From Candidatus Magasanikiibacteriota bacterium (lineage in GTDB: Bacteria; Patescibacteriota; Patescibacteriia; Magasanikbacterales; UBA922), in NCBI GenBank assembly GCA_003510435.1, contig DOMK01000018.1, forward strand, positions 14,121 to 78,120: a DNA stretch of 64,000 nucleotides. Reading direction: 5' to 3'. The notes below the pieces were generated by a model that saw only the letters and a program-made list of their open reading frames with translations, was not told the DNA's origin and made no database searches. The stretch's first letter is position 1. Every line of letters starts with the position of its first letter. Made by a program: the position numbers and the translations under genes. This document shows, piece after piece, positions 1 to 64,000 of the stretch.

Positions 1-1
1 T

Positions 2-694
2 AATCTTGATTGGGTACTAATTTTATCAGTAATTCCACTCTTGCTCTCAGCTTTTTTTGCTCTTCTTATCAAAGAAACACCCAAAGTACAGTCCACAGAG
101 GAAGTCCATTATCTTGACCACATAAAATCAGCATACAAGGAAGTAAAACAAAACAAAATCCTCTTATACTTTTTTGCCTTTGCTGTTGGCATAGATATTT
201 TTGGTGGTCTGGAAGAGTTTGACCAATTATATTACCAATTGGCTGGTTTACCTTTATTCGCTTTTGGTATTATAGGGTTTGTGTGGTCAATGCTTAATTC
301 TCTCGGTTCATATTTTGCCCATAAGTTAAAAAATGTACATTGGATTTATTATGGTTTACCTTTTTTTGGTTTTATTCTTTTACTTCTCGTCGGATTTTTT
401 CCGAGCATTCCAATGATTAGTTTATTATTACTATCCTACTTCATAACTTCACCTTTGATTGTCTTAATGGATAGTAAAATTCAACACAATATAAAATCAA
501 TAAGTAGAGCGACAGTAACTTCGGTTAGTCGTCTTCTCATAAACCTTTCTGGAGTCATCATGGCTCCACTCTTTGGACTTATAGCCAAGGTGTGGAATTT
601 ACAAGCAATCTATATTGCGACGGCAGTTTTTTTACTTTTATTTACCATATGGACATTGATAAGACGAAGGGTGTTTAATGAAAATAAAATTTAA
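2..694 (+). CDS. MFS-type transporter, C-terminal half (5' partial; reading frame is open to the window edge)
   Basis: About six hydrophobic TM segments. ORF has no stop between position 2 and the listed Met at 41, so the gene continues upstream of the window. Confidence 0.55.
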   Translation, partial: NLDWVLILSVIPLLLSAFFALLIKETPKVQSTEEVHYLDHIKSAYKEVKQNKILLYFFAFAVGIDIFGGLEEFDQLYYQLAGLPLFAFGIIGFVWSMLNSLGSYFAHKLKNVHWIYYGLPFFGFILLLLVGFFPSIPMISLLLLSYFITSPLIVLMDSKIQHNIKSISRATVTSVSRLLINLSGVIMAPLFGLIAKVWNLQAIYIATAVFLLLFTIWTLIRRRVFNENKI

Positions 695-702
695 TAAATA
701 TT

Positions 703-996
703 TTGACTTCAAAAAAATTCGATACAATTCATCTTACCAATATGAACGACATCAAACGCAAATGGGATCTAATACCTAAAGAAAAAAGAGAATCTTGTCT
801 TAAGGAAATCATTACTTTTTTCAAGACTGAAAGAGATGAAGAAATTGGTGTAATTGCCGCCGAAGATATTTTGAATTTCTTTTTAGAAAATATTGGCACT
901 GATATTTATAATAAGGGCGTGGCCGATGCCAAAGAAACTCTTAAAAAACGTTTTGATGATTTAGAATTAGATTTAGAGCTTTTGTTAAATAAATAA
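703..996 (+). CDS. DUF2164-like small conserved protein
   Basis: 97 aa. Pattern EEIGVIAAEDILNFF..IG..IYNKGV.DA resembles the DUF2164 family. Confidence 0.45.
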   Translation: MTSKKFDTIHLTNMNDIKRKWDLIPKEKRESCLKEIITFFKTERDEEIGVIAAEDILNFFLENIGTDIYNKGVADAKETLKKRFDDLELDLELLLNK

Positions 997-1152
997 TTTT
1001 AGAACCAAACTCCGGGAGTTTGTTATCATCAACATTTAGATTTAATTAAATAAAAGATATTGTTAAAGAAAATATTTTCCACAAACAACAACTCCCGGAG
1101 TCTGTCTGGTGTATAATACCCAAACATTTTAATTGAAAAATAATTTTAATTT

Positions 1153-1401
1153 ATGACCAAAGAAAAAATATTTAATAACCTAACCCAGTTTGCCTTGCCC
1201 TCTCTAACTGTGGGCGCGCAAATCGCCACTTCATTAAAATTTCCTGAATGGGGATTAATTCTAAATTTATCAGTCCAACCTTTTTGGCTTTATTCGGCTT
1301 GGAAAGCTTATAAAAATGCCGGACAAATTGGCATTCTAATCACTTCTATAATCATGAGTATAGTAATCAGTTTGGGAATTATAAATTATTGGCTGTTGTA
1401 A
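1153..1401 (+). CDS. Small hypothetical membrane protein (2 TM)
   Basis: 82 aa, two hydrophobic helices. Preceded by a TATAAT-like -10 (tggtgtataatacc). Confidence 0.4.
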   Translation: MTKEKIFNNLTQFALPSLTVGAQIATSLKFPEWGLILNLSVQPFWLYSAWKAYKNAGQIGILITSIIMSIVISLGIINYWLL

Positions 1402-1481
1402 AACAAAACTAAATTATCAAAACAAAAAACTACCTTACCATAAGATAGTTTTTTAATTCTTCCTAGATTATTTAATTAAAA

Positions 1482-2483
1482 TCATTCACTTAATAAGTTA
1501 GTAATAATTTTGATCATCTTATCTTTTTCTTTTGGATCACTAATAGCAATTAAAAGAGACAATGCAGTCAAAGCATTATCATTAATTTTCTTTTCTCCAG
1601 TCTTTCTATAAAGAAAATTATTCCTGTCCAAAAAATATACAAACAAAAATGCGCCAACCCGCTTATTACCATCAACAAAAGGATGGTCTTTAATCACAAA
1701 ATACAAAAGATGGGCTGCTTTTTCTTCCAAAGAAGTATATAGATCTTTTCCGCCAAAAGTTTGATAAATATTACCCAGAATAGCTTCAAATTTATTAGTA
1801 TTTTCCTGTCCAAACAAATCACTAGCTTCCCTTTTATTAATCAACTCTTTCTTTACACCGGCCACAACTTCTCTGGCCTCTTTATAATATAAAATAAATT
1901 TTGCCTTAGACTTTTTGGCCAAACTTAATTTATTATGATCATAATTTTTGAGTAAAGTGAGTGTCTTGGCATAATTATTTAGCAGAGTCAAAATCTCTTG
2001 TTCCTGCCCGGCCATAAGGTCGTGTCTAGCTTTTGTTTGCAAAAATGAAATAGTTTCTTTTAATTCTTTAAATTTATTCTCAGCCTGAAGCAAATATTTT
2101 TTATTTATAGCATAACCATGTATTAAATATTTATTGAGAATCCCACTCGCCCATTGACGAAAATGAATGGCTCTAGAAGAACTAGTTCTGTAACCCACAG
2201 ACAGAATTACATCAAGACTATAAAATGCCACAGGCTTATCGGATTTTGCAATGTGCAAATAATGCACATTGCTTTCTTTACCCACTTCTTTGTCTTTAAA
2301 AATCTTATTGATATGTTTAGATATAACAGAACGTTCTTTTCCAAACAATTTAGCAATTTCATCCTGCTTCAACCAGACTGTTTCCTGTTCAAAATGTACG
2401 TCCAATTTAGGACCATCCTTAGTCCTGTAAATTACAATCTCATCTTTTTTAATTTTTTTCTCTTTTTTCTTTTTCATACCCAA
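1482..2483 (-). CDS. RhuM-family virulence protein with C-terminal Fic/Doc (Fido) domain
   Basis: N-terminus (IVIYRTKDGPKLDVHFEQETVWLKQDEIAKLFGKERSVISKHINKIF) matches the RhuM N-terminal region. C-terminus carries the HPFVDGNKRVGA Fic/Doc active-site motif. Confidence 0.8.
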   Translation of the reverse strand: MGMKKKKEKKIKKDEIVIYRTKDGPKLDVHFEQETVWLKQDEIAKLFGKERSVISKHINKIFKDKEVGKESNVHYLHIAKSDKPVAFYSLDVILSVGYRTSSSRAIHFRQWASGILNKYLIHGYAINKKYLLQAENKFKELKETISFLQTKARHDLMAGQEQEILTLLNNYAKTLTLLKNYDHNKLSLAKKSKAKFILYYKEAREVVAGVKKELINKREASDLFGQENTNKFEAILGNIYQTFGGKDLYTSLEEKAAHLLYFVIKDHPFVDGNKRVGAFLFVYFLDRNNFLYRKTGEKKINDNALTALSLLIAISDPKEKDKMIKIITNLLSE

Positions 2484-2510
2484 ATATTATACCATAAAAA
2501 TCAAAAACAA

Positions 2511-2552
2511 AAATCCCCCTCCGAAGCTTTATGCGAAGGAGGGGGATTTTTT
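2511..2552 (-). terminator. Rho-independent terminator of rpoC (bidirectional hairpin)
   Basis: ccccctcc (2515-2522) pairs with ggaggggg (2538-2545). A-run on one side and T-run (2547-2552) on the other. Confidence 0.75.
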
Positions 2553-2594
2553 ATTCTTATTTATCTGTAGATCCGGATTATCAGTAATCAGTAG

Positions 2595-5500
2595 CTATTC
2601 GTGATACCCCGTACCCGCTGGAATCCGACGACCGATAATAACATTTTCTTTCAAGCCTTCTAAATAATCTACTTTGCCAGTAATGGCCGCATTGATAAGA
2701 ACACGAGCGGTCTCTTGGAATGAAGCAGCCGACAAGAAGCTCTGAGTAGAAAGAGAAACTTTGGAAATACCAAGGAATAATTCTCTACCAGCTGATTCTT
2801 TTTTACTATCTTTCAAGGCATCAGTATTAGCGTTCATAAATTGCGTTCGTTCCACTGTCTCACCTGGCAATAAATCTGTCTCACCTGGATCTTCAATATA
2901 AATACGAGAGAACATTTGCTTGATAATAATTTCTACATGTTTATCATTCAAACGTTGACCTTGAGAAGCATAGATTTCTTGAATCTCTTTCAAAATATAA
3001 TTTTGTACTGCATACCGGCCTTTTAACTCATACAACTCTTGCAAATTAATTGCTCCTTCAGTCAACTGGTCTCCTTTCTTTACTTCATCACCAGTCTTTG
3101 CCCACAATTTATAACCCATTGGAGTAATATATTCTTTGGTGTGTCTGCCTTCATAAGTCAGGACTAATTGCTTATCATCCATATGCACTGTGCCTTCGTA
3201 CTTGGCTCTAAATTCCTCACCAGAACTACCCCGAACAATCAAAATATCATCTTGATTTACTTTTTGACCATCCACGACTTGCACTTCATCTTCAGATTTT
3301 ACTTTTACTTTTATTTCATCCACGCCTTCAAAATGAACTTTGACAATTTTTTGTCCTCTCCGACCTTCAAAAATCTTACGGCCAGTTGGGCTAGTAATTA
3401 CTTTACCATCAGCATCTTCAATTTCTACCGTACCATCGACTTCAGACAAGACGGCTTTTCTTTTTGGATTGCGCGCTTCAAACAATTCTTCTACTCTTGG
3501 TAAACCCTGAGTAATATCTCCACCACCAGCGACCCCACCAAGGTGGAAGGTTCTCATGGTAAGTTGGGTACCAGGTTCACCAATGGATTGAGCAGCGATA
3601 ATACCAACGGCTGTACCTTTTTTGACCAATTCACGATTGGACAAATCATAACCATAACATTTTACGCACACGCCTTTTGGTAATTTGCATTTCAATACTG
3701 AACGGACATGAACTTCTTCGACTTCAGTTTCTTCAATTTGACGTACATGTTCTGGAGAAATTACTTCACCCGCTTTTACCAAAACTTTACCTTTGACATC
3801 TTTTACATCTGATAGAACAAACCGACCAAGCACGCGTTCAGAAATCTTTTCACCCATATCAATTGATTGTTCTTTGGTAAACACTTCACCACTATTATCA
3901 CCACAATCTTCATCGAGAACAACCACATCTTGGGCTACATCTACCAAACGACGAGTGAGATAACCAGCGTTGGCCGTACGAAGAGCCGTATCAGACAAAC
4001 CTTTTCTGGTACCGTGAGAAGAGATAAAAAATTCTAGTACATCAAAGCCTTCTTTAAAGTTGCCTTTGACTGGCAATTCAATAATTTCTCCGGATGGTGA
4101 AGCTACCAAGCCTTTCATACCAATCACCTGACCCAGCTGACCCCAAGAACCGCGGGCGCCAGAATCAATCATGGCAAAGACTGAACCATCTTTATTCAAA
4201 GCTTCTTTGTTGAAAGACACAACTTTGTCTTTTACTTCAGTCCAAATTTCCAAAATTTTAGAATGTCTTTCACTATCAGTGAGTAAACCATCTTTATATT
4301 GATCCCAAACTTCTTCTACCCGGTCATCACCTTCAATCAAAATATTTTTCTTTTCGGCAATATGACCAAAGTTGTCCATGCCGAGTGAATAACCAGACTT
4401 GGTAACATATTTGAAACCTAATTTTTTAATTCTATCCAAAAATTTAGCTGTTTCTTCTTGACCATAAAATTCGAGCAAGAGCTTGATGATTTGGGCTAAG
4501 TGTTTTTTGGTAATAGTTTCATTATAATAAGCTAATTTTTCTGGCATGACTTCATTAAACAAAATTCTTCCTATTGAGGTTTCAATAATTGGCCCATCAC
4601 CTTCTGGAAATTTTGCTAAATCATCAAATCGAACTTTGATTCTTTCTTTCAAAGTAATCCGACGAACTTTGTAAGCAAAACGTGCTTCTTTTTCATTGGA
4701 GAAAAATTTCTTTACTTCTTTGGTATCATCTTCAGCGTATTTGGTTAGATAATAACAACCCAGAGCAATATCCTGTTGTGGAGTAGTCACTGGCGCACCT
4801 GTGGCCGGCTTCAATAAATTCTTTTCTGCGGCCATCAAATTTTCTGCTTCCCAACGAGCTTCATCAGTTAGAGGTAAATGAACAGCCATTTGGTCACCGT
4901 CAAAGTCAGCGTTGAAAGCTGGACAAACTAATGGGTGTAAGCGAATCGCTTTACCTTCTACCAATTGTGGTTTGAAAGCTTGGATACCAAGACGGTGCAA
5001 GGTTGGAGCACGGTTTAATAAGACACGACTCTTCTTGGTCATTTCTTCCAAAATATCCCAAACTTCTGGCGCATTGGTTTCAATAAACCGAGAAGCACTC
5101 CTTACATTATGAGCCAATTCGCGTTTTATAATTTCGGCCATAACAAATGGTTTGAATAATTCCAAAGCCATTCTTTTTGGGATACCACATTCGCTAATGG
5201 CCAAATTTGGTCCAACCACGATTACCGAACGACCAGAATAATCTACCCGTTTACCAAGTAAGTTTTGACGGAAACGACCTTGCTTACCTTTCAAAATATC
5301 AGCCAAAGAACGTAACTGTCTTTTTTGACCTGTCGAAGCGGTCACAGTCTTAGAAGCGCGAGCATTGTTATCAATCAAAGCATCTACCGCTTCTTGCAAC
5401 ATACGCTTTTCATTACGACAAATAACTTCTGGAGCATTCAGTTCAATCAACCTTTTCAAACGATTATTACGATTGATCACTCGGCGATACAAATCATTCA

Positions 5501-6473
5501 AATCTGAAGTGGCAAATCGACCACCATCAAGCGCTACCATTGGCCGTAAATCTGGTGGTACCACTGGAATCGTAGTCATGATCATCCATTCTGGTCTAAT
5601 CGCATTCTTGTCCAAACTCTTCAAAAGTTTTACGCGACGAACCAAACGATCACGTTTGGCTCCTTTAGATTTTTCAGTTTCTGCTTCCAAATTTTTAATA
5701 GTTTGAGGAAGATTTAATTTTTCAAGCAAACTACGAACAGCACCCGCACCAATCTCCGCGTCAAACAAATGACCAAAACGCACTGACAATTCTTGATAAC
5801 GATTTTCTGAAACAATCTTCAACATCTGAATATCTTTTAGATCCAATTCAGCACTTTTGAAATCTTCATCCAAAGATTCATTTTTTCGATCACGTTCTTT
5901 GGCAATTTCTTCTATCACGTCTCGGCCTTGTTTCTTGGCATTAGCATCAGCCACGCTCATTTCAAATTCTTTTTCAATTTGTTTTTTCTTAGACTTATAT
6001 TCTTGTTTCAACAGTTCATGAGTTTGTTTTTTCACTTCTTCATCAATTTTGGTAATAATGAACGAAGCAAAATAAATCACTTTTTCCAAAGCTTGAATAG
6101 ATAAATCCAAAACTAAACCAACTTTTGATGGAATAGAACGTAAAAACCAAATATGAGAAACTGGTGCAGCCAATTCAATATGCCCCATTCGTTCCCGACG
6201 AACGAGAGAGTGAGTCACTTCAACTCCGCACTTGTCACAAACAATTCCTTTGTAACGAATTTTTTTATACTTGCCACAGTAACATTCCCAATCTTTGGTT
6301 GGTCCAAAAATTTCTTCGGCAAACAAACCACCTTTTTCTGGTTTTTGCGTACGATAATTTATGGTTTCTGGTTTTGACACCTCGCCATAAGACCAGCCCT
6401 TAATAACTTCTGGGCTAGCCACCTTTAGTCTCAAGGCATCAAAATCCATAGAGTGAATAGTATCGCGTATCAT
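2595..6473 (-). CDS. rpoC: DNA-directed RNA polymerase subunit beta'
   Basis: 1292 aa. NADFDGDQMAVH catalytic motif, N-terminal Zn-binding Cys cluster, bridge and trigger-loop regions. Confidence 0.98.
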   Translation of the reverse strand: MIRDTIHSMDFDALRLKVASPEVIKGWSYGEVSKPETINYRTQKPEKGGLFAEEIFGPTKDWECYCGKYKKIRYKGIVCDKCGVEVTHSLVRRERMGHIELAAPVSHIWFLRSIPSKVGLVLDLSIQALEKVIYFASFIITKIDEEVKKQTHELLKQEYKSKKKQIEKEFEMSVADANAKKQGRDVIEEIAKERDRKNESLDEDFKSAELDLKDIQMLKIVSENRYQELSVRFGHLFDAEIGAGAVRSLLEKLNLPQTIKNLEAETEKSKGAKRDRLVRRVKLLKSLDKNAIRPEWMIMTTIPVVPPDLRPMVALDGGRFATSDLNDLYRRVINRNNRLKRLIELNAPEVICRNEKRMLQEAVDALIDNNARASKTVTASTGQKRQLRSLADILKGKQGRFRQNLLGKRVDYSGRSVIVVGPNLAISECGIPKRMALELFKPFVMAEIIKRELAHNVRSASRFIETNAPEVWDILEEMTKKSRVLLNRAPTLHRLGIQAFKPQLVEGKAIRLHPLVCPAFNADFDGDQMAVHLPLTDEARWEAENLMAAEKNLLKPATGAPVTTPQQDIALGCYYLTKYAEDDTKEVKKFFSNEKEARFAYKVRRITLKERIKVRFDDLAKFPEGDGPIIETSIGRILFNEVMPEKLAYYNETITKKHLAQIIKLLLEFYGQEETAKFLDRIKKLGFKYVTKSGYSLGMDNFGHIAEKKNILIEGDDRVEEVWDQYKDGLLTDSERHSKILEIWTEVKDKVVSFNKEALNKDGSVFAMIDSGARGSWGQLGQVIGMKGLVASPSGEIIELPVKGNFKEGFDVLEFFISSHGTRKGLSDTALRTANAGYLTRRLVDVAQDVVVLDEDCGDNSGEVFTKEQSIDMGEKISERVLGRFVLSDVKDVKGKVLVKAGEVISPEHVRQIEETEVEEVHVRSVLKCKLPKGVCVKCYGYDLSNRELVKKGTAVGIIAAQSIGEPGTQLTMRTFHLGGVAGGGDITQGLPRVEELFEARNPKRKAVLSEVDGTVEIEDADGKVITSPTGRKIFEGRRGQKIVKVHFEGVDEIKVKVKSEDEVQVVDGQKVNQDDILIVRGSSGEEFRAKYEGTVHMDDKQLVLTYEGRHTKEYITPMGYKLWAKTGDEVKKGDQLTEGAINLQELYELKGRYAVQNYILKEIQEIYASQGQRLNDKHVEIIIKQMFSRIYIEDPGETDLLPGETVERTQFMNANTDALKDSKKESAGRELFLGISKVSLSTQSFLSAASFQETARVLINAAITGKVDYLEGLKENVIIGRRIPAGTGYHE

Positions 6474-6519
6474 ATTTTTTTAATTAGCTTTTATTTAGGT
6501 AAGTAAGTTAGTAATTAAT

Positions 6520-9500
6520 TTAATCTTCAATTTCAGTTTTTACATCATCACTATTTGATTCAGTAAAATTTCCTTCTTGCAATTCACGTTCTTTTCTTCT
6601 TGTTTCCCTTACTTCCTCAGCTGGCAAATAAACTCCACTATCATCTTTGGATAACAATTCTACATCTAGACCTAGGCCTTTCATTTCTCTAACTAATACA
6701 TTGAATGATTCTGGAATATTTACCTTGCTAATCTTTTCACCTTTAATAATGGCTTCATAAGCTTTTGATCTACCTGGTACATCATCAGATTTGATGGTCA
6801 AAATCTCTTGTAGAGTATGGGAAGCACCATAAGCTTCTAAGGCCCAAACTTCCATTTCTCCAAATCTCTGACCACCCGATTGAGCTTTACCACCCAAAGG
6901 CTGTTGTGTAATCAAACTGTATGGACCAATTGATCTCTGATGAATTTTATCTTCCACCATATGATTCAATTTGAGCATGTAGTTGTAACCTACAGTAGTT
7001 TTGTGATCAAATGGTTCACCAGTTCTACCATCGCATAATTGTAATTGACCATCAACTGGAAAACCAGCCCGTTCCAATTCAGTTTTAATTTGTTCTTCTG
7101 TAATACCATTTAGAACTGGAGTGGCAGATTTGTAGCCCAAAGAATTGGCCGCTAAACCTAGGTGGGTTTCTAACAATTGTCCCAGGTTCATACGAGAGAT
7201 AACGCCAAGTGGAGATAAAATAATATCGACTGGCGTACCATCTTCCAAAAATGGCATGTCTTCGACTGGCACTACGCGAGAAATAACACCTTTGTTACCA
7301 TGACGACCAGCCATCTTATCACCCGGTTGCATTTTTCTCATGTCAGCGACTGTCACCTGGACTTGTTTGCTCACGCCTGGCTGTAATTTGTCACCAACTT
7401 CGGCCGAGAAAACTTTGATATCAATTACTTTACCATGTTCACCATGTTCTAGATAAAGAGAAGAATCACGCACATCACGCGCTTTTTCTCCAAAGATGGC
7501 ACGTAATAATCTTTCTTCAGCTGACAATTCAGTTTCACCTTTTGGGGTAATCTTACCAACCAAAATGTCACCAGACTGGACTTCAGCCCCAATTCGAACG
7601 ACACCTTCAGCATCAAGATTTTTTAATTTTTCTTCACTCACGTTTGGAATATCCGCGGTCACAACTTCTGGTCCTAATTTGGTATCACGGACATCGGTGG
7701 CATAATCTTCAATATGAATAGAAGTGAATTTATCTTTTTGGACTAAACGTTCAGAAATAATTACCGCATCTTCATAGTTGAAACCATCCCAAACCATATA
7801 GGCTACCAAAACGTTTTGACCTAGAGCTAATTCACCACCTTGAGTAGATGGACCATCAGCCAACACATCACCTTTTTTCACCTTATCATGTAGATTGGTA
7901 ATTATTCTTTGATTAATTGAACTGGAAGCATTGGATCTAACAAATTTATTCAAATTATATTTAAAGACTTTACCTTTTTTGGTTGTTAATTCAATTCTTC
8001 CGCCATCAACATAAGTAATTTCGCCATCATCATCAGCCAAAATAACATGTCCACTATTTTCTGCCGCGGCTTTTTCTACCCCCGTACCCACCAATGGTGA
8101 ATCTGGAGTAATACAAGGCACAGCTTGTCTTTGCATGTTTGTACCCATGAGAGCCCGAGTCGCGTCATCATGTTCTAGAAAAGGAATCAAGCTGGTCGCA
8201 ATGCTCAAAATCTGATTGGAAGCCACATCAATGTAGTCAATCTTATGAGTCTTGGACATGCCTGGTTCACCTTTAATACGAGCCGGCACTCTTTCGGCTA
8301 ACAAGAAACCATCTTTATCTACTTCCACAGTCGAAGAAGCAGTCACAGTTCTTTCTTCTTCAAAAGAATTGAGATAAACAATTTCATTGGTCACGCGCGG
8401 TTTGACAGCAATAGTTTTCAAATCCTTTTTACCTTCTAATTTTTTTGCAATCTCTTTGGTAATTTTCTCTCCCGCATCTACCGCCCCTTTTATATCTTCG
8501 CGAGCAATTTCACCTTCAGTAAAACGAGCTTCATTTGGTACATCATGGTTCACTTTACGATATGGTGTTTCCAAGAAACCAAAAGTGTTTACTTTTGAAT
8601 GGCTAGCTAAGTGACCAACCAAACCAATGTTTGGACCTTCTGGCGTAGCAATCGGACAGATTCTACCATAGTGAGTAGTGTGAACGTCACGAACTTCAAA
8701 ACCAGCCCGATCACGAGACAAACCTCCCGGTCCAAGAGCGGAGATTCTACGTTTGTGTTCCAATTCAGCCAAAGGATTTACTTGGTCCATGAATTGAGAC
8801 AATTGTGAGCTCATGAAAAATTCATGCACCGCCCCAATTACCGGACGAGCATTAATAAGCTTATTAGGTGATAGACCTTCTAATTCATATGTACTCATTC
8901 TATCTTTCACAATTCTTTCCATACGAGCCATACCAACGCGGAAACGATTCTGGACCAATTCACCCACGGCGCGAATCCGACGATTACCCAAATGATCAAT
9001 ATCATCTGGCTCTTCTTGAGTGACATTTAATCTCACGACTTCTTTTAAAACTAATAATAATTTTTCTGGACTTAAGATCCGATTTTCTTTTTGATCAAAA
9101 TCTTCCCGTTTCAAATTCAATTGAAATTTGATATTGAATTTGTAAATACCAACCTTGCCTAAATCATAACGATCAAAATTAAAAAACATGGCATGAACCA
9201 AACTCTTGGCATTGTCCGATGTAGCCAAATCTCCTGGACGAATTCTTTTATAAACTTCAATCAAACCTTCATCTTCATTGGCCGCCGCATCTTTCTTGAT
9301 CGTATTTTCTACAAAATCAATATTAGGATGATTGTTAACATCAGTAAATAATTTTTTAATATCATCATCAGTAGAATAACCAAAAGCCCGGAGTAATGAA
9401 GTGGCCGCCACTTTACGTTTGCGATCTACTTTTATCCAGACCACATTGTTTTGGTCAGTTTCAATTTCAATCCAAGCCCCACGGTTAGGAATAATCTTGG

Positions 9501-9978
9501 CGCCATAATACTTTCTACCACGAACATTTTCAGCTGTAAAAAAAGCCCCGGCACTTCTAATCAATTGGGAAACCACACATCGTTCAATCCCATTGATAAT
9601 AAAAGTTCCGCGCTTGGTCATAACGGGCACATCACCCAAATATATTTCTTGACTATTTTCTTCTTTGGTTCTCTTGTTTAATAACCGAGCAATCACGCGC
9701 AATGGAGCATCATAAGAAATATTTTTTTCACGACAATTTACTTCATCAAATTTTGGTTCATCAATAAAATAATCTTCTAGATATAATTCCAAATCACGAC
9801 CAGTAAAATCTGTAATCGGTGAAATTTCTTCAAAAAGTTCTTTAATCCCTTCTTTAAAAAACCAATCATAAGAATCCTTTTGCACTTGAATTAAATCTGG
9901 TAGAGGTTGAGCATCTCTCTTGTCAGTAAAAAACTTGCGGTCTTTTACTGTTGTCACCTGTCGTCTACATGTAGGCAT
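6520..9978 (-). CDS. rpoB: DNA-directed RNA polymerase subunit beta
   Basis: 1152 aa, conserved beta-subunit blocks throughout; directly upstream of rpoC. Confidence 0.98.
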   Translation of the reverse strand: MPTCRRQVTTVKDRKFFTDKRDAQPLPDLIQVQKDSYDWFFKEGIKELFEEISPITDFTGRDLELYLEDYFIDEPKFDEVNCREKNISYDAPLRVIARLLNKRTKEENSQEIYLGDVPVMTKRGTFIINGIERCVVSQLIRSAGAFFTAENVRGRKYYGAKIIPNRGAWIEIETDQNNVVWIKVDRKRKVAATSLLRAFGYSTDDDIKKLFTDVNNHPNIDFVENTIKKDAAANEDEGLIEVYKRIRPGDLATSDNAKSLVHAMFFNFDRYDLGKVGIYKFNIKFQLNLKREDFDQKENRILSPEKLLLVLKEVVRLNVTQEEPDDIDHLGNRRIRAVGELVQNRFRVGMARMERIVKDRMSTYELEGLSPNKLINARPVIGAVHEFFMSSQLSQFMDQVNPLAELEHKRRISALGPGGLSRDRAGFEVRDVHTTHYGRICPIATPEGPNIGLVGHLASHSKVNTFGFLETPYRKVNHDVPNEARFTEGEIAREDIKGAVDAGEKITKEIAKKLEGKKDLKTIAVKPRVTNEIVYLNSFEEERTVTASSTVEVDKDGFLLAERVPARIKGEPGMSKTHKIDYIDVASNQILSIATSLIPFLEHDDATRALMGTNMQRQAVPCITPDSPLVGTGVEKAAAENSGHVILADDDGEITYVDGGRIELTTKKGKVFKYNLNKFVRSNASSSINQRIITNLHDKVKKGDVLADGPSTQGGELALGQNVLVAYMVWDGFNYEDAVIISERLVQKDKFTSIHIEDYATDVRDTKLGPEVVTADIPNVSEEKLKNLDAEGVVRIGAEVQSGDILVGKITPKGETELSAEERLLRAIFGEKARDVRDSSLYLEHGEHGKVIDIKVFSAEVGDKLQPGVSKQVQVTVADMRKMQPGDKMAGRHGNKGVISRVVPVEDMPFLEDGTPVDIILSPLGVISRMNLGQLLETHLGLAANSLGYKSATPVLNGITEEQIKTELERAGFPVDGQLQLCDGRTGEPFDHKTTVGYNYMLKLNHMVEDKIHQRSIGPYSLITQQPLGGKAQSGGQRFGEMEVWALEAYGASHTLQEILTIKSDDVPGRSKAYEAIIKGEKISKVNIPESFNVLVREMKGLGLDVELLSKDDSGVYLPAEEVRETRRKERELQEGNFTESNSDDVKTEIED

Positions 9979-10254
9979 AGATTTTATATTAATTTTTATC
10001 TGAATGAAATTTGGATTTTTCTAAGTAAAACCCCATATCTCACTCCGAAAATTATTATACGAACACAAAAGACAGCCCTCGCTGTTAGCTGGTCATAAAA
10101 ATTAACTTATTTTTTGTCGAAGACTATGAAAGTCATGTGGTCTTAGGTACTTTTACCCTCAACAGGATCCTCGTAAGGTATCCAGAGAGTATATGCACCC
10201 CAGGTTTTCTGTTTCAGACACATTGAAGATCTTTGGGGCATCCCCGGAGAAATT
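9979..10254 (-). other. Long (~275 nt) 5' leader of rpoB containing a GC-rich structured segment (10130-10260)
   Basis: Local GC about 50% in an AT-rich intergenic region. Several imperfect hairpins (ggatcc..ggtatcc; gcacccc..ggggcat). Lies between the consensus promoter and the rpoB ATG. Confidence 0.4.
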
Positions 10255-10261
10255 AGGCTCA

Positions 10262-10290
10262 ATTATATAGGAAAGCTGAGATATTGTCAA
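10262..10290 (-). promoter_or_regulatory. Perfect-consensus sigma70 promoter (TTGACA-17-TATAAT) reading toward rpoB
   Basis: Minus strand: TTGACA (rc of 10285-10290), 17-nt spacer, TATAAT (rc of 10262-10267). Confidence 0.55.
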
Positions 10291-10390
10291 ATATGGAGCT
10301 TTTGTCAATAACTTTGTTTTTTGGCTTATTTTAGCTAAAAAATTAAATTAGTGGATTTTTTATCCACAGGTTGTACCGAATTATTCGTTT

Positions 10391-10681
10391 TTAGACGAAT
10401 TTTATTTCCAAAGTCTTGCCCAAAGCTGAAGCCACTTTGACCAACATATCAGTAGAAAAGTTCTGTTTTCCCGCTTCCATTCTCGCCACATTACTTTGAG
10501 TGGTACCAATTTTCTTGGCCAATTGACTTTGTGATACTTTTTTCTTTTTGCGCAATTGCAAAATTTGGTAAGCAATTTCTAACTGTTTACCATACTCATC
10601 AAACATTAGTTTGAATTCAGGATTTTTAAGTTCTCTTTTTAGATCTTCTTCAAAATCATTTGTTTTATTTTTATTCTTCAT
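10391..10681 (-). CDS. XRE-family HTH antitoxin (HigA-like)
   Basis: 96 aa; C-terminal HTH (SQSQLAKKIGTTQSNVARMEAG). Overlaps the upstream toxin gene by 11 nt. Confidence 0.75.
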   Translation of the reverse strand: MKNKNKTNDFEEDLKRELKNPEFKLMFDEYGKQLEIAYQILQLRKKKKVSQSQLAKKIGTTQSNVARMEAGKQNFSTDMLVKVASALGKTLEIKFV

Positions 10682-11036
10682 ATAAATTTGTGTTATTGAT
10701 TATATCAAAATAATATTGTATGGCTTTTTCAATTTCATTTTCCGGAGTCTTGGTGGTTCTCTTAGTAAATCCATTTAATAAAATAATTTTTTTATTAATG
10801 AAAGTAAAATAAAAAATTCTATGATGTTCTTTGGCAAAGTCAACTCTTAACTCTCTTATTTTATTTTTTATATGCCGTGAATATGGTTCGTCCAAATATC
10901 CATTGTTTAACCTTAAATACTCCAGATACTTAAAAACTTTTGCTCTAACTTTTTTGTCTAAACTAAAAATAAATTCCCTGGCCGGTTGTTTTCCATTTGA
11001 ACTATTTTTGTAATAAAATACTTTATATTCTTCCAT
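10671..11036 (-). CDS. RelE/ParE-superfamily toxin (HigB / Gp49-like)
   Basis: 121 aa. Pattern ..IRELRVDFAKEHHRIFYF...KIILLNGFTKRTTKTP typical of HigB/Gp49-like toxins. Toxin-first order as in higBA. Confidence 0.75.
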   Translation of the reverse strand: MEEYKVFYYKNSSNGKQPAREFIFSLDKKVRAKVFKYLEYLRLNNGYLDEPYSRHIKNKIRELRVDFAKEHHRIFYFTFINKKIILLNGFTKRTTKTPENEIEKAIQYYFDIINNTNLYEE

Positions 11037-11052
11037 ATATATTATATATCAT

Positions 11053-11068
11053 ATATCATATATGATAT
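11053..11068. promoter_or_regulatory. 16-bp perfect palindrome atatcatatatgatat; candidate operator of the toxin-antitoxin operon
   Basis: Perfect inverted repeat 17 nt upstream of the toxin ATG. Overlaps the spacer and -10 of a TTGACA(rc 11072-11077)-17-TATGAT promoter on the minus strand. Confidence 0.5.
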
Positions 11069-11103
11069 GTTGTCAATGGCATTACCCACATAAAAAATAT
11101 ATC

Positions 11104-11880
11104 CTAATTTTTATGAGCTTTTACCCCATTCCAAGACAATTCATAAGCCTGACGCATCGCTTCTGCTAAAGGCGCGCTCTCAATAATTATTGACATTTGT
11201 TCAGCATAATTCAAAAATGCTACTTTATTTTTATATATATTAACTTCAATATGTGGATTGAATTTTTCTTTTGGAGCAACCAAAGTTTCTGATAGTTCTT
11301 CCTTGTCTCTGCTTTTGTGAGACATATCCCACTCAGAACCATAGCTAGCAATCCGTCGCGCTTTGATATTTAATTTTACTCGCTTTTTTATATATTCAGG
11401 ATCCACATCAAAAGTATCAAATTTAAAATAATCATCTGTGTTCCATTCCAAAATTTCTTCTGGTTTTTCTAAAAGAGTATCATCATAGACTTTTTGCATG
11501 GCATCTCTGCCTTCATAAAATAATATTTTGGGTTTTTTATCACTCTTATTATAAACCGCTTCTAGTTCTGGTAAAGCTTTTTCCAAATTATTTTTTAAAT
11601 CTTCCACTCCAGAAATTAATTTACTAGGATGATCAGCGACAAATTTCATATTGCCATTTTCCAATGTCTGACCAACAAACCCTCGACCAACTAATTTTTT
11701 CAAAACTGAATAAACTGTAGTGCGTGGCAATCCAGCTTTGACCGCAATATCTTGCGCTGCCGCCTGACCAGATTCCAAAGAGGCAAGATAAACTTTTATT
11801 TCTCGCTTTGACAAACCAAGTTGTGACAATAATCTTTCTATTTGCATATTAATATTAGATGACGAAATATTCGTCGTCAT
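11104..11880 (-). CDS. TrmB-family HTH transcriptional regulator (paralog 1)
   Basis: LGLSKREIKVYLASLESGQAAAQDIAVKAGLPRTTVYSVLKKLVGRGFV is a TrmB-type winged helix. Start is probably Met at 11880 or 11847 rather than the listed ORF start at 11943. Confidence 0.7.
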   Translation of the reverse strand: MTTNISSSNINMQIERLLSQLGLSKREIKVYLASLESGQAAAQDIAVKAGLPRTTVYSVLKKLVGRGFVGQTLENGNMKFVADHPSKLISGVEDLKNNLEKALPELEAVYNKSDKKPKILFYEGRDAMQKVYDDTLLEKPEEILEWNTDDYFKFDTFDVDPEYIKKRVKLNIKARRIASYGSEWDMSHKSRDKEELSETLVAPKEKFNPHIEVNIYKNKVAFLNYAEQMSIIIESAPLAEAMRQAYELSWNGVKAHKN

Positions 11881-11901
11881 TATATAATTAAAAAATGCCT
11901 T

Positions 11902-11942
11902 TGTCAAGAGACATTTTTGATTATGTCTAAAATATTTAGACA
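11902..11942. promoter_or_regulatory. TGTC-N-GACA palindromic operator-like sites upstream of TrmB paralog 1
   Basis: tgtcaagagaca (11902-11913) and tgtctaaaatatttagaca (11924-11942). A similar palindrome sits upstream of paralog 2 at 58723-58739. Confidence 0.45.
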
Positions 11943-12073
11943 ATGACGACGAAAATACTAGATTATTAAACTATTTTCAAATATAATTCATTGTTCAACC
12001 AGAGAAATGGGTCTGTGGTTGAAAACGTTCCTTACTACCCCGCTACCGAGGGCTGATATCGGAGAAAGGGGAA

Positions 12074-12340
12074 ATGATGAGCGGACGAATTTTAATGAAC
12101 GAATACTACTGCACCAACAAAGGATGTATATGGTATTCAGCAGAATTACACAAGGACAAAAAGTATTGCCCAAAATGTGGTTCTCCGGTTGAGTTTGACG
12201 GGGGAGTTCAGTGCCAGTGTGGTGTTAAGTATGCGAGCGGCGAAGAAGGTTTTTGTTCCAAGTGTGGTCGTCCGTTGTCCGAAGCAACGCCCATCACGTC
12301 GCAGAAAGGTTTTTGGTCCCGCATGTTTCATCGTAAGTAA
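12074..12340 (+). CDS. Double zinc-ribbon protein (GC-rich cassette gene 1)
   Basis: 88 aa with four CxxC/Cx4C pairs (CTNKGC, CPKCG, CQCG, CSKCG). GGAGAAAGGGG Shine-Dalgarno. Local GC about 50%. Confidence 0.55.
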   Translation: MMSGRILMNEYYCTNKGCIWYSAELHKDKKYCPKCGSPVEFDGGVQCQCGVKYASGEEGFCSKCGRPLSEATPITSQKGFWSRMFHRK

Positions 12341-12355
12341 TTGGAGAATAAATAC

Positions 12356-12685
12356 ATGAGCAAAGCCTCCAGACACTACAAAGTAGTACGATTACCTAGA
12401 ACGATGACGCCAAAAGAACTGTCTGAATTTGTAGGGGGAATTAAACCGCCACCAAATTCATCTTCTTACCGCGTAGCTGGCCCAACAGCACTAGCTACTT
12501 GGACAATTTTGGGAGGAGGAAAGCACAATAATACTAAGGTAGTTTTTGGCAGTGGCAATCGCTTTGGTAATCTGAGAGATAGGACAGTAATGTCAAGCAC
12601 TCCATGGAGTGTCCTTCCAACCAGACGAAAGACTGTCAACTGGGCAAAAGGAACGTGTGTCCTTCTTATGTCCTTCATCCATTAG
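12356..12685 (+). CDS. Hypothetical protein (GC-rich cassette gene 2)
   Basis: Met at 12356 preceded by a GGAG Shine-Dalgarno. No recognisable domain. Confidence 0.4.
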   Translation: MSKASRHYKVVRLPRTMTPKELSEFVGGIKPPPNSSSYRVAGPTALATWTILGGGKHNNTKVVFGSGNRFGNLRDRTVMSSTPWSVLPTRRKTVNWAKGTCVLLMSFIH

Positions 12686-12760
12686 CGTCGCCTGACCGCG
12701 TTTCAAATAGTCAGGCACTACATCCCTCCGTATAAATATTTTGTACGGAGAGATACAAAA

Positions 12761-12789
12761 AAACATCCCGATTTAATCGGGATGTTTTT
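12761..12789. terminator. Bidirectional rho-independent terminator; member of the tcccgattaaatcggga palindromic repeat family
   Basis: aaacatcccgatttaatcgggatgttttt: 9-bp stem flanked by an A-run and a T-run. Sits between the cassette and the rpsR 3' end. Confidence 0.6.
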
Positions 12790-12792
12790 ATG

Positions 12793-12810
12793 CCTGCCTG
12801 CGCAGGCAGG
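12793..12810. repeat. 18-bp perfect palindrome cctgcctgcgcaggcagg (GC-rich REP-like element)
   Basis: Perfect inverted repeat. A related cctgcct..ggcaggcagg element occurs at 33948-33968 inside a CDS. Confidence 0.4.
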
Positions 12811-12837
12811 TTTAAGTGTTTAAATGTTTCAATGTCT

Positions 12838-13065
12838 TTATTTTGCTACATAACCCATCAAACTAGAAATTCTAGCTTGCTTGATTGCTCGAGCTACTTT
12901 TCTCTGATGCAAGGCACACAAACCACTTCGACGGCGAGGGGCAATCTTTAGATAAGATGACACGAACCGACGTAAAGTTTGGACATCTTTGTAATCAACT
13001 TCAATTTTGTTATCAGCACAAAAATGACATTGTTTTTCTACGACTTTTTTTGTTGGTATTACCAT
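12838..13065 (-). CDS. rpsR: 30S ribosomal protein S18
   Basis: 75 aa; CHFCADNKIEVDYKDVQTLRRFVS...APRRRSGLCALHQRKVARAIKQAR is a canonical S18 sequence. Confidence 0.9.
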   Translation of the reverse strand: MVIPTKKVVEKQCHFCADNKIEVDYKDVQTLRRFVSSYLKIAPRRRSGLCALHQRKVARAIKQARISSLMGYVAK

Positions 13066-13118
13066 AATTAATATATTATCAGACTCTACCAGTGGCTCTT
13101 GCCACTTGAATCAAGCTT

Positions 13119-13544
13119 CTAAAAGGGTATATCTTCTACTTTAATTTCTTCTTCTATAACTTCCTCGACTGGTGGTGGAACATTGTCATTATTAGAATTT
13201 GAATTAGTTGAACCACGTGGTCCATCAAGCATAATCATATTATCAACAATAATCTCAGTGCGATATTTTTTTACGCCATCTTGACCAACCCAATCGCGAG
13301 TTTCCAATCTTCCTTCCAAATAAACACGACGGCCTTTGCTAAGATATTGAGCAGCAATTTCTGCCAATTTACCCCAGATGACACAGTTGTGATATTCCAC
13401 TTTTTCTTGTTTAGCACCACTTTGGTCAGTCCACACTCGATTAGTGGCCACGCCAAGAGAAGTGACATTTTTCCCAGTGGGAGTAGTCCGCATTTCTGGA
13501 TCGCGGGTTAGACGTCCCAAAATGCTTGCACGATTTAGATCCAT
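13119..13544 (-). CDS. ssb: Single-stranded DNA-binding protein
   Basis: OB-fold N-terminal region (ILGRLTRDPEMRTT..G..V....VA) and acidic C-terminal DIPF tail. Confidence 0.9.
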   Translation of the reverse strand: MDLNRASILGRLTRDPEMRTTPTGKNVTSLGVATNRVWTDQSGAKQEKVEYHNCVIWGKLAEIAAQYLSKGRRVYLEGRLETRDWVGQDGVKKYRTEIIVDNMIMLDGPRGSTNSNSNNDNVPPPVEEVIEEEIKVEDIPF

Positions 13545-13576
13545 AGAAGATATAATTAATAATTAATTTTCAATTT

Positions 13577-13617
13577 ATCCCGATTAAATTCGGGATCCCG
13601 TGCTATGTCGGGACAAT
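13577..13617. repeat. Two adjacent palindromic hairpins between rpsF and ssb
   Basis: atcccgattaaattcgggat plus atcccgtgctatgtcgggacaat. The second hairpin recurs at 33443-33465; the first at 12765-12785 and 34802-34820. Confidence 0.5.
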
Positions 13618-13674
13618 TTTCATTTTATAAATATTTTGAAAATTGAAAATTGGTTTTTATAATTTGTTGTATTA

Positions 13675-14250
13675 TTATACCTTATCCAATTCCATATCCA
13701 AAATTTCATCCAATTTTTTATCAATATCATCCAGTTTGACTCTCTTATCTTCTTTTTTGGCTCTCGGTTTTTTTACTTCTTCTACTTCTTTAACTTTTGG
13801 TGCCACATTGGCAGCAATGTCATCAACTACGGTTGTTTCTTCTTTTTTGACTTCTACTCTTTTTGTATAATGTTCAGTTCTGCCTTCTGATCTTGGTTCA
13901 AAAACCCTATCATCAGAATTAGTCGGCATGTGACCAAAACTAATTTTATTTGAAACTGGTTTATTAGCTTCCAATTTGGTCAGTAAAACGCGTAACAATT
14001 CTGACATCAAACGTAATTTCCCATTAATTATCACTATGGCATTATTTTCTGCTTCAAAATGAGCTAGACTAAAATAACCATAACGAATATGTTTGATCGG
14101 GTAAGCCAAACGGCTCTTGCCCATATCACTGATTGTCAATTTTTCCACACCATTCTCTTCAAGAACAGCTTTTACTTTGTTAACCAAAGCAGGCACTTCG
14201 TCTTCTGAGAGAGTACCAGGTAAAATAAACATTAACTCGTAATTTTGCAT
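13675..14250 (-). CDS. rpsF: 30S ribosomal protein S6 with a long K/E-rich C-terminal extension
   Basis: N-terminus MQNYELMFILPGTLSEDEV....LAYPIK is canonical S6; 191 aa total. Forms an rpsF-ssb-rpsR operon. Confidence 0.9.
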   Translation of the reverse strand: MQNYELMFILPGTLSEDEVPALVNKVKAVLEENGVEKLTISDMGKSRLAYPIKHIRYGYFSLAHFEAENNAIVIINGKLRLMSELLRVLLTKLEANKPVSNKISFGHMPTNSDDRVFEPRSEGRTEHYTKRVEVKKEETTVVDDIAANVAPKVKEVEEVKKPRAKKEDKRVKLDDIDKKLDEILDMELDKV

Positions 14251-14435
14251 AATTTTATATCATTAACCTCTGTATCCTTCCTACCCCTTTCGACCTCGGG
14301 GCATACAAAGTAAGCGCTGATATAATGAAAACAATATACCAGAATAGGGTGAGTTTGTCAAATCCTTTGTCTTTGAAAGATTTTTTGATAATTTAAAACC
14401 AAAAAATGTAAAATTTATTCATTATTCTTTATTCC

Positions 14436-14473
14436 TTGACGATATTCCTTACAACACCTATATATGCTATAAT
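14436..14473 (+). promoter_or_regulatory. Candidate promoter for pilB (TTGACG-17-TATATA, with an overlapping extended -10 TGcTATAAT)
   Basis: TTGACG 14436-14441; TATATA 14459-14464; TGcTATAAT 14465-14473. Confidence 0.4.
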
Positions 14474-14519
14474 ATAAATACTTTATACTTTAAAACTTTA
14501 CAAACTTCAACTCAATTCT

Positions 14520-16247
14520 ATGCTTCCAAATGAAATTCTTCGCACAATCCTAAAAGATGATTTTAATATAAAAAACGAGGATTATAAAAAACATGAAATC
14601 CAAGCCAAAAAGCTAAATAAAACATTGGAACAATATTTATTTGATGAAAATATTGTGGATGAAGTGGAACTATATACCAAAGCTTCCAATCGTTATGAAG
14701 TCCCATTTGTCACTCTCAAAGGGGTAGAGATCAAAAAAGAAATTCTAAATCTAGTTCCGCCACCTCTGGCTCAAACTCACAATGTAGTGGCTTTTGACAA
14801 AGACAAACAAGAAGTAAAATTGGCCATGCTAGATCCAATGGATATCCAAACCATTGAATTTTTGCACAGAAAAATTGGTCTTATTCCCAAAGTATTTTTT
14901 ACTACTCCCAGCGATATTAAAGAAGCTCTCCATCGCTATCATGCTGATTTGGAAAGTGATGTTTCGATCAGACAATTATCTGATGGCGAAGTCGCGAGTG
15001 AAAAAGATCTGAAAAAAGCCGCTGAGGAATTACCCATTATTAATATCGTGAATAGTATTTTGGAACACGCGGTTTATGAAGGCGCGAGTGATATTCACAT
15101 TGAACCAGCTGAAAAAGAAATTGTCGTGCGCTATCGGGTAGATGGAATTTTGAAAAATGTGATGAACCTACCAAAGACTGTCCGGAGTGGGATTGTGGCT
15201 CGTATCAAAGTGTTGTCAAATTTAAAAATTGATGAACACATGAAACCCCAAGATGGCCGATTCAAAATTCAAATTCAAGATGAAAAACTATCTTTCCGTG
15301 TTTCTATTATGCCTGTCTATGATGGAGAAAAAATTGTGATGCGTCTTTTGCACGAAGGCCAAAAACCTCTCAACCTGGATCAACTTGGATTTTTACCTGA
15401 AGCCAGAAAATTAGTAGAAGAAGCAATCAAAAAACCTCATGGTATGATCCTAGTGACTGGGCCAACAGGTTCTGGAAAAACTACCACTCTTTATTCTTTA
15501 CTCGGAATTTTGAATCAGCCTGATGTAAATATTTCTACGATTGAAGACCCGATTGAATACCATGTCAAAGGTATAAATCAAAGTCAGACAAATGCGCAAG
15601 TTGGTTTTACTTTTGCGATTGGTCTACGGGCTTTCTTACGTCAAGATCCAGATATTATTATGGTCGGAGAAATTCGTGATAATGAAACTGCCCAAATCGC
15701 TGTCCATGCGGCTATGACTGGGCACTTGGTACTCTCTACACTTCATACCAATGATGCCCCAACGACTTTACCTCGTTTGTTAGACATGGACATTCCTCCA
15801 TTCTTGATTGCCTTTACCGCCAATATTATTGTGGCCCAAAGATTGGTAAGAAAAATTTGTGAACACTGTAAAAAGGAATATTATTTGGACAAGACCGAAA
15901 TTTCTGAACTAGAAAAATCGACTGACATCAAAAAAATAAAAGAACTATTTAATAAACAAAAAATAAAATTGGCTGACAAAGAAAAAAATGTCGAAACTTT
16001 AATTTTTTATCGTGGTGAAGGTTGTCGACGGTGTAATAATACTGGCTACAAAGGCAGAATTGGTATTTATGAAGTCTTGGATATTGATAAGGATATGGCC
16101 AAAAAAATTAATGAACGCGCCACCGCTGATGTGATAAAAGATTATGCCAGACAAAAAGGTATGACCACAATTATGGAAGATGGAATTGTAAAAGCTAAAC
16201 AAGGCATTACCACGATTGAGGAAATTTTGCGAGTGAGTAAGGACTAA
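14520..16247 (+). CDS. pilB: Type IV pilus assembly ATPase PilB (GspE family)
   Basis: 575 aa. Walker A GPTGSGKTTT, Asp/His boxes, C-terminal CxxC..CxxC tetracysteine motif. Confidence 0.92.
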   Translation: MLPNEILRTILKDDFNIKNEDYKKHEIQAKKLNKTLEQYLFDENIVDEVELYTKASNRYEVPFVTLKGVEIKKEILNLVPPPLAQTHNVVAFDKDKQEVKLAMLDPMDIQTIEFLHRKIGLIPKVFFTTPSDIKEALHRYHADLESDVSIRQLSDGEVASEKDLKKAAEELPIINIVNSILEHAVYEGASDIHIEPAEKEIVVRYRVDGILKNVMNLPKTVRSGIVARIKVLSNLKIDEHMKPQDGRFKIQIQDEKLSFRVSIMPVYDGEKIVMRLLHEGQKPLNLDQLGFLPEARKLVEEAIKKPHGMILVTGPTGSGKTTTLYSLLGILNQPDVNISTIEDPIEYHVKGINQSQTNAQVGFTFAIGLRAFLRQDPDIIMVGEIRDNETAQIAVHAAMTGHLVLSTLHTNDAPTTLPRLLDMDIPPFLIAFTANIIVAQRLVRKICEHCKKEYYLDKTEISELEKSTDIKKIKELFNKQKIKLADKEKNVETLIFYRGEGCRRCNNTGYKGRIGIYEVLDIDKDMAKKINERATADVIKDYARQKGMTTIMEDGIVKAKQGITTIEEILRVSKD

Positions 16248-16323
16248 ACAAATTTATATCTATTTATCTCAATGTATAAAAAATCTTGCTAAAAAATAAA
16301 AACTTCCAAGTTATTACAAGTCT

Positions 16324-17436
16324 ATGAAAAAACCTCGTGAACTTTCGTCACTAGAAATAAAACTAAACGCCTGGGTCACTAAATATCTGACTAGAATTCC
16401 TTTTATCCAAAAGATGTTTTTTATTGACCACTTGAAAACCATGATTCACGCGGGCTTGTCTATTACCGAATCTCTAGATACTTTGAGCAAAGAAATTGAA
16501 AACAAAAAACTAAAAGGCATTATTGCCGAAATTAAGATTGGTATAGAAAAAGGCAATCAACTAAGTGAAGTGCTAGCAAAATATCCCCAAGCTTTTCCCC
16601 CAATTTATGTAAAAATGGTTGAATCGGGCGAAGTCTCTGGTAAACTAGAAGAATCTCTAACTCAAATCGTAGAACAAATGCAAAAAACTCAAGAACTAAA
16701 CTCCAGTATCCGTGGGGCTATGATTTATCCAGCAGTAATCTTAGTCGCTATGGGTGGAATTGGTATTATGATGGTGACTGTAGTCTTGCCAAAATTAATG
16801 ACCTTGTTTGAAGAATTTGATACTGAATTGCCTTTGGCTACCAGAATGTTAATGGCCATCACCAACTTCATGAGCAAACCACTAAACCTAATTATAATGG
16901 TCTTGGTTATTACTGCCATAATTACGGCCTTTGTCATGTCTCTAAAAAGAATTCCTGAATTCAAAAAATTTGTTCATAAATTAAATCTTCACCTGCCTAT
17001 CATTGGCATGGTAGTAAAAAAAATAAACTTAGCCCGTTTTTCGCTTACCTTATCTTCACTTTTAAAAAGTACCATTCCAATCGTGGACGCCACAGATATT
17101 ACGGCCGAGACTTGTGGTAATGTATTATACAAAAATGCTCTGCACGAAGCAGCCGAAAGAATAAAGACTGGCACACCTTTATCAGAAATCTTGGCTGATT
17201 ATCCCAAACTTTTTCCACCGATGGTGACAGAAATGATTATGGTTGGCGAACGTTCCGGAGAAATTGATCACTTGCTCGAAGAACTGGCAAAATTTTATAG
17301 TAGTGAAGTAGACAAAACCATGAAAAATTTCACTCAAGTAATAGAACCTATCATCATTCTTCTCTTGGGTGTAGCGGTTGCCATTATGGCGGTCGCTGTG
17401 ATCACACCCATGTATACATTGGTACAGAATTTTTAA
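16324..17436 (+). CDS. pilC: Type IV pilus inner-membrane platform protein PilC (GspF family)
   Basis: 370 aa, two T2SSF repeats, three TM segments, conserved P..V..M...GE.SG blocks. Confidence 0.88.
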   Translation: MKKPRELSSLEIKLNAWVTKYLTRIPFIQKMFFIDHLKTMIHAGLSITESLDTLSKEIENKKLKGIIAEIKIGIEKGNQLSEVLAKYPQAFPPIYVKMVESGEVSGKLEESLTQIVEQMQKTQELNSSIRGAMIYPAVILVAMGGIGIMMVTVVLPKLMTLFEEFDTELPLATRMLMAITNFMSKPLNLIIMVLVITAIITAFVMSLKRIPEFKKFVHKLNLHLPIIGMVVKKINLARFSLTLSSLLKSTIPIVDATDITAETCGNVLYKNALHEAAERIKTGTPLSEILADYPKLFPPMVTEMIMVGERSGEIDHLLEELAKFYSSEVDKTMKNFTQVIEPIIILLLGVAVAIMAVAVITPMYTLVQNF

Positions 17437-17441
17437 AAATT

Positions 17442-17783
17442 ATGAATCCAATTTTTTACTACATACTACAATTTATTCTCGGTGGGGCTTCAGTAATTAT
17501 TATTACATTAATTGCAAAACATATTGATCCAAAATATACTGGTATTGCCTATGCTTTACCTGTCATTTTGATTTTGGCAGTAATTTTTATTTACTTAAAT
17601 CAAGGTTTGGAAATTGCTCAAAAAACCCTCAAATCAACCTTTGTTTATGAATTCACTTTGGTATATTTTGTACTAGCTTTTTATTTATTTTTACAATGGA
17701 TAAATTTTTGGTGGGCATTAGGAATTGCTTTTATTAGCTGGGCCATTATTGCGACATTAATTCAATTAATTTTTAAACTGTAA
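17442..17783 (+). CDS. Small 4-TM membrane protein, unknown function
   Basis: 113 aa, four hydrophobic helices; tightly linked downstream of pilC. Confidence 0.45.
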   Translation: MNPIFYYILQFILGGASVIIITLIAKHIDPKYTGIAYALPVILILAVIFIYLNQGLEIAQKTLKSTFVYEFTLVYFVLAFYLFLQWINFWWALGIAFISWAIIATLIQLIFKL

Positions 17784-17790
17784 TTATTTT

Positions 17791-18903
17791 ATGAATGAAT
17801 TTAGAACAGACAGAGAAGGACTAGGTATTACAGAAACTGATTTTGTTTTTTCAAAACCAGTTGAATTTAAAAAAGAAAATCCCTACAGAATCATGGGGCT
17901 TTTAAAAAGAGTTCGTGATTTATTTAGAAAAAAAATATCAGAAGAAACCGATGATAAGAAAAGAGAAAAAATAGAAACTGAATTTAAAACAGAATTAGCA
18001 AAAATTGAAGAACAAGATACACGTAATGGTGTTAACTTTTCCCGTTGTCAAATGGTTGACGTCATTAATGACTATCAAAAAGGTAAACCAGTTGAATTTG
18101 AAGCGCTTGGTCCATACATAATGGACTATAATTTAAAGACTGGTGAAATCAAGCCAGAAAATTTAACCAAAACTGATATAGTTGGCCTTGAAATTTCAAG
18201 ACTGCTTAGACAAAAATTTCCCAAAGCGAGATTGATATCCCTGTGTGATGAATACAATACTGGCATATTAGACTCAACAAATTTTCGTGGTATACCAACA
18301 GAAAAAATTATTTCTGATCCCTCTATAAAAGGATTTGTACCAAAGAAAAAAGGCTACGAAGATGATGAACCAAAAGTCACTCCACCAAATGCCACTCAAT
18401 TAACTTTACCAGATGAAACTAAAACAAATTTTAGAAAAAATTATGAACAGCTTTTAAAAAACCAAGGAATTATTAGAGACGACGACAAAGATGGCAAAGA
18501 CTATTTATTAGTTTCAGAAAGTGCAAAAACACAAGAAGCAGATGAATTAGTTAGAAGATTAGAAAAATTAGAAAAAATAAACCGAATAGACCAAGCCATA
18601 TATTTCATAAATCCTAAAGCAGAAAACGCTCTTTATCAAAAAATTAAATTAAAAGACGAAAACGGACAATGGACATGCACCGCTTTAGACGCTGCCTCCT
18701 TTCTAGGAAAAGATAATTCTAAAATAACTCACCTCATTATTTTGCCAAATGATTTTATTAAACAACAAGATCAGGTATGGGAAATTTTAAGGGTACTAGA
18801 CATACAACCAGCTAATTATCATAATATTTTTTATGATGAAAATACCCCGCCAGAACAAGTCGTTGAAACCATTCGCGAAGAAATAGAAAAATATTTAAAA
18901 TAA
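17791..18903 (+). CDS. Hypothetical charged soluble protein (370 aa) in the pilB-pilC operon
   Basis: Long intact ORF, same strand, 8 nt after the preceding gene. No recognisable motif. Confidence 0.5.
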   Translation: MNEFRTDREGLGITETDFVFSKPVEFKKENPYRIMGLLKRVRDLFRKKISEETDDKKREKIETEFKTELAKIEEQDTRNGVNFSRCQMVDVINDYQKGKPVEFEALGPYIMDYNLKTGEIKPENLTKTDIVGLEISRLLRQKFPKARLISLCDEYNTGILDSTNFRGIPTEKIISDPSIKGFVPKKKGYEDDEPKVTPPNATQLTLPDETKTNFRKNYEQLLKNQGIIRDDDKDGKDYLLVSESAKTQEADELVRRLEKLEKINRIDQAIYFINPKAENALYQKIKLKDENGQWTCTALDAASFLGKDNSKITHLIILPNDFIKQQDQVWEILRVLDIQPANYHNIFYDENTPPEQVVETIREEIEKYLK

Positions 18904-18922
18904 AAAATCCAAAAAACCATAC

Positions 18923-18954
18923 AGACTCCCCATAAAGGAGTTTTTTATTTTTTG
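18923..18954. terminator. Terminator hairpin actcc-N7-ggagt followed by a T-run (shared motif actcccca[ct]aaaggagttttt)
   Basis: agactccccataaaggagttttttattttttg. The same motif recurs at 22737-22761. Confidence 0.5.
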
Positions 18955-20396
18955 ATTCTTACAAAATTCTGGTCAGCATTCACTTCTACTACGTCACCAG
19001 TTTGAAATAATTTTGTTGCCAAACCAGTACCAACAATACAAGGCACACCAATTTCACGCGATAATATAGCCGCATGGCACATTATTCCACCTTGATCAGT
19101 CACTACTGCCCCAGCCAATCTCAGAGCAGGGACATATTCCGGGCTCGTCATAGTTGTTATCAAAACTTCGCCTTTTTTAATATTTTTAATTTCACTAGCC
19201 TCGCGAATAATCCGCACTTTACCAATATAACAACCAGCCGAAGCCGTCACACCCAAAAGTAAAGATTTTTTATTTATTACTATTTTTTTGTGTTCCATTA
19301 AAATTTTACTTGCTTCTGCACCCAAAAATATTTTTATGCTATTCTGATTAAATACAAATAAACTGTTGATACTTCTATTTTTTAATTCATCATCTTTTAC
19401 AAAAAGATTATTTAATAAAGCTTTTTCTAATTCTTTTGGCAAATAATATTGCATCAATTCGCGTTGGATATTTAATCTCTTGGCAATTTCTTCTAGTAAA
19501 CCCACAATGTAATAATGAACCAGAGTAAATTTTCCTTTTTTATAATCTTGCAAATAAGTAGCCAAACGTAAATTATTAAACAAATCTTTGTGTACTTTAT
19601 CAATTTTATATTTTTTTTCTAATTCTGTTTGCTGTTTTGGTAATTGATTAAAATATCTTTTGCTACTTAGTAGCCGACTTTCCATATCACCTTGTTTTAA
19701 AATGTGATCCAGCACGATAGAAAAATATTTTTCATTCCACAGATCCAATCCATAATCATAGGGTAACCAAGAATATTTTTGGGCATGTATTTTGATTACT
19801 TTCTCCAAATTAATATTTTTTTTGTTTTTAATTTTTAAAGCAATATTTAACAAATCATCTTCTTCCTGTTTGGCAAAAGATTTTTCTCGTGGGGCTGAAA
19901 GAATTGAATAAGTGGTTGTTAATTCTTCTGAATTATTAATTTTTTTACTTAAATATTCTTTTAAATAGCTACCCAATGACTCTTCTAAACCCAAAACTAT
20001 CGGCTCACTCCAAGGATAAGCTTGCTTATACAACTTTAAATACTTATCAAACATCTGCCAAAGTTCCTGATTGGTTTTTTTATTTAAATTAGTTTTATAA
20101 ATACCAGAAGCCAATTTGGCTAACGGCAACATTTTTTGATTATATTTTTTAATAATTTTATTTAAAAAAATTTTATCTTTTTTAACCAAGACCAAAGCTT
20201 GTTTGGCGACTTTTTTTACTCCAGCTTCCGAAGCATACCAGTACATTACCCCATTCAAATATTCCACCAGAGTAATTCCAAAAGATAGACCCAAAGAATC
20301 TTGCATATTTTTACAATAGGATTGGGCAATAATATATGCATTAGGTATTAAATGAATTCTCTCTTTTTGTTGCATGAAAATATAATCTTTATTCAT
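18945..20396 (-). CDS. PEP-utilizing enzyme mobile (swivel) domain protein
   Basis: C-terminus GGIMCHAAILSREIGVPCIVGTG....GDVVEVNADQNFVRI is the phospho-His swivel domain (PF00391-like). N-terminal ~380 aa unassigned. Confidence 0.7.
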   Translation of the reverse strand: MNKDYIFMQQKERIHLIPNAYIIAQSYCKNMQDSLGLSFGITLVEYLNGVMYWYASEAGVKKVAKQALVLVKKDKIFLNKIIKKYNQKMLPLAKLASGIYKTNLNKKTNQELWQMFDKYLKLYKQAYPWSEPIVLGLEESLGSYLKEYLSKKINNSEELTTTYSILSAPREKSFAKQEEDDLLNIALKIKNKKNINLEKVIKIHAQKYSWLPYDYGLDLWNEKYFSIVLDHILKQGDMESRLLSSKRYFNQLPKQQTELEKKYKIDKVHKDLFNNLRLATYLQDYKKGKFTLVHYYIVGLLEEIAKRLNIQRELMQYYLPKELEKALLNNLFVKDDELKNRSINSLFVFNQNSIKIFLGAEASKILMEHKKIVINKKSLLLGVTASAGCYIGKVRIIREASEIKNIKKGEVLITTMTSPEYVPALRLAGAVVTDQGGIMCHAAILSREIGVPCIVGTGLATKLFQTGDVVEVNADQNFVRIKK

Positions 20397-20401
20397 AAAA
20401 T

Positions 20402-21889
20402 TTAATTATTATTTTGTGGAGTAAGAATCCTTACTGTGCCATGATTAGCTCGCACAGCCACAACATCACCAGTCTTAATTTGGGTAGTGGCGGTGTGAGT
20501 ATCTATTATACATGGTTTACCAGCCAAACGAGCATTAATAGCGGCATGACAAAGCATTCCCCCAGCATTAGTAATTATGGCCCCGGCTTTTTTTATAATT
20601 TCTAACATTTTGTCATCAGTCATCTCGGTAATCAAAATTTCTCCAGCCTGAAACTTTTTTATATCCTCGGCTTTTTCTATCACCCGAGCAACACCTTGGG
20701 CATAGCCCTGTGCCCCCACCTTGCCAGCAATGGCTCGACCCAATTCACTTTGCTGTAAAATTTCTTGCAATTCTTCATAAACTTTTTTAACTTCCACCCC
20801 TTCAATAATTTTGTAATCCTTACCCAATACCGAAAGCAAAAAACCCTGACTAAAACGATTTTTTAGAATTTGTTTTTTTATTAAGCCACGCAACAAATTG
20901 TCCAATTCTTCAAAAGTCAAAAAAAATAAATATTTCTCATCAATGCCTGAAATTTTTGCCAGCAGTTTAAATAGCTTAATCCACAACTCTTGAACTTGCA
21001 AATTAACTCCCTGCCGATATTCGCGCCATTGTCCCAACTCTTTAAAAAACTCCAAAGGATTGGTATCCAATTTATATTTTTTCAAAATTATCATGGTCAA
21101 CTGGCGGTGTTTTTTGGCACGCGCAATCTCCTCTTTGGTATTTTTATTTTTGTCTAAAACTTTTTCACTGGTTAAAAGTTCAGCAATTTCCATTTGCGAA
21201 AAATTATAAATCTTGCCAATTCGTGCTACTTCTTTGTTGTCATAGCCCAAATCAAAACTATCAATAAATATTGCTGTAGACCAAAACTTTTCCAAAATGC
21301 TTTGCCATTGTTTCAAAAATTCTAATAATTCATTTGTATCCCATTCTGCTGGTAAACCAGTCGCATATTCCTGGCAAAACGCTTCTACTTTTTTTCCATA
21401 ATCAAAAAAACTTTCTTTTAGTTCAAAATGTCGCCGGCTTAATTCTCCATATTCTTTATAAACACTTTCTGCCATCTCTGCAAATGCCAAGGTAGTGTGC
21501 CAAAAAACCTCACAAGTGCCATTTTTAAAATACACATCACAAGTCCCCAGACCCTCATCAAAAAATTTGGGGTTAGGATGAACAATACCAGTAATTCTGG
21601 GCCAAAAAATGATCGGGCTTAAAGCCAATATTTGCCGATACATTTTGGGAGCACTCTCTTCGCTTTGTTTTGGTTCAAACTCCACAATATCATTAATTTT
21701 CAGACCATATCTTTCGCACAGCTTGTCCAGGGTGGAAAACCAGACTCCTTCAGCTTTGCCATGAAAAAGTGCAGTAATAGTATTGCGATTTATGCCAGTT
21801 TCTTGGCTAATTTCAGACATATTCTTGCCAAGTTTCTTAGCAATGGTATGGATTTTTAGTTTAATCATACTTTTTTTCAGTGGAATCAT
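20402..21889 (-). CDS. XRE-type HTH fused to a PEP-utilizing enzyme mobile domain
   Basis: N-terminal HTH (IAKKLGKNMSEISQETGINRNTITALFHG). C-terminus AGGMLCHAAINARLAGKPCIIDT...GDVVAVRANHGTVRIL is a swivel domain with the catalytic His context. Confidence 0.7.
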   Translation of the reverse strand: MIPLKKSMIKLKIHTIAKKLGKNMSEISQETGINRNTITALFHGKAEGVWFSTLDKLCERYGLKINDIVEFEPKQSEESAPKMYRQILALSPIIFWPRITGIVHPNPKFFDEGLGTCDVYFKNGTCEVFWHTTLAFAEMAESVYKEYGELSRRHFELKESFFDYGKKVEAFCQEYATGLPAEWDTNELLEFLKQWQSILEKFWSTAIFIDSFDLGYDNKEVARIGKIYNFSQMEIAELLTSEKVLDKNKNTKEEIARAKKHRQLTMIILKKYKLDTNPLEFFKELGQWREYRQGVNLQVQELWIKLFKLLAKISGIDEKYLFFLTFEELDNLLRGLIKKQILKNRFSQGFLLSVLGKDYKIIEGVEVKKVYEELQEILQQSELGRAIAGKVGAQGYAQGVARVIEKAEDIKKFQAGEILITEMTDDKMLEIIKKAGAIITNAGGMLCHAAINARLAGKPCIIDTHTATTQIKTGDVVAVRANHGTVRILTPQNNN

Positions 21890-21997
21890 TAATAATCAGT
21901 GTAATCAATGTTACGCATATTATAGTATATTCAGATAACTTTGTCAATATTTCACAGTTTTTGTAATGGTTTTATTACAAAAATGACCATAATATCA

Positions 21998-22026
21998 TTG
22001 ACAATTAGGGGAAAAATGATTATAAT
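21998..22026 (+). promoter_or_regulatory. Perfect-consensus sigma70 promoter TTGACA-17-TATAAT
   Basis: TTGACA 21998-22003, 17-nt spacer, TATAAT 22021-22026. Drives the leader and ORF at 22155. Confidence 0.55.
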
Positions 22027-22033
22027 ATCCTGT

Positions 22034-22154
22034 TTTACCTAGTGGGTAAGACGCTGATCTTTAAAAACTACTGTTTCCTGGAGGGGAATAGTAGAAAAAA
22101 TATTGTTTTACCCAGTTGGTGAAACAAAACGCTCTTTACAACGGAGGACATAAC
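22034..22154 (+). promoter_or_regulatory. ~120-nt 5' UTR with two direct repeats tgttttaccYagtNggtRa...acgct and a GGAGG Shine-Dalgarno
   Basis: Copy 1: ctgttttacctagtgggtaagacgct (22031-22056). Copy 2: ttgttttacccagttggtgaaacaaaacgct (22103-22133). GGAGG lies 8 nt before the ATG. Confidence 0.35.
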
Positions 22155-22580
22155 ATGAGCGACTGGTTTTTGCCGACAATTCCCGAAATTCTTGTCGGGA
22201 AAAAAATCGCATTCGTGTGGCCAGAAGAAAAGGGCCAGAGTGATTGGGAAAAGATAGAAGGATATGGGGCACCGGAACATTTCGTGGCTCGCGACATTCG
22301 CGAGGGGCTGAGCATTCCTCTCGAGAGAATTGATTATATAGTTCTTTACCAGGGAAAATCTGCAATTTGCACGTACAGAATATTGAGATACCTTAAAGCC
22401 TGTGGGTTCCCCGCGAAAAAAGTATTTGTTGCCCTGTGTGGATGTTCAAGGGAAGACCACGAAATCGTCATGAAAGACATGGGTTTCGAAAGTCTCGCAG
22501 GGGTGATTCCAGTACCCTGCCAAGCTTTCCATCATGTGATTTGTCAGTGGGTTCTCGCACACCACGCTTCTCCTTCTTAG
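22155..22580 (+). CDS. Hypothetical protein (GC-rich island, 141 aa)
   Basis: Strong Shine-Dalgarno; local GC about 50% against a ~33% background. No known domain. Confidence 0.5.
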   Translation: MSDWFLPTIPEILVGKKIAFVWPEEKGQSDWEKIEGYGAPEHFVARDIREGLSIPLERIDYIVLYQGKSAICTYRILRYLKACGFPAKKVFVALCGCSREDHEIVMKDMGFESLAGVIPVPCQAFHHVICQWVLAHHASPS

Positions 22581-22736
22581 ATCACTAGGTGCACAACCTG
22601 GATGATCATCGGGTTTTGCTCGATTACCCTTCAAGTCTGCACAGACAAATCGAGCCTTCCATTGTTTTATTCTTCCCTCCTTCGCTCTACCAAGCTACGG
22701 AGGATAATAAAAGGATAAAATTTAGAAAGAAAAAAA

Positions 22737-22761
22737 CAAAACTCCCCACAAAGGAGTTTTT
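22737..22761 (+). terminator. Terminator hairpin aaaactcc-ccacaaa-ggagtttt
   Basis: 8-bp stem followed by a T-run; same motif as 18923-18954. Confidence 0.5.
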
Positions 22762-22784
22762 GTGATATAATATTACCAACACAT

Positions 22785-22809
22785 AACACGAGACACATAT
22801 CACGTAACA
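22785..22809 (-). repeat. Interspersed repeat; 25-nt exact copy (reverse orientation) of 59763-59787
   Basis: rc of aacacgagacacatatcacgtaaca equals tgttacgtgatatgtgtctcgtgtt, identical to 59763-59787. Diverged copies at 27214-27250 and 32891-32920. Confidence 0.6.
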
Positions 22810-22845
22810 ATTGATATGTGATATGTGTTATATGATACGTGAATT

Positions 22846-23940
22846 ATGTTCAACAACCCTTTCCCCAACGCCTTTGGTCTAGATATTGGGGACCTATCAA
22901 TAAAATTAGTTCAACTTAGAAATGTTTCCTTGATCCGTAGGAAGCCAACTTATCAACTAATAAATTTTCGTTCTATAAGTTTACCACCTGGTTTAATTGT
23001 TAATGGTGAATTGCAAAAACCAGAAGAGGTTAGACTGCGTATTCAACGTTTATTAAAAGGTAATAAAAATCAAAAACCAATTACTGACCCATGGGTCATA
23101 TCAGTCTTACCCGAAATGCAAAGCTTTATAAAATTGATTGATACTGAACAAAATATTGAGGATCTGCTAGATGAGGATATAAAAGAACTAGCCAAAAAAC
23201 ATATTCCTTATGATGATGATGGTAGTTATTATGTGGAATGGCAAATTATGCCAAAAGTTGGTGATAAAAATAGAATCCTCATTGGCGCTGTACCAAAAAC
23301 TATTGCTGATAGTTATACTTATTTATTAGAAAGTTTAGGCTTGGGTGTAGTGGCTTTAGAAATTGAGGCCTTGCCCATTGCCCGGTCTATGATTACCGCG
23401 AGTAAAGAATATGAAAACGAAGCCAGAGCCCTTCTAGATCTCGGCGCAGCCAGGTCTAGTTTTATTGTTTATGATCATGACATTGTCCAATTTAGCACGA
23501 GCATTCCTTTTTCTGGAGAAATTATTACCACAGCTCTATCACAACAATTACATGTTAGCCATGAAGAAGCCGAGGCTTTAAAAATAAAACAGGGTTTGGA
23601 ATATAATAAAGGTAATAAAGTGTGGCGAGTAAATACTAAAATAATTGATGACTTGGTCAAAAATATAAAAGATGCCATTGAATTTTATTATTCTCATTTT
23701 TCCAATCCAAATAAAATAACCAGAATTACCATGTGTGGTGGTACGGCTAATATAAAAAAATTAGACAAAATATTATCTACCAAATTAAAAATCACGACTC
23801 GACCCGGGCACCCTTGGAAAAATCTTTCTTCCAACAAATCTATCCCTATGTCCGAAGAAGAGTCTATTAGTTATTCCACTGCTATTGGCCTAGCCCTAAG
23901 GGCGGCTGATAATCCATTTTTTACTTACGACGCTCTATGA
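22846..23940 (+). CDS. pilM: Type IV pilus assembly protein PilM (actin-like ATPase fold)
   Basis: N-terminus FGLDIGDLSIKLVQL; 364 aa; followed by pilN and pilO with overlapping stops and starts. Confidence 0.8.
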   Translation: MFNNPFPNAFGLDIGDLSIKLVQLRNVSLIRRKPTYQLINFRSISLPPGLIVNGELQKPEEVRLRIQRLLKGNKNQKPITDPWVISVLPEMQSFIKLIDTEQNIEDLLDEDIKELAKKHIPYDDDGSYYVEWQIMPKVGDKNRILIGAVPKTIADSYTYLLESLGLGVVALEIEALPIARSMITASKEYENEARALLDLGAARSSFIVYDHDIVQFSTSIPFSGEIITTALSQQLHVSHEEAEALKIKQGLEYNKGNKVWRVNTKIIDDLVKNIKDAIEFYYSHFSNPNKITRITMCGGTANIKKLDKILSTKLKITTRPGHPWKNLSSNKSIPMSEEESISYSTAIGLALRAADNPFFTYDAL

Positions 23941-24464
23941 TCCCCCACCGCTTAAATTTATTATCACCAGACAAAAGAAAACTATTAAAAAGAATGGTCA
24001 ATTTTCAATTTTTAAAAAGTTTATTAGAAATGATTTTATTTTTCTTGAGTATATTTGGGATTGCCCTCCTGGGTGGACAGTGGGTATTACAAGATCATTT
24101 TTATGCTATTACTGGTCATATTAATTCGGTCAACAATAAATACGCTGATAAAAACTTAGAAATAAAAAGTATAAATAAAACTTTAATTCAAACCGAAAAA
24201 ATCCAAAAAGAATACACGGTTTGGACCGTCAAGATAGTTGAACTGACCAATAATATTCCTGATGATATTACTTTGACTGGATTATCATTTGATAAAAATA
24301 GTAAAAAAATAAATATTACTGGTGAGGCTAACAATCGCAATGACCTACTTTTATTTAAACAAAAATTGGAAAACATCCAATGGATAAATTTGGTAGAAGT
24401 CCCCCCTGATCAATTAATCCAAAAAGATAAAATCCAATTTTCTATTACTCCACTCATGAAATAG
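23937..24464 (+). CDS. pilN: PilN-like bitopic membrane protein
   Basis: Short cytoplasmic N-terminus (RLNLLSPDKRK), one TM, periplasmic domain. Overlaps the pilM stop. Confidence 0.6.
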   Translation: MIPHRLNLLSPDKRKLLKRMVNFQFLKSLLEMILFFLSIFGIALLGGQWVLQDHFYAITGHINSVNNKYADKNLEIKSINKTLIQTEKIQKEYTVWTVKIVELTNNIPDDITLTGLSFDKNSKKINITGEANNRNDLLLFKQKLENIQWINLVEVPPDQLIQKDKIQFSITPLMK

Positions 24465-24465
24465 T

Positions 24466-25056
24466 ATGAACATGTCTCTTAAACAAAAACTTTTGATCTA
24501 TATCCTCGCCATTTTTGTCGTGGTGGTGATTGTGGGCGGATTTATCATTACTCCTACGGTTATAAAAATACTATCTTTGCGCAATGATATTAATAATATT
24601 GAGGGTGAAATGGAATCACGTTATAAAAAAATCCAATCCTTAAAGCTATCTGTTCAGAAATTGCCAATCATAAAATCTGAAACAAATAAATTTTCTGAAA
24701 TCACTATCAAACCTGGTGAAGAATTAAATGTTATTACTGAGTTAGAAAAAATTGCTATTGAAAATAATATCGAGCAAAATACTGATTTAGTTTTTGTGGA
24801 TACCAAAAAAGACAAACCTACAAATGCTACCACAAAAAAAGATAACACAGAAAAACCCTTACCCCAATATTACAAATTTTCATTTTTAAATAATGGTTAT
24901 TTTGCTGATCATATAAAATATTTACAAGCTTTGGAAAAGCTACCATATTATATGGTAATAGATAAATTAAGTTTTGAAAAAAAAAATAATGACGAAAAAC
25001 AACCAAATAAAATTACTCTTCGTTTTGATGCAATTATCTATGTGGACAATAAATAA
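24466..25056 (+). CDS. pilO: PilO-like bitopic membrane protein
   Basis: N-terminal TM followed by a coiled-coil segment; same operon. Confidence 0.5.
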   Translation: MNMSLKQKLLIYILAIFVVVVIVGGFIITPTVIKILSLRNDINNIEGEMESRYKKIQSLKLSVQKLPIIKSETNKFSEITIKPGEELNVITELEKIAIENNIEQNTDLVFVDTKKDKPTNATTKKDNTEKPLPQYYKFSFLNNGYFADHIKYLQALEKLPYYMVIDKLSFEKKNNDEKQPNKITLRFDAIIYVDNK

Positions 25057-25381
25057 AACTCAAAAAAAAGATGCTTACCAATCAAAAGAATATGGCCAAT
25101 TTATACAATTGCGCATTGTTAGTCTTATTTTTATTGGCTTATTATTAATTGGTTCTACCGTTAGTATTCTTTTCATTTATAAAAATATTTTTGATACCAT
25201 TACCCAAGCTGAAGCGATTATTATGGCCAAAAATAGCCCTATGGTAGAAATAATTGATTTTAGTAGATATGAAACAACAAAAAAAGCTTGGGAAGAAAAA
25301 AATAATCGTGAAACAATAAATCTTACCAAAGACCCTTTTAACGTCATTCAGGTGGTGGTGGAAAAAATAAAACCAAAATAA
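25040..25381 (+). CDS. Small single-TM protein downstream of pilO (possible PilP-like component)
   Basis: Met at 25040 overlaps the pilO stop by 17 nt; one TM (IVSLIFIGLLLIGSTVSILFIY). Confidence 0.4.
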   Translation: MWTINKTQKKDAYQSKEYGQFIQLRIVSLIFIGLLLIGSTVSILFIYKNIFDTITQAEAIIMAKNSPMVEIIDFSRYETTKKAWEEKNNRETINLTKDPFNVIQVVVEKIKPK

Positions 25382-25385
25382 TTTT

Positions 25386-26477
25386 ATGTTATATCTTTTT
25401 CAACTTGGTCATCAGCCCCACATCTCTACTGCCGAACTTGAGGCAGTTTTTTCACAAAGAAAAATTTCTTACAAAGAAGTATTTAAAAATAATGAATATT
25501 TAATTTTGGAAATTAAAAAAAAGCTTGATACTGATGAACTAATTAACCAACTAGGTGGTATTATAAAAATTGGTGAACAAATTGAATTGGATTTAATTGA
25601 TTATTTAAAAACCAAATATGGAAAGATAATTTTTTCTATTAATGATCAAAAACTTGGCATTAACACTAAAAAAGAATTGAAATCTGCTGGTCTGTCTGCT
25701 CGCTATGTAGAACCAAAAAATACCGCCACTATTCTCCACAATAATCTAGTCAAAAGACAAACTGATTTAACTGTAATTGATAAAAAACTTTTTTACACGT
25801 CAGCGATCCAGCCTTTTGAAGCTATGGGCGAGCGTGATTTTGATCGGCCTGGGAGTGATGACAAATCTGGCATGCTCCCTCCAAAATTAGCCAAAATAAT
25901 GATTAATTTGTCTTTGGTAGATAAAGCAAAAACTATTTTAGATCCATTCTGCGGTTCTGGAACTGTTTTGACCGAAGCCATGGTAATGGGTTATAAATAT
26001 TTGCTTGGTTCGGATATTTCTCCCAAAGCAATCGATGATACAGAAAAAAATATACTGTGGATAAAAGACAACTATCAAATAACCGATCTGAAATACAAAC
26101 TTCATGAATGCGATGCCACCCAACTTCATCAGATTATAATTCCAAACTCAATAAACACCATCGTCACCGAGCCATATTTGGGTAAACCATTGCGTGGTAA
26201 TGAAAATAAAATCACTTTACAAAAACAAGCTAATGAACTCTCAAAATTATATATAGAAAGTTTCAAATCTTTTTACAAAATTCTCAAAGAGAATGGCACA
26301 GCGGTAATAGTAATTCCCCAGTTTAGATATCAAGACGAATGGATAAAAATTGATTGCATAAAAGAAATTTTAAAATCTGGTTTTGAATTAATGCCATTTG
26401 ACAAAGACGACTGTCTGCTCTATCATCGCCCAAAACAACACGTGGGGCGAACAATTTATAGATTTAAAAAAACCTGA
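25386..26477 (+). CDS. Class I SAM-dependent methyltransferase, UPF0020/Trm11/RlmL-like (putative RNA m2G methylase)
   Basis: Motif I DPFCGSGTVLTEA; motif IV-like VTEPYLG. Confidence 0.7.
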   Translation: MLYLFQLGHQPHISTAELEAVFSQRKISYKEVFKNNEYLILEIKKKLDTDELINQLGGIIKIGEQIELDLIDYLKTKYGKIIFSINDQKLGINTKKELKSAGLSARYVEPKNTATILHNNLVKRQTDLTVIDKKLFYTSAIQPFEAMGERDFDRPGSDDKSGMLPPKLAKIMINLSLVDKAKTILDPFCGSGTVLTEAMVMGYKYLLGSDISPKAIDDTEKNILWIKDNYQITDLKYKLHECDATQLHQIIIPNSINTIVTEPYLGKPLRGNENKITLQKQANELSKLYIESFKSFYKILKENGTAVIVIPQFRYQDEWIKIDCIKEILKSGFELMPFDKDDCLLYHRPKQHVGRTIYRFKKT

Positions 26478-26513
26478 TTTTAATCAGGTTTTTTTAAATC
26501 TAATTACTAACTC

Positions 26514-27113
26514 CTATTCTGTTCTCAATTCACTTAAATCACCTCTCTCTAATTGTGCCTTATAATTATGAACGTAATGCCAAAGATTCCAAAAATTTAT
26601 AACCTCATCTCTATTCTTAGTCATATCAGATAATTTAAAACCTAATTTTTCCAATAATAATTTAAATTCTGGCTCACCTATCCAAGGATATTGTTTGATA
26701 TCAATGTTAAACTCCACACTACTAATGCCACCTTGTTCATCTTTGTATAAAAGATCTCCACTAAAACCAGAGTCAGTTTTTGTAATTTCACCTCCTCTAA
26801 AAAAAGCCGTCTTCGGCGCAAAATCTTCAAAACCATTAATGCCCTCTACCACCAAACCAGAAGCATTTCCACCTAAGGCTGAATCGGTCTGTATCTCGGC
26901 ATCGCTTTGTTGTCCAATCATCCCAAGATTGTGTTCACGAAAAGCCCTGACCCTCTCCCCAGCTTGTCTAATTGTTTCTGCATCAGCAAAAGACTTGGTG
27001 TTCGTTGTGAGATGTTCACCTACTTTATCTAGAACTTCTTGGTGTTTTTCCTCATTTGCCCAAAAAGCCCCGTAGTCATGTGCACCCCATCCACTTTTTC
27101 CAAAGTCATTCAT
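26514..27113 (-). CDS. Hypothetical protein (199 aa), moderately GC-rich
   Basis: Intact ORF with about 45% GC; no recognisable domain. Confidence 0.45.
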   Translation of the reverse strand: MNDFGKSGWGAHDYGAFWANEEKHQEVLDKVGEHLTTNTKSFADAETIRQAGERVRAFREHNLGMIGQQSDAEIQTDSALGGNASGLVVEGINGFEDFAPKTAFFRGGEITKTDSGFSGDLLYKDEQGGISSVEFNIDIKQYPWIGEPEFKLLLEKLGFKLSDMTKNRDEVINFWNLWHYVHNYKAQLERGDLSELRTE

Positions 27114-27213
27114 ATTTTTATTTTTAAAAATTAATATATATAAACATTATCATTTCAACCAAAAATAGTCAAATAGCACACTTTATAAAAATTAAACTCC
27201 AAAAACATATAAT

Positions 27214-27250
27214 TTGTGTTATGTGGTTCGTGATATGTGATCGTGTTATT
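27214..27250 (+). repeat. Diverged copy of the gtgttaYgtg..gatatgtg interspersed repeat
   Basis: tttgtgttatgtggttcgtgatatgtgatcgtgtt; about 85% identical to 59758-59790. Confidence 0.5.
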
Positions 27251-29060
27251 CAAACAACTTTTCCACTTTCACCCCTGTATAATAATGCTTTAATAATTCT
27301 ACAAAATCAGCCCCTTCATTTTTCGCTCGCAAATTGGCATCGCGCTGACTCATACCCACACCATGACCTAGTATCTTTTTACCTTTGTCATATTCTGCTG
27401 TCACTGGCACTAACCACGGCTTATTGGCTCCACCCCAAACGCTAGAAAAGCTCTTAGTTTTGCCATTACTATTACCAAAATATGGTGTAGTCACGACTTC
27501 ATCATTATAAGTCACAAACACTCCTCGTGTAGCTTCCTGAGCCTCTACGACCATTGGTAAGACTTCTTCGGCTTCATAGCCAAGATAGAGTTGATCATAA
27601 GTATTGGCCACCACATCAAAAAATGGATATTTATTTCTTGAAACATAAACATAATTACGTGCGGCTACCAAATTCGCTTTGATAAATTCAATTGAATCAG
27701 CTCTGCCAACTTCGGCCATACCCTTTACATAATCCTCTATTAACAAATCATTAACAATATACATTTTTTTATCAACTATTCCCTGACGGTACTCCACTGC
27801 CCCACGATATTTATTAAACAATTTATTTGGATCCACCCACTTAGCTACTCGAGTATTCAAATTTGGAATATGAAAAACTGCATTGGGCTTCGTAGTTGGT
27901 TCCAGACGAATAAAATTTTCACTACTAAAATCTAAATCCCCACCTTTAAAACTATATTCACCATCATTATATTTAATAACAACAAATTTTCTTTCTAATA
28001 AAATTCCTTTTAATTCATTACCACTAAATACATTATAATCATCTTCATAAGATCGAAATTGAATAAAATTTGTTTCCGGTGCAGTTATGCCTACTCTTAC
28101 TCTTGGCTCATTTTCCAAACGAATATTATTTACTACACCATTATCTTCTACTTCAGTTTCCAATTCTGATACTTCATATTCATCTGGTGCATCAGCTGTC
28201 ACTGTAACTGGGATGTTAACTTCATCAATGAATTTTCCTTCATCAATCTCTAATTTAAATTTGGCAACATAATCACCTTTTTTGGCTGGGGTACGGAAAT
28301 AAAATGTTTCCCGTAAAAACTTAGCTGGTAAAATCTCTTCTTCTTTTTCAAATACTTTACCACTACTATTCCAAGTTCTATCTGAATAAATTTTATCTTC
28401 ATTAGTCAATTTATATTTATTCCAAGTGTTCTGACCTTCATTTTGATAACCAAGAATAATTTTAATTTGTTCTCCCCCGATAGCTGTCACCGACTTCTTA
28501 CTCAAAATTAATCTTTTAGCGCTATAACTAGAATCATTGACACTAGGCGCTATTTCATCTTCTACTGGTACTTCCACCACTATCTTTTTTGGTACAACTT
28601 TTATTTTAAAATAAAAATAGCCACTCTTTACCCAAGAATAATTTTCTGCAGCCAAATAAAATTTTTCTATATATTCTCCAGTCTTTTCTGGCGCTTGCAA
28701 ATCAATGGTCAGTTCGGCCACTCCACCTGGTTTTACTTGAGCGGATATTTTCCCAGTTTGTTTGCCATTCGTCCAATTTTTGCCTTTAAAAACAGATACT
28801 CGATCTCTTGGCTCCATAGTATAGGCAGAAATAAAACGACTACCAGAAGAATTCCAAGTAGCTGTCCCGGTATTTTTAAATTTTATTACCACGGTCTTCG
28901 TACTACCAGCCTCAATTTCAATTGGGTCAGATACTGACTGAGAGACATATTTGGCAGAATAGGCCTCGTCTTTTATCACTACCTCTGGTTCAACGGCTTT
29001 AGCTGAATTCATTAAAAATAAACTAAATATTATAGCGAAAAATATGGTTTTTTTATTCAT
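27246..29060 (-). CDS. SpoIID/LytB-domain protein with N-terminal signal peptide
   Basis: Signal peptide MNKKTIFFAIIFSLFLMNSAKA. C-terminus GHGVGMSQ...HYYTGVKVEKL is a SpoIID/LytB signature. Confidence 0.8.
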   Translation of the reverse strand: MNKKTIFFAIIFSLFLMNSAKAVEPEVVIKDEAYSAKYVSQSVSDPIEIEAGSTKTVVIKFKNTGTATWNSSGSRFISAYTMEPRDRVSVFKGKNWTNGKQTGKISAQVKPGGVAELTIDLQAPEKTGEYIEKFYLAAENYSWVKSGYFYFKIKVVPKKIVVEVPVEDEIAPSVNDSSYSAKRLILSKKSVTAIGGEQIKIILGYQNEGQNTWNKYKLTNEDKIYSDRTWNSSGKVFEKEEEILPAKFLRETFYFRTPAKKGDYVAKFKLEIDEGKFIDEVNIPVTVTADAPDEYEVSELETEVEDNGVVNNIRLENEPRVRVGITAPETNFIQFRSYEDDYNVFSGNELKGILLERKFVVIKYNDGEYSFKGGDLDFSSENFIRLEPTTKPNAVFHIPNLNTRVAKWVDPNKLFNKYRGAVEYRQGIVDKKMYIVNDLLIEDYVKGMAEVGRADSIEFIKANLVAARNYVYVSRNKYPFFDVVANTYDQLYLGYEAEEVLPMVVEAQEATRGVFVTYNDEVVTTPYFGNSNGKTKSFSSVWGGANKPWLVPVTAEYDKGKKILGHGVGMSQRDANLRAKNEGADFVELLKHYYTGVKVEKLFE

Positions 29061-29205
29061 AGATGAATATTATAACAAAATTTTAGTGATTTGAAAACAT
29101 GTCACACAATCAATTGATATTTTAGCCAAAAAATGATAAACATACAACAAAAAACCAAATAACTTTGGTCATTTGGTCTTATTAAAATTAAAATATTTAA
29201 AGCTT

Positions 29206-30180
29206 CTATTCTTTATCAATTTCATCACCAACTGCACCAAGAGTAGGTCTATCTTTACTTTCAATTGCAGGAGTACCACCAACAACCTCAAAACTGTATA
29301 CTCGTTTCAAAATCAATGCGATTACTAATTTAGCATTAATAACGCTGGGTCTTTTTTCAAAAAAATTACTTTTTGGCAAAAAATCTTGCACCAAACGTAA
29401 TATTTCAGGATCTTTGGGTTTTTCTTTTAACAGTTTAGGAATAATATCGCATAACAAATCAATGTTTTCAGTACCTAAATGGCCTAGTTTAAGTGCAAAA
29501 TCGGCTGCTTCTTTTAATCTACCCATATCTTTCAGTGCACGAGTAAAATTTTCATCTTTTCCTTTAAATTTTGTACGTTCTTTAAGTGAATGAATTTCTG
29601 CTAAAAAAAATTCCACAAAATCTTCCTCGCCTAACTTTTGAATCCTAGGCATTATAGCACATAAAAAATCAAATAATTCATCTTCACCATTTGCACCGGA
29701 TAATCTTAATTTTGGACCACCAGTCACAGCTTTTTTCAACCTTTCATAAAAACTTTTAAATTTTTCTAAAGCCTCTATTGTTTTTCCTCCTAATTTTGCA
29801 ATTTCTTCAACTGACATAAATACATCAACAAGACAGACACCCGGTGCCTGCAGATTTAAATTCCCATTTACAAAATTATCTAGAGAAGTCTCAAGAAGCA
29901 TTAAAGCTTGTTCAATTTCTCCAGCATCTTCACAATTACGGGCCATTTGTCGCATGGCTGATGCTTCATTATTAACTCTATATGACCAAGATGTCATATC
30001 TCTAGTATCTAAACCAGCAGTGCCTCCTATTGCTTCACCAAAAATATTTAACGCTTGCTTATCAACAGATAATTTTAAGTCATCACCAGACTCTGGTTTA
30101 ACTAGATCACCAGCTTTATCACCAGATTGTCCAACTACTTCTGCTGGTGGTAATATAAAGGGTTTTCTTTCATCTGTCAT
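29206..30180 (-). CDS. Hypothetical acidic protein (324 aa)
   Basis: Long intact ORF; no known domain. Confidence 0.5.
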   Translation of the reverse strand: MTDERKPFILPPAEVVGQSGDKAGDLVKPESGDDLKLSVDKQALNIFGEAIGGTAGLDTRDMTSWSYRVNNEASAMRQMARNCEDAGEIEQALMLLETSLDNFVNGNLNLQAPGVCLVDVFMSVEEIAKLGGKTIEALEKFKSFYERLKKAVTGGPKLRLSGANGEDELFDFLCAIMPRIQKLGEEDFVEFFLAEIHSLKERTKFKGKDENFTRALKDMGRLKEAADFALKLGHLGTENIDLLCDIIPKLLKEKPKDPEILRLVQDFLPKSNFFEKRPSVINAKLVIALILKRVYSFEVVGGTPAIESKDRPTLGAVGDEIDKE

Positions 30181-30347
30181 ATAAATATTGGTTATAAATT
30201 TATAATTATTACAATAATATTATGGAATATTTTTATATTAACATAATGTATATAAAAAAACAAGATTATTGTAATCTTAGAGAAAAAATGATAAACTGGA
30301 CATACACATACAAAATATAGCGGACAAAATACAACCTGTATGTTGAT

Positions 30348-31799
30348 ATGTGTATTTTGTATATTGTTAATATGACTACAACCAGAACAATCGCCCACAA
30401 TACAATTTACCAAATAATTGGCAAAATATTCTCCACCGCTTTAGGTCTTTTGGCCTTGGGTATGATGACCAGGTACTTGGGCCAAGAAAAATTTGGTTGG
30501 TATATTACGACCATGGCTTTTTTGCAATTTATTGGTATTATGATAGATTTTGGCTTAATTCCAGTCACCTCCCAAATGATGAGTGAACCTGACCATGATA
30601 AAACCAAATTATTCAAAAATTTACTAGGCTTTAGATTTGTAACCGCCATTATTTTCTTAGCATTGGCTCCAGCCATTGCTTTATTTTTCCCCTATAATGC
30701 TGAAATAAAAATCGCGATTGCCATTAGTACTATTACTTTTTTATCAGTCGCCATAAACCAAGTCTTACTGGGTTTTTTTCAAACTAGATTAAAAATGCAT
30801 ATTCAAGCAATTGGCGAAAATATTGGTAGGATCGTTTTGGTGATTGGACTTTGGTTAGTAATCAAACAACAAATGGATTTCATTTCTGTTATGTGGATCG
30901 TAGTTTTAAACAGTGTGGCTTATACCGCTTTTCTATTGTTATCAGCCAAAAAATACACCCCAATATCTTTTGGCTTTGATTGGTCAATTTGGAAAAGTAT
31001 CATGACAAAAATGTGGCCCATTGCCATTTCCATTATTTTCAATGTGATTTATCTCAAGGGCGATACTGTTTTATTATCTATTTTCAAAACTCAAGCTGAA
31101 GTTGGTCTCTATGGTGCGGCTTATCGCGTAATAGATATTTTTTCTCAGACTGCTATGATGATTATGGGTGTTATGCTCCCACTGATGGCATATAATTGGT
31201 CACGCGATATCAAAGACCATTTTAAAAAATATTATCAAATGTCTTTTGACATTCTCATGCTCTTGGCTGTGCCAATTTTGGTAGCTTCTATAATTTTGGC
31301 TGAAAAAATAATTTTATTAGTTGGTGGAATAAAATTTGTAGGTGCCACACCAATTTTACAGATTTTATCTTTAGCTGTTTTTGGTCTTTATCTTGGGGCA
31401 GTCTTTGGTCACACCGCAGTAGCCATTGATAAACAAAAACAAACCATGTGGATTTACATTTCTGATTCTATTATTACTCTTACTGGTTATTTAATATTTA
31501 TTCCCCTCTATGGTATGTACGGCGCGGCCTGGATGACAGTATTTTCCGAACTCTATGCAGGAATTTTATTATGGTTTGTAATAAAAAAACATACAAAAGA
31601 AAAACTAAAATTAAATACTTTTGGAAAGATTATTTTTGCCAGTCTAGTGATGGGAGCCACACTTTTATATTTAAAACAATTAAATATTATTGTGTTAGCC
31701 ATAATTGGTATTGTCGTCTATGGTTTAATATTAATCTTGACCAAGGGAATTTCTAAACAAACGATTTCAGAAATTATTTCTATTAAAAAAGATGTTTAA
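30348..31799 (+). CDS. Polysaccharide biosynthesis protein, MOP/Wzx-type flippase
   Basis: About 12-14 TM segments; the true start is possibly the Met at 30372. Confidence 0.75.
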   Translation: MCILYIVNMTTTRTIAHNTIYQIIGKIFSTALGLLALGMMTRYLGQEKFGWYITTMAFLQFIGIMIDFGLIPVTSQMMSEPDHDKTKLFKNLLGFRFVTAIIFLALAPAIALFFPYNAEIKIAIAISTITFLSVAINQVLLGFFQTRLKMHIQAIGENIGRIVLVIGLWLVIKQQMDFISVMWIVVLNSVAYTAFLLLSAKKYTPISFGFDWSIWKSIMTKMWPIAISIIFNVIYLKGDTVLLSIFKTQAEVGLYGAAYRVIDIFSQTAMMIMGVMLPLMAYNWSRDIKDHFKKYYQMSFDILMLLAVPILVASIILAEKIILLVGGIKFVGATPILQILSLAVFGLYLGAVFGHTAVAIDKQKQTMWIYISDSIITLTGYLIFIPLYGMYGAAWMTVFSELYAGILLWFVIKKHTKEKLKLNTFGKIIFASLVMGATLLYLKQLNIIVLAIIGIVVYGLILILTKGISKQTISEIISIKKDV

Positions 31800-32700
31800 A
31801 TTAAAACCAGAAACAATTGGAACGATTTTTATTTTACTCGGCAACATCTTGTACGGAGCGTTTATTGTAATCGTAAATCAAACCACCAAACAAATTCAGC
31901 CATTATTTTTTGCTTCAATTTCTGTTCTTATCGCCAGTTTGACTACTCTAGTCTATGCTTTTTACAAGGGTAAATTAAAAGAACTCAAAATACGCAAGAG
32001 TTATTATCCAATTTTAATGACCACATTATTTATTGTAATAATTCCTTTCACTTTATTTTTTATTGGGGCTAGCAAAACATCTGGTATCAATTCTTCTTTA
32101 CTCCTCTTATCTGAAATCATTTTTACTGTCATTATCACCCCATTTTTTGGCGAAACAACTTCTCTTTATAAAATTCTTGGCGCGGGTGGAATTTTTTTAG
32201 GAGCAATTTTTATTTTATATAATAATAATTTTAAAATAAATATTGGTGACATTCTTATTATATTAAGCACCTTAACATTCCCCTTAGGAAATTTTTATGC
32301 CAAAAAAGCCCTTAATTTAGTTTCTTCAGAAATAATTCTTTTCATCAGGTTTTTATTAGGTGGTCTAGTTATTGGTACTCTTTCCTTAATGTTTGAACCC
32401 ACAAACTTAATCAAAAATTCAATTGTAAATCATTGGCCAATCATTTTATTAAATGGCATATTACTATTAAGTGTTAGCAAAATGTTTTATTATGAGGCTC
32501 TGAAAAGAATGGACATCTCAAAAACCATTTCACTTGGTATGACCTTTCCCATATATAGTTTGTTAATTCTAACTATATTTTTTAAAGAAGAAATAACTCC
32601 ATACAAATGGATTGGTATAGCTGTAATGCTAATTGGTGTATATTTCACCATAAAAAGAAAATCTGTTGATCCAAAACTAACCAAATATGCTCACAACTAA
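31792..32700 (+). CDS. DMT-superfamily (EamA-like) transporter
   Basis: 10 TM segments, two EamA-like halves. Confidence 0.7.
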   Translation: MFKLKPETIGTIFILLGNILYGAFIVIVNQTTKQIQPLFFASISVLIASLTTLVYAFYKGKLKELKIRKSYYPILMTTLFIVIIPFTLFFIGASKTSGINSSLLLLSEIIFTVIITPFFGETTSLYKILGAGGIFLGAIFILYNNNFKINIGDILIILSTLTFPLGNFYAKKALNLVSSEIILFIRFLLGGLVIGTLSLMFEPTNLIKNSIVNHWPIILLNGILLLSVSKMFYYEALKRMDISKTISLGMTFPIYSLLILTIFFKEEITPYKWIGIAVMLIGVYFTIKRKSVDPKLTKYAHN

Positions 32701-34174
32701 CACAATACTGTTTACTGTTTACTGTTTACTGTTTACTTATCTGGCCTGGAAAAATTTTCCCTGGGGACTTTATCTTTTCTTTTTTCTTTTACCAACCTAT
32801 TTAATTAGATTTAATATTGGCCCATTACCTACTACCTTATTGGAAGTTATGCTGTGGATAATTACCATAATCTGGCTAATAAAATATCATTCACATATCA
32901 TATACCACATAACACATACCACAAAACAAAATAAAATATTATTTATTGGAATCGCCGTATTTCTATTATCCGCGACAGTATCTATCTTTACTTCCACAGA
33001 CGTTCGTTCGGCACTCGGAGAATGGAAAGCCTTTTATATTGAACCAATAATATTATTTTTAATTTTGATAACCACTTTTAACCCTAAAAATTACCCACCG
33101 GAACAGACTCAACTGGATCAAAAGATCAAAAGATCAAAAGATCAATTTTCTGTCCGATCTTCCGATCTTCCGATCTTCCGATCTTCGATTATCAACCACA
33201 TAATCTTCGCTCTAATTCTATCCGGACTAATTACTTCAGTATTAGCAATATATCAACACTTCACCGGCTGGATGGTACCATACGCCTTTTGGCAAAACCA
33301 AAACACATTTCGTGTCACAGCTTGGTATGGTTTTCCCAACGCGGTCGGATTATTTTTGACACCACTTTTTCCGTTAGCAATATATGGTCTGAAAGAAAGC
33401 ATAAAAAATAAATCTTTCAATCTTTTCCCGACAGAGTACGGGATCCCGTATTATATCGGGACAATCTTTCAATCTTTAATAAAAATTATTCTTTATTCCT
33501 TATTCCTTATTTTATCTCCACTAGCAATACTATATTCAAAAGGTACCGGTCCACTCATTGGACTTGTCGCTGGCATTGGCATATTATTACTATTTTACAA
33601 AAAAACTCGCTGGCCAACTGTTATTTTAAGTCTAATTTGCCTTTCAAGCCTTTTTAGCTTTTCCAGCCTTTCAAGCCTGAAGAATGAGGTTCTTCTCCAA
33701 GATCGCTCTGGTCAAATTCGTTTATCTATTTGGAACGAGACTTGGCAATTTCTTAAAGACAACCCTATTACTGGCGCTGGTCTAGCTTCCTATCAAGAAA
33801 AAATCAAACCTTATCACACAACAGTTAATGGTGAAGGCATAGAAATTTTTCATCATCCACACAATATATTTTTGACTATGTGGATTAATCTGGGTCTATT
33901 AGGTTTAGCAAGTTTTATTGGAATTTTAGTTTCCTTATTCCTTATTCCCTGCCTCACCGGCAGGCAGGCTTATTCCTTATTCAAAAAAAATGAAAACATC
34001 CCAATCATACAATACTTTCTAACTGCTTCTTTAACAACGATAATTGTCACTGGCTTAGTCGACAGTCCATATATCAAAAACGATCTCTCAATTTTATTCT
34101 GGCTTTTGCCAGCTTTATTAATCATGAATTCGTCCAAATCACAATCAGTGAAATCTTTAAATAAATCAACGTAA
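32687..34174 (+). CDS. O-antigen ligase / Wzy_C family membrane protein
   Basis: HHPHNIFLTMWINLGLLGL motif (H.HN....E.G..G of O-antigen ligases); many TM segments. Contains several in-frame repeat elements. Confidence 0.7.
   Translation: MLTTNTILFTVYCLLFTYLAWKNFPWGLYLFFFLLPTYLIRFNIGPLPTTLLEVMLWIITIIWLIKYHSHIIYHITHTTKQNKILFIGIAVFLLSATVSIFTSTDVRSALGEWKAFYIEPIILFLILITTFNPKNYPPEQTQLDQKIKRSKDQFSVRSSDLPIFRSSIINHIIFALILSGLITSVLAIYQHFTGWMVPYAFWQNQNTFRVTAWYGFPNAVGLFLTPLFPLAIYGLKESIKNKSFNLFPTEYGIPYYIGTIFQSLIKIILYSLFLILSPLAILYSKGTGPLIGLVAGIGILLLFYKKTRWPTVILSLICLSSLFSFSSLSSLKNEVLLQDRSGQIRLSIWNETWQFLKDNPITGAGLASYQEKIKPYHTTVNGEGIEIFHHPHNIFLTMWINLGLLGLASFIGILVSLFLIPCLTGRQAYSLFKKNENIPIIQYFLTASLTTIIVTGLVDSPYIKNDLSILFWLLPALLIMNSSKSQSVKSLNKST
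32706..32733 (+). repeat. Tandem heptanucleotide repeat (tactgtt) x4 in codons 7-16 of the Wzy ligase gene
   Basis: tactgtttactgtttactgtttactgtt; unit length is not a multiple of 3. Confidence 0.7.
32891..32920 (-). repeat. In-CDS copy of the gtgttatgtgg..gatatgtga interspersed repeat
   Basis: rc is ggtatgtgttatgtggtatatgatatgtga; 22 of 25 positions match 27219-27243. Confidence 0.45.
33116..33186 (+). repeat. Inverted pair of 8-nt tandem repeat arrays, (gatcaaaa)x3.5 then (cgatcttc)x4, inside the Wzy ligase CDS
   Basis: Period-8 arrays that are near reverse complements of each other; eight GATC sites in 71 nt. Confidence 0.7.
33426..33465 (+). repeat. Two REP-like hairpins inserted in frame in the Wzy ligase CDS
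   Basis: tcccgacagagtacggga plus atcccgtattatatcgggacaat; the second is about 88% identical to 13595-13617. Confidence 0.5.
33948..33968 (+). repeat. GC-rich palindrome cctgcctcaccggcaggcagg flanked by direct repeats cttattccttattc
   Basis: Related to the 12793-12810 palindrome; flanks ttccttattccttattc / cttattccttattc. Confidence 0.4.
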
Positions 34175-34235
34175 TCAACGTTAAACCAATAATACAATTC
34201 CGTATAATCCTTTAATTCCTTTTAATCCGTGTCTT

Positions 34236-34520
34236 ATGTCAACCTGGAAAACCCCTCAACTTAAAAGTTTGTCCCAAGCAATAGCCCTACTAGACAATGA
34301 AAAAGATGTTACAAATTTTTTACGTGATCTCTGCACTTTGGAAGAATTAACCGAGATATCACATCGTTGGGAAGCAGTCAAAATGATAAGTAATAAAAAA
34401 ACTTATCGGGACATTGCCACCAAAACTGGTATGAGTACAGCCACTATCACCCGCATTGCTCGCTGGTTAAAACATGGTGAGGGCGGTTATAAAAAAACTT
34501 TAGAAAAACTGGCCAAATAA
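34236..34520 (+). CDS. TrpR-like YerC/YecD family protein
   Basis: KTYRDIATKTGMSTATITRIARWLKHGEGGYKKTLEKL matches the YerC family signature. Confidence 0.75.
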   Translation: MSTWKTPQLKSLSQAIALLDNEKDVTNFLRDLCTLEELTEISHRWEAVKMISNKKTYRDIATKTGMSTATITRIARWLKHGEGGYKKTLEKLAK

Positions 34521-34801
34521 GCCAGTTTTTTAGTATAAATTAATTTAAAGATTAGTGCCGATTCGTGTTAAGATTAGTGTTTATCCACAGACCTACTTGA
34601 CAAATCATTTTATTTGTATTAATATGTTAATACAAAGATATGAATAAAAAAACCCAACAAAATTCAAACCATCACAAAATAGACCTCAGATAAAATTTTG
34701 AAGAAGTTTTATTTTGAGGTCACCTAGAATCGCCAAACAAGCGGTTCTTTTATTTAACCTGAGTGAGTCCGAATGGACGATTTAAAGGGTTTACTCTCCG
34801 C

Positions 34802-34820
34802 CTCCCGATTAAATCGGGAT
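34802..34820. repeat. Palindromic repeat ctcccgattaaatcgggat upstream of hisG
   Basis: Same family as 12765-12785 and 13577-13596. Confidence 0.5.
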
Positions 34821-34859
34821 TGCGGGCAGACTTATTCCTCACTCCTTATTCCTTATACT

Positions 34860-35480
34860 ATGACTAATCTAAAAATAGCAATTCAAAAAAAAGGCCACCT
34901 TAGAGACGAGAGTATATTATTTCTTAATTCTTTAGGTATAAGTTGTCAACAAAAAAACAACCAACTGATTACCAAATGCCCTAATACCAATATAGAAATT
35001 ATATTTCTTCGTGATGATGATATTCCAAATTATGTAAATAAAAATCTAATTGATTTTGGTATTATTGGCGAAGATGTGATTAAAGAAAATAATAATCAGA
35101 CTAAACTAGTAAAAAAACTTGGCTTTAGCAAATGTCAACTAGTCATGGCTAGTCCTAAAGATAGTGACATAAACAGTATAAATGATCTACAAGGTAAAAG
35201 AATTGCCACTTCTTATCCCAATATTCTAAAAAAATTTCTTGATTTAAACAAAATTCAGAGCAGTATAGTACAAGTCTCTGGTTCAGTTGAAGTGGCACCA
35301 TGCTTAAACCTGGCTGACGCAGTCTGTGATCTTACTCAAACTGGTAATACTCTGAGACAATGTGGTTTAGAACAATTTACTACTGTCTTAAAATCAGAAG
35401 CAGTACTAATTGAAAACAAATTAATAAAACCAGAAAAACAGAAACTTTTAGATCTTATAAAACAATATGCAAATAGTTAA
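34860..35480 (+). CDS. hisG: ATP phosphoribosyltransferase (short form)
   Basis: MTNLKIAIQKKGHLRDESILFL...; about 206 aa. Start at 34860 rather than the listed ORF start at 34773. Confidence 0.85.
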   Translation: MTNLKIAIQKKGHLRDESILFLNSLGISCQQKNNQLITKCPNTNIEIIFLRDDDIPNYVNKNLIDFGIIGEDVIKENNNQTKLVKKLGFSKCQLVMASPKDSDINSINDLQGKRIATSYPNILKKFLDLNKIQSSIVQVSGSVEVAPCLNLADAVCDLTQTGNTLRQCGLEQFTTVLKSEAVLIENKLIKPEKQKLLDLIKQYANS

Positions 35481-36765
35481 ATTAGCACAATTTAAAACCA
35501 CAAAACGCTACAAAATTATAATGAAACGTAGTTGTCAAAATTATGATGCACTTTTTCCTATGGTAAAAAAAATTATGAATGATATTGAAAAAAATGGCGA
35601 TACCGCTATAAAAAAATACACCAAAAAATTTGATGGGATAAATATTGATAACCCAAAAGTTAGCACAAATGAAATTAAAACTGCTTACAAAAAAGTTAGT
35701 AAACAATTTCTAACAGCACTAAATCAAGCCATATCAAACATCACTGCCGTACACCAAACACAATTACCAAGTTCTGCCGAAAAAATAGTTAAACCTACAC
35801 CTGGTATAAAAATCTGGAAAAAATGGCAATCAATAGAACGAGTTGGTCTTTATGTCCCCGGTGGAAAAGCCCTTTATCCTTCTTCGGTTCTAATGAATGG
35901 TATACCAGCTAAAATTGCCGGCTGTAAAAATATTTCTATTATTACTCCACCCCGAAAAGATGGCACGATTGCACCGGAAATATTAGTAACAGCTAACATG
36001 ATTGGTATAAAAAATATTTATAAAATTGGCGGGATTCAGGCAATTGGTGCTCTCACTTATGGAACCGAAACCATACCAAAAGTAGATAAAATAGTGGGTC
36101 CTGGCAATGCTTATGTAACTGTAGCCAAAATGATTGGTCTCATGAGTGGTAAAATTGCTATTGACTCTCCAGCTGGACCATCGGAAAATTTAATTATTGC
36201 TGATAATATTGCTAATCCAAAATTTGTCACCGCTGATCTAATGTGTGATATAGAGCATGGTGGTGATTCGGCTGCCATTCTTGCTACCACTTCAAATAAA
36301 TTAGCCGAGGAAGTGAGGCGACTAATTAAAAAAGAAATCAATAAATTTAGTACTAAAAATTATATCAAACAATCAATAAAAAAATACAGTCAAATTATAA
36401 TTGCAAATTCTATCAAAGATTGTATTACTTTTGCCAATGACTACGCCCCAGAGCACATTCAGATTATGACAACCAATTCTAAAGCAATAGCAAAACAAAT
36501 CACTAATGCTGGATCAATCTTTATTGGCAGTTATACTTGTAAATCAGCTGGCGACTATGCTACTGGTGCAAACCATGTACTACCAACAGGTGGCTCAGCC
36601 AAAATGTTTTCTGGATTATCAGTCTTGGACTTTGTCCGTCTGGTAGAATATCAAACTTGTACTAAACAAGGCTTAAAAAATATTAAAAAAACCATTGAAA
36701 CTTTTGCTGAGGTAGAAAATCTACCAGCTCACAAATATTCTTGTTCAATTCGATTCAATCAATAA
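35467..36765 (+). CDS. hisD: Histidinol dehydrogenase
   Basis: 432 aa; GDTAIKKYTKKFD and conserved Zn/NAD motifs (HGGDS, DYA.G.NHVLPT). Confidence 0.9.
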   Translation: MQIVKLAQFKTTKRYKIIMKRSCQNYDALFPMVKKIMNDIEKNGDTAIKKYTKKFDGINIDNPKVSTNEIKTAYKKVSKQFLTALNQAISNITAVHQTQLPSSAEKIVKPTPGIKIWKKWQSIERVGLYVPGGKALYPSSVLMNGIPAKIAGCKNISIITPPRKDGTIAPEILVTANMIGIKNIYKIGGIQAIGALTYGTETIPKVDKIVGPGNAYVTVAKMIGLMSGKIAIDSPAGPSENLIIADNIANPKFVTADLMCDIEHGGDSAAILATTSNKLAEEVRRLIKKEINKFSTKNYIKQSIKKYSQIIIANSIKDCITFANDYAPEHIQIMTTNSKAIAKQITNAGSIFIGSYTCKSAGDYATGANHVLPTGGSAKMFSGLSVLDFVRLVEYQTCTKQGLKNIKKTIETFAEVENLPAHKYSCSIRFNQ

Positions 36766-36790
36766 TTACTTGTAGTGAGTTTATCGAACT

Positions 36791-37855
36791 ATGAAAAACT
36801 TAGTTAACAACAACATACTAAAGATGCAACCCTACAACCCGCCCATCGAAGGCCGGGCGGGTTTGGGTTATCTTTTATTAGATTTTAATGAAAGAACTGA
36901 ACCTTATGACAAATATATTAACCAATATCTAAAAAAATGCTTAAACAATAATACTCTAAATATTTACCCAGCTTATAAAAATATTTATGAAAAAATTGCC
37001 AAATATGCTGGTGTTAAAAAAGACAATATTTTAATCACAAATGGTTCTGGCCAAGCCATTGAAATAATTTTTAAAACTTTTACCCAAAAAAATGATCAAG
37101 TTATTATCCCCTCACCCAGTTTTGCTAGATTTTATCAAAATGCAAACATAAGTAATAATATTATCATCACACCACAATACAATAAAAGTGATCTTTCTTT
37201 TCCATTAAATAAAGTACTTAAAAATATAACTTCTAAAACAAAAATGATTATTATTTGTAATCCCAATAATCCCACTGGCACCAGTCTATCACTAATAGAA
37301 ATTGAGCAAATATTACAAAAAACTAAAAATTCTCTTGTCTATATTGATGAAGCATATTTTGAATTTTCAAATATTACGGCGGTGCCATTATTGAAAAAAT
37401 ATCCAAACTTAGTAATTAGTCGAACATTTTCCAAAGCCTTTGGCTTAGCTTCATTACGGATTGGTTATATTATCGCCAACGAAAAACTAATAAAAGAAAT
37501 GCAAAAAGTTCGTGGGCCTTATGATATTAATACTCTGGGTATCAAAGCAGTTGAATATGTATTAAAAAATATTTCTGGATTAAAAAATTATGTAGATGAA
37601 GTGATGACAAAATCCAAACCAATTTTAGAAAAATATTTAACACAAAAAAATATTAAATATTATAATAGCAATGCTAATTTTGTTTTGATCAAACCCACAA
37701 ATCCTAAAAAAGTTTTTAATCATCTCAAAACTAATAACATTCTAACCCGTCCTCGTATTGACTCAGTTATTGAAGGCACAATTCGGATAACTATTGGTAC
37801 AATCAAACAAACTAAAAAACTAATAGCTATACTAGATAAATTAAATATATGTTAA
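36791..37855 (+). CDS. hisC: Histidinol-phosphate aminotransferase
   Basis: Class II aminotransferase; PLP lysine context SRTFSKAFGLASLRIGY. Confidence 0.85.
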   Translation: MKNLVNNNILKMQPYNPPIEGRAGLGYLLLDFNERTEPYDKYINQYLKKCLNNNTLNIYPAYKNIYEKIAKYAGVKKDNILITNGSGQAIEIIFKTFTQKNDQVIIPSPSFARFYQNANISNNIIITPQYNKSDLSFPLNKVLKNITSKTKMIIICNPNNPTGTSLSLIEIEQILQKTKNSLVYIDEAYFEFSNITAVPLLKKYPNLVISRTFSKAFGLASLRIGYIIANEKLIKEMQKVRGPYDINTLGIKAVEYVLKNISGLKNYVDEVMTKSKPILEKYLTQKNIKYYNSNANFVLIKPTNPKKVFNHLKTNNILTRPRIDSVIEGTIRITIGTIKQTKKLIAILDKLNIC

Positions 37856-38895
37856 ACAAATACGCTTTTATAGACAGGGATGGTGTACTAATCTTTGAAC
37901 CTGAGGATACCAAACAAATTGATTCTCTAAATAAACTAAAGATATTAGACGGCGTTATTCCTGTTTTAAAACAATTAATAGTTGATGATTATAAATTAAT
38001 TATGGTTTCTAACCAAGATGGTTTGGGTACAACCAGTTTTCCCCGAACTAATTTTGATATTGTCCAAGATAAATTATTAGATAATTTGAAAAAAAAAGGG
38101 ATAAAATTTTATAGAATATTTATCTGTCCACATCTGCCAAGTAATAATTGTTCTTGTCGAAAACCAGAGACTGGTTTAATTAAAGAATTTTTATTAGTAA
38201 AACCAATGGATAAAGCCAGATCTTTTATGATTGGTGATAGGGATTCTGATAAACAATTTGCCAAAAATCTTGGTATAAAATTTTATCAAACCAATACTAA
38301 TTCAAGTTTTCCTCGTTTAGCAGAACTAGAACGTAATACAAATGAAACCAAAATTTTTACTCAACTAAATCTAGATGGAATCGGTAATTATAATATTGAT
38401 ACTGGTATAAAATTTTTTGATCACATGCTAGAACAAATTGCTAAAAATTCTTTAATTGATATAGACATAAAATGCACTGGTGATTTGTCTGTAGATGAAC
38501 ACCACACCGTAGAAGACGTAGGTTTAGCTTTGGGAGCTACAATAAACAAAGCTCTAACCAATAAAAAAGGTATAAACCGTTATGGGTTTTTGTTACCCAT
38601 GGATGAAGCCTTGGCAGAAGTGGCCATTGATTTAAGTGGACGACCATTTCTAGTCTGGAATGCAAAATTCAAACGCGAAAAAATTGGGGACATACCAACT
38701 GAATTATTTGAAGATTTTTTTCGTGCTCTTAGCAACAATCTACAAGCTAACATTCACATCAACATCCGTTATGGTCGAAATGAACACCACATGGCTGAAG
38801 CTATTTTCAAGGCTATTGGCAGAACCTTGCGCCAAGCAATTGAAAATGACCCTAGACAAAAAAACTTAATCACTAGTACCAAAGGAATCTTATGA
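37849..38895 (+). CDS. hisB: Bifunctional histidinol-phosphatase / imidazoleglycerol-phosphate dehydratase
   Basis: N-terminal HAD motif FIDRDGVL..MVSNQDGLG..GDRDSD; C-terminal IGPD motifs (DEHHTVEDVG, GRNEHHMAEAIFKA). Confidence 0.9.
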   Translation: MLNKYAFIDRDGVLIFEPEDTKQIDSLNKLKILDGVIPVLKQLIVDDYKLIMVSNQDGLGTTSFPRTNFDIVQDKLLDNLKKKGIKFYRIFICPHLPSNNCSCRKPETGLIKEFLLVKPMDKARSFMIGDRDSDKQFAKNLGIKFYQTNTNSSFPRLAELERNTNETKIFTQLNLDGIGNYNIDTGIKFFDHMLEQIAKNSLIDIDIKCTGDLSVDEHHTVEDVGLALGATINKALTNKKGINRYGFLLPMDEALAEVAIDLSGRPFLVWNAKFKREKIGDIPTELFEDFFRALSNNLQANIHINIRYGRNEHHMAEAIFKAIGRTLRQAIENDPRQKNLITSTKGIL

Positions 38896-39479
38896 TCGCT
38901 ATTATAAATTATCAAGCTGGAAATATTACCTCAGTGGCCAATGCTCTTAATAAATTAGGCGTAGATTATGTTATCACCGCTGACAAAGAAATAATTAGAA
39001 AAGCTGACAAAATAATTTTTCCAGGCCAAGGCAGAGCGGGCCAGGCTATTAAGGAACTTAAAAAAGCGGGACTGATTGATCTGATTAAAAACACTTCAGT
39101 CCCCTTTCTTGGTATTTGTTTGGGATTACAAATCTTAGCCACGTCTTCTGATGAAGACAATACCAGATGCTTAGGTATAATTCCTGGCACAGTAAAAAAA
39201 TTCTCTTCAGAATTGAAAATACCACAAATTGGTTGGAATAAAGTAAACCTAACCAAACGATCGTTCCTAACGCAAGATATACCAGACAGTACTTATTTTT
39301 ATTTTGTCCACTCTTATTATCTCATAACTGAAAACAAATATATTATTGGTAAAACCAACTATGATATTGAATATCCAACCATTATAAATAAAAATAATTT
39401 TTATGCCACTCAATTTCACCCAGAAAAATCTGGTGACGTTGGTTTAAAATTATTAAATAATTTCTGCAAGTTATGTTAG
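38892..39479 (+). CDS. hisH: Imidazole glycerol phosphate synthase, glutaminase subunit
   Basis: Class I glutamine amidotransferase; GICLGLQ catalytic Cys, QFHPEKS. Confidence 0.85.
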   Translation: MIAIINYQAGNITSVANALNKLGVDYVITADKEIIRKADKIIFPGQGRAGQAIKELKKAGLIDLIKNTSVPFLGICLGLQILATSSDEDNTRCLGIIPGTVKKFSSELKIPQIGWNKVNLTKRSFLTQDIPDSTYFYFVHSYYLITENKYIIGKTNYDIEYPTIINKNNFYATQFHPEKSGDVGLKLLNNFCKLC

Positions 39480-40948
39480 TTATTCCCGCAATTGATATTC
39501 TAAATGGTAAATGTGTCCGTTTGACCCAGGGTAATTTTAGTTTGGCTAAAAAATATTCTAATAATCCCGTACAAATGGCTAAAAGGTTTACCCAAGCTGG
39601 TGCCACTCGTATACACATTGTAGACCTAGACGGCGCTAAATCTGGTAAACCAATAAACTTTACTCTTATTAAAAAAACTAGACAATCAACTCCGGCTATT
39701 CTTGAAATTGGTGGCGGAATAAGAAATTTAAAAACTGCCAAAACTTACTTAGATCTTGGTATTGATAAAATTATTATTGGCACCAGTGTAATTAAAAATT
39801 TAAAATTAATAAAAAATCTTATTGATAAATACGGCAGTCAAAGAATAATTATCGGCTTGGACTTAAATAAAGATAAAATTGTCATTAACGGCTGGAAAAA
39901 AACTAGTCAACAAAATTATTTATCACTGGCAAAAAAACTAAAGAAAATTGGCACTAGAGAAATAATTTGCACTGATATTTCCCGTGACGGAATGCTTTCC
40001 AATCCAAATTTAGAACCAATTAAAAAATTACAGGCTCTAGGCTTCTGGGTAATAATCTCTGGTGGTATAGCTAATATAAATACAATAAAAAAACTACAAA
40101 CCCAAAAATTCTATGGTGCAATTTTAGGTAAAGCCTTGTATGAAAATAAAATCAACTTTAAACAAGCAATTAAATTAACCAAAACAACCAATAATTTAAC
40201 CAAACGAATTATTCCTTGTTTAGATGTTAAAAATAATCAAGTGGTAAAAGGTATAAAATTCAAAAAACTTACTTTTGCTGGTGATCCAGCTGAACTTGGC
40301 AAAAAATATGCCGAGGCTGGCGCGGATGAATTGGTTTTTTTAGACATCACGGCCACCTTAGAAAAAAGAAAAACCCTATGCTCTATGGTACAAAAAATCG
40401 CTAACAATATTTTTATTCCTTTTACCGTGGGTGGTGGAATTAAATCAGTCAAAGATATTAGCGCAGTATTAAAAGCCGGAGCTGACAAAATTGCTATAAA
40501 TACGGCTGGAGTTTTAAATCCCAAATTGATTAAACAAGCGAGTAAAAAATTTGGTTCACAATGCATTGTCGTAGCGATTGATACTAAAAAAGTTAATAAT
40601 GATTATTTTGTCTATATTAATAGTGGTAAAACAAAAACCAAACTAAAAGTTCTGGATTGGGTAAGGCAAGTAGAAAAACTGGGGGCAGGAGAAATATTAT
40701 TAACTGCCATTGACCGCGATGGTACCAAATCTGGCTTTGATAACAATCTACTCCGACAAATTTGCTCAACTGTTAATATTCCAATAATTGCTTCTGGTGG
40801 CGCTGGTAAATTGGCTGACTTTAAAAATGCCATAATAAAAGGTGGAGCTGACGCTGTCTTAGCTGCCAGTATTTTTCACTACAATAAAAAAACCATAAAT
40901 ACTCTAAAAAAATATTTAAAGAAAAATAATATTAATGTCAGAATATGA
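39473..40948 (+). CDS. hisAF: HisA::HisF fusion (ProFAR isomerase fused to imidazole glycerol phosphate synthase cyclase subunit)
   Basis: Residues 1-240: HisA ([15 protein letters not shown]...[10 protein letters not shown]). Residues 245-491: HisF ([33 protein letters not shown]...[15 protein letters not shown]). One 491-aa ORF. Confidence 0.9.
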
Positions 40949-41550
40949 AACTAATTCCTACAATTATCCAAGATGAAAGTACTGACGTGGTGCTGATGTT
41001 AGGTTATATGAATGATGAGTCACTCAAAAAAACTAAAAAGACAAAAAAAGTCTGGTTTTATAGTCGCTCAAAAAAACGTCTCTGGCTTAAAGGTGAAACC
41101 AGTAAAAATTATTTATTTGTAAAAAGCATAGACTTTGATTGTGACAAAGATACCATTCTTATTAAAGTAAAACCCGCTGGACCAACCTGCCACACTGGTA
41201 ATTATTCTTGTTTTAAAAAAAAGCCTGAGATAAATCCCTTGGTTGAATTGTTTTCCACAATAGAAGATAGAAAAAAGAATCTACCTAAAAATTCTTACAC
41301 CACCAGTTTATTTAAAGGTGGTATAAATAAAATTATTGGTAAAGTAATGGAAGAAACTACTGAGGTAATTAATGCCTCTATCCGAGAAACAAAAAAACGT
41401 TTAATAGAAGAAACGGTCGATTTACTTTACCACCTTTTTGTTTTATTAAGTAAAAAAAATATTAAATTGGAAGATGTTTTTAAGGAGATTGAAAAACGCA
41501 GAAACAAAAAATCCCGGGCTTCATCTGCGACTACGCCCGGCAAGCCCTAA
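40945..41550 (+). CDS. hisI: Bifunctional phosphoribosyl-AMP cyclohydrolase / phosphoribosyl-ATP pyrophosphatase
   Basis: HisI motif CHTGNYSCF followed by a HisE-like C-terminus. The last ~13 codons are supplied by repeat element R1. Confidence 0.85.
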
Positions 41551-41607
41551 CATCTTTTCTAAAAAAAGACTGACCTGCCCAGCGTAGCTTTAGCGAAGCC
41601 TGGGTTT
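41507..41607 (+). repeat. ~100-nt structured repeat element R1 (second copy R2 at 53926-54035)
   Basis: Conserved blocks gactacgcccggcaagc and tgcccagcgtagctttagcgaRgcYgggtt around a variable loop; outer stem cccgggcttc/gaagcctggg. Overlaps the hisI 3' end. Confidence 0.6.
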
Positions 41608-41705
41608 CTTGCCTTGTGTTTGCGCGCAAGCTTGGGTGCTGGAGTTGGTCCGCGGCTCCAGCACCGCGGGTGACATTCCTATGCCACCATACCCCCTTCT
41701 TGTTG

Positions 41706-42329
41706 TTAGATTGCCAGACACTCTGCGACGATATAGCGATTCATCACCGCCATACCATCGACCATCTCACCCTCCTCAATTCTGTGTGTCTCTACAATCT
41801 TAAAACTACCCCAAAGAACATAATCACGCAAAGAATTCTCTGAAAAGTAGAAATCTTCACGCTTACCCCCGTTACCATTCCCATTTAAGATTTTCACGGG
41901 AAATGGCTCATCACCTTCGGCCACTCTAACAGCCAAAAGCAATGGAGCTCCAAGACACATAACTCTACGCAATTCTCGTACAGATGCCATAATCTCTTGT
42001 ACACTATGCATGTTATGCAATACTCTCCAAGAGAGTACTGCACTAAAATAATCATCTGGAAAAGGAAGCTGAGAAAATCTTTGTACCTCAACAAAATTTT
42101 CCAAACCAATAGTAGCTTGACGAGCCCATGGTCCGTCTACTGCGACAACTTCTCTACCGAGAGATCGCAGAACTGATAGATTTCGCCCTCTCCATGCTCC
42201 CCAGTCCAGAACTGGGTTGCGTTCTGAACTCGTAAGGTGGTGGAGCAGGAATTCTTGACCGGAACCAGCCACGAACCCACTAGGTTCATAGCCGATTTCA
42301 TACTTACTCCCTCCGTGCCACTTATCCAT
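41706..42329 (-). CDS. Class I SAM-dependent methyltransferase-like protein (GC-rich island)
   Basis: Degenerate motif I VLDWGAWRGRN, acidic post-I VAVD, motif II-like region. About 48% GC. Strong Shine-Dalgarno AAGGGAGGAAAAAG. Confidence 0.5.
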   Translation of the reverse strand: MDKWHGGSKYEIGYEPSGFVAGSGQEFLLHHLTSSERNPVLDWGAWRGRNLSVLRSLGREVVAVDGPWARQATIGLENFVEVQRFSQLPFPDDYFSAVLSWRVLHNMHSVQEIMASVRELRRVMCLGAPLLLAVRVAEGDEPFPVKILNGNGNGGKREDFYFSENSLRDYVLWGSFKIVETHRIEEGEMVDGMAVMNRYIVAECLAI

Positions 42330-42414
42330 CTTTTTCCTCCCTTTGTTGGGTTGTAGACTCTACCACAATATCGACTTTACAAATCAATATTATGGTAAAG
42401 TCTATTACATAATT

Positions 42415-44199
42415 CTAACTATATTTTTTTCGCAAAATTTTTCCTGCGCCTACTTCATTTTTTAATTTTAAGTAAGCTTCATCCAACGGCACATTAGCTT
42501 GCGAACCAGGAGCAAAACCACAATCCGGATTTAAAATAATTCTGTTCGGTGCCACATACTGCAAAGCTTTTTCTACTCGTGTCACAATTTCTTCTGGTGT
42601 ATCAATGTGTTCAAATCTGCACTCCACACAACCAAGACCTACTTTAAATTTTTCTGGTAAATTTTTTAAGGCGCTAAAATCACCGGCAACTGGGATGCTA
42701 TATTCCAACACAAATTGATCTACATCAATGGCGCTAATGGCAGAAATAATAGCCTCATAGCCACCTTTACCAATCCAACCTTGTCTACCTTTATTGCGCC
42801 GACATAAATGTAATGCTGTTTCTATTCCGTCAATTCCTTTCACAACTTCATTAACTACTTGACAGGCATAATTTAACTCTTTTTTCGGGTCAGAAAATTG
42901 AGTTCGTAATTCTTTATCAACAAATAGACAAATATGAGGATCATCAATTTGCACAATATTAGCACCAGCCTCCCGTAATAAAATAATTTCATTGCGAAGT
43001 ATAGGAATAAGGGCTTCCACAAAAGCCTCACGAGTTGGATAGGCTTTTATAGATTTTTTTTCATCCCACAATCGTTGACCAAGAAGATAAGGCGACGGCA
43101 GGCACACTTTAATTTTTTTAATAGTATGTAATTTCAAAAATTTTGCTTCACGTGCAAAAAACCCAGGTTTATCATAAACCAATTTTTCTTCCACCGTATG
43201 CCATGAACGGCCATCACTTGAATTAAAATAATGTTTAAAACCAGAAGCTATATTGGCTATTACTCCCACATAAGATTTGCGTCGCCATTCTCCATCAGAA
43301 ATTACATCCAAACCAGCCTGCTCTTGCAGTGCTATGGCATAAGCCACTGCCTTATCCAAAATAGGAGAAAAAGGATCACCCTCATTTAGAATAACATCTT
43401 GAACAAATTGTGGTCGCGGCAAACTACCTACAACACTTGCTGGAAATAGCTGTGAGGCAGGTTTCCAAAATTTTTGAGCATAAGCATAATCTTCCAGAGT
43501 ATCAATTTCAATATAGTCACCATGAGTAGTAACAAAATTAATTTTTACACCTTGCTGAACCAAATAATTTAAATAATGTAAAAGATAAGCACGATTTAGC
43601 GGAATGTTTTTTTCAAACTGAAAATTTTTTGGAAGGTTACAAAAATATTCTTTAAATATTTTAGCACCGGCTCGAGAAAATTTAGCCAAGCCAATAAATT
43701 CTCCTGTTGCCAAATCATCTGGAATTGTGCGGCTAAGAGTAGTAATTAGTTCGCCATCCGCTGTTACTTTTTCTGCATCAATGGAGGGGTGAAGACTACG
43801 ATGTACATACCGAGCACGCCAATCAGTATCTACTGCTATGGTAATATCCGCCGGGCTAGCCAATAGTTTTTTAACAATCTCTGGTTTATACAGAATATCC
43901 GAATATGAGCAGATAAAACCATCGCCCATATCATTTATCGCGTAAAAGAGCGATTTTAAAATATTATTATTTTCCCAATTAGTATTATGTCGAAAAGTAA
44001 AATAAGGATATTGTTTTCTTACAACGTCAATTAAATAACCCCCAATAAAAACAATATCCCGTAGTTCTTTTGCTTGATGCGCTTCCAAAATCCAATCTAA
44101 TATCCTTTTATTGTGAACACGAGTAAAAGTTTTTGGTTCAGTATTAGTTAGATGCTCCAACCGCTTACCACGGCCAGCACCTATAATAATTGTTTTCAT
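42415..44199 (-). CDS. Fusion protein: N-terminal sugar-phosphate nucleotidyltransferase plus C-terminal MetE-like (cobalamin-independent methionine synthase family) Zn-dependent domain
   Basis: N-terminus MKTIIIGAGRGKRLEHLT (G-rich NTP-transferase loop). C-terminus VGSLPRP, VQIDDPHI, LHLCRRN, LEYSIP, NPDCGF align with the MetE C-terminal IGSFPQT, IQIDE, HMCY, ENS, NPDCGL Zn-site motifs. Confidence 0.75.
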   Translation of the reverse strand: MKTIIIGAGRGKRLEHLTNTEPKTFTRVHNKRILDWILEAHQAKELRDIVFIGGYLIDVVRKQYPYFTFRHNTNWENNNILKSLFYAINDMGDGFICSYSDILYKPEIVKKLLASPADITIAVDTDWRARYVHRSLHPSIDAEKVTADGELITTLSRTIPDDLATGEFIGLAKFSRAGAKIFKEYFCNLPKNFQFEKNIPLNRAYLLHYLNYLVQQGVKINFVTTHGDYIEIDTLEDYAYAQKFWKPASQLFPASVVGSLPRPQFVQDVILNEGDPFSPILDKAVAYAIALQEQAGLDVISDGEWRRKSYVGVIANIASGFKHYFNSSDGRSWHTVEEKLVYDKPGFFAREAKFLKLHTIKKIKVCLPSPYLLGQRLWDEKKSIKAYPTREAFVEALIPILRNEIILLREAGANIVQIDDPHICLFVDKELRTQFSDPKKELNYACQVVNEVVKGIDGIETALHLCRRNKGRQGWIGKGGYEAIISAISAIDVDQFVLEYSIPVAGDFSALKNLPEKFKVGLGCVECRFEHIDTPEEIVTRVEKALQYVAPNRIILNPDCGFAPGSQANVPLDEAYLKLKNEVGAGKILRKKYS

Positions 44200-44216
44200 A
44201 GTATAATATTAATAAA

Positions 44217-44311
44217 TAAAAAACCTTCGCTCTGTTAAGCGAAGGTGGATAAAATTAAGAATAAACTTAATCAGGCCTTCGCTTAAAAGACATCATCATC
44301 GCCATCATCAT
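44217..44311 (-). promoter_or_regulatory. Candidate leader-peptide transcription attenuator (antiterminator/terminator alternative)
   Basis: Segment A AAGCGAAGG (44284-44276, inside the leader ORF) and segment C AGCGAAGG (44231-44224) are both perfectly complementary to segment B CCTTCGCTT (44245-44237). B:C is an 8-bp stem with a 6-nt loop followed by 6-7 U, ending about 20 nt before the downstream ATG. Confidence 0.5.
44267..44311 (-). CDS. Candidate leader peptide MMMAMMMSFKRRPD (6 Met in the first 7 codons)
   Basis: ATG ATG ATG GCG ATG ATG ATG TCT TTT AAG CGA AGG CCT GAT TAA on the minus strand. Confidence 0.35.
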   Translation of the reverse strand: MMMAMMMSFKRRPD

Positions 44312-44535
44312 ATTTAGTTTGCAATAAAATTCCATAAAAAAACTTCTAACCATAGGTAGAAGTAGTATATAAAACATCTTCCCCTTATGGGTTGGAATTA
44401 CCACCTTGTCTTAAAGATAGGTTGGTAGAGAGTCATTGGGCCAATTCCCTCGTCTCTTCTTGATATAAATTAATTGTCTGTATTTAGATTATCACCACAT
44501 CATTAAATCGTCAAACAACGACTGTGGATAACTAA

Positions 44536-44958
44536 CTACTTTATTTTTAACATCTCAATCACCTGCCAATGATCAAACGCCATATCATCTGATTTAAGTT
44601 CATCTATATTTTTTATTATTAATTCTTTAGCATCACTATCTGCTTTACAATCTTTGAGCATCTCTTCTGAAGGCAAATTTATTTTATAAACAATAGAAAT
44701 TCTTCTTCCTGGTCTTGGATCACGATTCAACCCATCTAAAATAATTAAAAAAACTAAATCTTTAGGATCGATAATTAATCCAGTTTCTTCTTGCAGTTCC
44801 CGAGCACAAGCATGTCTGATATCAATATCATCTAGATCAACATGTCCACCAGGAAAAGCAAATTTCTCCATGAACGGTTCTTTGGCACGCTTAATTAATA
44901 ATATTTTTTCATTATTGATTGTCACTACCGGATCTACTGTAAGTAATATTTCATTCAT
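44536..44958 (-). CDS. Nudix hydrolase
   Basis: Nudix box GGHVDLDDIDIRHACARELQEETGL. Confidence 0.85.
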   Translation of the reverse strand: MNEILLTVDPVVTINNEKILLIKRAKEPFMEKFAFPGGHVDLDDIDIRHACARELQEETGLIIDPKDLVFLIILDGLNRDPRPGRRISIVYKINLPSEEMLKDCKADSDAKELIIKNIDELKSDDMAFDHWQVIEMLKIK

Positions 44959-45032
44959 ATAAATTTATAAAAAATCAATCAAAATTATTTACTATCAGTG
45001 AAATCATTTTGTAAATCTGTATAATCAGTGTT

Positions 45033-47870
45033 TTACTTTAAAAATTTCTTAAGATAAAATCCAGTCAAACTTTTCTTCACTTTAACAATATCTTTTGGCG
45101 TACCCTGAGCCACTACTTCTCCACCCTTCTTACCACCCTCTGGTCCCAAGTCAATTATCCAATCAGCACATTTAATCACATCAAGATTGTGTTCAATGAT
45201 AAGTACAGAATTACCTTTTTCAACCAATTGATTCAAAACATGTAATAATTTTTTTATATCTTCAAAATGCAAACCAGTCGTTGGTTCGTCCAATATATAC
45301 AATGTTTTACCAGTAGCCCGACGCGCCAATTCGGTGGCCAATTTCACTCGCTGTGCCTCACCACCAGACAAGGTCGTGGCTGGTTGACCTAGGTGAACAT
45401 AACTCAAACCCACATCGCGCAAAATTTGTAGTTTATCCGCAATGGCTGGCGTATCCCGGAAAAATCTATATGATTCTTCTACCGTCATATCTAGTACATC
45501 AGCAATATCTTTTTGACGATAATGAATTTCCAAAGCTTCTTGATTATATCTTTTACCTTTACATTCTGGACACTCTACAAATACATCTGATAAAAATTGC
45601 ATGGGAATCCGAACATAACCTTCACCCGCACAAGCTTCGCATCTGCCCCCACCTTTAACATTAAAACTAAATTTACCCGCATCATAACCGCGCATCTTGG
45701 CTTCTGGTACAGCCGTAAACAAATCTCTAATCGCACTAAACACGCCGGTATAAGTCGCTGGATTGGAACGTGGCGTTCGGCCAATTGGTGTTTGGTCAAT
45801 TACAATGACTTTATCAATATTACTTAGGCCTTTTATTTTTTTGTGCTCAGCTGGTTCTGCTTTGGCGCGGTAAAAATGTTGATTCAAAGCTTTGCCTAAA
45901 ATCTCAGTAATCAAAGTTGATTTGCCCGAGCCAGATACGCCAGTCACACAGAGCAATTGACCTAAAGGAATTTTGACATCAATATTTTTCAAATTAAAAG
46001 CTTTAGCCCCAATAATTTCTATACTCTTACCATTACCTTTATGTAATTTTTTTGGTATGTCAATTTTTTCTTTGCCAGTCAAATATCTACCCGTCAAAGA
46101 TTTTGGGCTCTTTTTTATTTGCGCCGCTGTCCCAGTAGCCATTATTTCTCCACCATATTCACCCGCTCCTGGACCGACATCCACCACAAAATCAGCCGCT
46201 TCCATCATGGCACTATCATGTTCTACCACAATCACAGTATTTCCCTGGTCGCGTAAAGTTTTTAGAGTGGTAATTAATTTATCATTATCTCTGGGGTGCA
46301 AACCAATTGAGGGTTCATCCAAAATATAAATTACCCCAGTCAAACCAGTTGAAAGTTGAGTGGATAGACGAACCCGTTGACCTTCACCACCAGACAGAGT
46401 CGCGACTGATCTGTCTAGAGTTAAATAATACAGCCCAACTCTTAATAAATCTTCCAATCGTTTACTAATTTCCTTGGCAATTGGCAAAGCAATCAACAAA
46501 TCAGTCTTAGAAAATAGACTTTGCATTTTACCTTTAACATTTTGCAATTCTTTAAAAAATTCATTAGCTTCTTCTACACTCATCTCTACCATGTCAGCAA
46601 TAGAATGGTCACCTACTTTTACAAACAAAGATTCATTTTTTAATCTTTTTCCATTACAAGACGGACAAATTTTTTCTTTCATATACTGTTCAATTTCTTT
46701 TCTAATATAATCAGAATCTGTCTCGGCATGACGTTGGGTAAGATTTGGAACTATACCTTCAAAATGAAATTTTTTATTATCAACACTATAGACTGTACCA
46801 TCAGTTCCAAAAAACAAAATATCCATCACCTCTTTTGGCAAATCTTTGACTGGAGTATCAATGGAAAAACCTTGAGTCTTGGCCACTTCTACTAATAATT
46901 TTTGATAAAAAGTTTGATTACCTACAATTCTTGTCCAGGGCTGAATTGCCCCTTCGGCCAAAGTAAGGCGAGGATTAGGAATAACTAATTCTGGATCAAC
47001 ATCTAGAGTTCGACCCAAACCAGTACAACGTGGACAAGCGCCATAGGGACTATTAAAACTAAAACTCCGTGGCTCGACTGGATTAAATTGACGATTACAC
47101 CCCCGACAAACTGGCTGAGTAGAATAATAATATTCATCGCCACTGTCTTCATCCAAAACTACAATCTCACCATTTGATAAATCAATGGCCTTATCAACCA
47201 ATACCACGACATCTTGCTTTTTTATGTCAGTTATTTTTCCAATTAATAATTCTACGGTATAATTTTTTTCTGCATCAAATTTATATTTGGCCAATTCCAA
47301 CATTTTCATGATTATGCCATTTAGACGTACACTCTCATAACCAGTTTGTTCTAAGTGAGATAATAAATCTTTGGCTTTGATGGTTTTACCTTTTACTATT
47401 GGAGCCAAAATAATTAATTCTGAACTCTTGCGTGCCAAACTTCTCACGGCTTCAGAAATTTCTCCAATAGAAAAACTTTTTACTGGCAAATTGCAATCAG
47501 GACAATATTGTACACCCATGCGAGAAAATAAAAGACGCAAGTGGTCATAAATCTCGGTCACGGTTCCCACAGTTGAACGTGGATTTTGGGAAACACTTTT
47601 TTGATCAATCGCAATCGTTGGTGACAAACCCTTTATTTCATCCACATTTGGTCTATCTTGTACGTCCATAAATTGCCGAGCATAAGATGACAAACTCTCA
47701 GCATAACGTCTTTGCCCTTCAGCGTAGATAGTGTCAAAGGCTAAAGAAGACTTTCCTGATCCGGAAAGTCCTGTAATCACTGTTAATTTGTTTTTTGGTA
47801 TTTCTAGTGAAACGCCCTTCAAATTATGAACCTTGGCGTTCTTGATAATTATTTTATTTTGTTCACTCAT
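45033..47870 (-). CDS. uvrA: Excinuclease ABC subunit A
   Basis: 945 aa; two ABC ATPase modules ([20 protein letters not shown]), LSGGE signatures, Zn-finger Cys clusters. Confidence 0.97.
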
Positions 47871-47964
47871 AATAAAATTACTTGCCCCGTACCCCCATTT
47901 GTTGGGATAAAATAAATATATTTTAAAGTTAAAATATAATATTAAAAATAATTAATAACTGATT

Positions 47965-49401
47965 TTAATTATAAAATTTAATTTCACCAACATAAATATC
48001 AAGTTGCTGACTTTCCCCATCCAAAATACTAGGTGACAATAAAAATTCTTTTGGTTTTCCACCTCCGCCACCGTCATAAGAATCTTTTACAAAACTATTA
48101 AAAAATCCCGTAGAAACACTACTATTACCCAAATCAAACGATCTTGTTTTATTTCCCGAATCTACACCAATAAAATGGGCTTCATCCACAGGCCAATAAG
48201 TTTCATCAAGGTCCACATTTAAAACAAAACCTGCAACATTTTCCTTGTTACCACAGTCATTAGCTCCTTCTTCCAAATCTTTTGTCGATGCACTAGTAAT
48301 ATAACTCATATTTGTCCCATCAAAAAAAATACTATCTACAAAATTTGGTATTGGAAAATAACGACCAGAGTCACATACAACATACAAATCAAAATCATTA
48401 ACTAAAGTAGGAGAATCAAAATCCCAACTCCAATCAAAAGCTGCTAAAAGTGGTTTAACTACATGTCCCCAAATTATGGCTTTCTTACAACCATATTTTG
48501 GCTTATCAGAAGAAAAATCTTTCAAACAAGTATAAGTCGAGGTTTTATTAGTATTTTCATTTTCTGTACAATAATCTCCGCGACACACGTCAGCCCCACC
48601 TGAAACATATACTAACTGATTACCACAACTAAAATTAGTTTTTAAGGCTACTTTATCTTTTGTGTCATATATAATTGTATATGATTCTGCTTTTTTTGCT
48701 CCACCCGAAGGATCTTTTAATTTTTCCTTTATTGAATCTTCGGTCAAGACTGTATCTTTATTTCCCACAATCAAAAATTTTTCATTGTCTCGTCCACTCA
48801 AATCTTTACAAAATTCTTGTGGGGCCAAGCGTTTATTAATCAACCAAATCTGGGGCATACGAAGATTAACCAAATTAGGATTTAAAACATTTAAAAGGCT
48901 GTAGGACAACAAAGCAATGATCAAACCAATTATCGAGCCAGAAATTAATTTCTGTGCTTCTTTAATTTTTTCTGCACTACCACCCGATGTCACCCATACC
49001 AGACCAGATCGAATAATCATAAAAACTGCTAAAAGACCAACTACTACTACGCCATATCGATAAATATACTGAATAAAATCACCAAGATGAGCAAAATTAT
49101 TTTTACCACCAAATTTAATTGAGGTATTAGTTTGCCCAACTGGTAAACAAAAACCCATTGTTTTATCTTTACCTGTATTTATTTCTTTTCCACACACTTC
49201 AGCCGCGTCAGCTCCAGAATAAAAACCATTTTCAGCTTCCTTTTGTGGTAAATTTAATTCTTGCCGACGAAATTCCCAACAATCCTTTTCTGTCCAACAG
49301 CGAGCATCTACGGCCTGAACTGATTTAAGAGGTAAAAAAGCCAAAAAACCAATTATTATAATAAAAAAAGACAAGACTTTTTTTTGTTTAATAAAATACA
49401 T
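47965..49401 (-). CDS. Hypothetical secreted/membrane Cys-rich protein with an internal 2-TM hairpin
   Basis: Signal/TM MYFIKQKKVLSFFIIIIGFLAFLPLKSVQA; hydrophobic hairpin GVVVVGLLAVFMIIRSGLVWVTSGG...IIGLIIALLSYSLL; at least 14 Cys in the extracytoplasmic part. Confidence 0.5.
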   Translation of the reverse strand: MYFIKQKKVLSFFIIIIGFLAFLPLKSVQAVDARCWTEKDCWEFRRQELNLPQKEAENGFYSGADAAEVCGKEINTGKDKTMGFCLPVGQTNTSIKFGGKNNFAHLGDFIQYIYRYGVVVVGLLAVFMIIRSGLVWVTSGGSAEKIKEAQKLISGSIIGLIIALLSYSLLNVLNPNLVNLRMPQIWLINKRLAPQEFCKDLSGRDNEKFLIVGNKDTVLTEDSIKEKLKDPSGGAKKAESYTIIYDTKDKVALKTNFSCGNQLVYVSGGADVCRGDYCTENENTNKTSTYTCLKDFSSDKPKYGCKKAIIWGHVVKPLLAAFDWSWDFDSPTLVNDFDLYVVCDSGRYFPIPNFVDSIFFDGTNMSYITSASTKDLEEGANDCGNKENVAGFVLNVDLDETYWPVDEAHFIGVDSGNKTRSFDLGNSSVSTGFFNSFVKDSYDGGGGGKPKEFLLSPSILDGESQQLDIYVGEIKFYN

Positions 49402-49406
49402 AATTT

Positions 49407-50195
49407 TTAATTATTTTTTAAAAAATTTAAAATAACTTTATCCCATTCCTCCAAAGTTAAAACCCCTTCAATCTTAACATTATTTACAAAATATGTTGGT
49501 GAGCCAATCACCCCAAGTTTAACGGCATCAGACAAATCAGTCTCCAGTTCTGTTTGAATTTTTTCGCTAGTTATACAACTTTGAAACTTATCTTTATTCA
49601 AATTTAAATTTTGAGCATAAAGCAACAAAGAATCTTGATCTAATTTTTTTTGAGTAAACAATAAATTATAATAAGACCAAAATTTATTTTGGGCTAAGGC
49701 GCACATAGCCGAAGCATGGGCCGATGTGGCATTAGGATGAATTTCTTGTAAAGGTAAATTTTTAAATACTACTTTTACTATTGGTTCATATTTATTTAAA
49801 AATTTAGAAAAATCACTATAGGCTTGCTGGCTATAAGGACATTCAAAATCCAAAAAAGCTAGAACTGTAATCTTGGCTTCTAGATTACCAAAAACTGGAT
49901 TATAATCCCTGACATAATCAGCCAAATTAGAAATTGATGGATCAGTTGTACTTTTATTTTGGGTCAACTTTGTACCCACAGTAAATTTGCTAGAAGTAAA
50001 ACTCTGGTTTATTTTTTCTACAGTAGCCAAACTGCCATATTTTATTTGCCAAGCATAATAACTAAAAAGAGCCATAAAACCAACGGCTCCTAAAATTATT
50101 AGACTAATAAAAAATAAAAATATTATTCCTCCAGCCGTATGATGCCATGGTTTTTTATTTTCTGGTAAAAAATTTTCCGAAAGATTATCAGACAT
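49407..50195 (-). CDS. DsbA-like thioredoxin-fold protein with N-terminal TM anchor (CPYS motif)
   Basis: N-terminal TM plus thioredoxin fold with FECPYSQ (CxxS variant). Confidence 0.65.
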   Translation of the reverse strand: MSDNLSENFLPENKKPWHHTAGGIIFLFFISLIILGAVGFMALFSYYAWQIKYGSLATVEKINQSFTSSKFTVGTKLTQNKSTTDPSISNLADYVRDYNPVFGNLEAKITVLAFLDFECPYSQQAYSDFSKFLNKYEPIVKVVFKNLPLQEIHPNATSAHASAMCALAQNKFWSYYNLLFTQKKLDQDSLLLYAQNLNLNKDKFQSCITSEKIQTELETDLSDAVKLGVIGSPTYFVNNVKIEGVLTLEEWDKVILNFLKNN

Positions 50196-50263
50196 AAATT
50201 GATTTTATCAAGCTGATATATTATACCATATTTTATGATTTGTCAACAGTTTTCTGTAAACAA

Positions 50264-51025
50264 CTAAACAATGGATTCTTTTCTCACAAACCGCCATCTT
50301 CCTACCGGTAATGTCCCAAGTGATAATCTTCCAATTCTCATCCTTTTCAAACTAATAATATGATAACCAAGATTACCAAACATTTTTCTAATTTGGCGAT
50401 TTTTTCCTTCTTCCAAAATTACTGTCACTACCACCCGCCGACCAAGATTTAATTCTTTTATAATTCTAATTCCTTTTACCCACTCGTCCTCGCCAATATC
50501 CATGCCACTGGCCAAAACTTTTTTTGCATCTTTTGAAAGAGTTTTATCAATCATTACTTCATATTCTTTTTCATGTTCAAACTTGGGATGAGTTAGTTGG
50601 TTAGTTAATTCACCATCATTAGTAAGCAGAACTAACCCTTCGGAATCTTTGTCTAAGCGACCAACTGGATAAACCCGTGTTTGAATTTCTTGTTTTTCAT
50701 TTTTCCAAAAATTTGCTGGTGTCAATAAATCCAAAACTGTTTGCCCTTGTTCATTATCAGCACTACAAATATAATCCACTGGTTTGTTTATAGCAATGTA
50801 AACCTTGTCTTGAAAAAATTTTTTGTTCTCTATCTTTTCACCAACCAAAGCATCAACTTCAACCTTATCTTTTTCACCATCTATCTTTATTCCCATTTCT
50901 CTTACTACCTCCCCATTAACTCTTACTTTTCCGTCAGCAATCAAAACTTCAGCTTTGCGTCTAGAACAAATCCCTTGGTCAGCTATATATTTTTGTAAAC
51001 GAATATCTTTCATAGTAAAACCCAT
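50264..51025 (-). CDS. Pseudouridine synthase, RsuA/RluB family
   Basis: S4 domain (LQKYIADQGICSRRKAEVLIADGKVRVNG) and catalytic VGRLDKDSEGLVLLTNDG. Confidence 0.85.
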   Translation of the reverse strand: MGFTMKDIRLQKYIADQGICSRRKAEVLIADGKVRVNGEVVREMGIKIDGEKDKVEVDALVGEKIENKKFFQDKVYIAINKPVDYICSADNEQGQTVLDLLTPANFWKNEKQEIQTRVYPVGRLDKDSEGLVLLTNDGELTNQLTHPKFEHEKEYEVMIDKTLSKDAKKVLASGMDIGEDEWVKGIRIIKELNLGRRVVVTVILEEGKNRQIRKMFGNLGYHIISLKRMRIGRLSLGTLPVGRWRFVRKESIV

Positions 51026-51126
51026 TATAGCAAAAATAATTTATATTTTCAAGATTAGAAATAAAAAAACACCCAGTCTATAAAGAGGGGGTGTTTTGTA
51101 ATTTTGTATATTCTGTATTTTGTATA

Positions 51127-51774
51127 TTATGCTAATTGTTCAGCGACTTCAGCCGCAAAATCAGACACTTTCTTTTCAATGCCTTCTCCCAATTCATAAC
51201 GAGTAAACCGACGTAAAGTAGTTTTTTCTCCCATTTCACCAGTCTTTTGGGTTAACAATTGTTCAATAGTCTTGTCTTCATCTTTAATAAAAGGCTGTTC
51301 CAATACACATACTTCACTATAATAACGACCCATCTTACCTTCAAGAATTTTTTCAATCATTTCAACTGGTTTACCTTCATTTTTCAATTGCTCGCGATAA
51401 ATATTTTTCTCTTTTTCCATGTCTTCTGCCTTGACTTCTTCCCGAGATAAATATTTTGGATTGGCTGCGGCAATATGCATAGCAATATCATGAGCCAAAG
51501 CTTTGAAGCCATCGGTCTTAGCCACAAAATCAGTCTCACAATTTAATTCCAAAAGTACACCAATTTTACCTTCACCGTGAATATATGAATAAACTAAACC
51601 TTCGGCCGCAATCTTACCAGCGCGCTTAGCTGCTTTGGCAATTCCTTTGGTTCGTAAAATTTCTCCCGCTTTTTCTGCATCACCATCAGCCTCAACTAAA
51701 GCATTTTTACAATCAAGCATCCCTGCTCCTGTTTGGGCTCGGAGCTCAGCAATCATTTTAGCATTTATTTCCAT
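51127..51774 (-). CDS. tsf: Elongation factor Ts (short form)
   Basis: MEINAKMIAELRAQTGAGMLDCKNAL UBA-like N-terminus; 215 aa; downstream of rpsB. Confidence 0.9.
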   Translation of the reverse strand: MEINAKMIAELRAQTGAGMLDCKNALVEADGDAEKAGEILRTKGIAKAAKRAGKIAAEGLVYSYIHGEGKIGVLLELNCETDFVAKTDGFKALAHDIAMHIAAANPKYLSREEVKAEDMEKEKNIYREQLKNEGKPVEMIEKILEGKMGRYYSEVCVLEQPFIKDEDKTIEQLLTQKTGEMGEKTTLRRFTRYELGEGIEKKVSDFAAEVAEQLA

Positions 51775-51805
51775 ATTTTTGTTTTAAAAAATTTATTATT
51801 AACTA

Positions 51806-52522
51806 CTATTTTGTAGCTTCTTGTCCAGCAACTTTAGCCTTTTCTGCCAAACCTTCTTTAATTGCTTCGGCTACTAAGTTGGTAATCATATTTATAGAAT
51901 TTACTGCATCATCATTGGCTGGAATAATATAATCAGCATTGTCTGGATTCGCATTAGTATCACAAACACCAATTATTTCAATTCCCATTCTCTTGGCTTC
52001 GAGCATGGCAGTTTTTTCTTTTTGTAAAGCAGGAATAAACAAAACATCTGGTTTCTTTTCCAATTTGGCCAAACCACCTAAAGATTTATCCATTTTTTCT
52101 AGTTCTCTGGCAATATCCAATTGTTCTTTTTTGGTATATTTTTCCAATTCTCCGCTAGCTTGTTCTTCTTTAAGACGATTATATTTTTTGATCAAACGTT
52201 TGATCTCTGTAAAATTCGTTAACAAACCACCAATCCAACGATCTAATAAAAATGGCATGTCACAACTTAGAGCGGCTGCTTTAACTATTTCTCTGGCTTG
52301 TGGCTTAGTTGTCACAAACAAAATAACCTTGCCGTCTTTAGCAAGATTTTTTACTGACTCCAAAGTGGTCTTCAATATTTCTTGGGTTTTTTCCAAATCA
52401 ATGACATGAATGCCATTTCTTTGACCAAAAATGTATTGCTTCATCTTTGGGTGCCAGCGGGAAATCTGATGGCCAAAGTGAACACCGGCCTTCAACATTT
52501 CCATAATACTAGGAATTTTCAT
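51806..52522 (-). CDS. rpsB: 30S ribosomal protein S2
   Basis: GVHFGHQ..WNPKM-like N-terminus (AGVHFGHQISRWHPKM); 238 aa. Confidence 0.95.
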   Translation of the reverse strand: MKIPSIMEMLKAGVHFGHQISRWHPKMKQYIFGQRNGIHVIDLEKTQEILKTTLESVKNLAKDGKVILFVTTKPQAREIVKAAALSCDMPFLLDRWIGGLLTNFTEIKRLIKKYNRLKEEQASGELEKYTKKEQLDIARELEKMDKSLGGLAKLEKKPDVLFIPALQKEKTAMLEAKRMGIEIIGVCDTNANPDNADYIIPANDDAVNSINMITNLVAEAIKEGLAEKAKVAGQEATK

Positions 52523-52816
52523 AATTTTTCCTTTGTCCTCCCAATCGCGGCTCTAACAAGTGGTTGTTAAAGAGGAAAAAATGCGAAAGGTGAGGGATAA
52601 ATTAGTGCCAATATAATACTAAATCTAACCTTATTTGTCAATGGCATATATAATATAAGTGTTAATAACATAATTTTAAAATACAATATACACACAACAA
52701 AATACAAAATTGTATATTGTTCCATGTATTTTGTATGTTATTAATCTACACAAACATGGTATTTACACCCAAACTTTGATATAATATAAACACTTTTATA
52801 ATTAAACATAAATTAT

Positions 52817-53881
52817 ATGCCAAAAATATCAGATAACTTTGCTAGAATAAGAACAATTTTCTTTTTTAGCCTCATTATAATTTTGGGAATTGCCCTCCTC
52901 TATGTTATTAGTCCATTTATTTATCCAATTTTTTGGGCAGCGGTAATAGCGGTTTTAGCTCACCCAACTTACAAAAAACTATTAAAATTCTTTAGATCAG
53001 CCACTCTAAGTTCAATAATTACCATTGTCCTAGTCGTTGCTATAATATTTTTACCTTTAGCTGGTTTGTCTACTTTACTTGTCAATGAATCTATTAGTTT
53101 ATACCAAAAAGTCACAAACACAGGCATAACAAACACTGTCGATAATGTCAGTAATTGGTTAAGCCATAATCAACTACTGGCTCCTTATATAAAGACTATC
53201 CAAAATAGCTGGGCACAATATGCGTCCAACTTTACAAAAACAATTAGTATATTTTTATTTGACAATATAAAAAGTGTCACCCAAAATTCACTCTGGTTTT
53301 TGTTAAGATTCTTCTTAATGCTCTATGCCTTATTTTTCTTTTTAAAAGATGGGCCAAGAATGTTAAAATGTTTAATGCATTTATCTCCTCTGGGGGACAA
53401 ATATGAAACCATGTTGTACGAAAAATTTTCTTCTACCACCAGAGCAACTTTAAAAAGTACTTTATTAGTCGGTGGTATCCAAGGTACCTTGGGTGGAATA
53501 TTGTTTTGGGTCACTGGAGTCGAAGGCGCTCTTGTCTGGTGTGTCATCATGATTGCCTTATCTGTTATACCAGCTGTTGGTTCTTCCATAGTCTGGTTTC
53601 CAGCTGGTATTATAATGCTCGCTACTGGCAACATCTGGCAAGGTATCTTGATTCTATTTTTTGGTCTAACAGTTATCAGTTTAATTGATAATTTCCTTCG
53701 TCCAATTTTTGTTGGCCGAGACACCCAAATGCATCCCATGCTGGCTCTATTTTCTACTTTAGGTGGAATTATAATTTTTGGCATTTCTGGTTTTATTATT
53801 GGACCAGTCTTAGCTTCACTGTTCTTGGCAATCATGAGTATATATGAACACCATTATAATAGTGAGTTGAGTGAAAATTAA
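52817..53881 (+). CDS. AI-2E family transporter (PerM/YhhT-like, UPF0118)
   Basis: 8 TM segments; conserved NFLRPIFVGRD block. Confidence 0.85.
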   Translation: MPKISDNFARIRTIFFFSLIIILGIALLYVISPFIYPIFWAAVIAVLAHPTYKKLLKFFRSATLSSIITIVLVVAIIFLPLAGLSTLLVNESISLYQKVTNTGITNTVDNVSNWLSHNQLLAPYIKTIQNSWAQYASNFTKTISIFLFDNIKSVTQNSLWFLLRFFLMLYALFFFLKDGPRMLKCLMHLSPLGDKYETMLYEKFSSTTRATLKSTLLVGGIQGTLGGILFWVTGVEGALVWCVIMIALSVIPAVGSSIVWFPAGIIMLATGNIWQGILILFFGLTVISLIDNFLRPIFVGRDTQMHPMLALFSTLGGIIIFGISGFIIGPVLASLFLAIMSIYEHHYNSELSEN

Positions 53882-53925
53882 CATTGATTACACTGATTGT
53901 GAGTTGAGATTACACAGATTAAAAC

Positions 53926-54035
53926 AAAAAACCCCGGTCTTTGTCTATGACTACGCCCGGCAAGCTAGATAATCTTTATATCAAAGAATTCAGCTTGCCC
54001 AGCGTAGCTTTAGCGAGGCTGGGGTTTTATTTTTG
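53926..54035 (+). repeat. ~100-nt structured repeat element R2 (copy of R1); also a terminator with T-run
   Basis: accccggtctttgtctatgactacgcccggcaagc...ttgcccagcgtagctttagcgaggctggggttttatttttg. Stem positions maintained relative to R1 by compensatory and wobble changes. Confidence 0.6.
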
Positions 54036-54084
54036 TTAAATATTTGTAAAATTTCTATTAAATTTATTTTAATTTTTTGTTCAA

Positions 54085-54621
54085 TTACCCTTTCACACTA
54101 TCAATCAACTGCTGTACCATTTCTTCTGCCTTTTTCTGTAATTGCGCGCTCGTCATACCCACCCCAATACCATTCTTAAGTTCCTCCATCTGTTCACGAA
54201 CCAACTCACCACGCATTTTTTCTAGTTCTTCTAAATAACCACCAATTTTCTTTTTTAATTCCTCAACTTTTTTCTTATCTTGTTTTAAAGACGAAACATC
54301 ATCATCAGTCTGAGCTAGTTGCAGTTGAGCCCGAAGTTGTCTAATCGCTGTCTGCACCTCTTGCATATGGCGGACAATATTTTGCATTTGTTTCTGGCTA
54401 TTTTTTACTTCACGAATCATAACATCCGCTCGCTCCATGGCCACGGCTGCTTGTAATTCTTTATTCGCTTCACCTTCTTTATTTTCTCTTTGCTCAGCCG
54501 AACTTTCTCTACCTTCCCTAGATCGACGAAGATTATTTTGTTCTGATTCAAATGACATAAAATTACTGTTGCTTATCGACATTATTTTTTTGATCAATTT
54601 CCCAAATCTCTTTTTGCGCAT
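54085..54621 (-). CDS. Hypothetical coiled-coil protein
   Basis: Charged, heptad-rich sequence. Start uncertain: overlaps the upstream gene unless Met 54582 or 54555 is used. Confidence 0.45.
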   Translation of the reverse strand: MRKKRFGKLIKKIMSISNSNFMSFESEQNNLRRSREGRESSAEQRENKEGEANKELQAAVAMERADVMIREVKNSQKQMQNIVRHMQEVQTAIRQLRAQLQLAQTDDDVSSLKQDKKKVEELKKKIGGYLEELEKMRGELVREQMEELKNGIGVGMTSAQLQKKAEEMVQQLIDSVKG

Positions 54622-55234
54622 TATAAACCACCCAACACAGACCTAAGAAAGAAAATACTAAAACATAAGGTAAAAATTGAACTAAATATGTTTTGTGAAA
54701 AAACACTAATAAAGTATTTATAATAATAAAAAGCAATCTCACTTCTGTCGGACCAATACCTAGATATGATATTTTAAATTTATTGGTCGCAGAAAAATAC
54801 AAATAAGAATTCACAATATAAGCACCAAAGATAGCTAGGATAAAAAATAAGGAATTGAATTTATCATTAAACAAAAAAGAATAACCAATTAAAATGGAAC
54901 ACAAAAACATGTAATCTAAAAAATGATCCATATAATGCCCCCAGCGCAAAAGCCCAGCCTGACGGTATCGGCCTAAAGCACCATCCAGTGAATCTGTTAT
55001 ATACTGTGCTATGATTGATAATGATACTAGCCAAATCCAATGGATATTATATTGGGCCAAATAACTAAAGACTATAATCAACACACACCAAATAATTGTC
55101 GTTAGTGTCAGATGGTTACCACCTAACCAAGCAGGTAAGCGTGGCACTGCCCAATTAATCCATTTTTTTTCTAAACTGGCAAAAAACCATTTACCAACTT
55201 TTTTATCCGCGGCTAACTTTTCTGTTTCTGACAT
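54563..55234 (-). CDS. CDP-alcohol phosphatidyltransferase family protein
   Basis: DSLDGALGRYRQAG....DHFLDY matches D(x)2DG(x)2AR...G(x)3D(x)3D; multi-TM. Confidence 0.8.
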   Translation of the reverse strand: MSETEKLAADKKVGKWFFASLEKKWINWAVPRLPAWLGGNHLTLTTIIWCVLIIVFSYLAQYNIHWIWLVSLSIIAQYITDSLDGALGRYRQAGLLRWGHYMDHFLDYMFLCSILIGYSFLFNDKFNSLFFILAIFGAYIVNSYLYFSATNKFKISYLGIGPTEVRLLFIIINTLLVFFHKTYLVQFLPYVLVFSFLGLCWVVYNAQKEIWEIDQKNNVDKQQ

Positions 55235-55328
55235 AAAATATTTATTAATATTATGGAAGTATCATAACAAATTAAATAAAAAAACTCAATCTTATACAGA
55301 CTGAGCCTTAAAATAAAAAGTAGAGAAA

Positions 55329-56348
55329 TTATGGATTATTTTTTAATGCTCTAACTGCAAACTCATCGGCATATTGTTCTTTTGGTAAAGACCGATAAGC
55401 AATATTTTGATCATCCACCAATCTAGCCACATCCACCACACCATCTACTACATATTTTTCCCGTAATACGTCACTGTCTTTAACTGCTTGCTCAATTAAG
55501 CCATTCTCAATCATATTATTCAGTGTTGCTGGATTCACATTTGGTAAAGGCAGACTGGCCATTTCCACTCGATTTTTTTGTTTCCAAGCTTCACTTGGAG
55601 ATAATTCAAGATCATTATTATTTTTAAAATTTATTATATAATCATGAGCATGACCAAGTTCGTGTGCAAAAATAAAAGATTGTAATATTTCGGCCGTGAC
55701 CTCTTCTGCTTTCAAACCCAATAATCCAGCTACAATTTCTACTGATTTTTTTCTAGAAACTAATAACTTTCTATAATGTTCTTCATTACCGGGTACAACA
55801 TAAATAGTCGGAGCAGAATCAAACCCTGAAGGATCAGCAAAATAACCACCAGTATGTGACAAAGTTTCTCCAGACTTGGGTTTACCTAATCTTACTTCCA
55901 CTTGACGTAATTCTGGATTGGCTTGTAATATTGTAGCCCACATATTTCCCAAATGTTCTCCTCCTTCTTCAACAATTTTCCTATCAGAAATATCTTTGAT
56001 TTCTTGTTTTCGTTTTTCAATATTTAATAATAAATTTGAAAAATTAATATCATCACCACATAATGTTGAAAATTCCGACATTTGTATATCCAAAACACGA
56101 ATAATATCCTTTACTTTTTCAATTGCAAAACTATCCATTGAATCAACGTGAGTAAACAAATCATCTAATTTTTGTGAAACTAAAATAAACTTGCGTTCTC
56201 GGGTAAGCGCATTGACAATTTCTTTCCTAAACAAATCCAAATCAGTCTCTCTTTTTTTGAGGTCGCCTCCAGTACTACTAGCATCTAAAATTTTTCCATC
56301 TCCTACTGTTAATGACATATAATTTAATAGACATAACATCAATATCAT
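55329..56348 (-). CDS. Hypothetical protein with HExxH zinc-metallopeptidase-like motif
   Basis: FIFAHELGHAHDYI; no further family assignment. Confidence 0.5.
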   Translation of the reverse strand: MILMLCLLNYMSLTVGDGKILDASSTGGDLKKRETDLDLFRKEIVNALTRERKFILVSQKLDDLFTHVDSMDSFAIEKVKDIIRVLDIQMSEFSTLCGDDINFSNLLLNIEKRKQEIKDISDRKIVEEGGEHLGNMWATILQANPELRQVEVRLGKPKSGETLSHTGGYFADPSGFDSAPTIYVVPGNEEHYRKLLVSRKKSVEIVAGLLGLKAEEVTAEILQSFIFAHELGHAHDYIINFKNNNDLELSPSEAWKQKNRVEMASLPLPNVNPATLNNMIENGLIEQAVKDSDVLREKYVVDGVVDVARLVDDQNIAYRSLPKEQYADEFAVRALKNNP

Positions 56349-56394
56349 AACAAATTAAATAAAAAAACTCAATCTGATATAAATTGAGCTTCTG

Positions 56395-56478
56395 TGCCCG
56401 AGGCGGGAATCGAACCCGCACTCTATTGCTAGAACAGGATTTTAAGTCCTGCGCGTCTACCAATTTCGCCACCCGGGC
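56395..56478 (-). tRNA. tRNA-Leu (anticodon UAA), 84 nt, long variable arm, no encoded CCA
   Basis: rc is GCCCGGGTGGCGAAATTGGTAGACGCGCAGGACTTAAAATCCTGTTCTAGCAATAGAGTGCGGGTTCGATTCCCGCCTCGGGCA. 7-bp acceptor stem, GGTTCGATTCC T-arm, anticodon loop CUUAAAA. Confidence 0.9.
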
Positions 56479-56637
56479 TTATTTGTTTGAACATTATAGC
56501 ACAAACAAAAAATATTTCAAGAGCCAAGCTAAATCCATTTTCGCCATTACAGTACTTAATTATTTTATATCCTAACAATAAAAAACGACTCAATTTCAAT
56601 CACTAATTTTTAAATCTTTCAATCTTAAATTTTTAAA

Positions 56638-57282
56638 TTATTTTCTCCACTTCACTTCCTTTACTCCACTTTTCAAATTTAACCATCGACCCAAAACAAA
56701 TAACAAATCACTCAAACGATTTAGATATTTCATTATATTCTGGTCAACCCCAGAAGTAGAACTTCGTTCACTACGGGGCAAGCTCTTGTATTTCAAACTC
56801 AAATCAATTACCCGTCTTTCTGCTCGCCGACAAATCGCCCGCACATAAAAACTCTTGGCTGATTCTTCACTTCCACCTGGTAAAATAAAATTAGTCAGCT
56901 TGGGTAAATCTTTTTCCATTTTATCAATCCACTTCTCAAGTTTTTTAACTTCTGCACTTTTTAATTTTGGTATAGTTTTTATTTTAGCTTGGACAGACGC
57001 TAGGTTTGCACCGATAACAAATAGACAATGTTGAATATTAATCAATTTCTTTTTTACTTCCGTGTAATCCTTTCCTTCCGTACCCTCCCGGCCTGCAACG
57101 CTATCGCTTGCATTGCGGGCAGGCGTGTCACCGTCAATCTCTTCAATCAAAATTCCCAAAAAAGCATTGAGTTCATCCACTTCGCCGATTGCTTCCATCT
57201 CCAAACACGACTTGGAAACTCGTTTCCCGCCAAGCATACTGGTTTGTCCTGAGTCGCCGGTTTTTGTATAGATTTTTGGCAT
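56638..57282 (-). CDS. ATP:cob(I)alamin adenosyltransferase, PduO type, with an in-frame GC-rich insertion
   Basis: MPKIYTKTGDSGQTSMLGGKRVSKSCLEMEAIGEVDELNAFLG matches the PduO-type N-terminus. Extra segment EIDGDTPARNASDSVAGREGTEGK is encoded by a GC-rich imperfect palindrome (57086-57125). Confidence 0.85.
   Translation of the reverse strand: MPKIYTKTGDSGQTSMLGGKRVSKSCLEMEAIGEVDELNAFLGILIEEIDGDTPARNASDSVAGREGTEGKDYTEVKKKLINIQHCLFVIGANLASVQAKIKTIPKLKSAEVKKLEKWIDKMEKDLPKLTNFILPGGSEESAKSFYVRAICRRAERRVIDLSLKYKSLPRSERSSTSGVDQNIMKYLNRLSDLLFVLGRWLNLKSGVKEVKWRK
57086..57125. repeat. GC-rich imperfect palindrome inserted in frame in the PduO gene
   Basis: tcccggcctgcaacgctatcgcttgcattgcgggcaggcg; shares attgcgggcag with 34819-34829. 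Confidence 0.4.
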
Positions 57283-57284
57283 AA

Positions 57285-57836
57285 TTAAAATAATGAAGTA
57301 AATTCAAATTTTTTCAAATCACTCACTGTAAGAAGACGTGATCTATTTACATACTTTTGCATACCCAAACTAGGATTGTGAGAAAAACCAATATATTCTA
57401 TTTCTTTATCAAGATGACGAATTTTACTTATAGCTGGAATTAAATCTGTATCAGAAGAAATTAGAATAGCAGTATCATACAAATCATCATAAGCGCCTAC
57501 TAATAAATCTACTGCCAATTTTACATCAACACCTTTTTCATGATAAACACCACCACTTTTCATCATATAACCATTCTTTACAACAAAATTTTGATTTGAA
57601 GATTGCAAGTGCGATAATAATCTTTGTTGATTTTTTCTTAATTCTTGACCTTTTTCATTACCTTCTTCTGCCCTAATAATACCAATATAATAACGACAGG
57701 AAATGATTTCTCTTCCTCCAGCCAACCATTTTGATAAACTACGATAATCAAATTTAACTAAATTGGACAAACCCAATTCTTTTACTTTGTGATAAAAATT
57801 ACTTCCATCTATATAAATTGCAACTCTATTATTCAT
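57285..57836 (-). CDS. NYN-domain (LabA-like) protein
   Basis: VAIYIDGSNFYH and a D-rich core typical of NYN/PIN-like nucleases. Confidence 0.8.
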   Translation of the reverse strand: MNNRVAIYIDGSNFYHKVKELGLSNLVKFDYRSLSKWLAGGREIISCRYYIGIIRAEEGNEKGQELRKNQQRLLSHLQSSNQNFVVKNGYMMKSGGVYHEKGVDVKLAVDLLVGAYDDLYDTAILISSDTDLIPAISKIRHLDKEIEYIGFSHNPSLGMQKYVNRSRLLTVSDLKKFEFTSLF

Positions 57837-57842
57837 AAAATA

Positions 57843-57893
57843 AAAAACCCACCGTGTGTCTTCTCAAGGAAGACTCCAGAGCGGGTGTTTTTA
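57843..57893 (-). terminator. Rho-independent terminator of TrmB paralog 2 (bidirectional)
   Basis: Minus strand reads aaaaacacccgctctggagtcttccttgagaagacacacggtgggttttttatt: nested hairpin followed by a U-run. Confidence 0.55.
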
Positions 57894-57985
57894 GCTAAAG
57901 TAATTATACGATAGTCTGTAGTTTTTGTCAATAGCTATAGTGGACAGACTAAAACCGCTCCTGGATATATTAAACCACAAAATTT

Positions 57986-58714
57986 TTACTCTGGCAATGT
58001 ATCCCAAAGCATTTCAAAAACCGACCGAAAAACATCCACCATAGCTGGCACAGCAATCACTACGGCCAAAGATGATAACTCTGGACTAACCACCAAAATT
58101 TTATCTTTAAAAATATCAATTGAGCTTTTGAATTTATATTTTGCTGGTAGATATTTATAACTGCGCAGTAATTTTATATCAGGAGGATTTATCTTCTTTG
58201 ATTCAGCAGTAATTAAAAGCTTGGTATGAATGCCGGCTTGCGCGCGATCTTTACGATACCGCACAAACCACTCAGCATCTAACTTTTCCCAATTGGGCAC
58301 ACTACCAATAACATAATAAGATTTATTTTTAAAATCATTCAAAACGCCGGTATAAAATTTTTTTAATTCATGCACGGTCTCAATAAAACGCAAACCTCCC
58401 ATTTGTAATTTCTTTTTTTCCATGGATTCAAGCACGGGCACTAAATTATTAAAAGCGTCTAATTTTTTTTCAAAATAATCTGCCACGCGCTGTGGTTTTT
58501 CCGCATAAAAAAATTGTTTGCTTTTGCGGTAATAAGTTGTCACAAAACCTTTTTCTGCCAATGATTTTAAAAGAGCATAAACCGTAGTGCGTTTTATGCC
58601 AACACTTTTGGCAACCGCACTGGCAATTGAGCCACCAATCTTCAGCAAACCTAAGTACACTTCTGCTTCGTGTTCATTTAATCCTAATTCTTTTAAGGCT
58701 GTTTTTTCTTGCAT
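57986..58714 (-). CDS. TrmB-family HTH transcriptional regulator (paralog 2)
   Basis: LGLNEHEAEVYLGLLKIGGSIASAVAKSVGIKRTTVYALLKSLAEKGFV; paralogous to 11104-11880. Confidence 0.7.
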   Translation of the reverse strand: MQEKTALKELGLNEHEAEVYLGLLKIGGSIASAVAKSVGIKRTTVYALLKSLAEKGFVTTYYRKSKQFFYAEKPQRVADYFEKKLDAFNNLVPVLESMEKKKLQMGGLRFIETVHELKKFYTGVLNDFKNKSYYVIGSVPNWEKLDAEWFVRYRKDRAQAGIHTKLLITAESKKINPPDIKLLRSYKYLPAKYKFKSSIDIFKDKILVVSPELSSLAVVIAVPAMVDVFRSVFEMLWDTLPE

Positions 58715-58722
58715 ATTTTGTT

Positions 58723-58739
58723 GTCAAAATTATTAGACA
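58723..58739. promoter_or_regulatory. Palindrome tgtcaaaattattagaca (TGTC-N10-GACA) 9 nt upstream of the TrmB paralog 2 start
   Basis: Same architecture as tgtctaaaatatttagaca upstream of paralog 1. Confidence 0.45.
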
Positions 58740-58886
58740 CTTTTTACTGTTAATAATATTATAGCTTATTTTAGCTATTTTGTCAAATATAGCTGTTTAA
58801 AATGGTTGACGATAAAGCCAAATAACATTAAAATAACTAGTCAAACTATAGTGGTTTGATAACGATCTTTACAAGGAGAAACGAAA

Positions 58887-59237
58887 ATGATCTCAAACGC
58901 GGTTCATACAGATGACCTGAGCGGAGTCGACTGGACGCTTCTTCACCAGGTTCAATTTGGTTTTGACCCCTTTTTCCCCCATGGCGCTTCACTTTTTTTT
59001 GACTACCCAGGAGTACAATGCAACGGGCAATGGACAACCAACATAGTCATTGAAAAATATAGACTAGGTTGGACTGCTGGAATGCTCCAAGGGAAAGAAA
59101 AACCAGATTTCATTCAAGGACTAGAGAAGCTGTCTGGTAAAACTTCTTCAAGCAGAGGAGAACTTAAAAGGCTCAACATAGATCGTGCCTGGCGTGTTTG
59201 GACGTTTCATGTTTTCTACGAACCAGGAAGGGGATAG
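58887..59237 (+). CDS. Hypothetical protein (GC-rich cassette gene 1, 116 aa)
   Basis: AAGGAGA Shine-Dalgarno; about 50% GC; no known domain. Confidence 0.5.
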   Translation: MISNAVHTDDLSGVDWTLLHQVQFGFDPFFPHGASLFFDYPGVQCNGQWTTNIVIEKYRLGWTAGMLQGKEKPDFIQGLEKLSGKTSSSRGELKRLNIDRAWRVWTFHVFYEPGRG

Positions 59238-59238
59238 T

Positions 59239-59625
59239 ATGAAGAAGAACACTGTTCTCGATCCTGAACAGGTCAAAGCCGTCTTTATAGACTGTCTCTT
59301 TCAAGATGGCGAGGATACCACCGACCACATCGGAATCAAAGGCATCACCAAGGACGTCTGGTTTCACTCCAAACGTCTCCAAAGCCACAAGGCCGAGATC
59401 GAAGTGATGCTGGGAGAACTCCCTGACGAATTCAAAAAGTCCGGTGGTGGCTGGTCATTCCTCAAGGCGGACAAAGACAGACACGGCCACCAGTGGACCA
59501 TGCTCCACCAACGTGTAGAACAGCTCTTTATGCTCGGCATGGGAATTGGTAAGGTTCAGTACCAGATGCCGAAAGAAGTATGGCCAGCTCTGCCAGGTGG
59601 CATGCCATACTACATCATCAATTAG
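59239..59625 (+). CDS. Hypothetical protein (GC-rich cassette gene 2, 128 aa)
   Basis: GGAAGGGGA Shine-Dalgarno, start 2 nt after the upstream stop; about 52% GC. Confidence 0.5.
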   Translation: MKKNTVLDPEQVKAVFIDCLFQDGEDTTDHIGIKGITKDVWFHSKRLQSHKAEIEVMLGELPDEFKKSGGGWSFLKADKDRHGHQWTMLHQRVEQLFMLGMGIGKVQYQMPKEVWPALPGGMPYYIIN

Positions 59626-59723
59626 TTTGTCTTTCCATCCTAAACGCTCTTTCATCGTGTGCCGGACACTTCAAACCGGCACTCCCTCAAAGTATTTTAC
59701 TTTATTGAATATTTTGAGAAAAA

Positions 59724-59756
59724 CAAAATCCGCTGATCAGGCAGATTTTATTTTTT
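59724..59756 (+). terminator. Terminator of the GC-rich cassette
   Basis: aaaatccgctgatcaggcagattttattttttg; imperfect palindrome around tgatca plus T-run. An additional 7-bp hairpin gtgccgg/ccggcac lies at 59659-59682. Confidence 0.5.
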
Positions 59757-59760
59757 GTTA

Positions 59761-59790
59761 TGTGTTACGTGATATGTGTCTCGTGTTTTA
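59761..59790 (+). repeat. Interspersed repeat copy (tgttacgtgatatgtgtctcgtgtt)
   Basis: Exact 25-nt reverse-complement match to 22785-22809. Confidence 0.6.
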
Positions 59791-62700
59791 TGAACACCCA
59801 AGCGACTCCCCACAATTCAAACACTTATAACACGCCCCATTCCTCACAGTCACATGCCCACAAGTAGGACAAGCCGGCGCATCCCCCATCATATTTTTCA
59901 AAGCTTCATCAGAGGCATTGAGTGGTTTATTTCCCAAACTTGGTAAAACTTCTTGTTTTTCTGCGAGCATAACTTCTTCACCATCTTCCATTTCTATTTT
60001 GGTCTCAACCTCTACTTTGGTTTCTAGTGTCATGGTTTCTTGGGCTGGACTATGTTCGGCTAGTTTGGCCAAATTTTCAAATTTATTTTTTTGAATTCCT
60101 TTTGGTGGCACTTGGACAAAATCTGTTCTACCCAGATATTCCATACCCAACACACGGAAAACAAAATCAATAATAGAATTGCAAGACTTGATATTGGGAT
60201 GATCAGTAAATCCGGCCGGAGCAAAATTGGTAAACAAGAAATTTTCTACATATTTTTCTAATGGCACACCGTATTGCAAACCCATAGAGACTGATATCGC
60301 AAACATGTTGAGAAGGGATCTAACTGTTGCACCCTCCTTATACATATCAATAAAAATCTCAGCTACTTTTCCATCTGGATATTCTCCAGTACGGAGCCAA
60401 ATTTGTTGATTACCAACTTTGGCCGCTACTGTAATACCACTCCGTTTGGCTGGAAGTCTTCTTTTTTCACCATGCAGATAAACCCGGCGTTCAGCCACCT
60501 GACCATCACGAGTATATGATTCCATTGGCGTATGAATACCAACATGATTAGAAAGAATTTCACTCGCTTGTCTTACCGCATCTTCTACATTATCAGTGTT
60601 AATCATTTTTGAGACTTGCAATACTTCTTCTTCTGTAATGACTGGCTTTCTCTCTTCAGCCATTACTTTCACCTCAATCTCCGTGTCCTCCTTACTTTCC
60701 GTGTCCTCCGTGTTTTTCTTATCACCTTTATTTTTGGAACTGGTTGAAAGTGGTTGACTTAGTTTGGATCCATCACGATATAGAGCCACCGCTTTTAGAC
60801 CAAGACGCCAGGATTCTTCATAAGCAAATTTTACATCTTCCAATGTGGCATCATTGGGCATGTTGATAGTTTTGGAAATTGCCCCTGATAAAAATGGCTG
60901 TACCGCCGACATCATTCTTACATGACCCATATAATGGATATATCGTTTACCTTTCTTGCCATTTTTATTGGCCGTATCAAACACGGGATAATCTTCTATT
61001 TTCAAATGTGGCGCGCCTTCAATTGTCATGGTACCGCACACATATTGGTTAGCCTCTTCAATTTCACTTTCAGAAAAACCAAGGGCAATAAGCATACTAA
61101 AATTTGGATCATTGTATTGACTTGGGGCAAATCCAACTCGCTTCATACAATCTTCACCGAGTGTCCAAACATTAAAAGCAAATTTAATTTCAAATGCACC
61201 TTTGAGAGCTTTGTTAACCGCTTCAATATCTTCATCATTAAAACCTTTGGCCTTTAAACTAGCTTCGTTAACATGGGGAGCATTTTTAATATCAGCTGTT
61301 CCACGCATGTAGTTAATAACATCAATTACTTCTTGTTCATTATATTTTAGATTTTTTAAAGCCAAAGGTACGGCTTCATTGGCAATGCGGAAATATCCCC
61401 CACCAGCCAATTTTTTAAATTTCACCAAAGCAAAATCTGGTTCTACACCAGTTGTGGCACAGTCCATAAGCAAACCAATTGTACCAGTTGGTGCCAGCAA
61501 TGTAGTTTGGGCATTTCTATAACCATATTTTTCTCCCATAGCCAAAGCCTCATTCCAACTTTCCCTGGCTGCAGCGACTAAATAGGCGGGAGCAAATTCT
61601 GGATTAATGCCTTTTGGTTTAATTACCATTTTTTCATATTCACTTTCTTCAGCATTGAAAGCTGCTCGGCGATGATTACGAATTACGCGCAACATTTCAG
61701 ACCGATTAAATTCAAATTTTGGAAATGTTCCCAAGAGTCTAGCCAATTCTGCGCTAGTCTTATAACTCTCGGCTGTCATAAGAGCAGTCACTGAAGCCGT
61801 AAAAGCATAAGCATCTTCTGATTCATAAGGAATGCCACTCATCATTAATACTGAACCAACATTGGCATAACCCAAACCAAGAGTACGAAAATCATAACTA
61901 CCTTGGGCAATTTCTTTGCTTGGGAATTGAGCCATGAGAATACTAATTTCCAAAACTGTTGTCACTACTCTGGTCGCATGTCTAAAATCTTCTACTAAAA
62001 ATTCTTTGGTATCAGTATTAAAAAATTTTACAAGGTTGAATGATGCCAAATTGCAAGCTGTGTTATCAATAAACATGTATTCACTGCAAGGATTGGAAGC
62101 ATTAATACGACCAGACTCTGGACAAGTATGCCAGTCATTGATTGTCCCATCATACTGTACACCTGGATCAGCACACGCCCAAGCCGCAAAAGCAATTTGA
62201 TCCCACAGAGCTTGCGCTTTCAAAATCTTGCAAGTACTACCATCTACGCGCCAAGTCAAATTCCATGAACCATCATTTTTTACGGCTTCCATAAACTTAT
62301 GAGCCACGCGCACGGAATTATTAGAATTTTGTCCAGACACAGTACCATAGGCTTCACCTTCATAATCAGCGGAATAGCCAGCCGCAATCAAAGCGGCGAC
62401 TTTCTTTTCTTCATTCACTTTCCAATTTATAAATTGTTCAATATCTGGGTGATCAATATCCAATGTCACCATCTTGGCTGCGCGCCGAGTCGTACCACCG
62501 GACTTTATTGCCCCAGCGGCTCGGTCGCCAATTCTAAGCCAGCTCATGAGACCAGAAGATTTGCCACCACCAGACAATGGTTCACCGTTTCCCCGCAGTC
62601 CAGAAAAATTAGTCCCTGTCCCAGAACCATATTTAAATAATCTGGCTTCCCGTACCCAGAGATCCATAATACCACCTTCATTTACCAAGTCATCGGAAAC

Positions 62701-63348
62701 TGATTGGATAAAACAAGCATGTGGCTGAGGATGAGTATAAGCATCTTTTGATCTAGTCATCACCCCAGTATCTGGATCAACGTAATAATGACCTTGGGAA
62801 CTACTATTAATACCATAAGCCCAATTCAAACCTGTGTTGAACCATTGGGGTGAGTTTGGTGCCATCATTTGTTTTAGAAGCATGACCACGAGCTCATCAT
62901 AAAAAATCTCTGCATCTTCCTGGCTAGCAAAATAGCCATACTTTTCTCCCCAATAACGCCAAGTACCAGCCAGGCGATGCATGGTTTGTTTGACGCTGGT
63001 TTCGGGCCCAAGCACGGGCGACCCATCAGCGTTCAACTTTGACATACCATTGTTATCATATTGAGGTACGCCAGTTTTACGAAAATATTTTTGCGCAATA
63101 ATATCAGTCGCCACTTGTGACCAACCAGCCGGAATTTCAATATCCTTCATTTCAAACACGACTGTACCATCTGGTTCGCGAATTACTGATTGGCGTTTTT
63201 CATAAACTACACTATCAAACGGACTCTCATTGTCTTTACTAAAAACCCGCTTAAAACGCAAACCAAATTCAGGATTATATTTGAATGCCACATCAAGTTC
63301 TTGCCCAAAGTGGATACCTTGGATCAATTTGGAATCAGTTGGTCCCAT
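59788..63348 (-). CDS. nrdJ: Class II (adenosylcobalamin-dependent) ribonucleotide reductase
   Basis: 1186 aa; conserved RNR barrel blocks (NPCSE, ISKTINMP); C-terminal Zn-ribbon tail CPTCG...CYKCLNCG typical of NrdJ. Confidence 0.9.
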   Translation of the reverse strand: MGPTDSKLIQGIHFGQELDVAFKYNPEFGLRFKRVFSKDNESPFDSVVYEKRQSVIREPDGTVVFEMKDIEIPAGWSQVATDIIAQKYFRKTGVPQYDNNGMSKLNADGSPVLGPETSVKQTMHRLAGTWRYWGEKYGYFASQEDAEIFYDELVVMLLKQMMAPNSPQWFNTGLNWAYGINSSSQGHYYVDPDTGVMTRSKDAYTHPQPHACFIQSVSDDLVNEGGIMDLWVREARLFKYGSGTGTNFSGLRGNGEPLSGGGKSSGLMSWLRIGDRAAGAIKSGGTTRRAAKMVTLDIDHPDIEQFINWKVNEEKKVAALIAAGYSADYEGEAYGTVSGQNSNNSVRVAHKFMEAVKNDGSWNLTWRVDGSTCKILKAQALWDQIAFAAWACADPGVQYDGTINDWHTCPESGRINASNPCSEYMFIDNTACNLASFNLVKFFNTDTKEFLVEDFRHATRVVTTVLEISILMAQFPSKEIAQGSYDFRTLGLGYANVGSVLMMSGIPYESEDAYAFTASVTALMTAESYKTSAELARLLGTFPKFEFNRSEMLRVIRNHRRAAFNAEESEYEKMVIKPKGINPEFAPAYLVAAARESWNEALAMGEKYGYRNAQTTLLAPTGTIGLLMDCATTGVEPDFALVKFKKLAGGGYFRIANEAVPLALKNLKYNEQEVIDVINYMRGTADIKNAPHVNEASLKAKGFNDEDIEAVNKALKGAFEIKFAFNVWTLGEDCMKRVGFAPSQYNDPNFSMLIALGFSESEIEEANQYVCGTMTIEGAPHLKIEDYPVFDTANKNGKKGKRYIHYMGHVRMMSAVQPFLSGAISKTINMPNDATLEDVKFAYEESWRLGLKAVALYRDGSKLSQPLSTSSKNKGDKKNTEDTESKEDTEIEVKVMAEERKPVITEEEVLQVSKMINTDNVEDAVRQASEILSNHVGIHTPMESYTRDGQVAERRVYLHGEKRRLPAKRSGITVAAKVGNQQIWLRTGEYPDGKVAEIFIDMYKEGATVRSLLNMFAISVSMGLQYGVPLEKYVENFLFTNFAPAGFTDHPNIKSCNSIIDFVFRVLGMEYLGRTDFVQVPPKGIQKNKFENLAKLAEHSPAQETMTLETKVEVETKIEMEDGEEVMLAEKQEVLPSLGNKPLNASDEALKNMMGDAPACPTCGHVTVRNGACYKCLNCGESLGCS

Positions 63349-63549
63349 AAATAAAGAGATTAGAAGTTAGTGGCTAGTAAGATAAATTACCAGTTATTAA
63401 TTTCCAATTTTTACAGATTAGCGAGCTACCATTTTATCACTATTTTCTCAAACCTGCAAAGGAATTTTATCCCCTTATAATCAACAGGTGATGGGGATAA
63501 AAAAACGCCCTAATTTACTTCAATGGCGCTTGTACCCCTAGCAATCAAA

Positions 63550-63598
63550 CTACTATATATAGTGTTTCAAATTAGTTTCAAACCACAATAGGTTGTGT
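63550..63598. promoter_or_regulatory. Two candidate NrdR boxes upstream of nrdJ
   Basis: ctactatatatagtgt (63550-63565, 14/16 to acaCwAtATaTwGtgt) and ccacaataggttgtgt (63583-63598, about 12/16); centres about 33 bp apart. Confidence 0.35.
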
Positions 63599-63875
63599 TT
63601 ATGACAAGCATTAACAATTATACCACATTAAAAATACCTCGCCAAATATGACTACAAAATTTAAATTTTGGCTAGACTTAGTTAAGAATTGAAATTGTAC
63701 TGGAGTAGTATGAGTTAGTTATCCACATGTCTCACATAATCACTAAAACACCTAAACACTTAAACACAAAAATATAACAAAAAAAACACCAATTTTAATC
63801 CACCCAAACCTATTGACAAAAGTGTCAAAATATGATAAAGTGCCTTAACTTTAATATTAAACTAATCAATAAGCT

Positions 63876-64000
63876 ATGAAAAACACTAATTTAAAAATCG
63901 TAATCTTATCTGGTCTCTCTGTTTTAATTATTGGCGCTACAGCTGTTAGTGCTGGTGGCTCAATAAAATGGACCAAAAATATTGTCTCCGTGACCAAGTG
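63876..64000 (+). CDS. Start of a secreted/membrane protein (3' partial)
   Basis: MKNTNLKIVILSGLSVLIIGATAVSA signal-like N-terminus; ORF runs off the window. Confidence 0.4.
   Translation, partial: MKNTNLKIVILSGLSVLIIGATAVSAGGSIKWTKNIVSVTK

Follow-up and report, generated by a model that had tools for sequence, protein, structure and literature searches.

Islands acquired by HGT are reported to be common in Patescibacteria, where they reach up to 13% of genome length, and hundreds of genomic islands as well as individually transferred genes have been described for this group (PMC12455944). The locus presented here resembles these islands, since it consists of compositionally deviant, lineage-specific genes lying between conserved core genes. 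It differs from them in being very small, with only two genes on ~0.9 kb and without mobility genes, and in being placed exactly behind a conserved divergent promoter. A second point of comparison are phage 'moron' or accessory genes and the family phrog_26039, whose homologs occur in large phages among small accessory genes and on bacterial chromosomes as single genes standing by themselves. One of the two genes, named ORF B, matches this family profile end to end but, unlike genes in the phage setting, is found without a surrounding prophage. We consider it probable that the locus represents an islet of accessory genes that Candidatus Magasanikbacteria gained horizontally and that occupies a variable slot behind a conserved regulator-linked promoter. 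It would thereby provide a clean and small example of gene gain by streamlined CPR genomes, made up of a gene from a phage family and an orphan.

The locus is part of a 64,000-nt stretch of DNA, referred to as the window, in which all features reported in the initial annotation were recovered, with some corrections. Its slot is flanked by two conserved core genes, a TrmB-like regulator (57986-58714, minus strand) and a class II-type RNR (59788-63348, minus strand). As had been annotated, the regulator gene is divergent from two plus-strand ORFs, the 116-aa ORF A (58887-59237) and the 128-aa ORF B (59239-59625), the latter being convergent with the RNR gene, whose stop codon occupies 59788-59790. 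The genes called at the locus are Cob adenosyltransferase, NYN, TrmB, ORF A, ORF B and RNR, with no recombinase among them, and neither a donor nor an integration mechanism or a target-site duplication was identified for the islet. The GC content of 50-52% previously assigned to the ORF pair holds for ORF B (0.50) and needs to be corrected to 0.45 for ORF A, the whole window having 0.347. GC3 values amount to 0.40 for ORF A and 0.63 for ORF B, compared with 0.14-0.35 in host genes, and the value for ORF B speaks for a foreign composition. Because the two ORFs differ in GC3, they may not have arrived together.

Both annotated Shine-Dalgarno sequences are present, AAGGAGA at 58873-58879 for ORF A and GGAAGGGGA at 59226-59234 for ORF B. 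The stop of ORF A and the start of ORF B are 1 nt apart, and ORF B appears to be translationally coupled to ORF A. The hairpins and the terminator assigned to the 3' region of ORF B are likewise in place, as RNA folds on the plus strand give two hairpins at 59659-59682 (GTGCCGG...CCGGCAC) and 59686-59718, followed by an intrinsic terminator at 59719-59756. From its sequence and folds this terminator is predicted to be bidirectional, serving ORF B on the plus and the RNR gene on the minus strand, since its hairpin (59719-59755) forms on both strands with a U-run after each. The fold z of the hairpin and terminator region is -4.1 on the plus and -3.3 on the minus strand.

The ORF A look-up read 10 contigs bearing ORF A, and the identity of the locus was compared at six places. 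As the locus sequence was 100% identical throughout these six places, which derive from several groundwater samples, an assembly chimera is ruled out. An Rfam gathering scan of the whole window returned a SAM riboswitch and a tRNA-Leu only, and a permissive Rfam scan of 57850-59850 gave only sub-threshold, terminator-like matches. On these scans, a non-coding RNA in the GC-rich islands was rejected.

The 242-aa regulator is a winged-helix protein that matches the Pfam family TrmB (PF01978) over residues 7-70 with E=5e-16 and 58.8 bits (cut-off 25.6). In addition, the PDB TrmB structure 3qph aligned to positions 4-144 of the regulator profile (E=1.8e-5), an alignment by which the N-terminal winged helix and the next helix are shared with TrmB and TrmBL1 of Thermococcales. 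A further likeness to the TrmB family is that the regulator gene adjoins a divergent promoter accompanied by palindromes that are candidate operators. Unlike TrmB and TrmBL1, the protein belongs to a bacterial (CPR) clade and has its own C-terminal domain of ~150 aa, in which the sugar-binding domain TrmB_C was not matched in Pfam at E<=0.1. The NCBIfam equivalogs for TrmB/TrmBL1 reached 25-38 bits at cut-offs of 500-650 and covered the N-terminus alone. We found no literature on TrmB in Patescibacteria. Among Magasanik-, Uhr-, Kerfeld- and Liptonbacteria the regulator has 276 homologs, which are 56-92% identical to it, and genomes without ORF A and ORF B still keep the synteny RNR ... TrmB - Cob adenosyltransferase. 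The TrmB-like gene had been regarded as part of a cassette, an assignment at odds with this conserved synteny; judged by its sequence relatives, it is a conserved core regulator of Patescibacteria and not cargo.

An alignment of upstream regions from 12 genomes revealed that ~95 nt upstream of the TrmB-like gene are conserved. Beside the TrmB start codon, an inverted repeat reading GTGTC-N10-GACAAC on the TrmB strand (58720-58740) is kept throughout this alignment and represents a candidate autoregulatory operator. It is followed by the predicted promoter of the TrmB-like gene, TTGACA-17-TATAAT (58758-58786, minus strand), which scores 12/12 in the consensus scan and has both hexamers conserved across the orthologous loci. 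For ORF A and ORF B, a promoter-like site in divergent orientation, TTGACG-17-TAAAAT (58806-58834, plus strand), scores 10/12. The conservation ends at GTCAA, the -35 of this divergent promoter. GTCAA(C) is invariant in the 12 genomes, making the divergent -35 the last conserved host control element, beyond which the sequence is unalignable and the neighbour is a different one in every relative. The leader of ORF A contains a palindrome, GTCAAAC-N7-GTTTGAt (58840-58860), between the -10 and the Shine-Dalgarno sequence. It may be an operator or a leader hairpin, and the box upstream of RNR (63578-63595) shows a match to it. All promoter and operator assignments derive from consensus matches and phylogenetic footprinting. 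As the promoter of ORF A and ORF B lies inside the conserved TrmB control region, a TrmB dependence of both genes is plausible.

According to the favored reading of an acquired islet, the regulator would have been inherited vertically together with its ~95 nt of control DNA, comprising its own promoter, the candidate operator and the divergent -35. ORF A and ORF B would have been inserted directly 3' of the divergent promoter, the leader and the ribosome-binding sites being their own. The host promoter probably drives their transcription, which may therefore be under control of the TrmB-like protein and is expected to end at the bidirectional terminator that is common to the RNR gene.

The same slot is filled differently in relatives. 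In loci L152 and L153, the RNR gene is followed by an 84-aa ORF and ParE and then by 70-aa and 82-aa GC-rich ORFs that are divergent from TrmB, and in L154 an aminotransferase and a 152-aa GC-rich ORF are found in divergent orientation. In locus L155, RNR is joined by an ABC transporter and by an aminotransferase that is divergent from TrmB, and the Cob adenosyltransferase comes next, whereas L156 features PolA followed by 164-aa and 36-aa ORFs with a GC content of 0.62. The aminotransferase family occurs upstream of TrmB in ~22 loci and is the gene directly divergent from TrmB in roughly half of these. The small ORFs at the divergent position are nearly all mutually unrelated. In close relatives, the syntenic loci do not contain ORF B. 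The GC-rich ORFs are lineage-specific additions beside the TrmB-like gene, and relatives carry other small ORFs, often GC-rich, at this position.

Such variability at one position could also mean that the TrmB control region serves as a promoter-capture site under selection, comparable to an integron without integrase, and that unrelated foreign ORFs repeatedly integrate just past its divergent promoter under one regulator. The window, L152, L154, L156 and L159-L172 differ in their cargo at this one junction, the cargo is frequently GC-rich and the end of conservation at the -35 agrees with a capture point there. Furthermore, TTGACG and a near-identical spacer are common to the window, L154 and L155 before the sequences diverge, and the leader palindrome of ORF A also precedes an unrelated cargo gene in L152. 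As in integron cassettes, different, unrelated and promoterless ORFs are present at a single junction downstream of a resident promoter. Unlike in integrons, the called genes of the locus include no adjacent tyrosine-recombinase integrase, only one or two genes are inserted, and no recombination site of the attI or attC kind was noted at the locus. The opposite flank of the TrmB gene is variable as well, as seen from the NYN insertion, and gene-order turnover is anyway expected in CPR genomes at 60-80% protein identity. On the divergent side of the TrmB orthologs, GC-rich islands show no significant excess over the downstream side, neither in close relatives (7/11 vs 1/8, p = 0.059) nor in all loci (16/68 vs 10/54, p = 0.66), a result that also counts against the favored islet reading. 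We therefore regard a selected capture site as rather doubtful, and the repeated integration under one regulator to the same degree. If true, it would place acquired genes under one regulator without any integrase.

The initial annotation found no recognisable domain in either ORF, which is correct for Pfam, NCBIfam and PADLOC and has to be revised for ORF B, as its residues 11-127 match positions 7-127 of the 129-position phrog_26039 profile with E=1.3e-29. The family comprises at least 281 homologs, with 63 genome loci. It occurs in at least 165 viral contigs (IMG/VR) and in 19 cultured-phage records of GenBank, including Variovorax phage V45v66 with 57% identity. In cultured large phages the homologs sit among small accessory genes, and in CPR genomes they are solitary in varied contexts that differ in every genome examined. 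ORF B stems from a family that circulates in phages and that CPR and other bacteria carry here and there as a lone gene. Structure predictions had been suggested earlier for both ORFs. The AF2 model of ORF B reached a pLDDT of 94, the AF2 single-sequence model of ORF A being uninformative at a pLDDT of 34. Foldseek found nothing significant in the PDB. Our best guess for ORF B is a small accessory protein of the phage 'moron' type that binds nucleic acids or interacts with the host. Candidate functional sites are the conserved residues Cys19, Cys78 and His90 together with the motifs GGGGWSF and LPGGMPY. The copy in the window deviates at two positions that hardly vary in the family (P44S and C78D) and may be under relaxed constraint.

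The CPR copies of phrog_26039 are systematically GC-richer than their own genomes, exceeding their flanks by 10.8 points, whereas the excess within viral contigs amounts to 1.7 points (p = 9e-13). They differ by 30-50% in protein, yet their third positions stay GC-rich. This persistence speaks against the favored islet reading in one respect, as a simple recent transfer with subsequent amelioration is not an obvious explanation for diverged copies that are still GC3-rich. It would be accommodated if the GC-richness reflected selection on the gene, in the form of codon or mRNA needs, or old vertical inheritance instead of a foreign origin. However, the genomic context of ORF B differs from genome to genome, the close relatives lack the gene at their syntenic loci, and phages, in which the family is abundant, have it at a GC that agrees with the rest of the contig, so that we judge this explanation very unlikely. 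GC-rich ORF B codons kept in AT-rich CPR genomes could also point to continuing flow from a GC-richer phage or host pool. Read jointly with recurrent promoter capture at the TrmB control region, such continuing gene flow into these epibiotic CPR bacteria would cover both observations, a combination that we likewise hold to be of rather low probability. As a widespread and well-folded family that is compositionally conspicuous in CPR genomes, phrog_26039 could repay follow-up.

ORF A, by contrast with this broad distribution, gave only its self-match among 5.8e9 clustered proteins, and a full HMMER scan of 1.84e9 representatives returned two weak matches, both translated tandem-repeat junk. No viral relatives of ORF A were found. 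Its codon positions follow GC1>GC2>GC3, and the chance of an open frame of this length is about 0.0014. From these sequence data, ORF A is a true, lineage-specific orphan. We also considered ORF A as a degenerate copy of sequence present upstream of the ORF B homologs, which was dismissed after blastn and tblastx found nothing.

Two small, translationally coupled ORFs, one of them from a phage-associated family, bring to mind a toxin-antitoxin, abortive-infection or anti-defence pair, all the more as the L152 slot holds a ParE-type toxin pair. Neither ORF, however, has a match in PADLOC, Pfam or NCBIfam that would indicate such a function, nor does the PDB contain a significant Foldseek match. 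In almost every other genome ORF B stands alone, with no ORF A-like sequence upstream of its homologs. With ORF A being an orphan, the pair is therefore not a conserved system, and we consider a function of this kind unlikely.

The locus had originally been interpreted as a single modular and possibly mobile cassette, found at two places in the window and made up of a TrmB paralog, two GC-rich ORFs and a terminal repeat. In support of this, each of the two TrmB-like genes in the window does face a pair of GC-rich ORFs. The mirror unit comprises a TrmB-like gene at 11104-11943 (minus strand) and, divergent from it, ORFs at 12074-12340 (GC 0.46) and 12341-12685 (GC 0.44). The mirrored layout thus exists, but the units share no content beyond the 24% identity of their regulators, and their cargo proteins are unrelated. 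TrmB1-like matches in the fetched loci are paralogs that are only 30-35% identical. No viral relatives were found for the proteins of islands 1 and 2. Moreover, the TrmB gene is a syntenic core gene that is also present without ORF A and ORF B, and homologs of ORF B are unlinked to TrmB genes, with one in 151 loci lying near such a gene at a distance of ~3.7 kb.

The terminal 25-nt repeat is exact at 59763-59787 (plus) and, in reverse, at 22785-22809 (minus) behind GC island 2, as annotated, with two matches vs 0.00 expected. It consists of four tandem heptamers NNNYGTG and is part of a wider array family, the pattern YGTGN3YGTGN3YGTG being matched 14 times in the window vs 0.45 expected. At our locus it is contained in the array TTATGTG TTACGTG ATATGTG TCTCGTG (59754-59792, plus strand), which extends over the stop codon of the RNR gene and is located in the 3' UTR of this gene, beyond the shared terminator. 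Further arrays are found at 22780-22841, 27210-27245 and 32892-32930, the last two away from GC islands and the last one inside an ORF. Two coincidences of array and island among four arrays are within chance (p estimated at about 0.2). The stretch from 57986 to 59750 contains no array, and the repeat is missing at the proximal end and at island 1. The arrays were rejected as transposon ends, as no partner array exists on the other side of either island. In other genomes, the 156 loci fetched contain no heptamer arrays.

The role of a cassette boundary proposed for the repeat thus does not hold, the arrays behaving in the way that the initial annotation itself had named as a refutation. The 25-nt repeat has nothing to do with the islet and is a member of a genome-specific family of tandem 7-bp arrays. 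The idea of a cassette unit is already largely refuted, and we rate it as highly improbable; ORF A and ORF B are probably an ordinary horizontal gene gain and not a repeat-bounded mobile unit. On present evidence, neither the ORF B family nor the heptamer arrays alters current understanding.

In viral contigs, the heptamer pattern was matched 30 times, about one third of the matches being in giant-virus MAGs, with no evident link to the locus. The genome-specific array family itself could repay follow-up. Its resemblance to the omega-type operator/centromere arrays of pSM19035 offers a lead. In pSM19035, the RHH protein omega/ParB binds heptads of the sequence 5'-WATCACW-3' (PMC9499535). The window arrays differ from these in their consensus NNNYGTG (CACRNNN on the other strand), the CAC core alone being shared, and in being chromosomal, one of them being placed within a 3' UTR and another within an ORF. 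As in pSM19035, the unit is 7 bp long with a CAC core and is repeated contiguously four or more times in direct or inverted orientation (PMC9499535). Some of the window arrays lie at promoter regions, and both orientations are found together in the array at 22780-22841.

The proteins of this region have identical counterparts in a Candidatus Magasanikbacteria metagenome-assembled genome (CPR/Patescibacteria), on a contig of 113.7 kb. The GC content of the window is 34.7 %, and four short GC-rich islands were detected near 12.0–12.7, 22.1–22.6, 41.7–42.3 and 58.9–59.6 kb. The last of these, here called the islet, consists of ORF A (58887–59237, plus strand, 116 aa) and ORF B (59239–59625, plus strand, 128 aa), whose coordinates in the initial annotation were borne out by our ORF calls. 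Both Shine-Dalgarno sequences are present as read there, and a single base separates the ORF A stop from the ORF B start. The GC content of 50–52 % assigned to both ORFs holds for ORF B (50 %, GC3 0.63) but not for ORF A (45 %, GC3 0.40), the GC3 of neighbouring host genes being 0.14–0.35. Identity at the islet locus was 100 % across the six places compared, which cover several groundwater samples, so that an assembly artefact was ruled out. The look-up covered ten contigs carrying ORF A.

The match of ORF B to phrog_26039 spans the whole profile (E=1.3e-29), so the earlier statement that neither protein has a recognisable domain fails for ORF B. Homologs numbered 281 (50–70 % identity); the family was also counted at 63 genome loci and on no fewer than 165 viral contigs of IMG/VR, and it occurs in 19 cultured-phage records, mostly of large phages, including Variovorax V45v66 (57 % identity), Klebsiella Miami, Xanthomonas XacN1, Caulobacter Bertelyvirus, Stenotrophomonas DLP_5 and Salmonella Arash. 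The homologs are annotated as hypothetical in every one of these records, and in the two that were inspected, DLP_5 and Arash, they lie among small accessory genes. In CPR genomes the homolog is solitary, in a context that differs every time. The CPR copies (L001–L040) exceed their flanks by a mean of 10.8 GC points, with more than 5 points in 29 of 36, whereas the viral copies (L072–L151) match their contigs, at +1.7 points (p = 9e-13 for the difference between the two sets). This excess, with GC3 values of up to 0.88 at a flank GC of about 0.4, supports a foreign origin of ORF B. It is a puzzle that the CPR copies are 30–50 % diverged at the protein level, yet show no drift towards host composition. 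The family shares the invariant motifs DCLF, GGGGWSF and LPGGMPY, its window member was modelled confidently by AlphaFold (pLDDT 94), and two nearly invariant positions are substituted in this member (P44S and C78D). A 411.6-kb viral contig (L006/L072, IMG/VR UViG 3300033489_000001) encodes a homolog that has the unusual residues of the window ORF B, namely VWFH and AD replacing AC.

ORF A found only itself among 5.8 billion clustered proteins, and a full HMMER search through 1.84 billion representatives added two weak matches, both to translated tandem repeats. A search for viral relatives found none, and ORF A is an orphan. Its length (chance probability about 0.0014), codon-position GC pattern, strong Shine-Dalgarno sequence and coupling to ORF B argue for a real gene. 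The AlphaFold single-sequence model was uninformative.

The regulator gene divergent from the islet (57986–58714, minus strand) encodes a TrmB-type winged-helix domain (PF01978, E=5e-16). Its alignment with archaeal TrmB (PDB 3qph) is confined to the N-terminal 140 residues; the sugar-binding domain TrmB_C was not found by profile search, and the equivalog cut-offs lie far above the scores obtained. The protein is thus a TrmB-like regulator with its own C-terminal domain. With 276 homologs of 56–92 % identity across several Patescibacteria classes, it is a core gene and not cargo. It shares 24 % identity over its full length with the window paralog TrmB1 (11104–11943, minus strand), whose start is probably 11847 (MQIERLL) and not 11943.

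Alignment of the region upstream of the regulator from 12 genomes revealed a conserved core of about 95 nt, GTCAAyCATT..GACAG..TTGACAAAATAGCT..TATAAT..AGTGTC-N10-GACAAC-ATG. The consensus scan found a perfect TTGACA-17-TATAAT promoter for the regulator and, on the plus strand, a divergent promoter at 58806–58834 (TTGACG-17-TAAAAT). Conservation in the alignment ends at GTCAA, which is the -35 element (TTGAC) of the divergent promoter on the opposite strand; this -35 and a near-identical spacer are common to the window and the relatives L154 and L155, with divergence beyond. ORF A and ORF B thus follow immediately after a predicted host promoter that forms part of the conserved control DNA of the regulator, and we reasonably infer that the TrmB-like protein may control both ORFs.

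In relatives carrying a TrmB ortholog (here on the plus strand), a frame recurs that runs from the ribonucleotide reductase gene (RNR) to TrmB and Cob adenosyltransferase, with varying contents. L152/L153 (TrmB 80 % identity) carry an 84-aa ORF and a ParE toxin, followed by GC-rich ORFs of 70 and 82 aa divergent from TrmB; in L154 (82 %), the ORF that separates TrmB from an aminotransferase is GC-rich and encodes 152 aa; L155 (74 %) has nothing but an ABC transporter plus the aminotransferase on the divergent side; and L156 (65 %) has ORFs of 164 and 36 aa with 62 % GC. Of 80 further metagenome loci, about 22 have an aminotransferase family upstream of TrmB, as the immediate divergent neighbour in around half of these. 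The small divergent ORFs in the 80 loci are nearly all unrelated to each other and to ORF A and ORF B. An excess of GC islands on the divergent over the downstream side was not significant, neither among close relatives (7/11 vs 1/8, p=0.059) nor across all loci (16/68 vs 10/54, p=0.66). The opposite flank of the regulator is variable too: an AT-rich NYN-domain gene (57285–57931, GC 0.28, GC3 0.14) with its own perfect TTGACA-17-TATAAT promoter is inserted before Cob adenosyltransferase in the window genome only and is missing from L154 and L155. That the slot divergent from TrmB is an insertion hotspot is hence not proven. The 9-mer CTATAGTGG occurs at the NYN-gene promoter (57934) and again in the ORF A leader (58847).

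Downstream of ORF B, RNA folds confirmed hairpins at 59659–59682 and 59686–59718 and a terminator at 59719–59755, folding well below shuffled controls on both strands, the terminator better on the minus strand. The 25-mer described behind the islet is indeed exact at 59763–59787 (+) and 22785–22809 (-), with none expected by chance, and represents four tandem heptamers (TTATGTG, then TTACGTG ATATGTG TCTCGTG). The consensus is NNNYGTG (CACRNNN on the other strand) in arrays of 4–5 contiguous units; YGTGN3YGTGN3YGTG with one mismatch allowed gave 14 matches in the window vs 0.45 expected. Arrays are located at 22780–22841, where four units abut four inverted ones and end 4 nt before a pilM-like start codon, at 27210–27245, abutting the stop codon of the gene 27246–29060, at 32892–32930 within the ORF 32687–34174, and at 59754–59792. 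This islet-side array overlaps the stop codon (59788–59790) of the convergent RNR (59788–63348, minus strand). Since it lies between the RNR stop and a terminator folding better on the minus strand, it is part of the RNR 3' UTR rather than of the ORF A/ORF B transcript. The window pattern scan found no array at the islet's proximal end, nor at island 1 (12074–12685), and none was present in 156 other loci, so the repeat is real and genome-specific, but not a cassette boundary marker, as also seen from the arrays at 27210–27245 and inside ORF 32687–34174. As a lead only, the arrays may be likened to the heptads bound by the ribbon-helix-helix protein omega/ParB of pSM19035, which have a 7-bp unit, a CAC core and at least four contiguous copies, direct or inverted (PMC9499535).

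A modular unit of TrmB, cassette and repeat, as initially proposed, finds no support, with the regulator being a core gene, the array lying in the RNR 3' UTR and a TrmB-like gene occurring within the fetched flank of ORF B homologs at only one of 151 loci. Ordinary horizontal gene gain, reported to be common in Patescibacteria (PMC12455944), is the best-supported interpretation of the islet. The phage-family gene ORF B and the orphan ORF A would have entered a variable slot downstream of a conserved promoter that is linked to the regulator, with transcription ending at a terminator shared with RNR; the narrower proposal of a foreign cargo that TrmB may control is plausible.

Several further features were observed. 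Upstream of RNR (63545–63600), two palindromes, CTACTATATATAGTGT and CCACAATAGGTTGTG, lie about 32 bp apart and are candidate NrdR boxes; a comparable pair is present in L152. Taken together with its flank (TCAAACCACAATAGGTTG), the second box agrees with the palindrome of the ORF A leader in 16 of 18 positions. Different CPR-type repeats lie 3' of RNR genes in relatives. ORF 32687–34174 (plus strand, 495 aa, membrane-like) contains several perfect short tandem repeats with units that are not multiples of 3 (TACTGTT x4.6, GATCAAAA x3.8, TCCGATCT x4.2, TTATTCC, GCCTTTCAA and CAC heptamers) and may be slippage-prone or phase-variable. Following tRNA-Leu (56394–56478, minus strand), two 47-nt direct repeats (55260–55306 and 56343–56389, 91 % identical), each with a terminator-like hairpin, enclose a single 339-aa gene with a HELGH metallopeptidase motif, which looks like a one-gene insertion with duplication of tRNA-distal sequence. 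In island 1, the second ORF (12341–12685, plus strand) shows GC2 > GC1 > GC3, a TTG start and overlapping antisense ORFs, and the real gene may differ from the annotated frame. GC-rich island 3 is a 207-aa methyltransferase gene (41706–42329) adjoining a 594-aa ORF (42415–44199, minus strand) with an upstream SAM riboswitch (44371–44469, minus strand, 64.5 bits). A GC-rich bipartite repeat of about 100 nt (80–91 % identical) is interspersed at 41502–41607 and 53922–54027, and a GC-rich palindromic CCCGA...TCGGG element occurs at 13575–13620 and 33423–33468.
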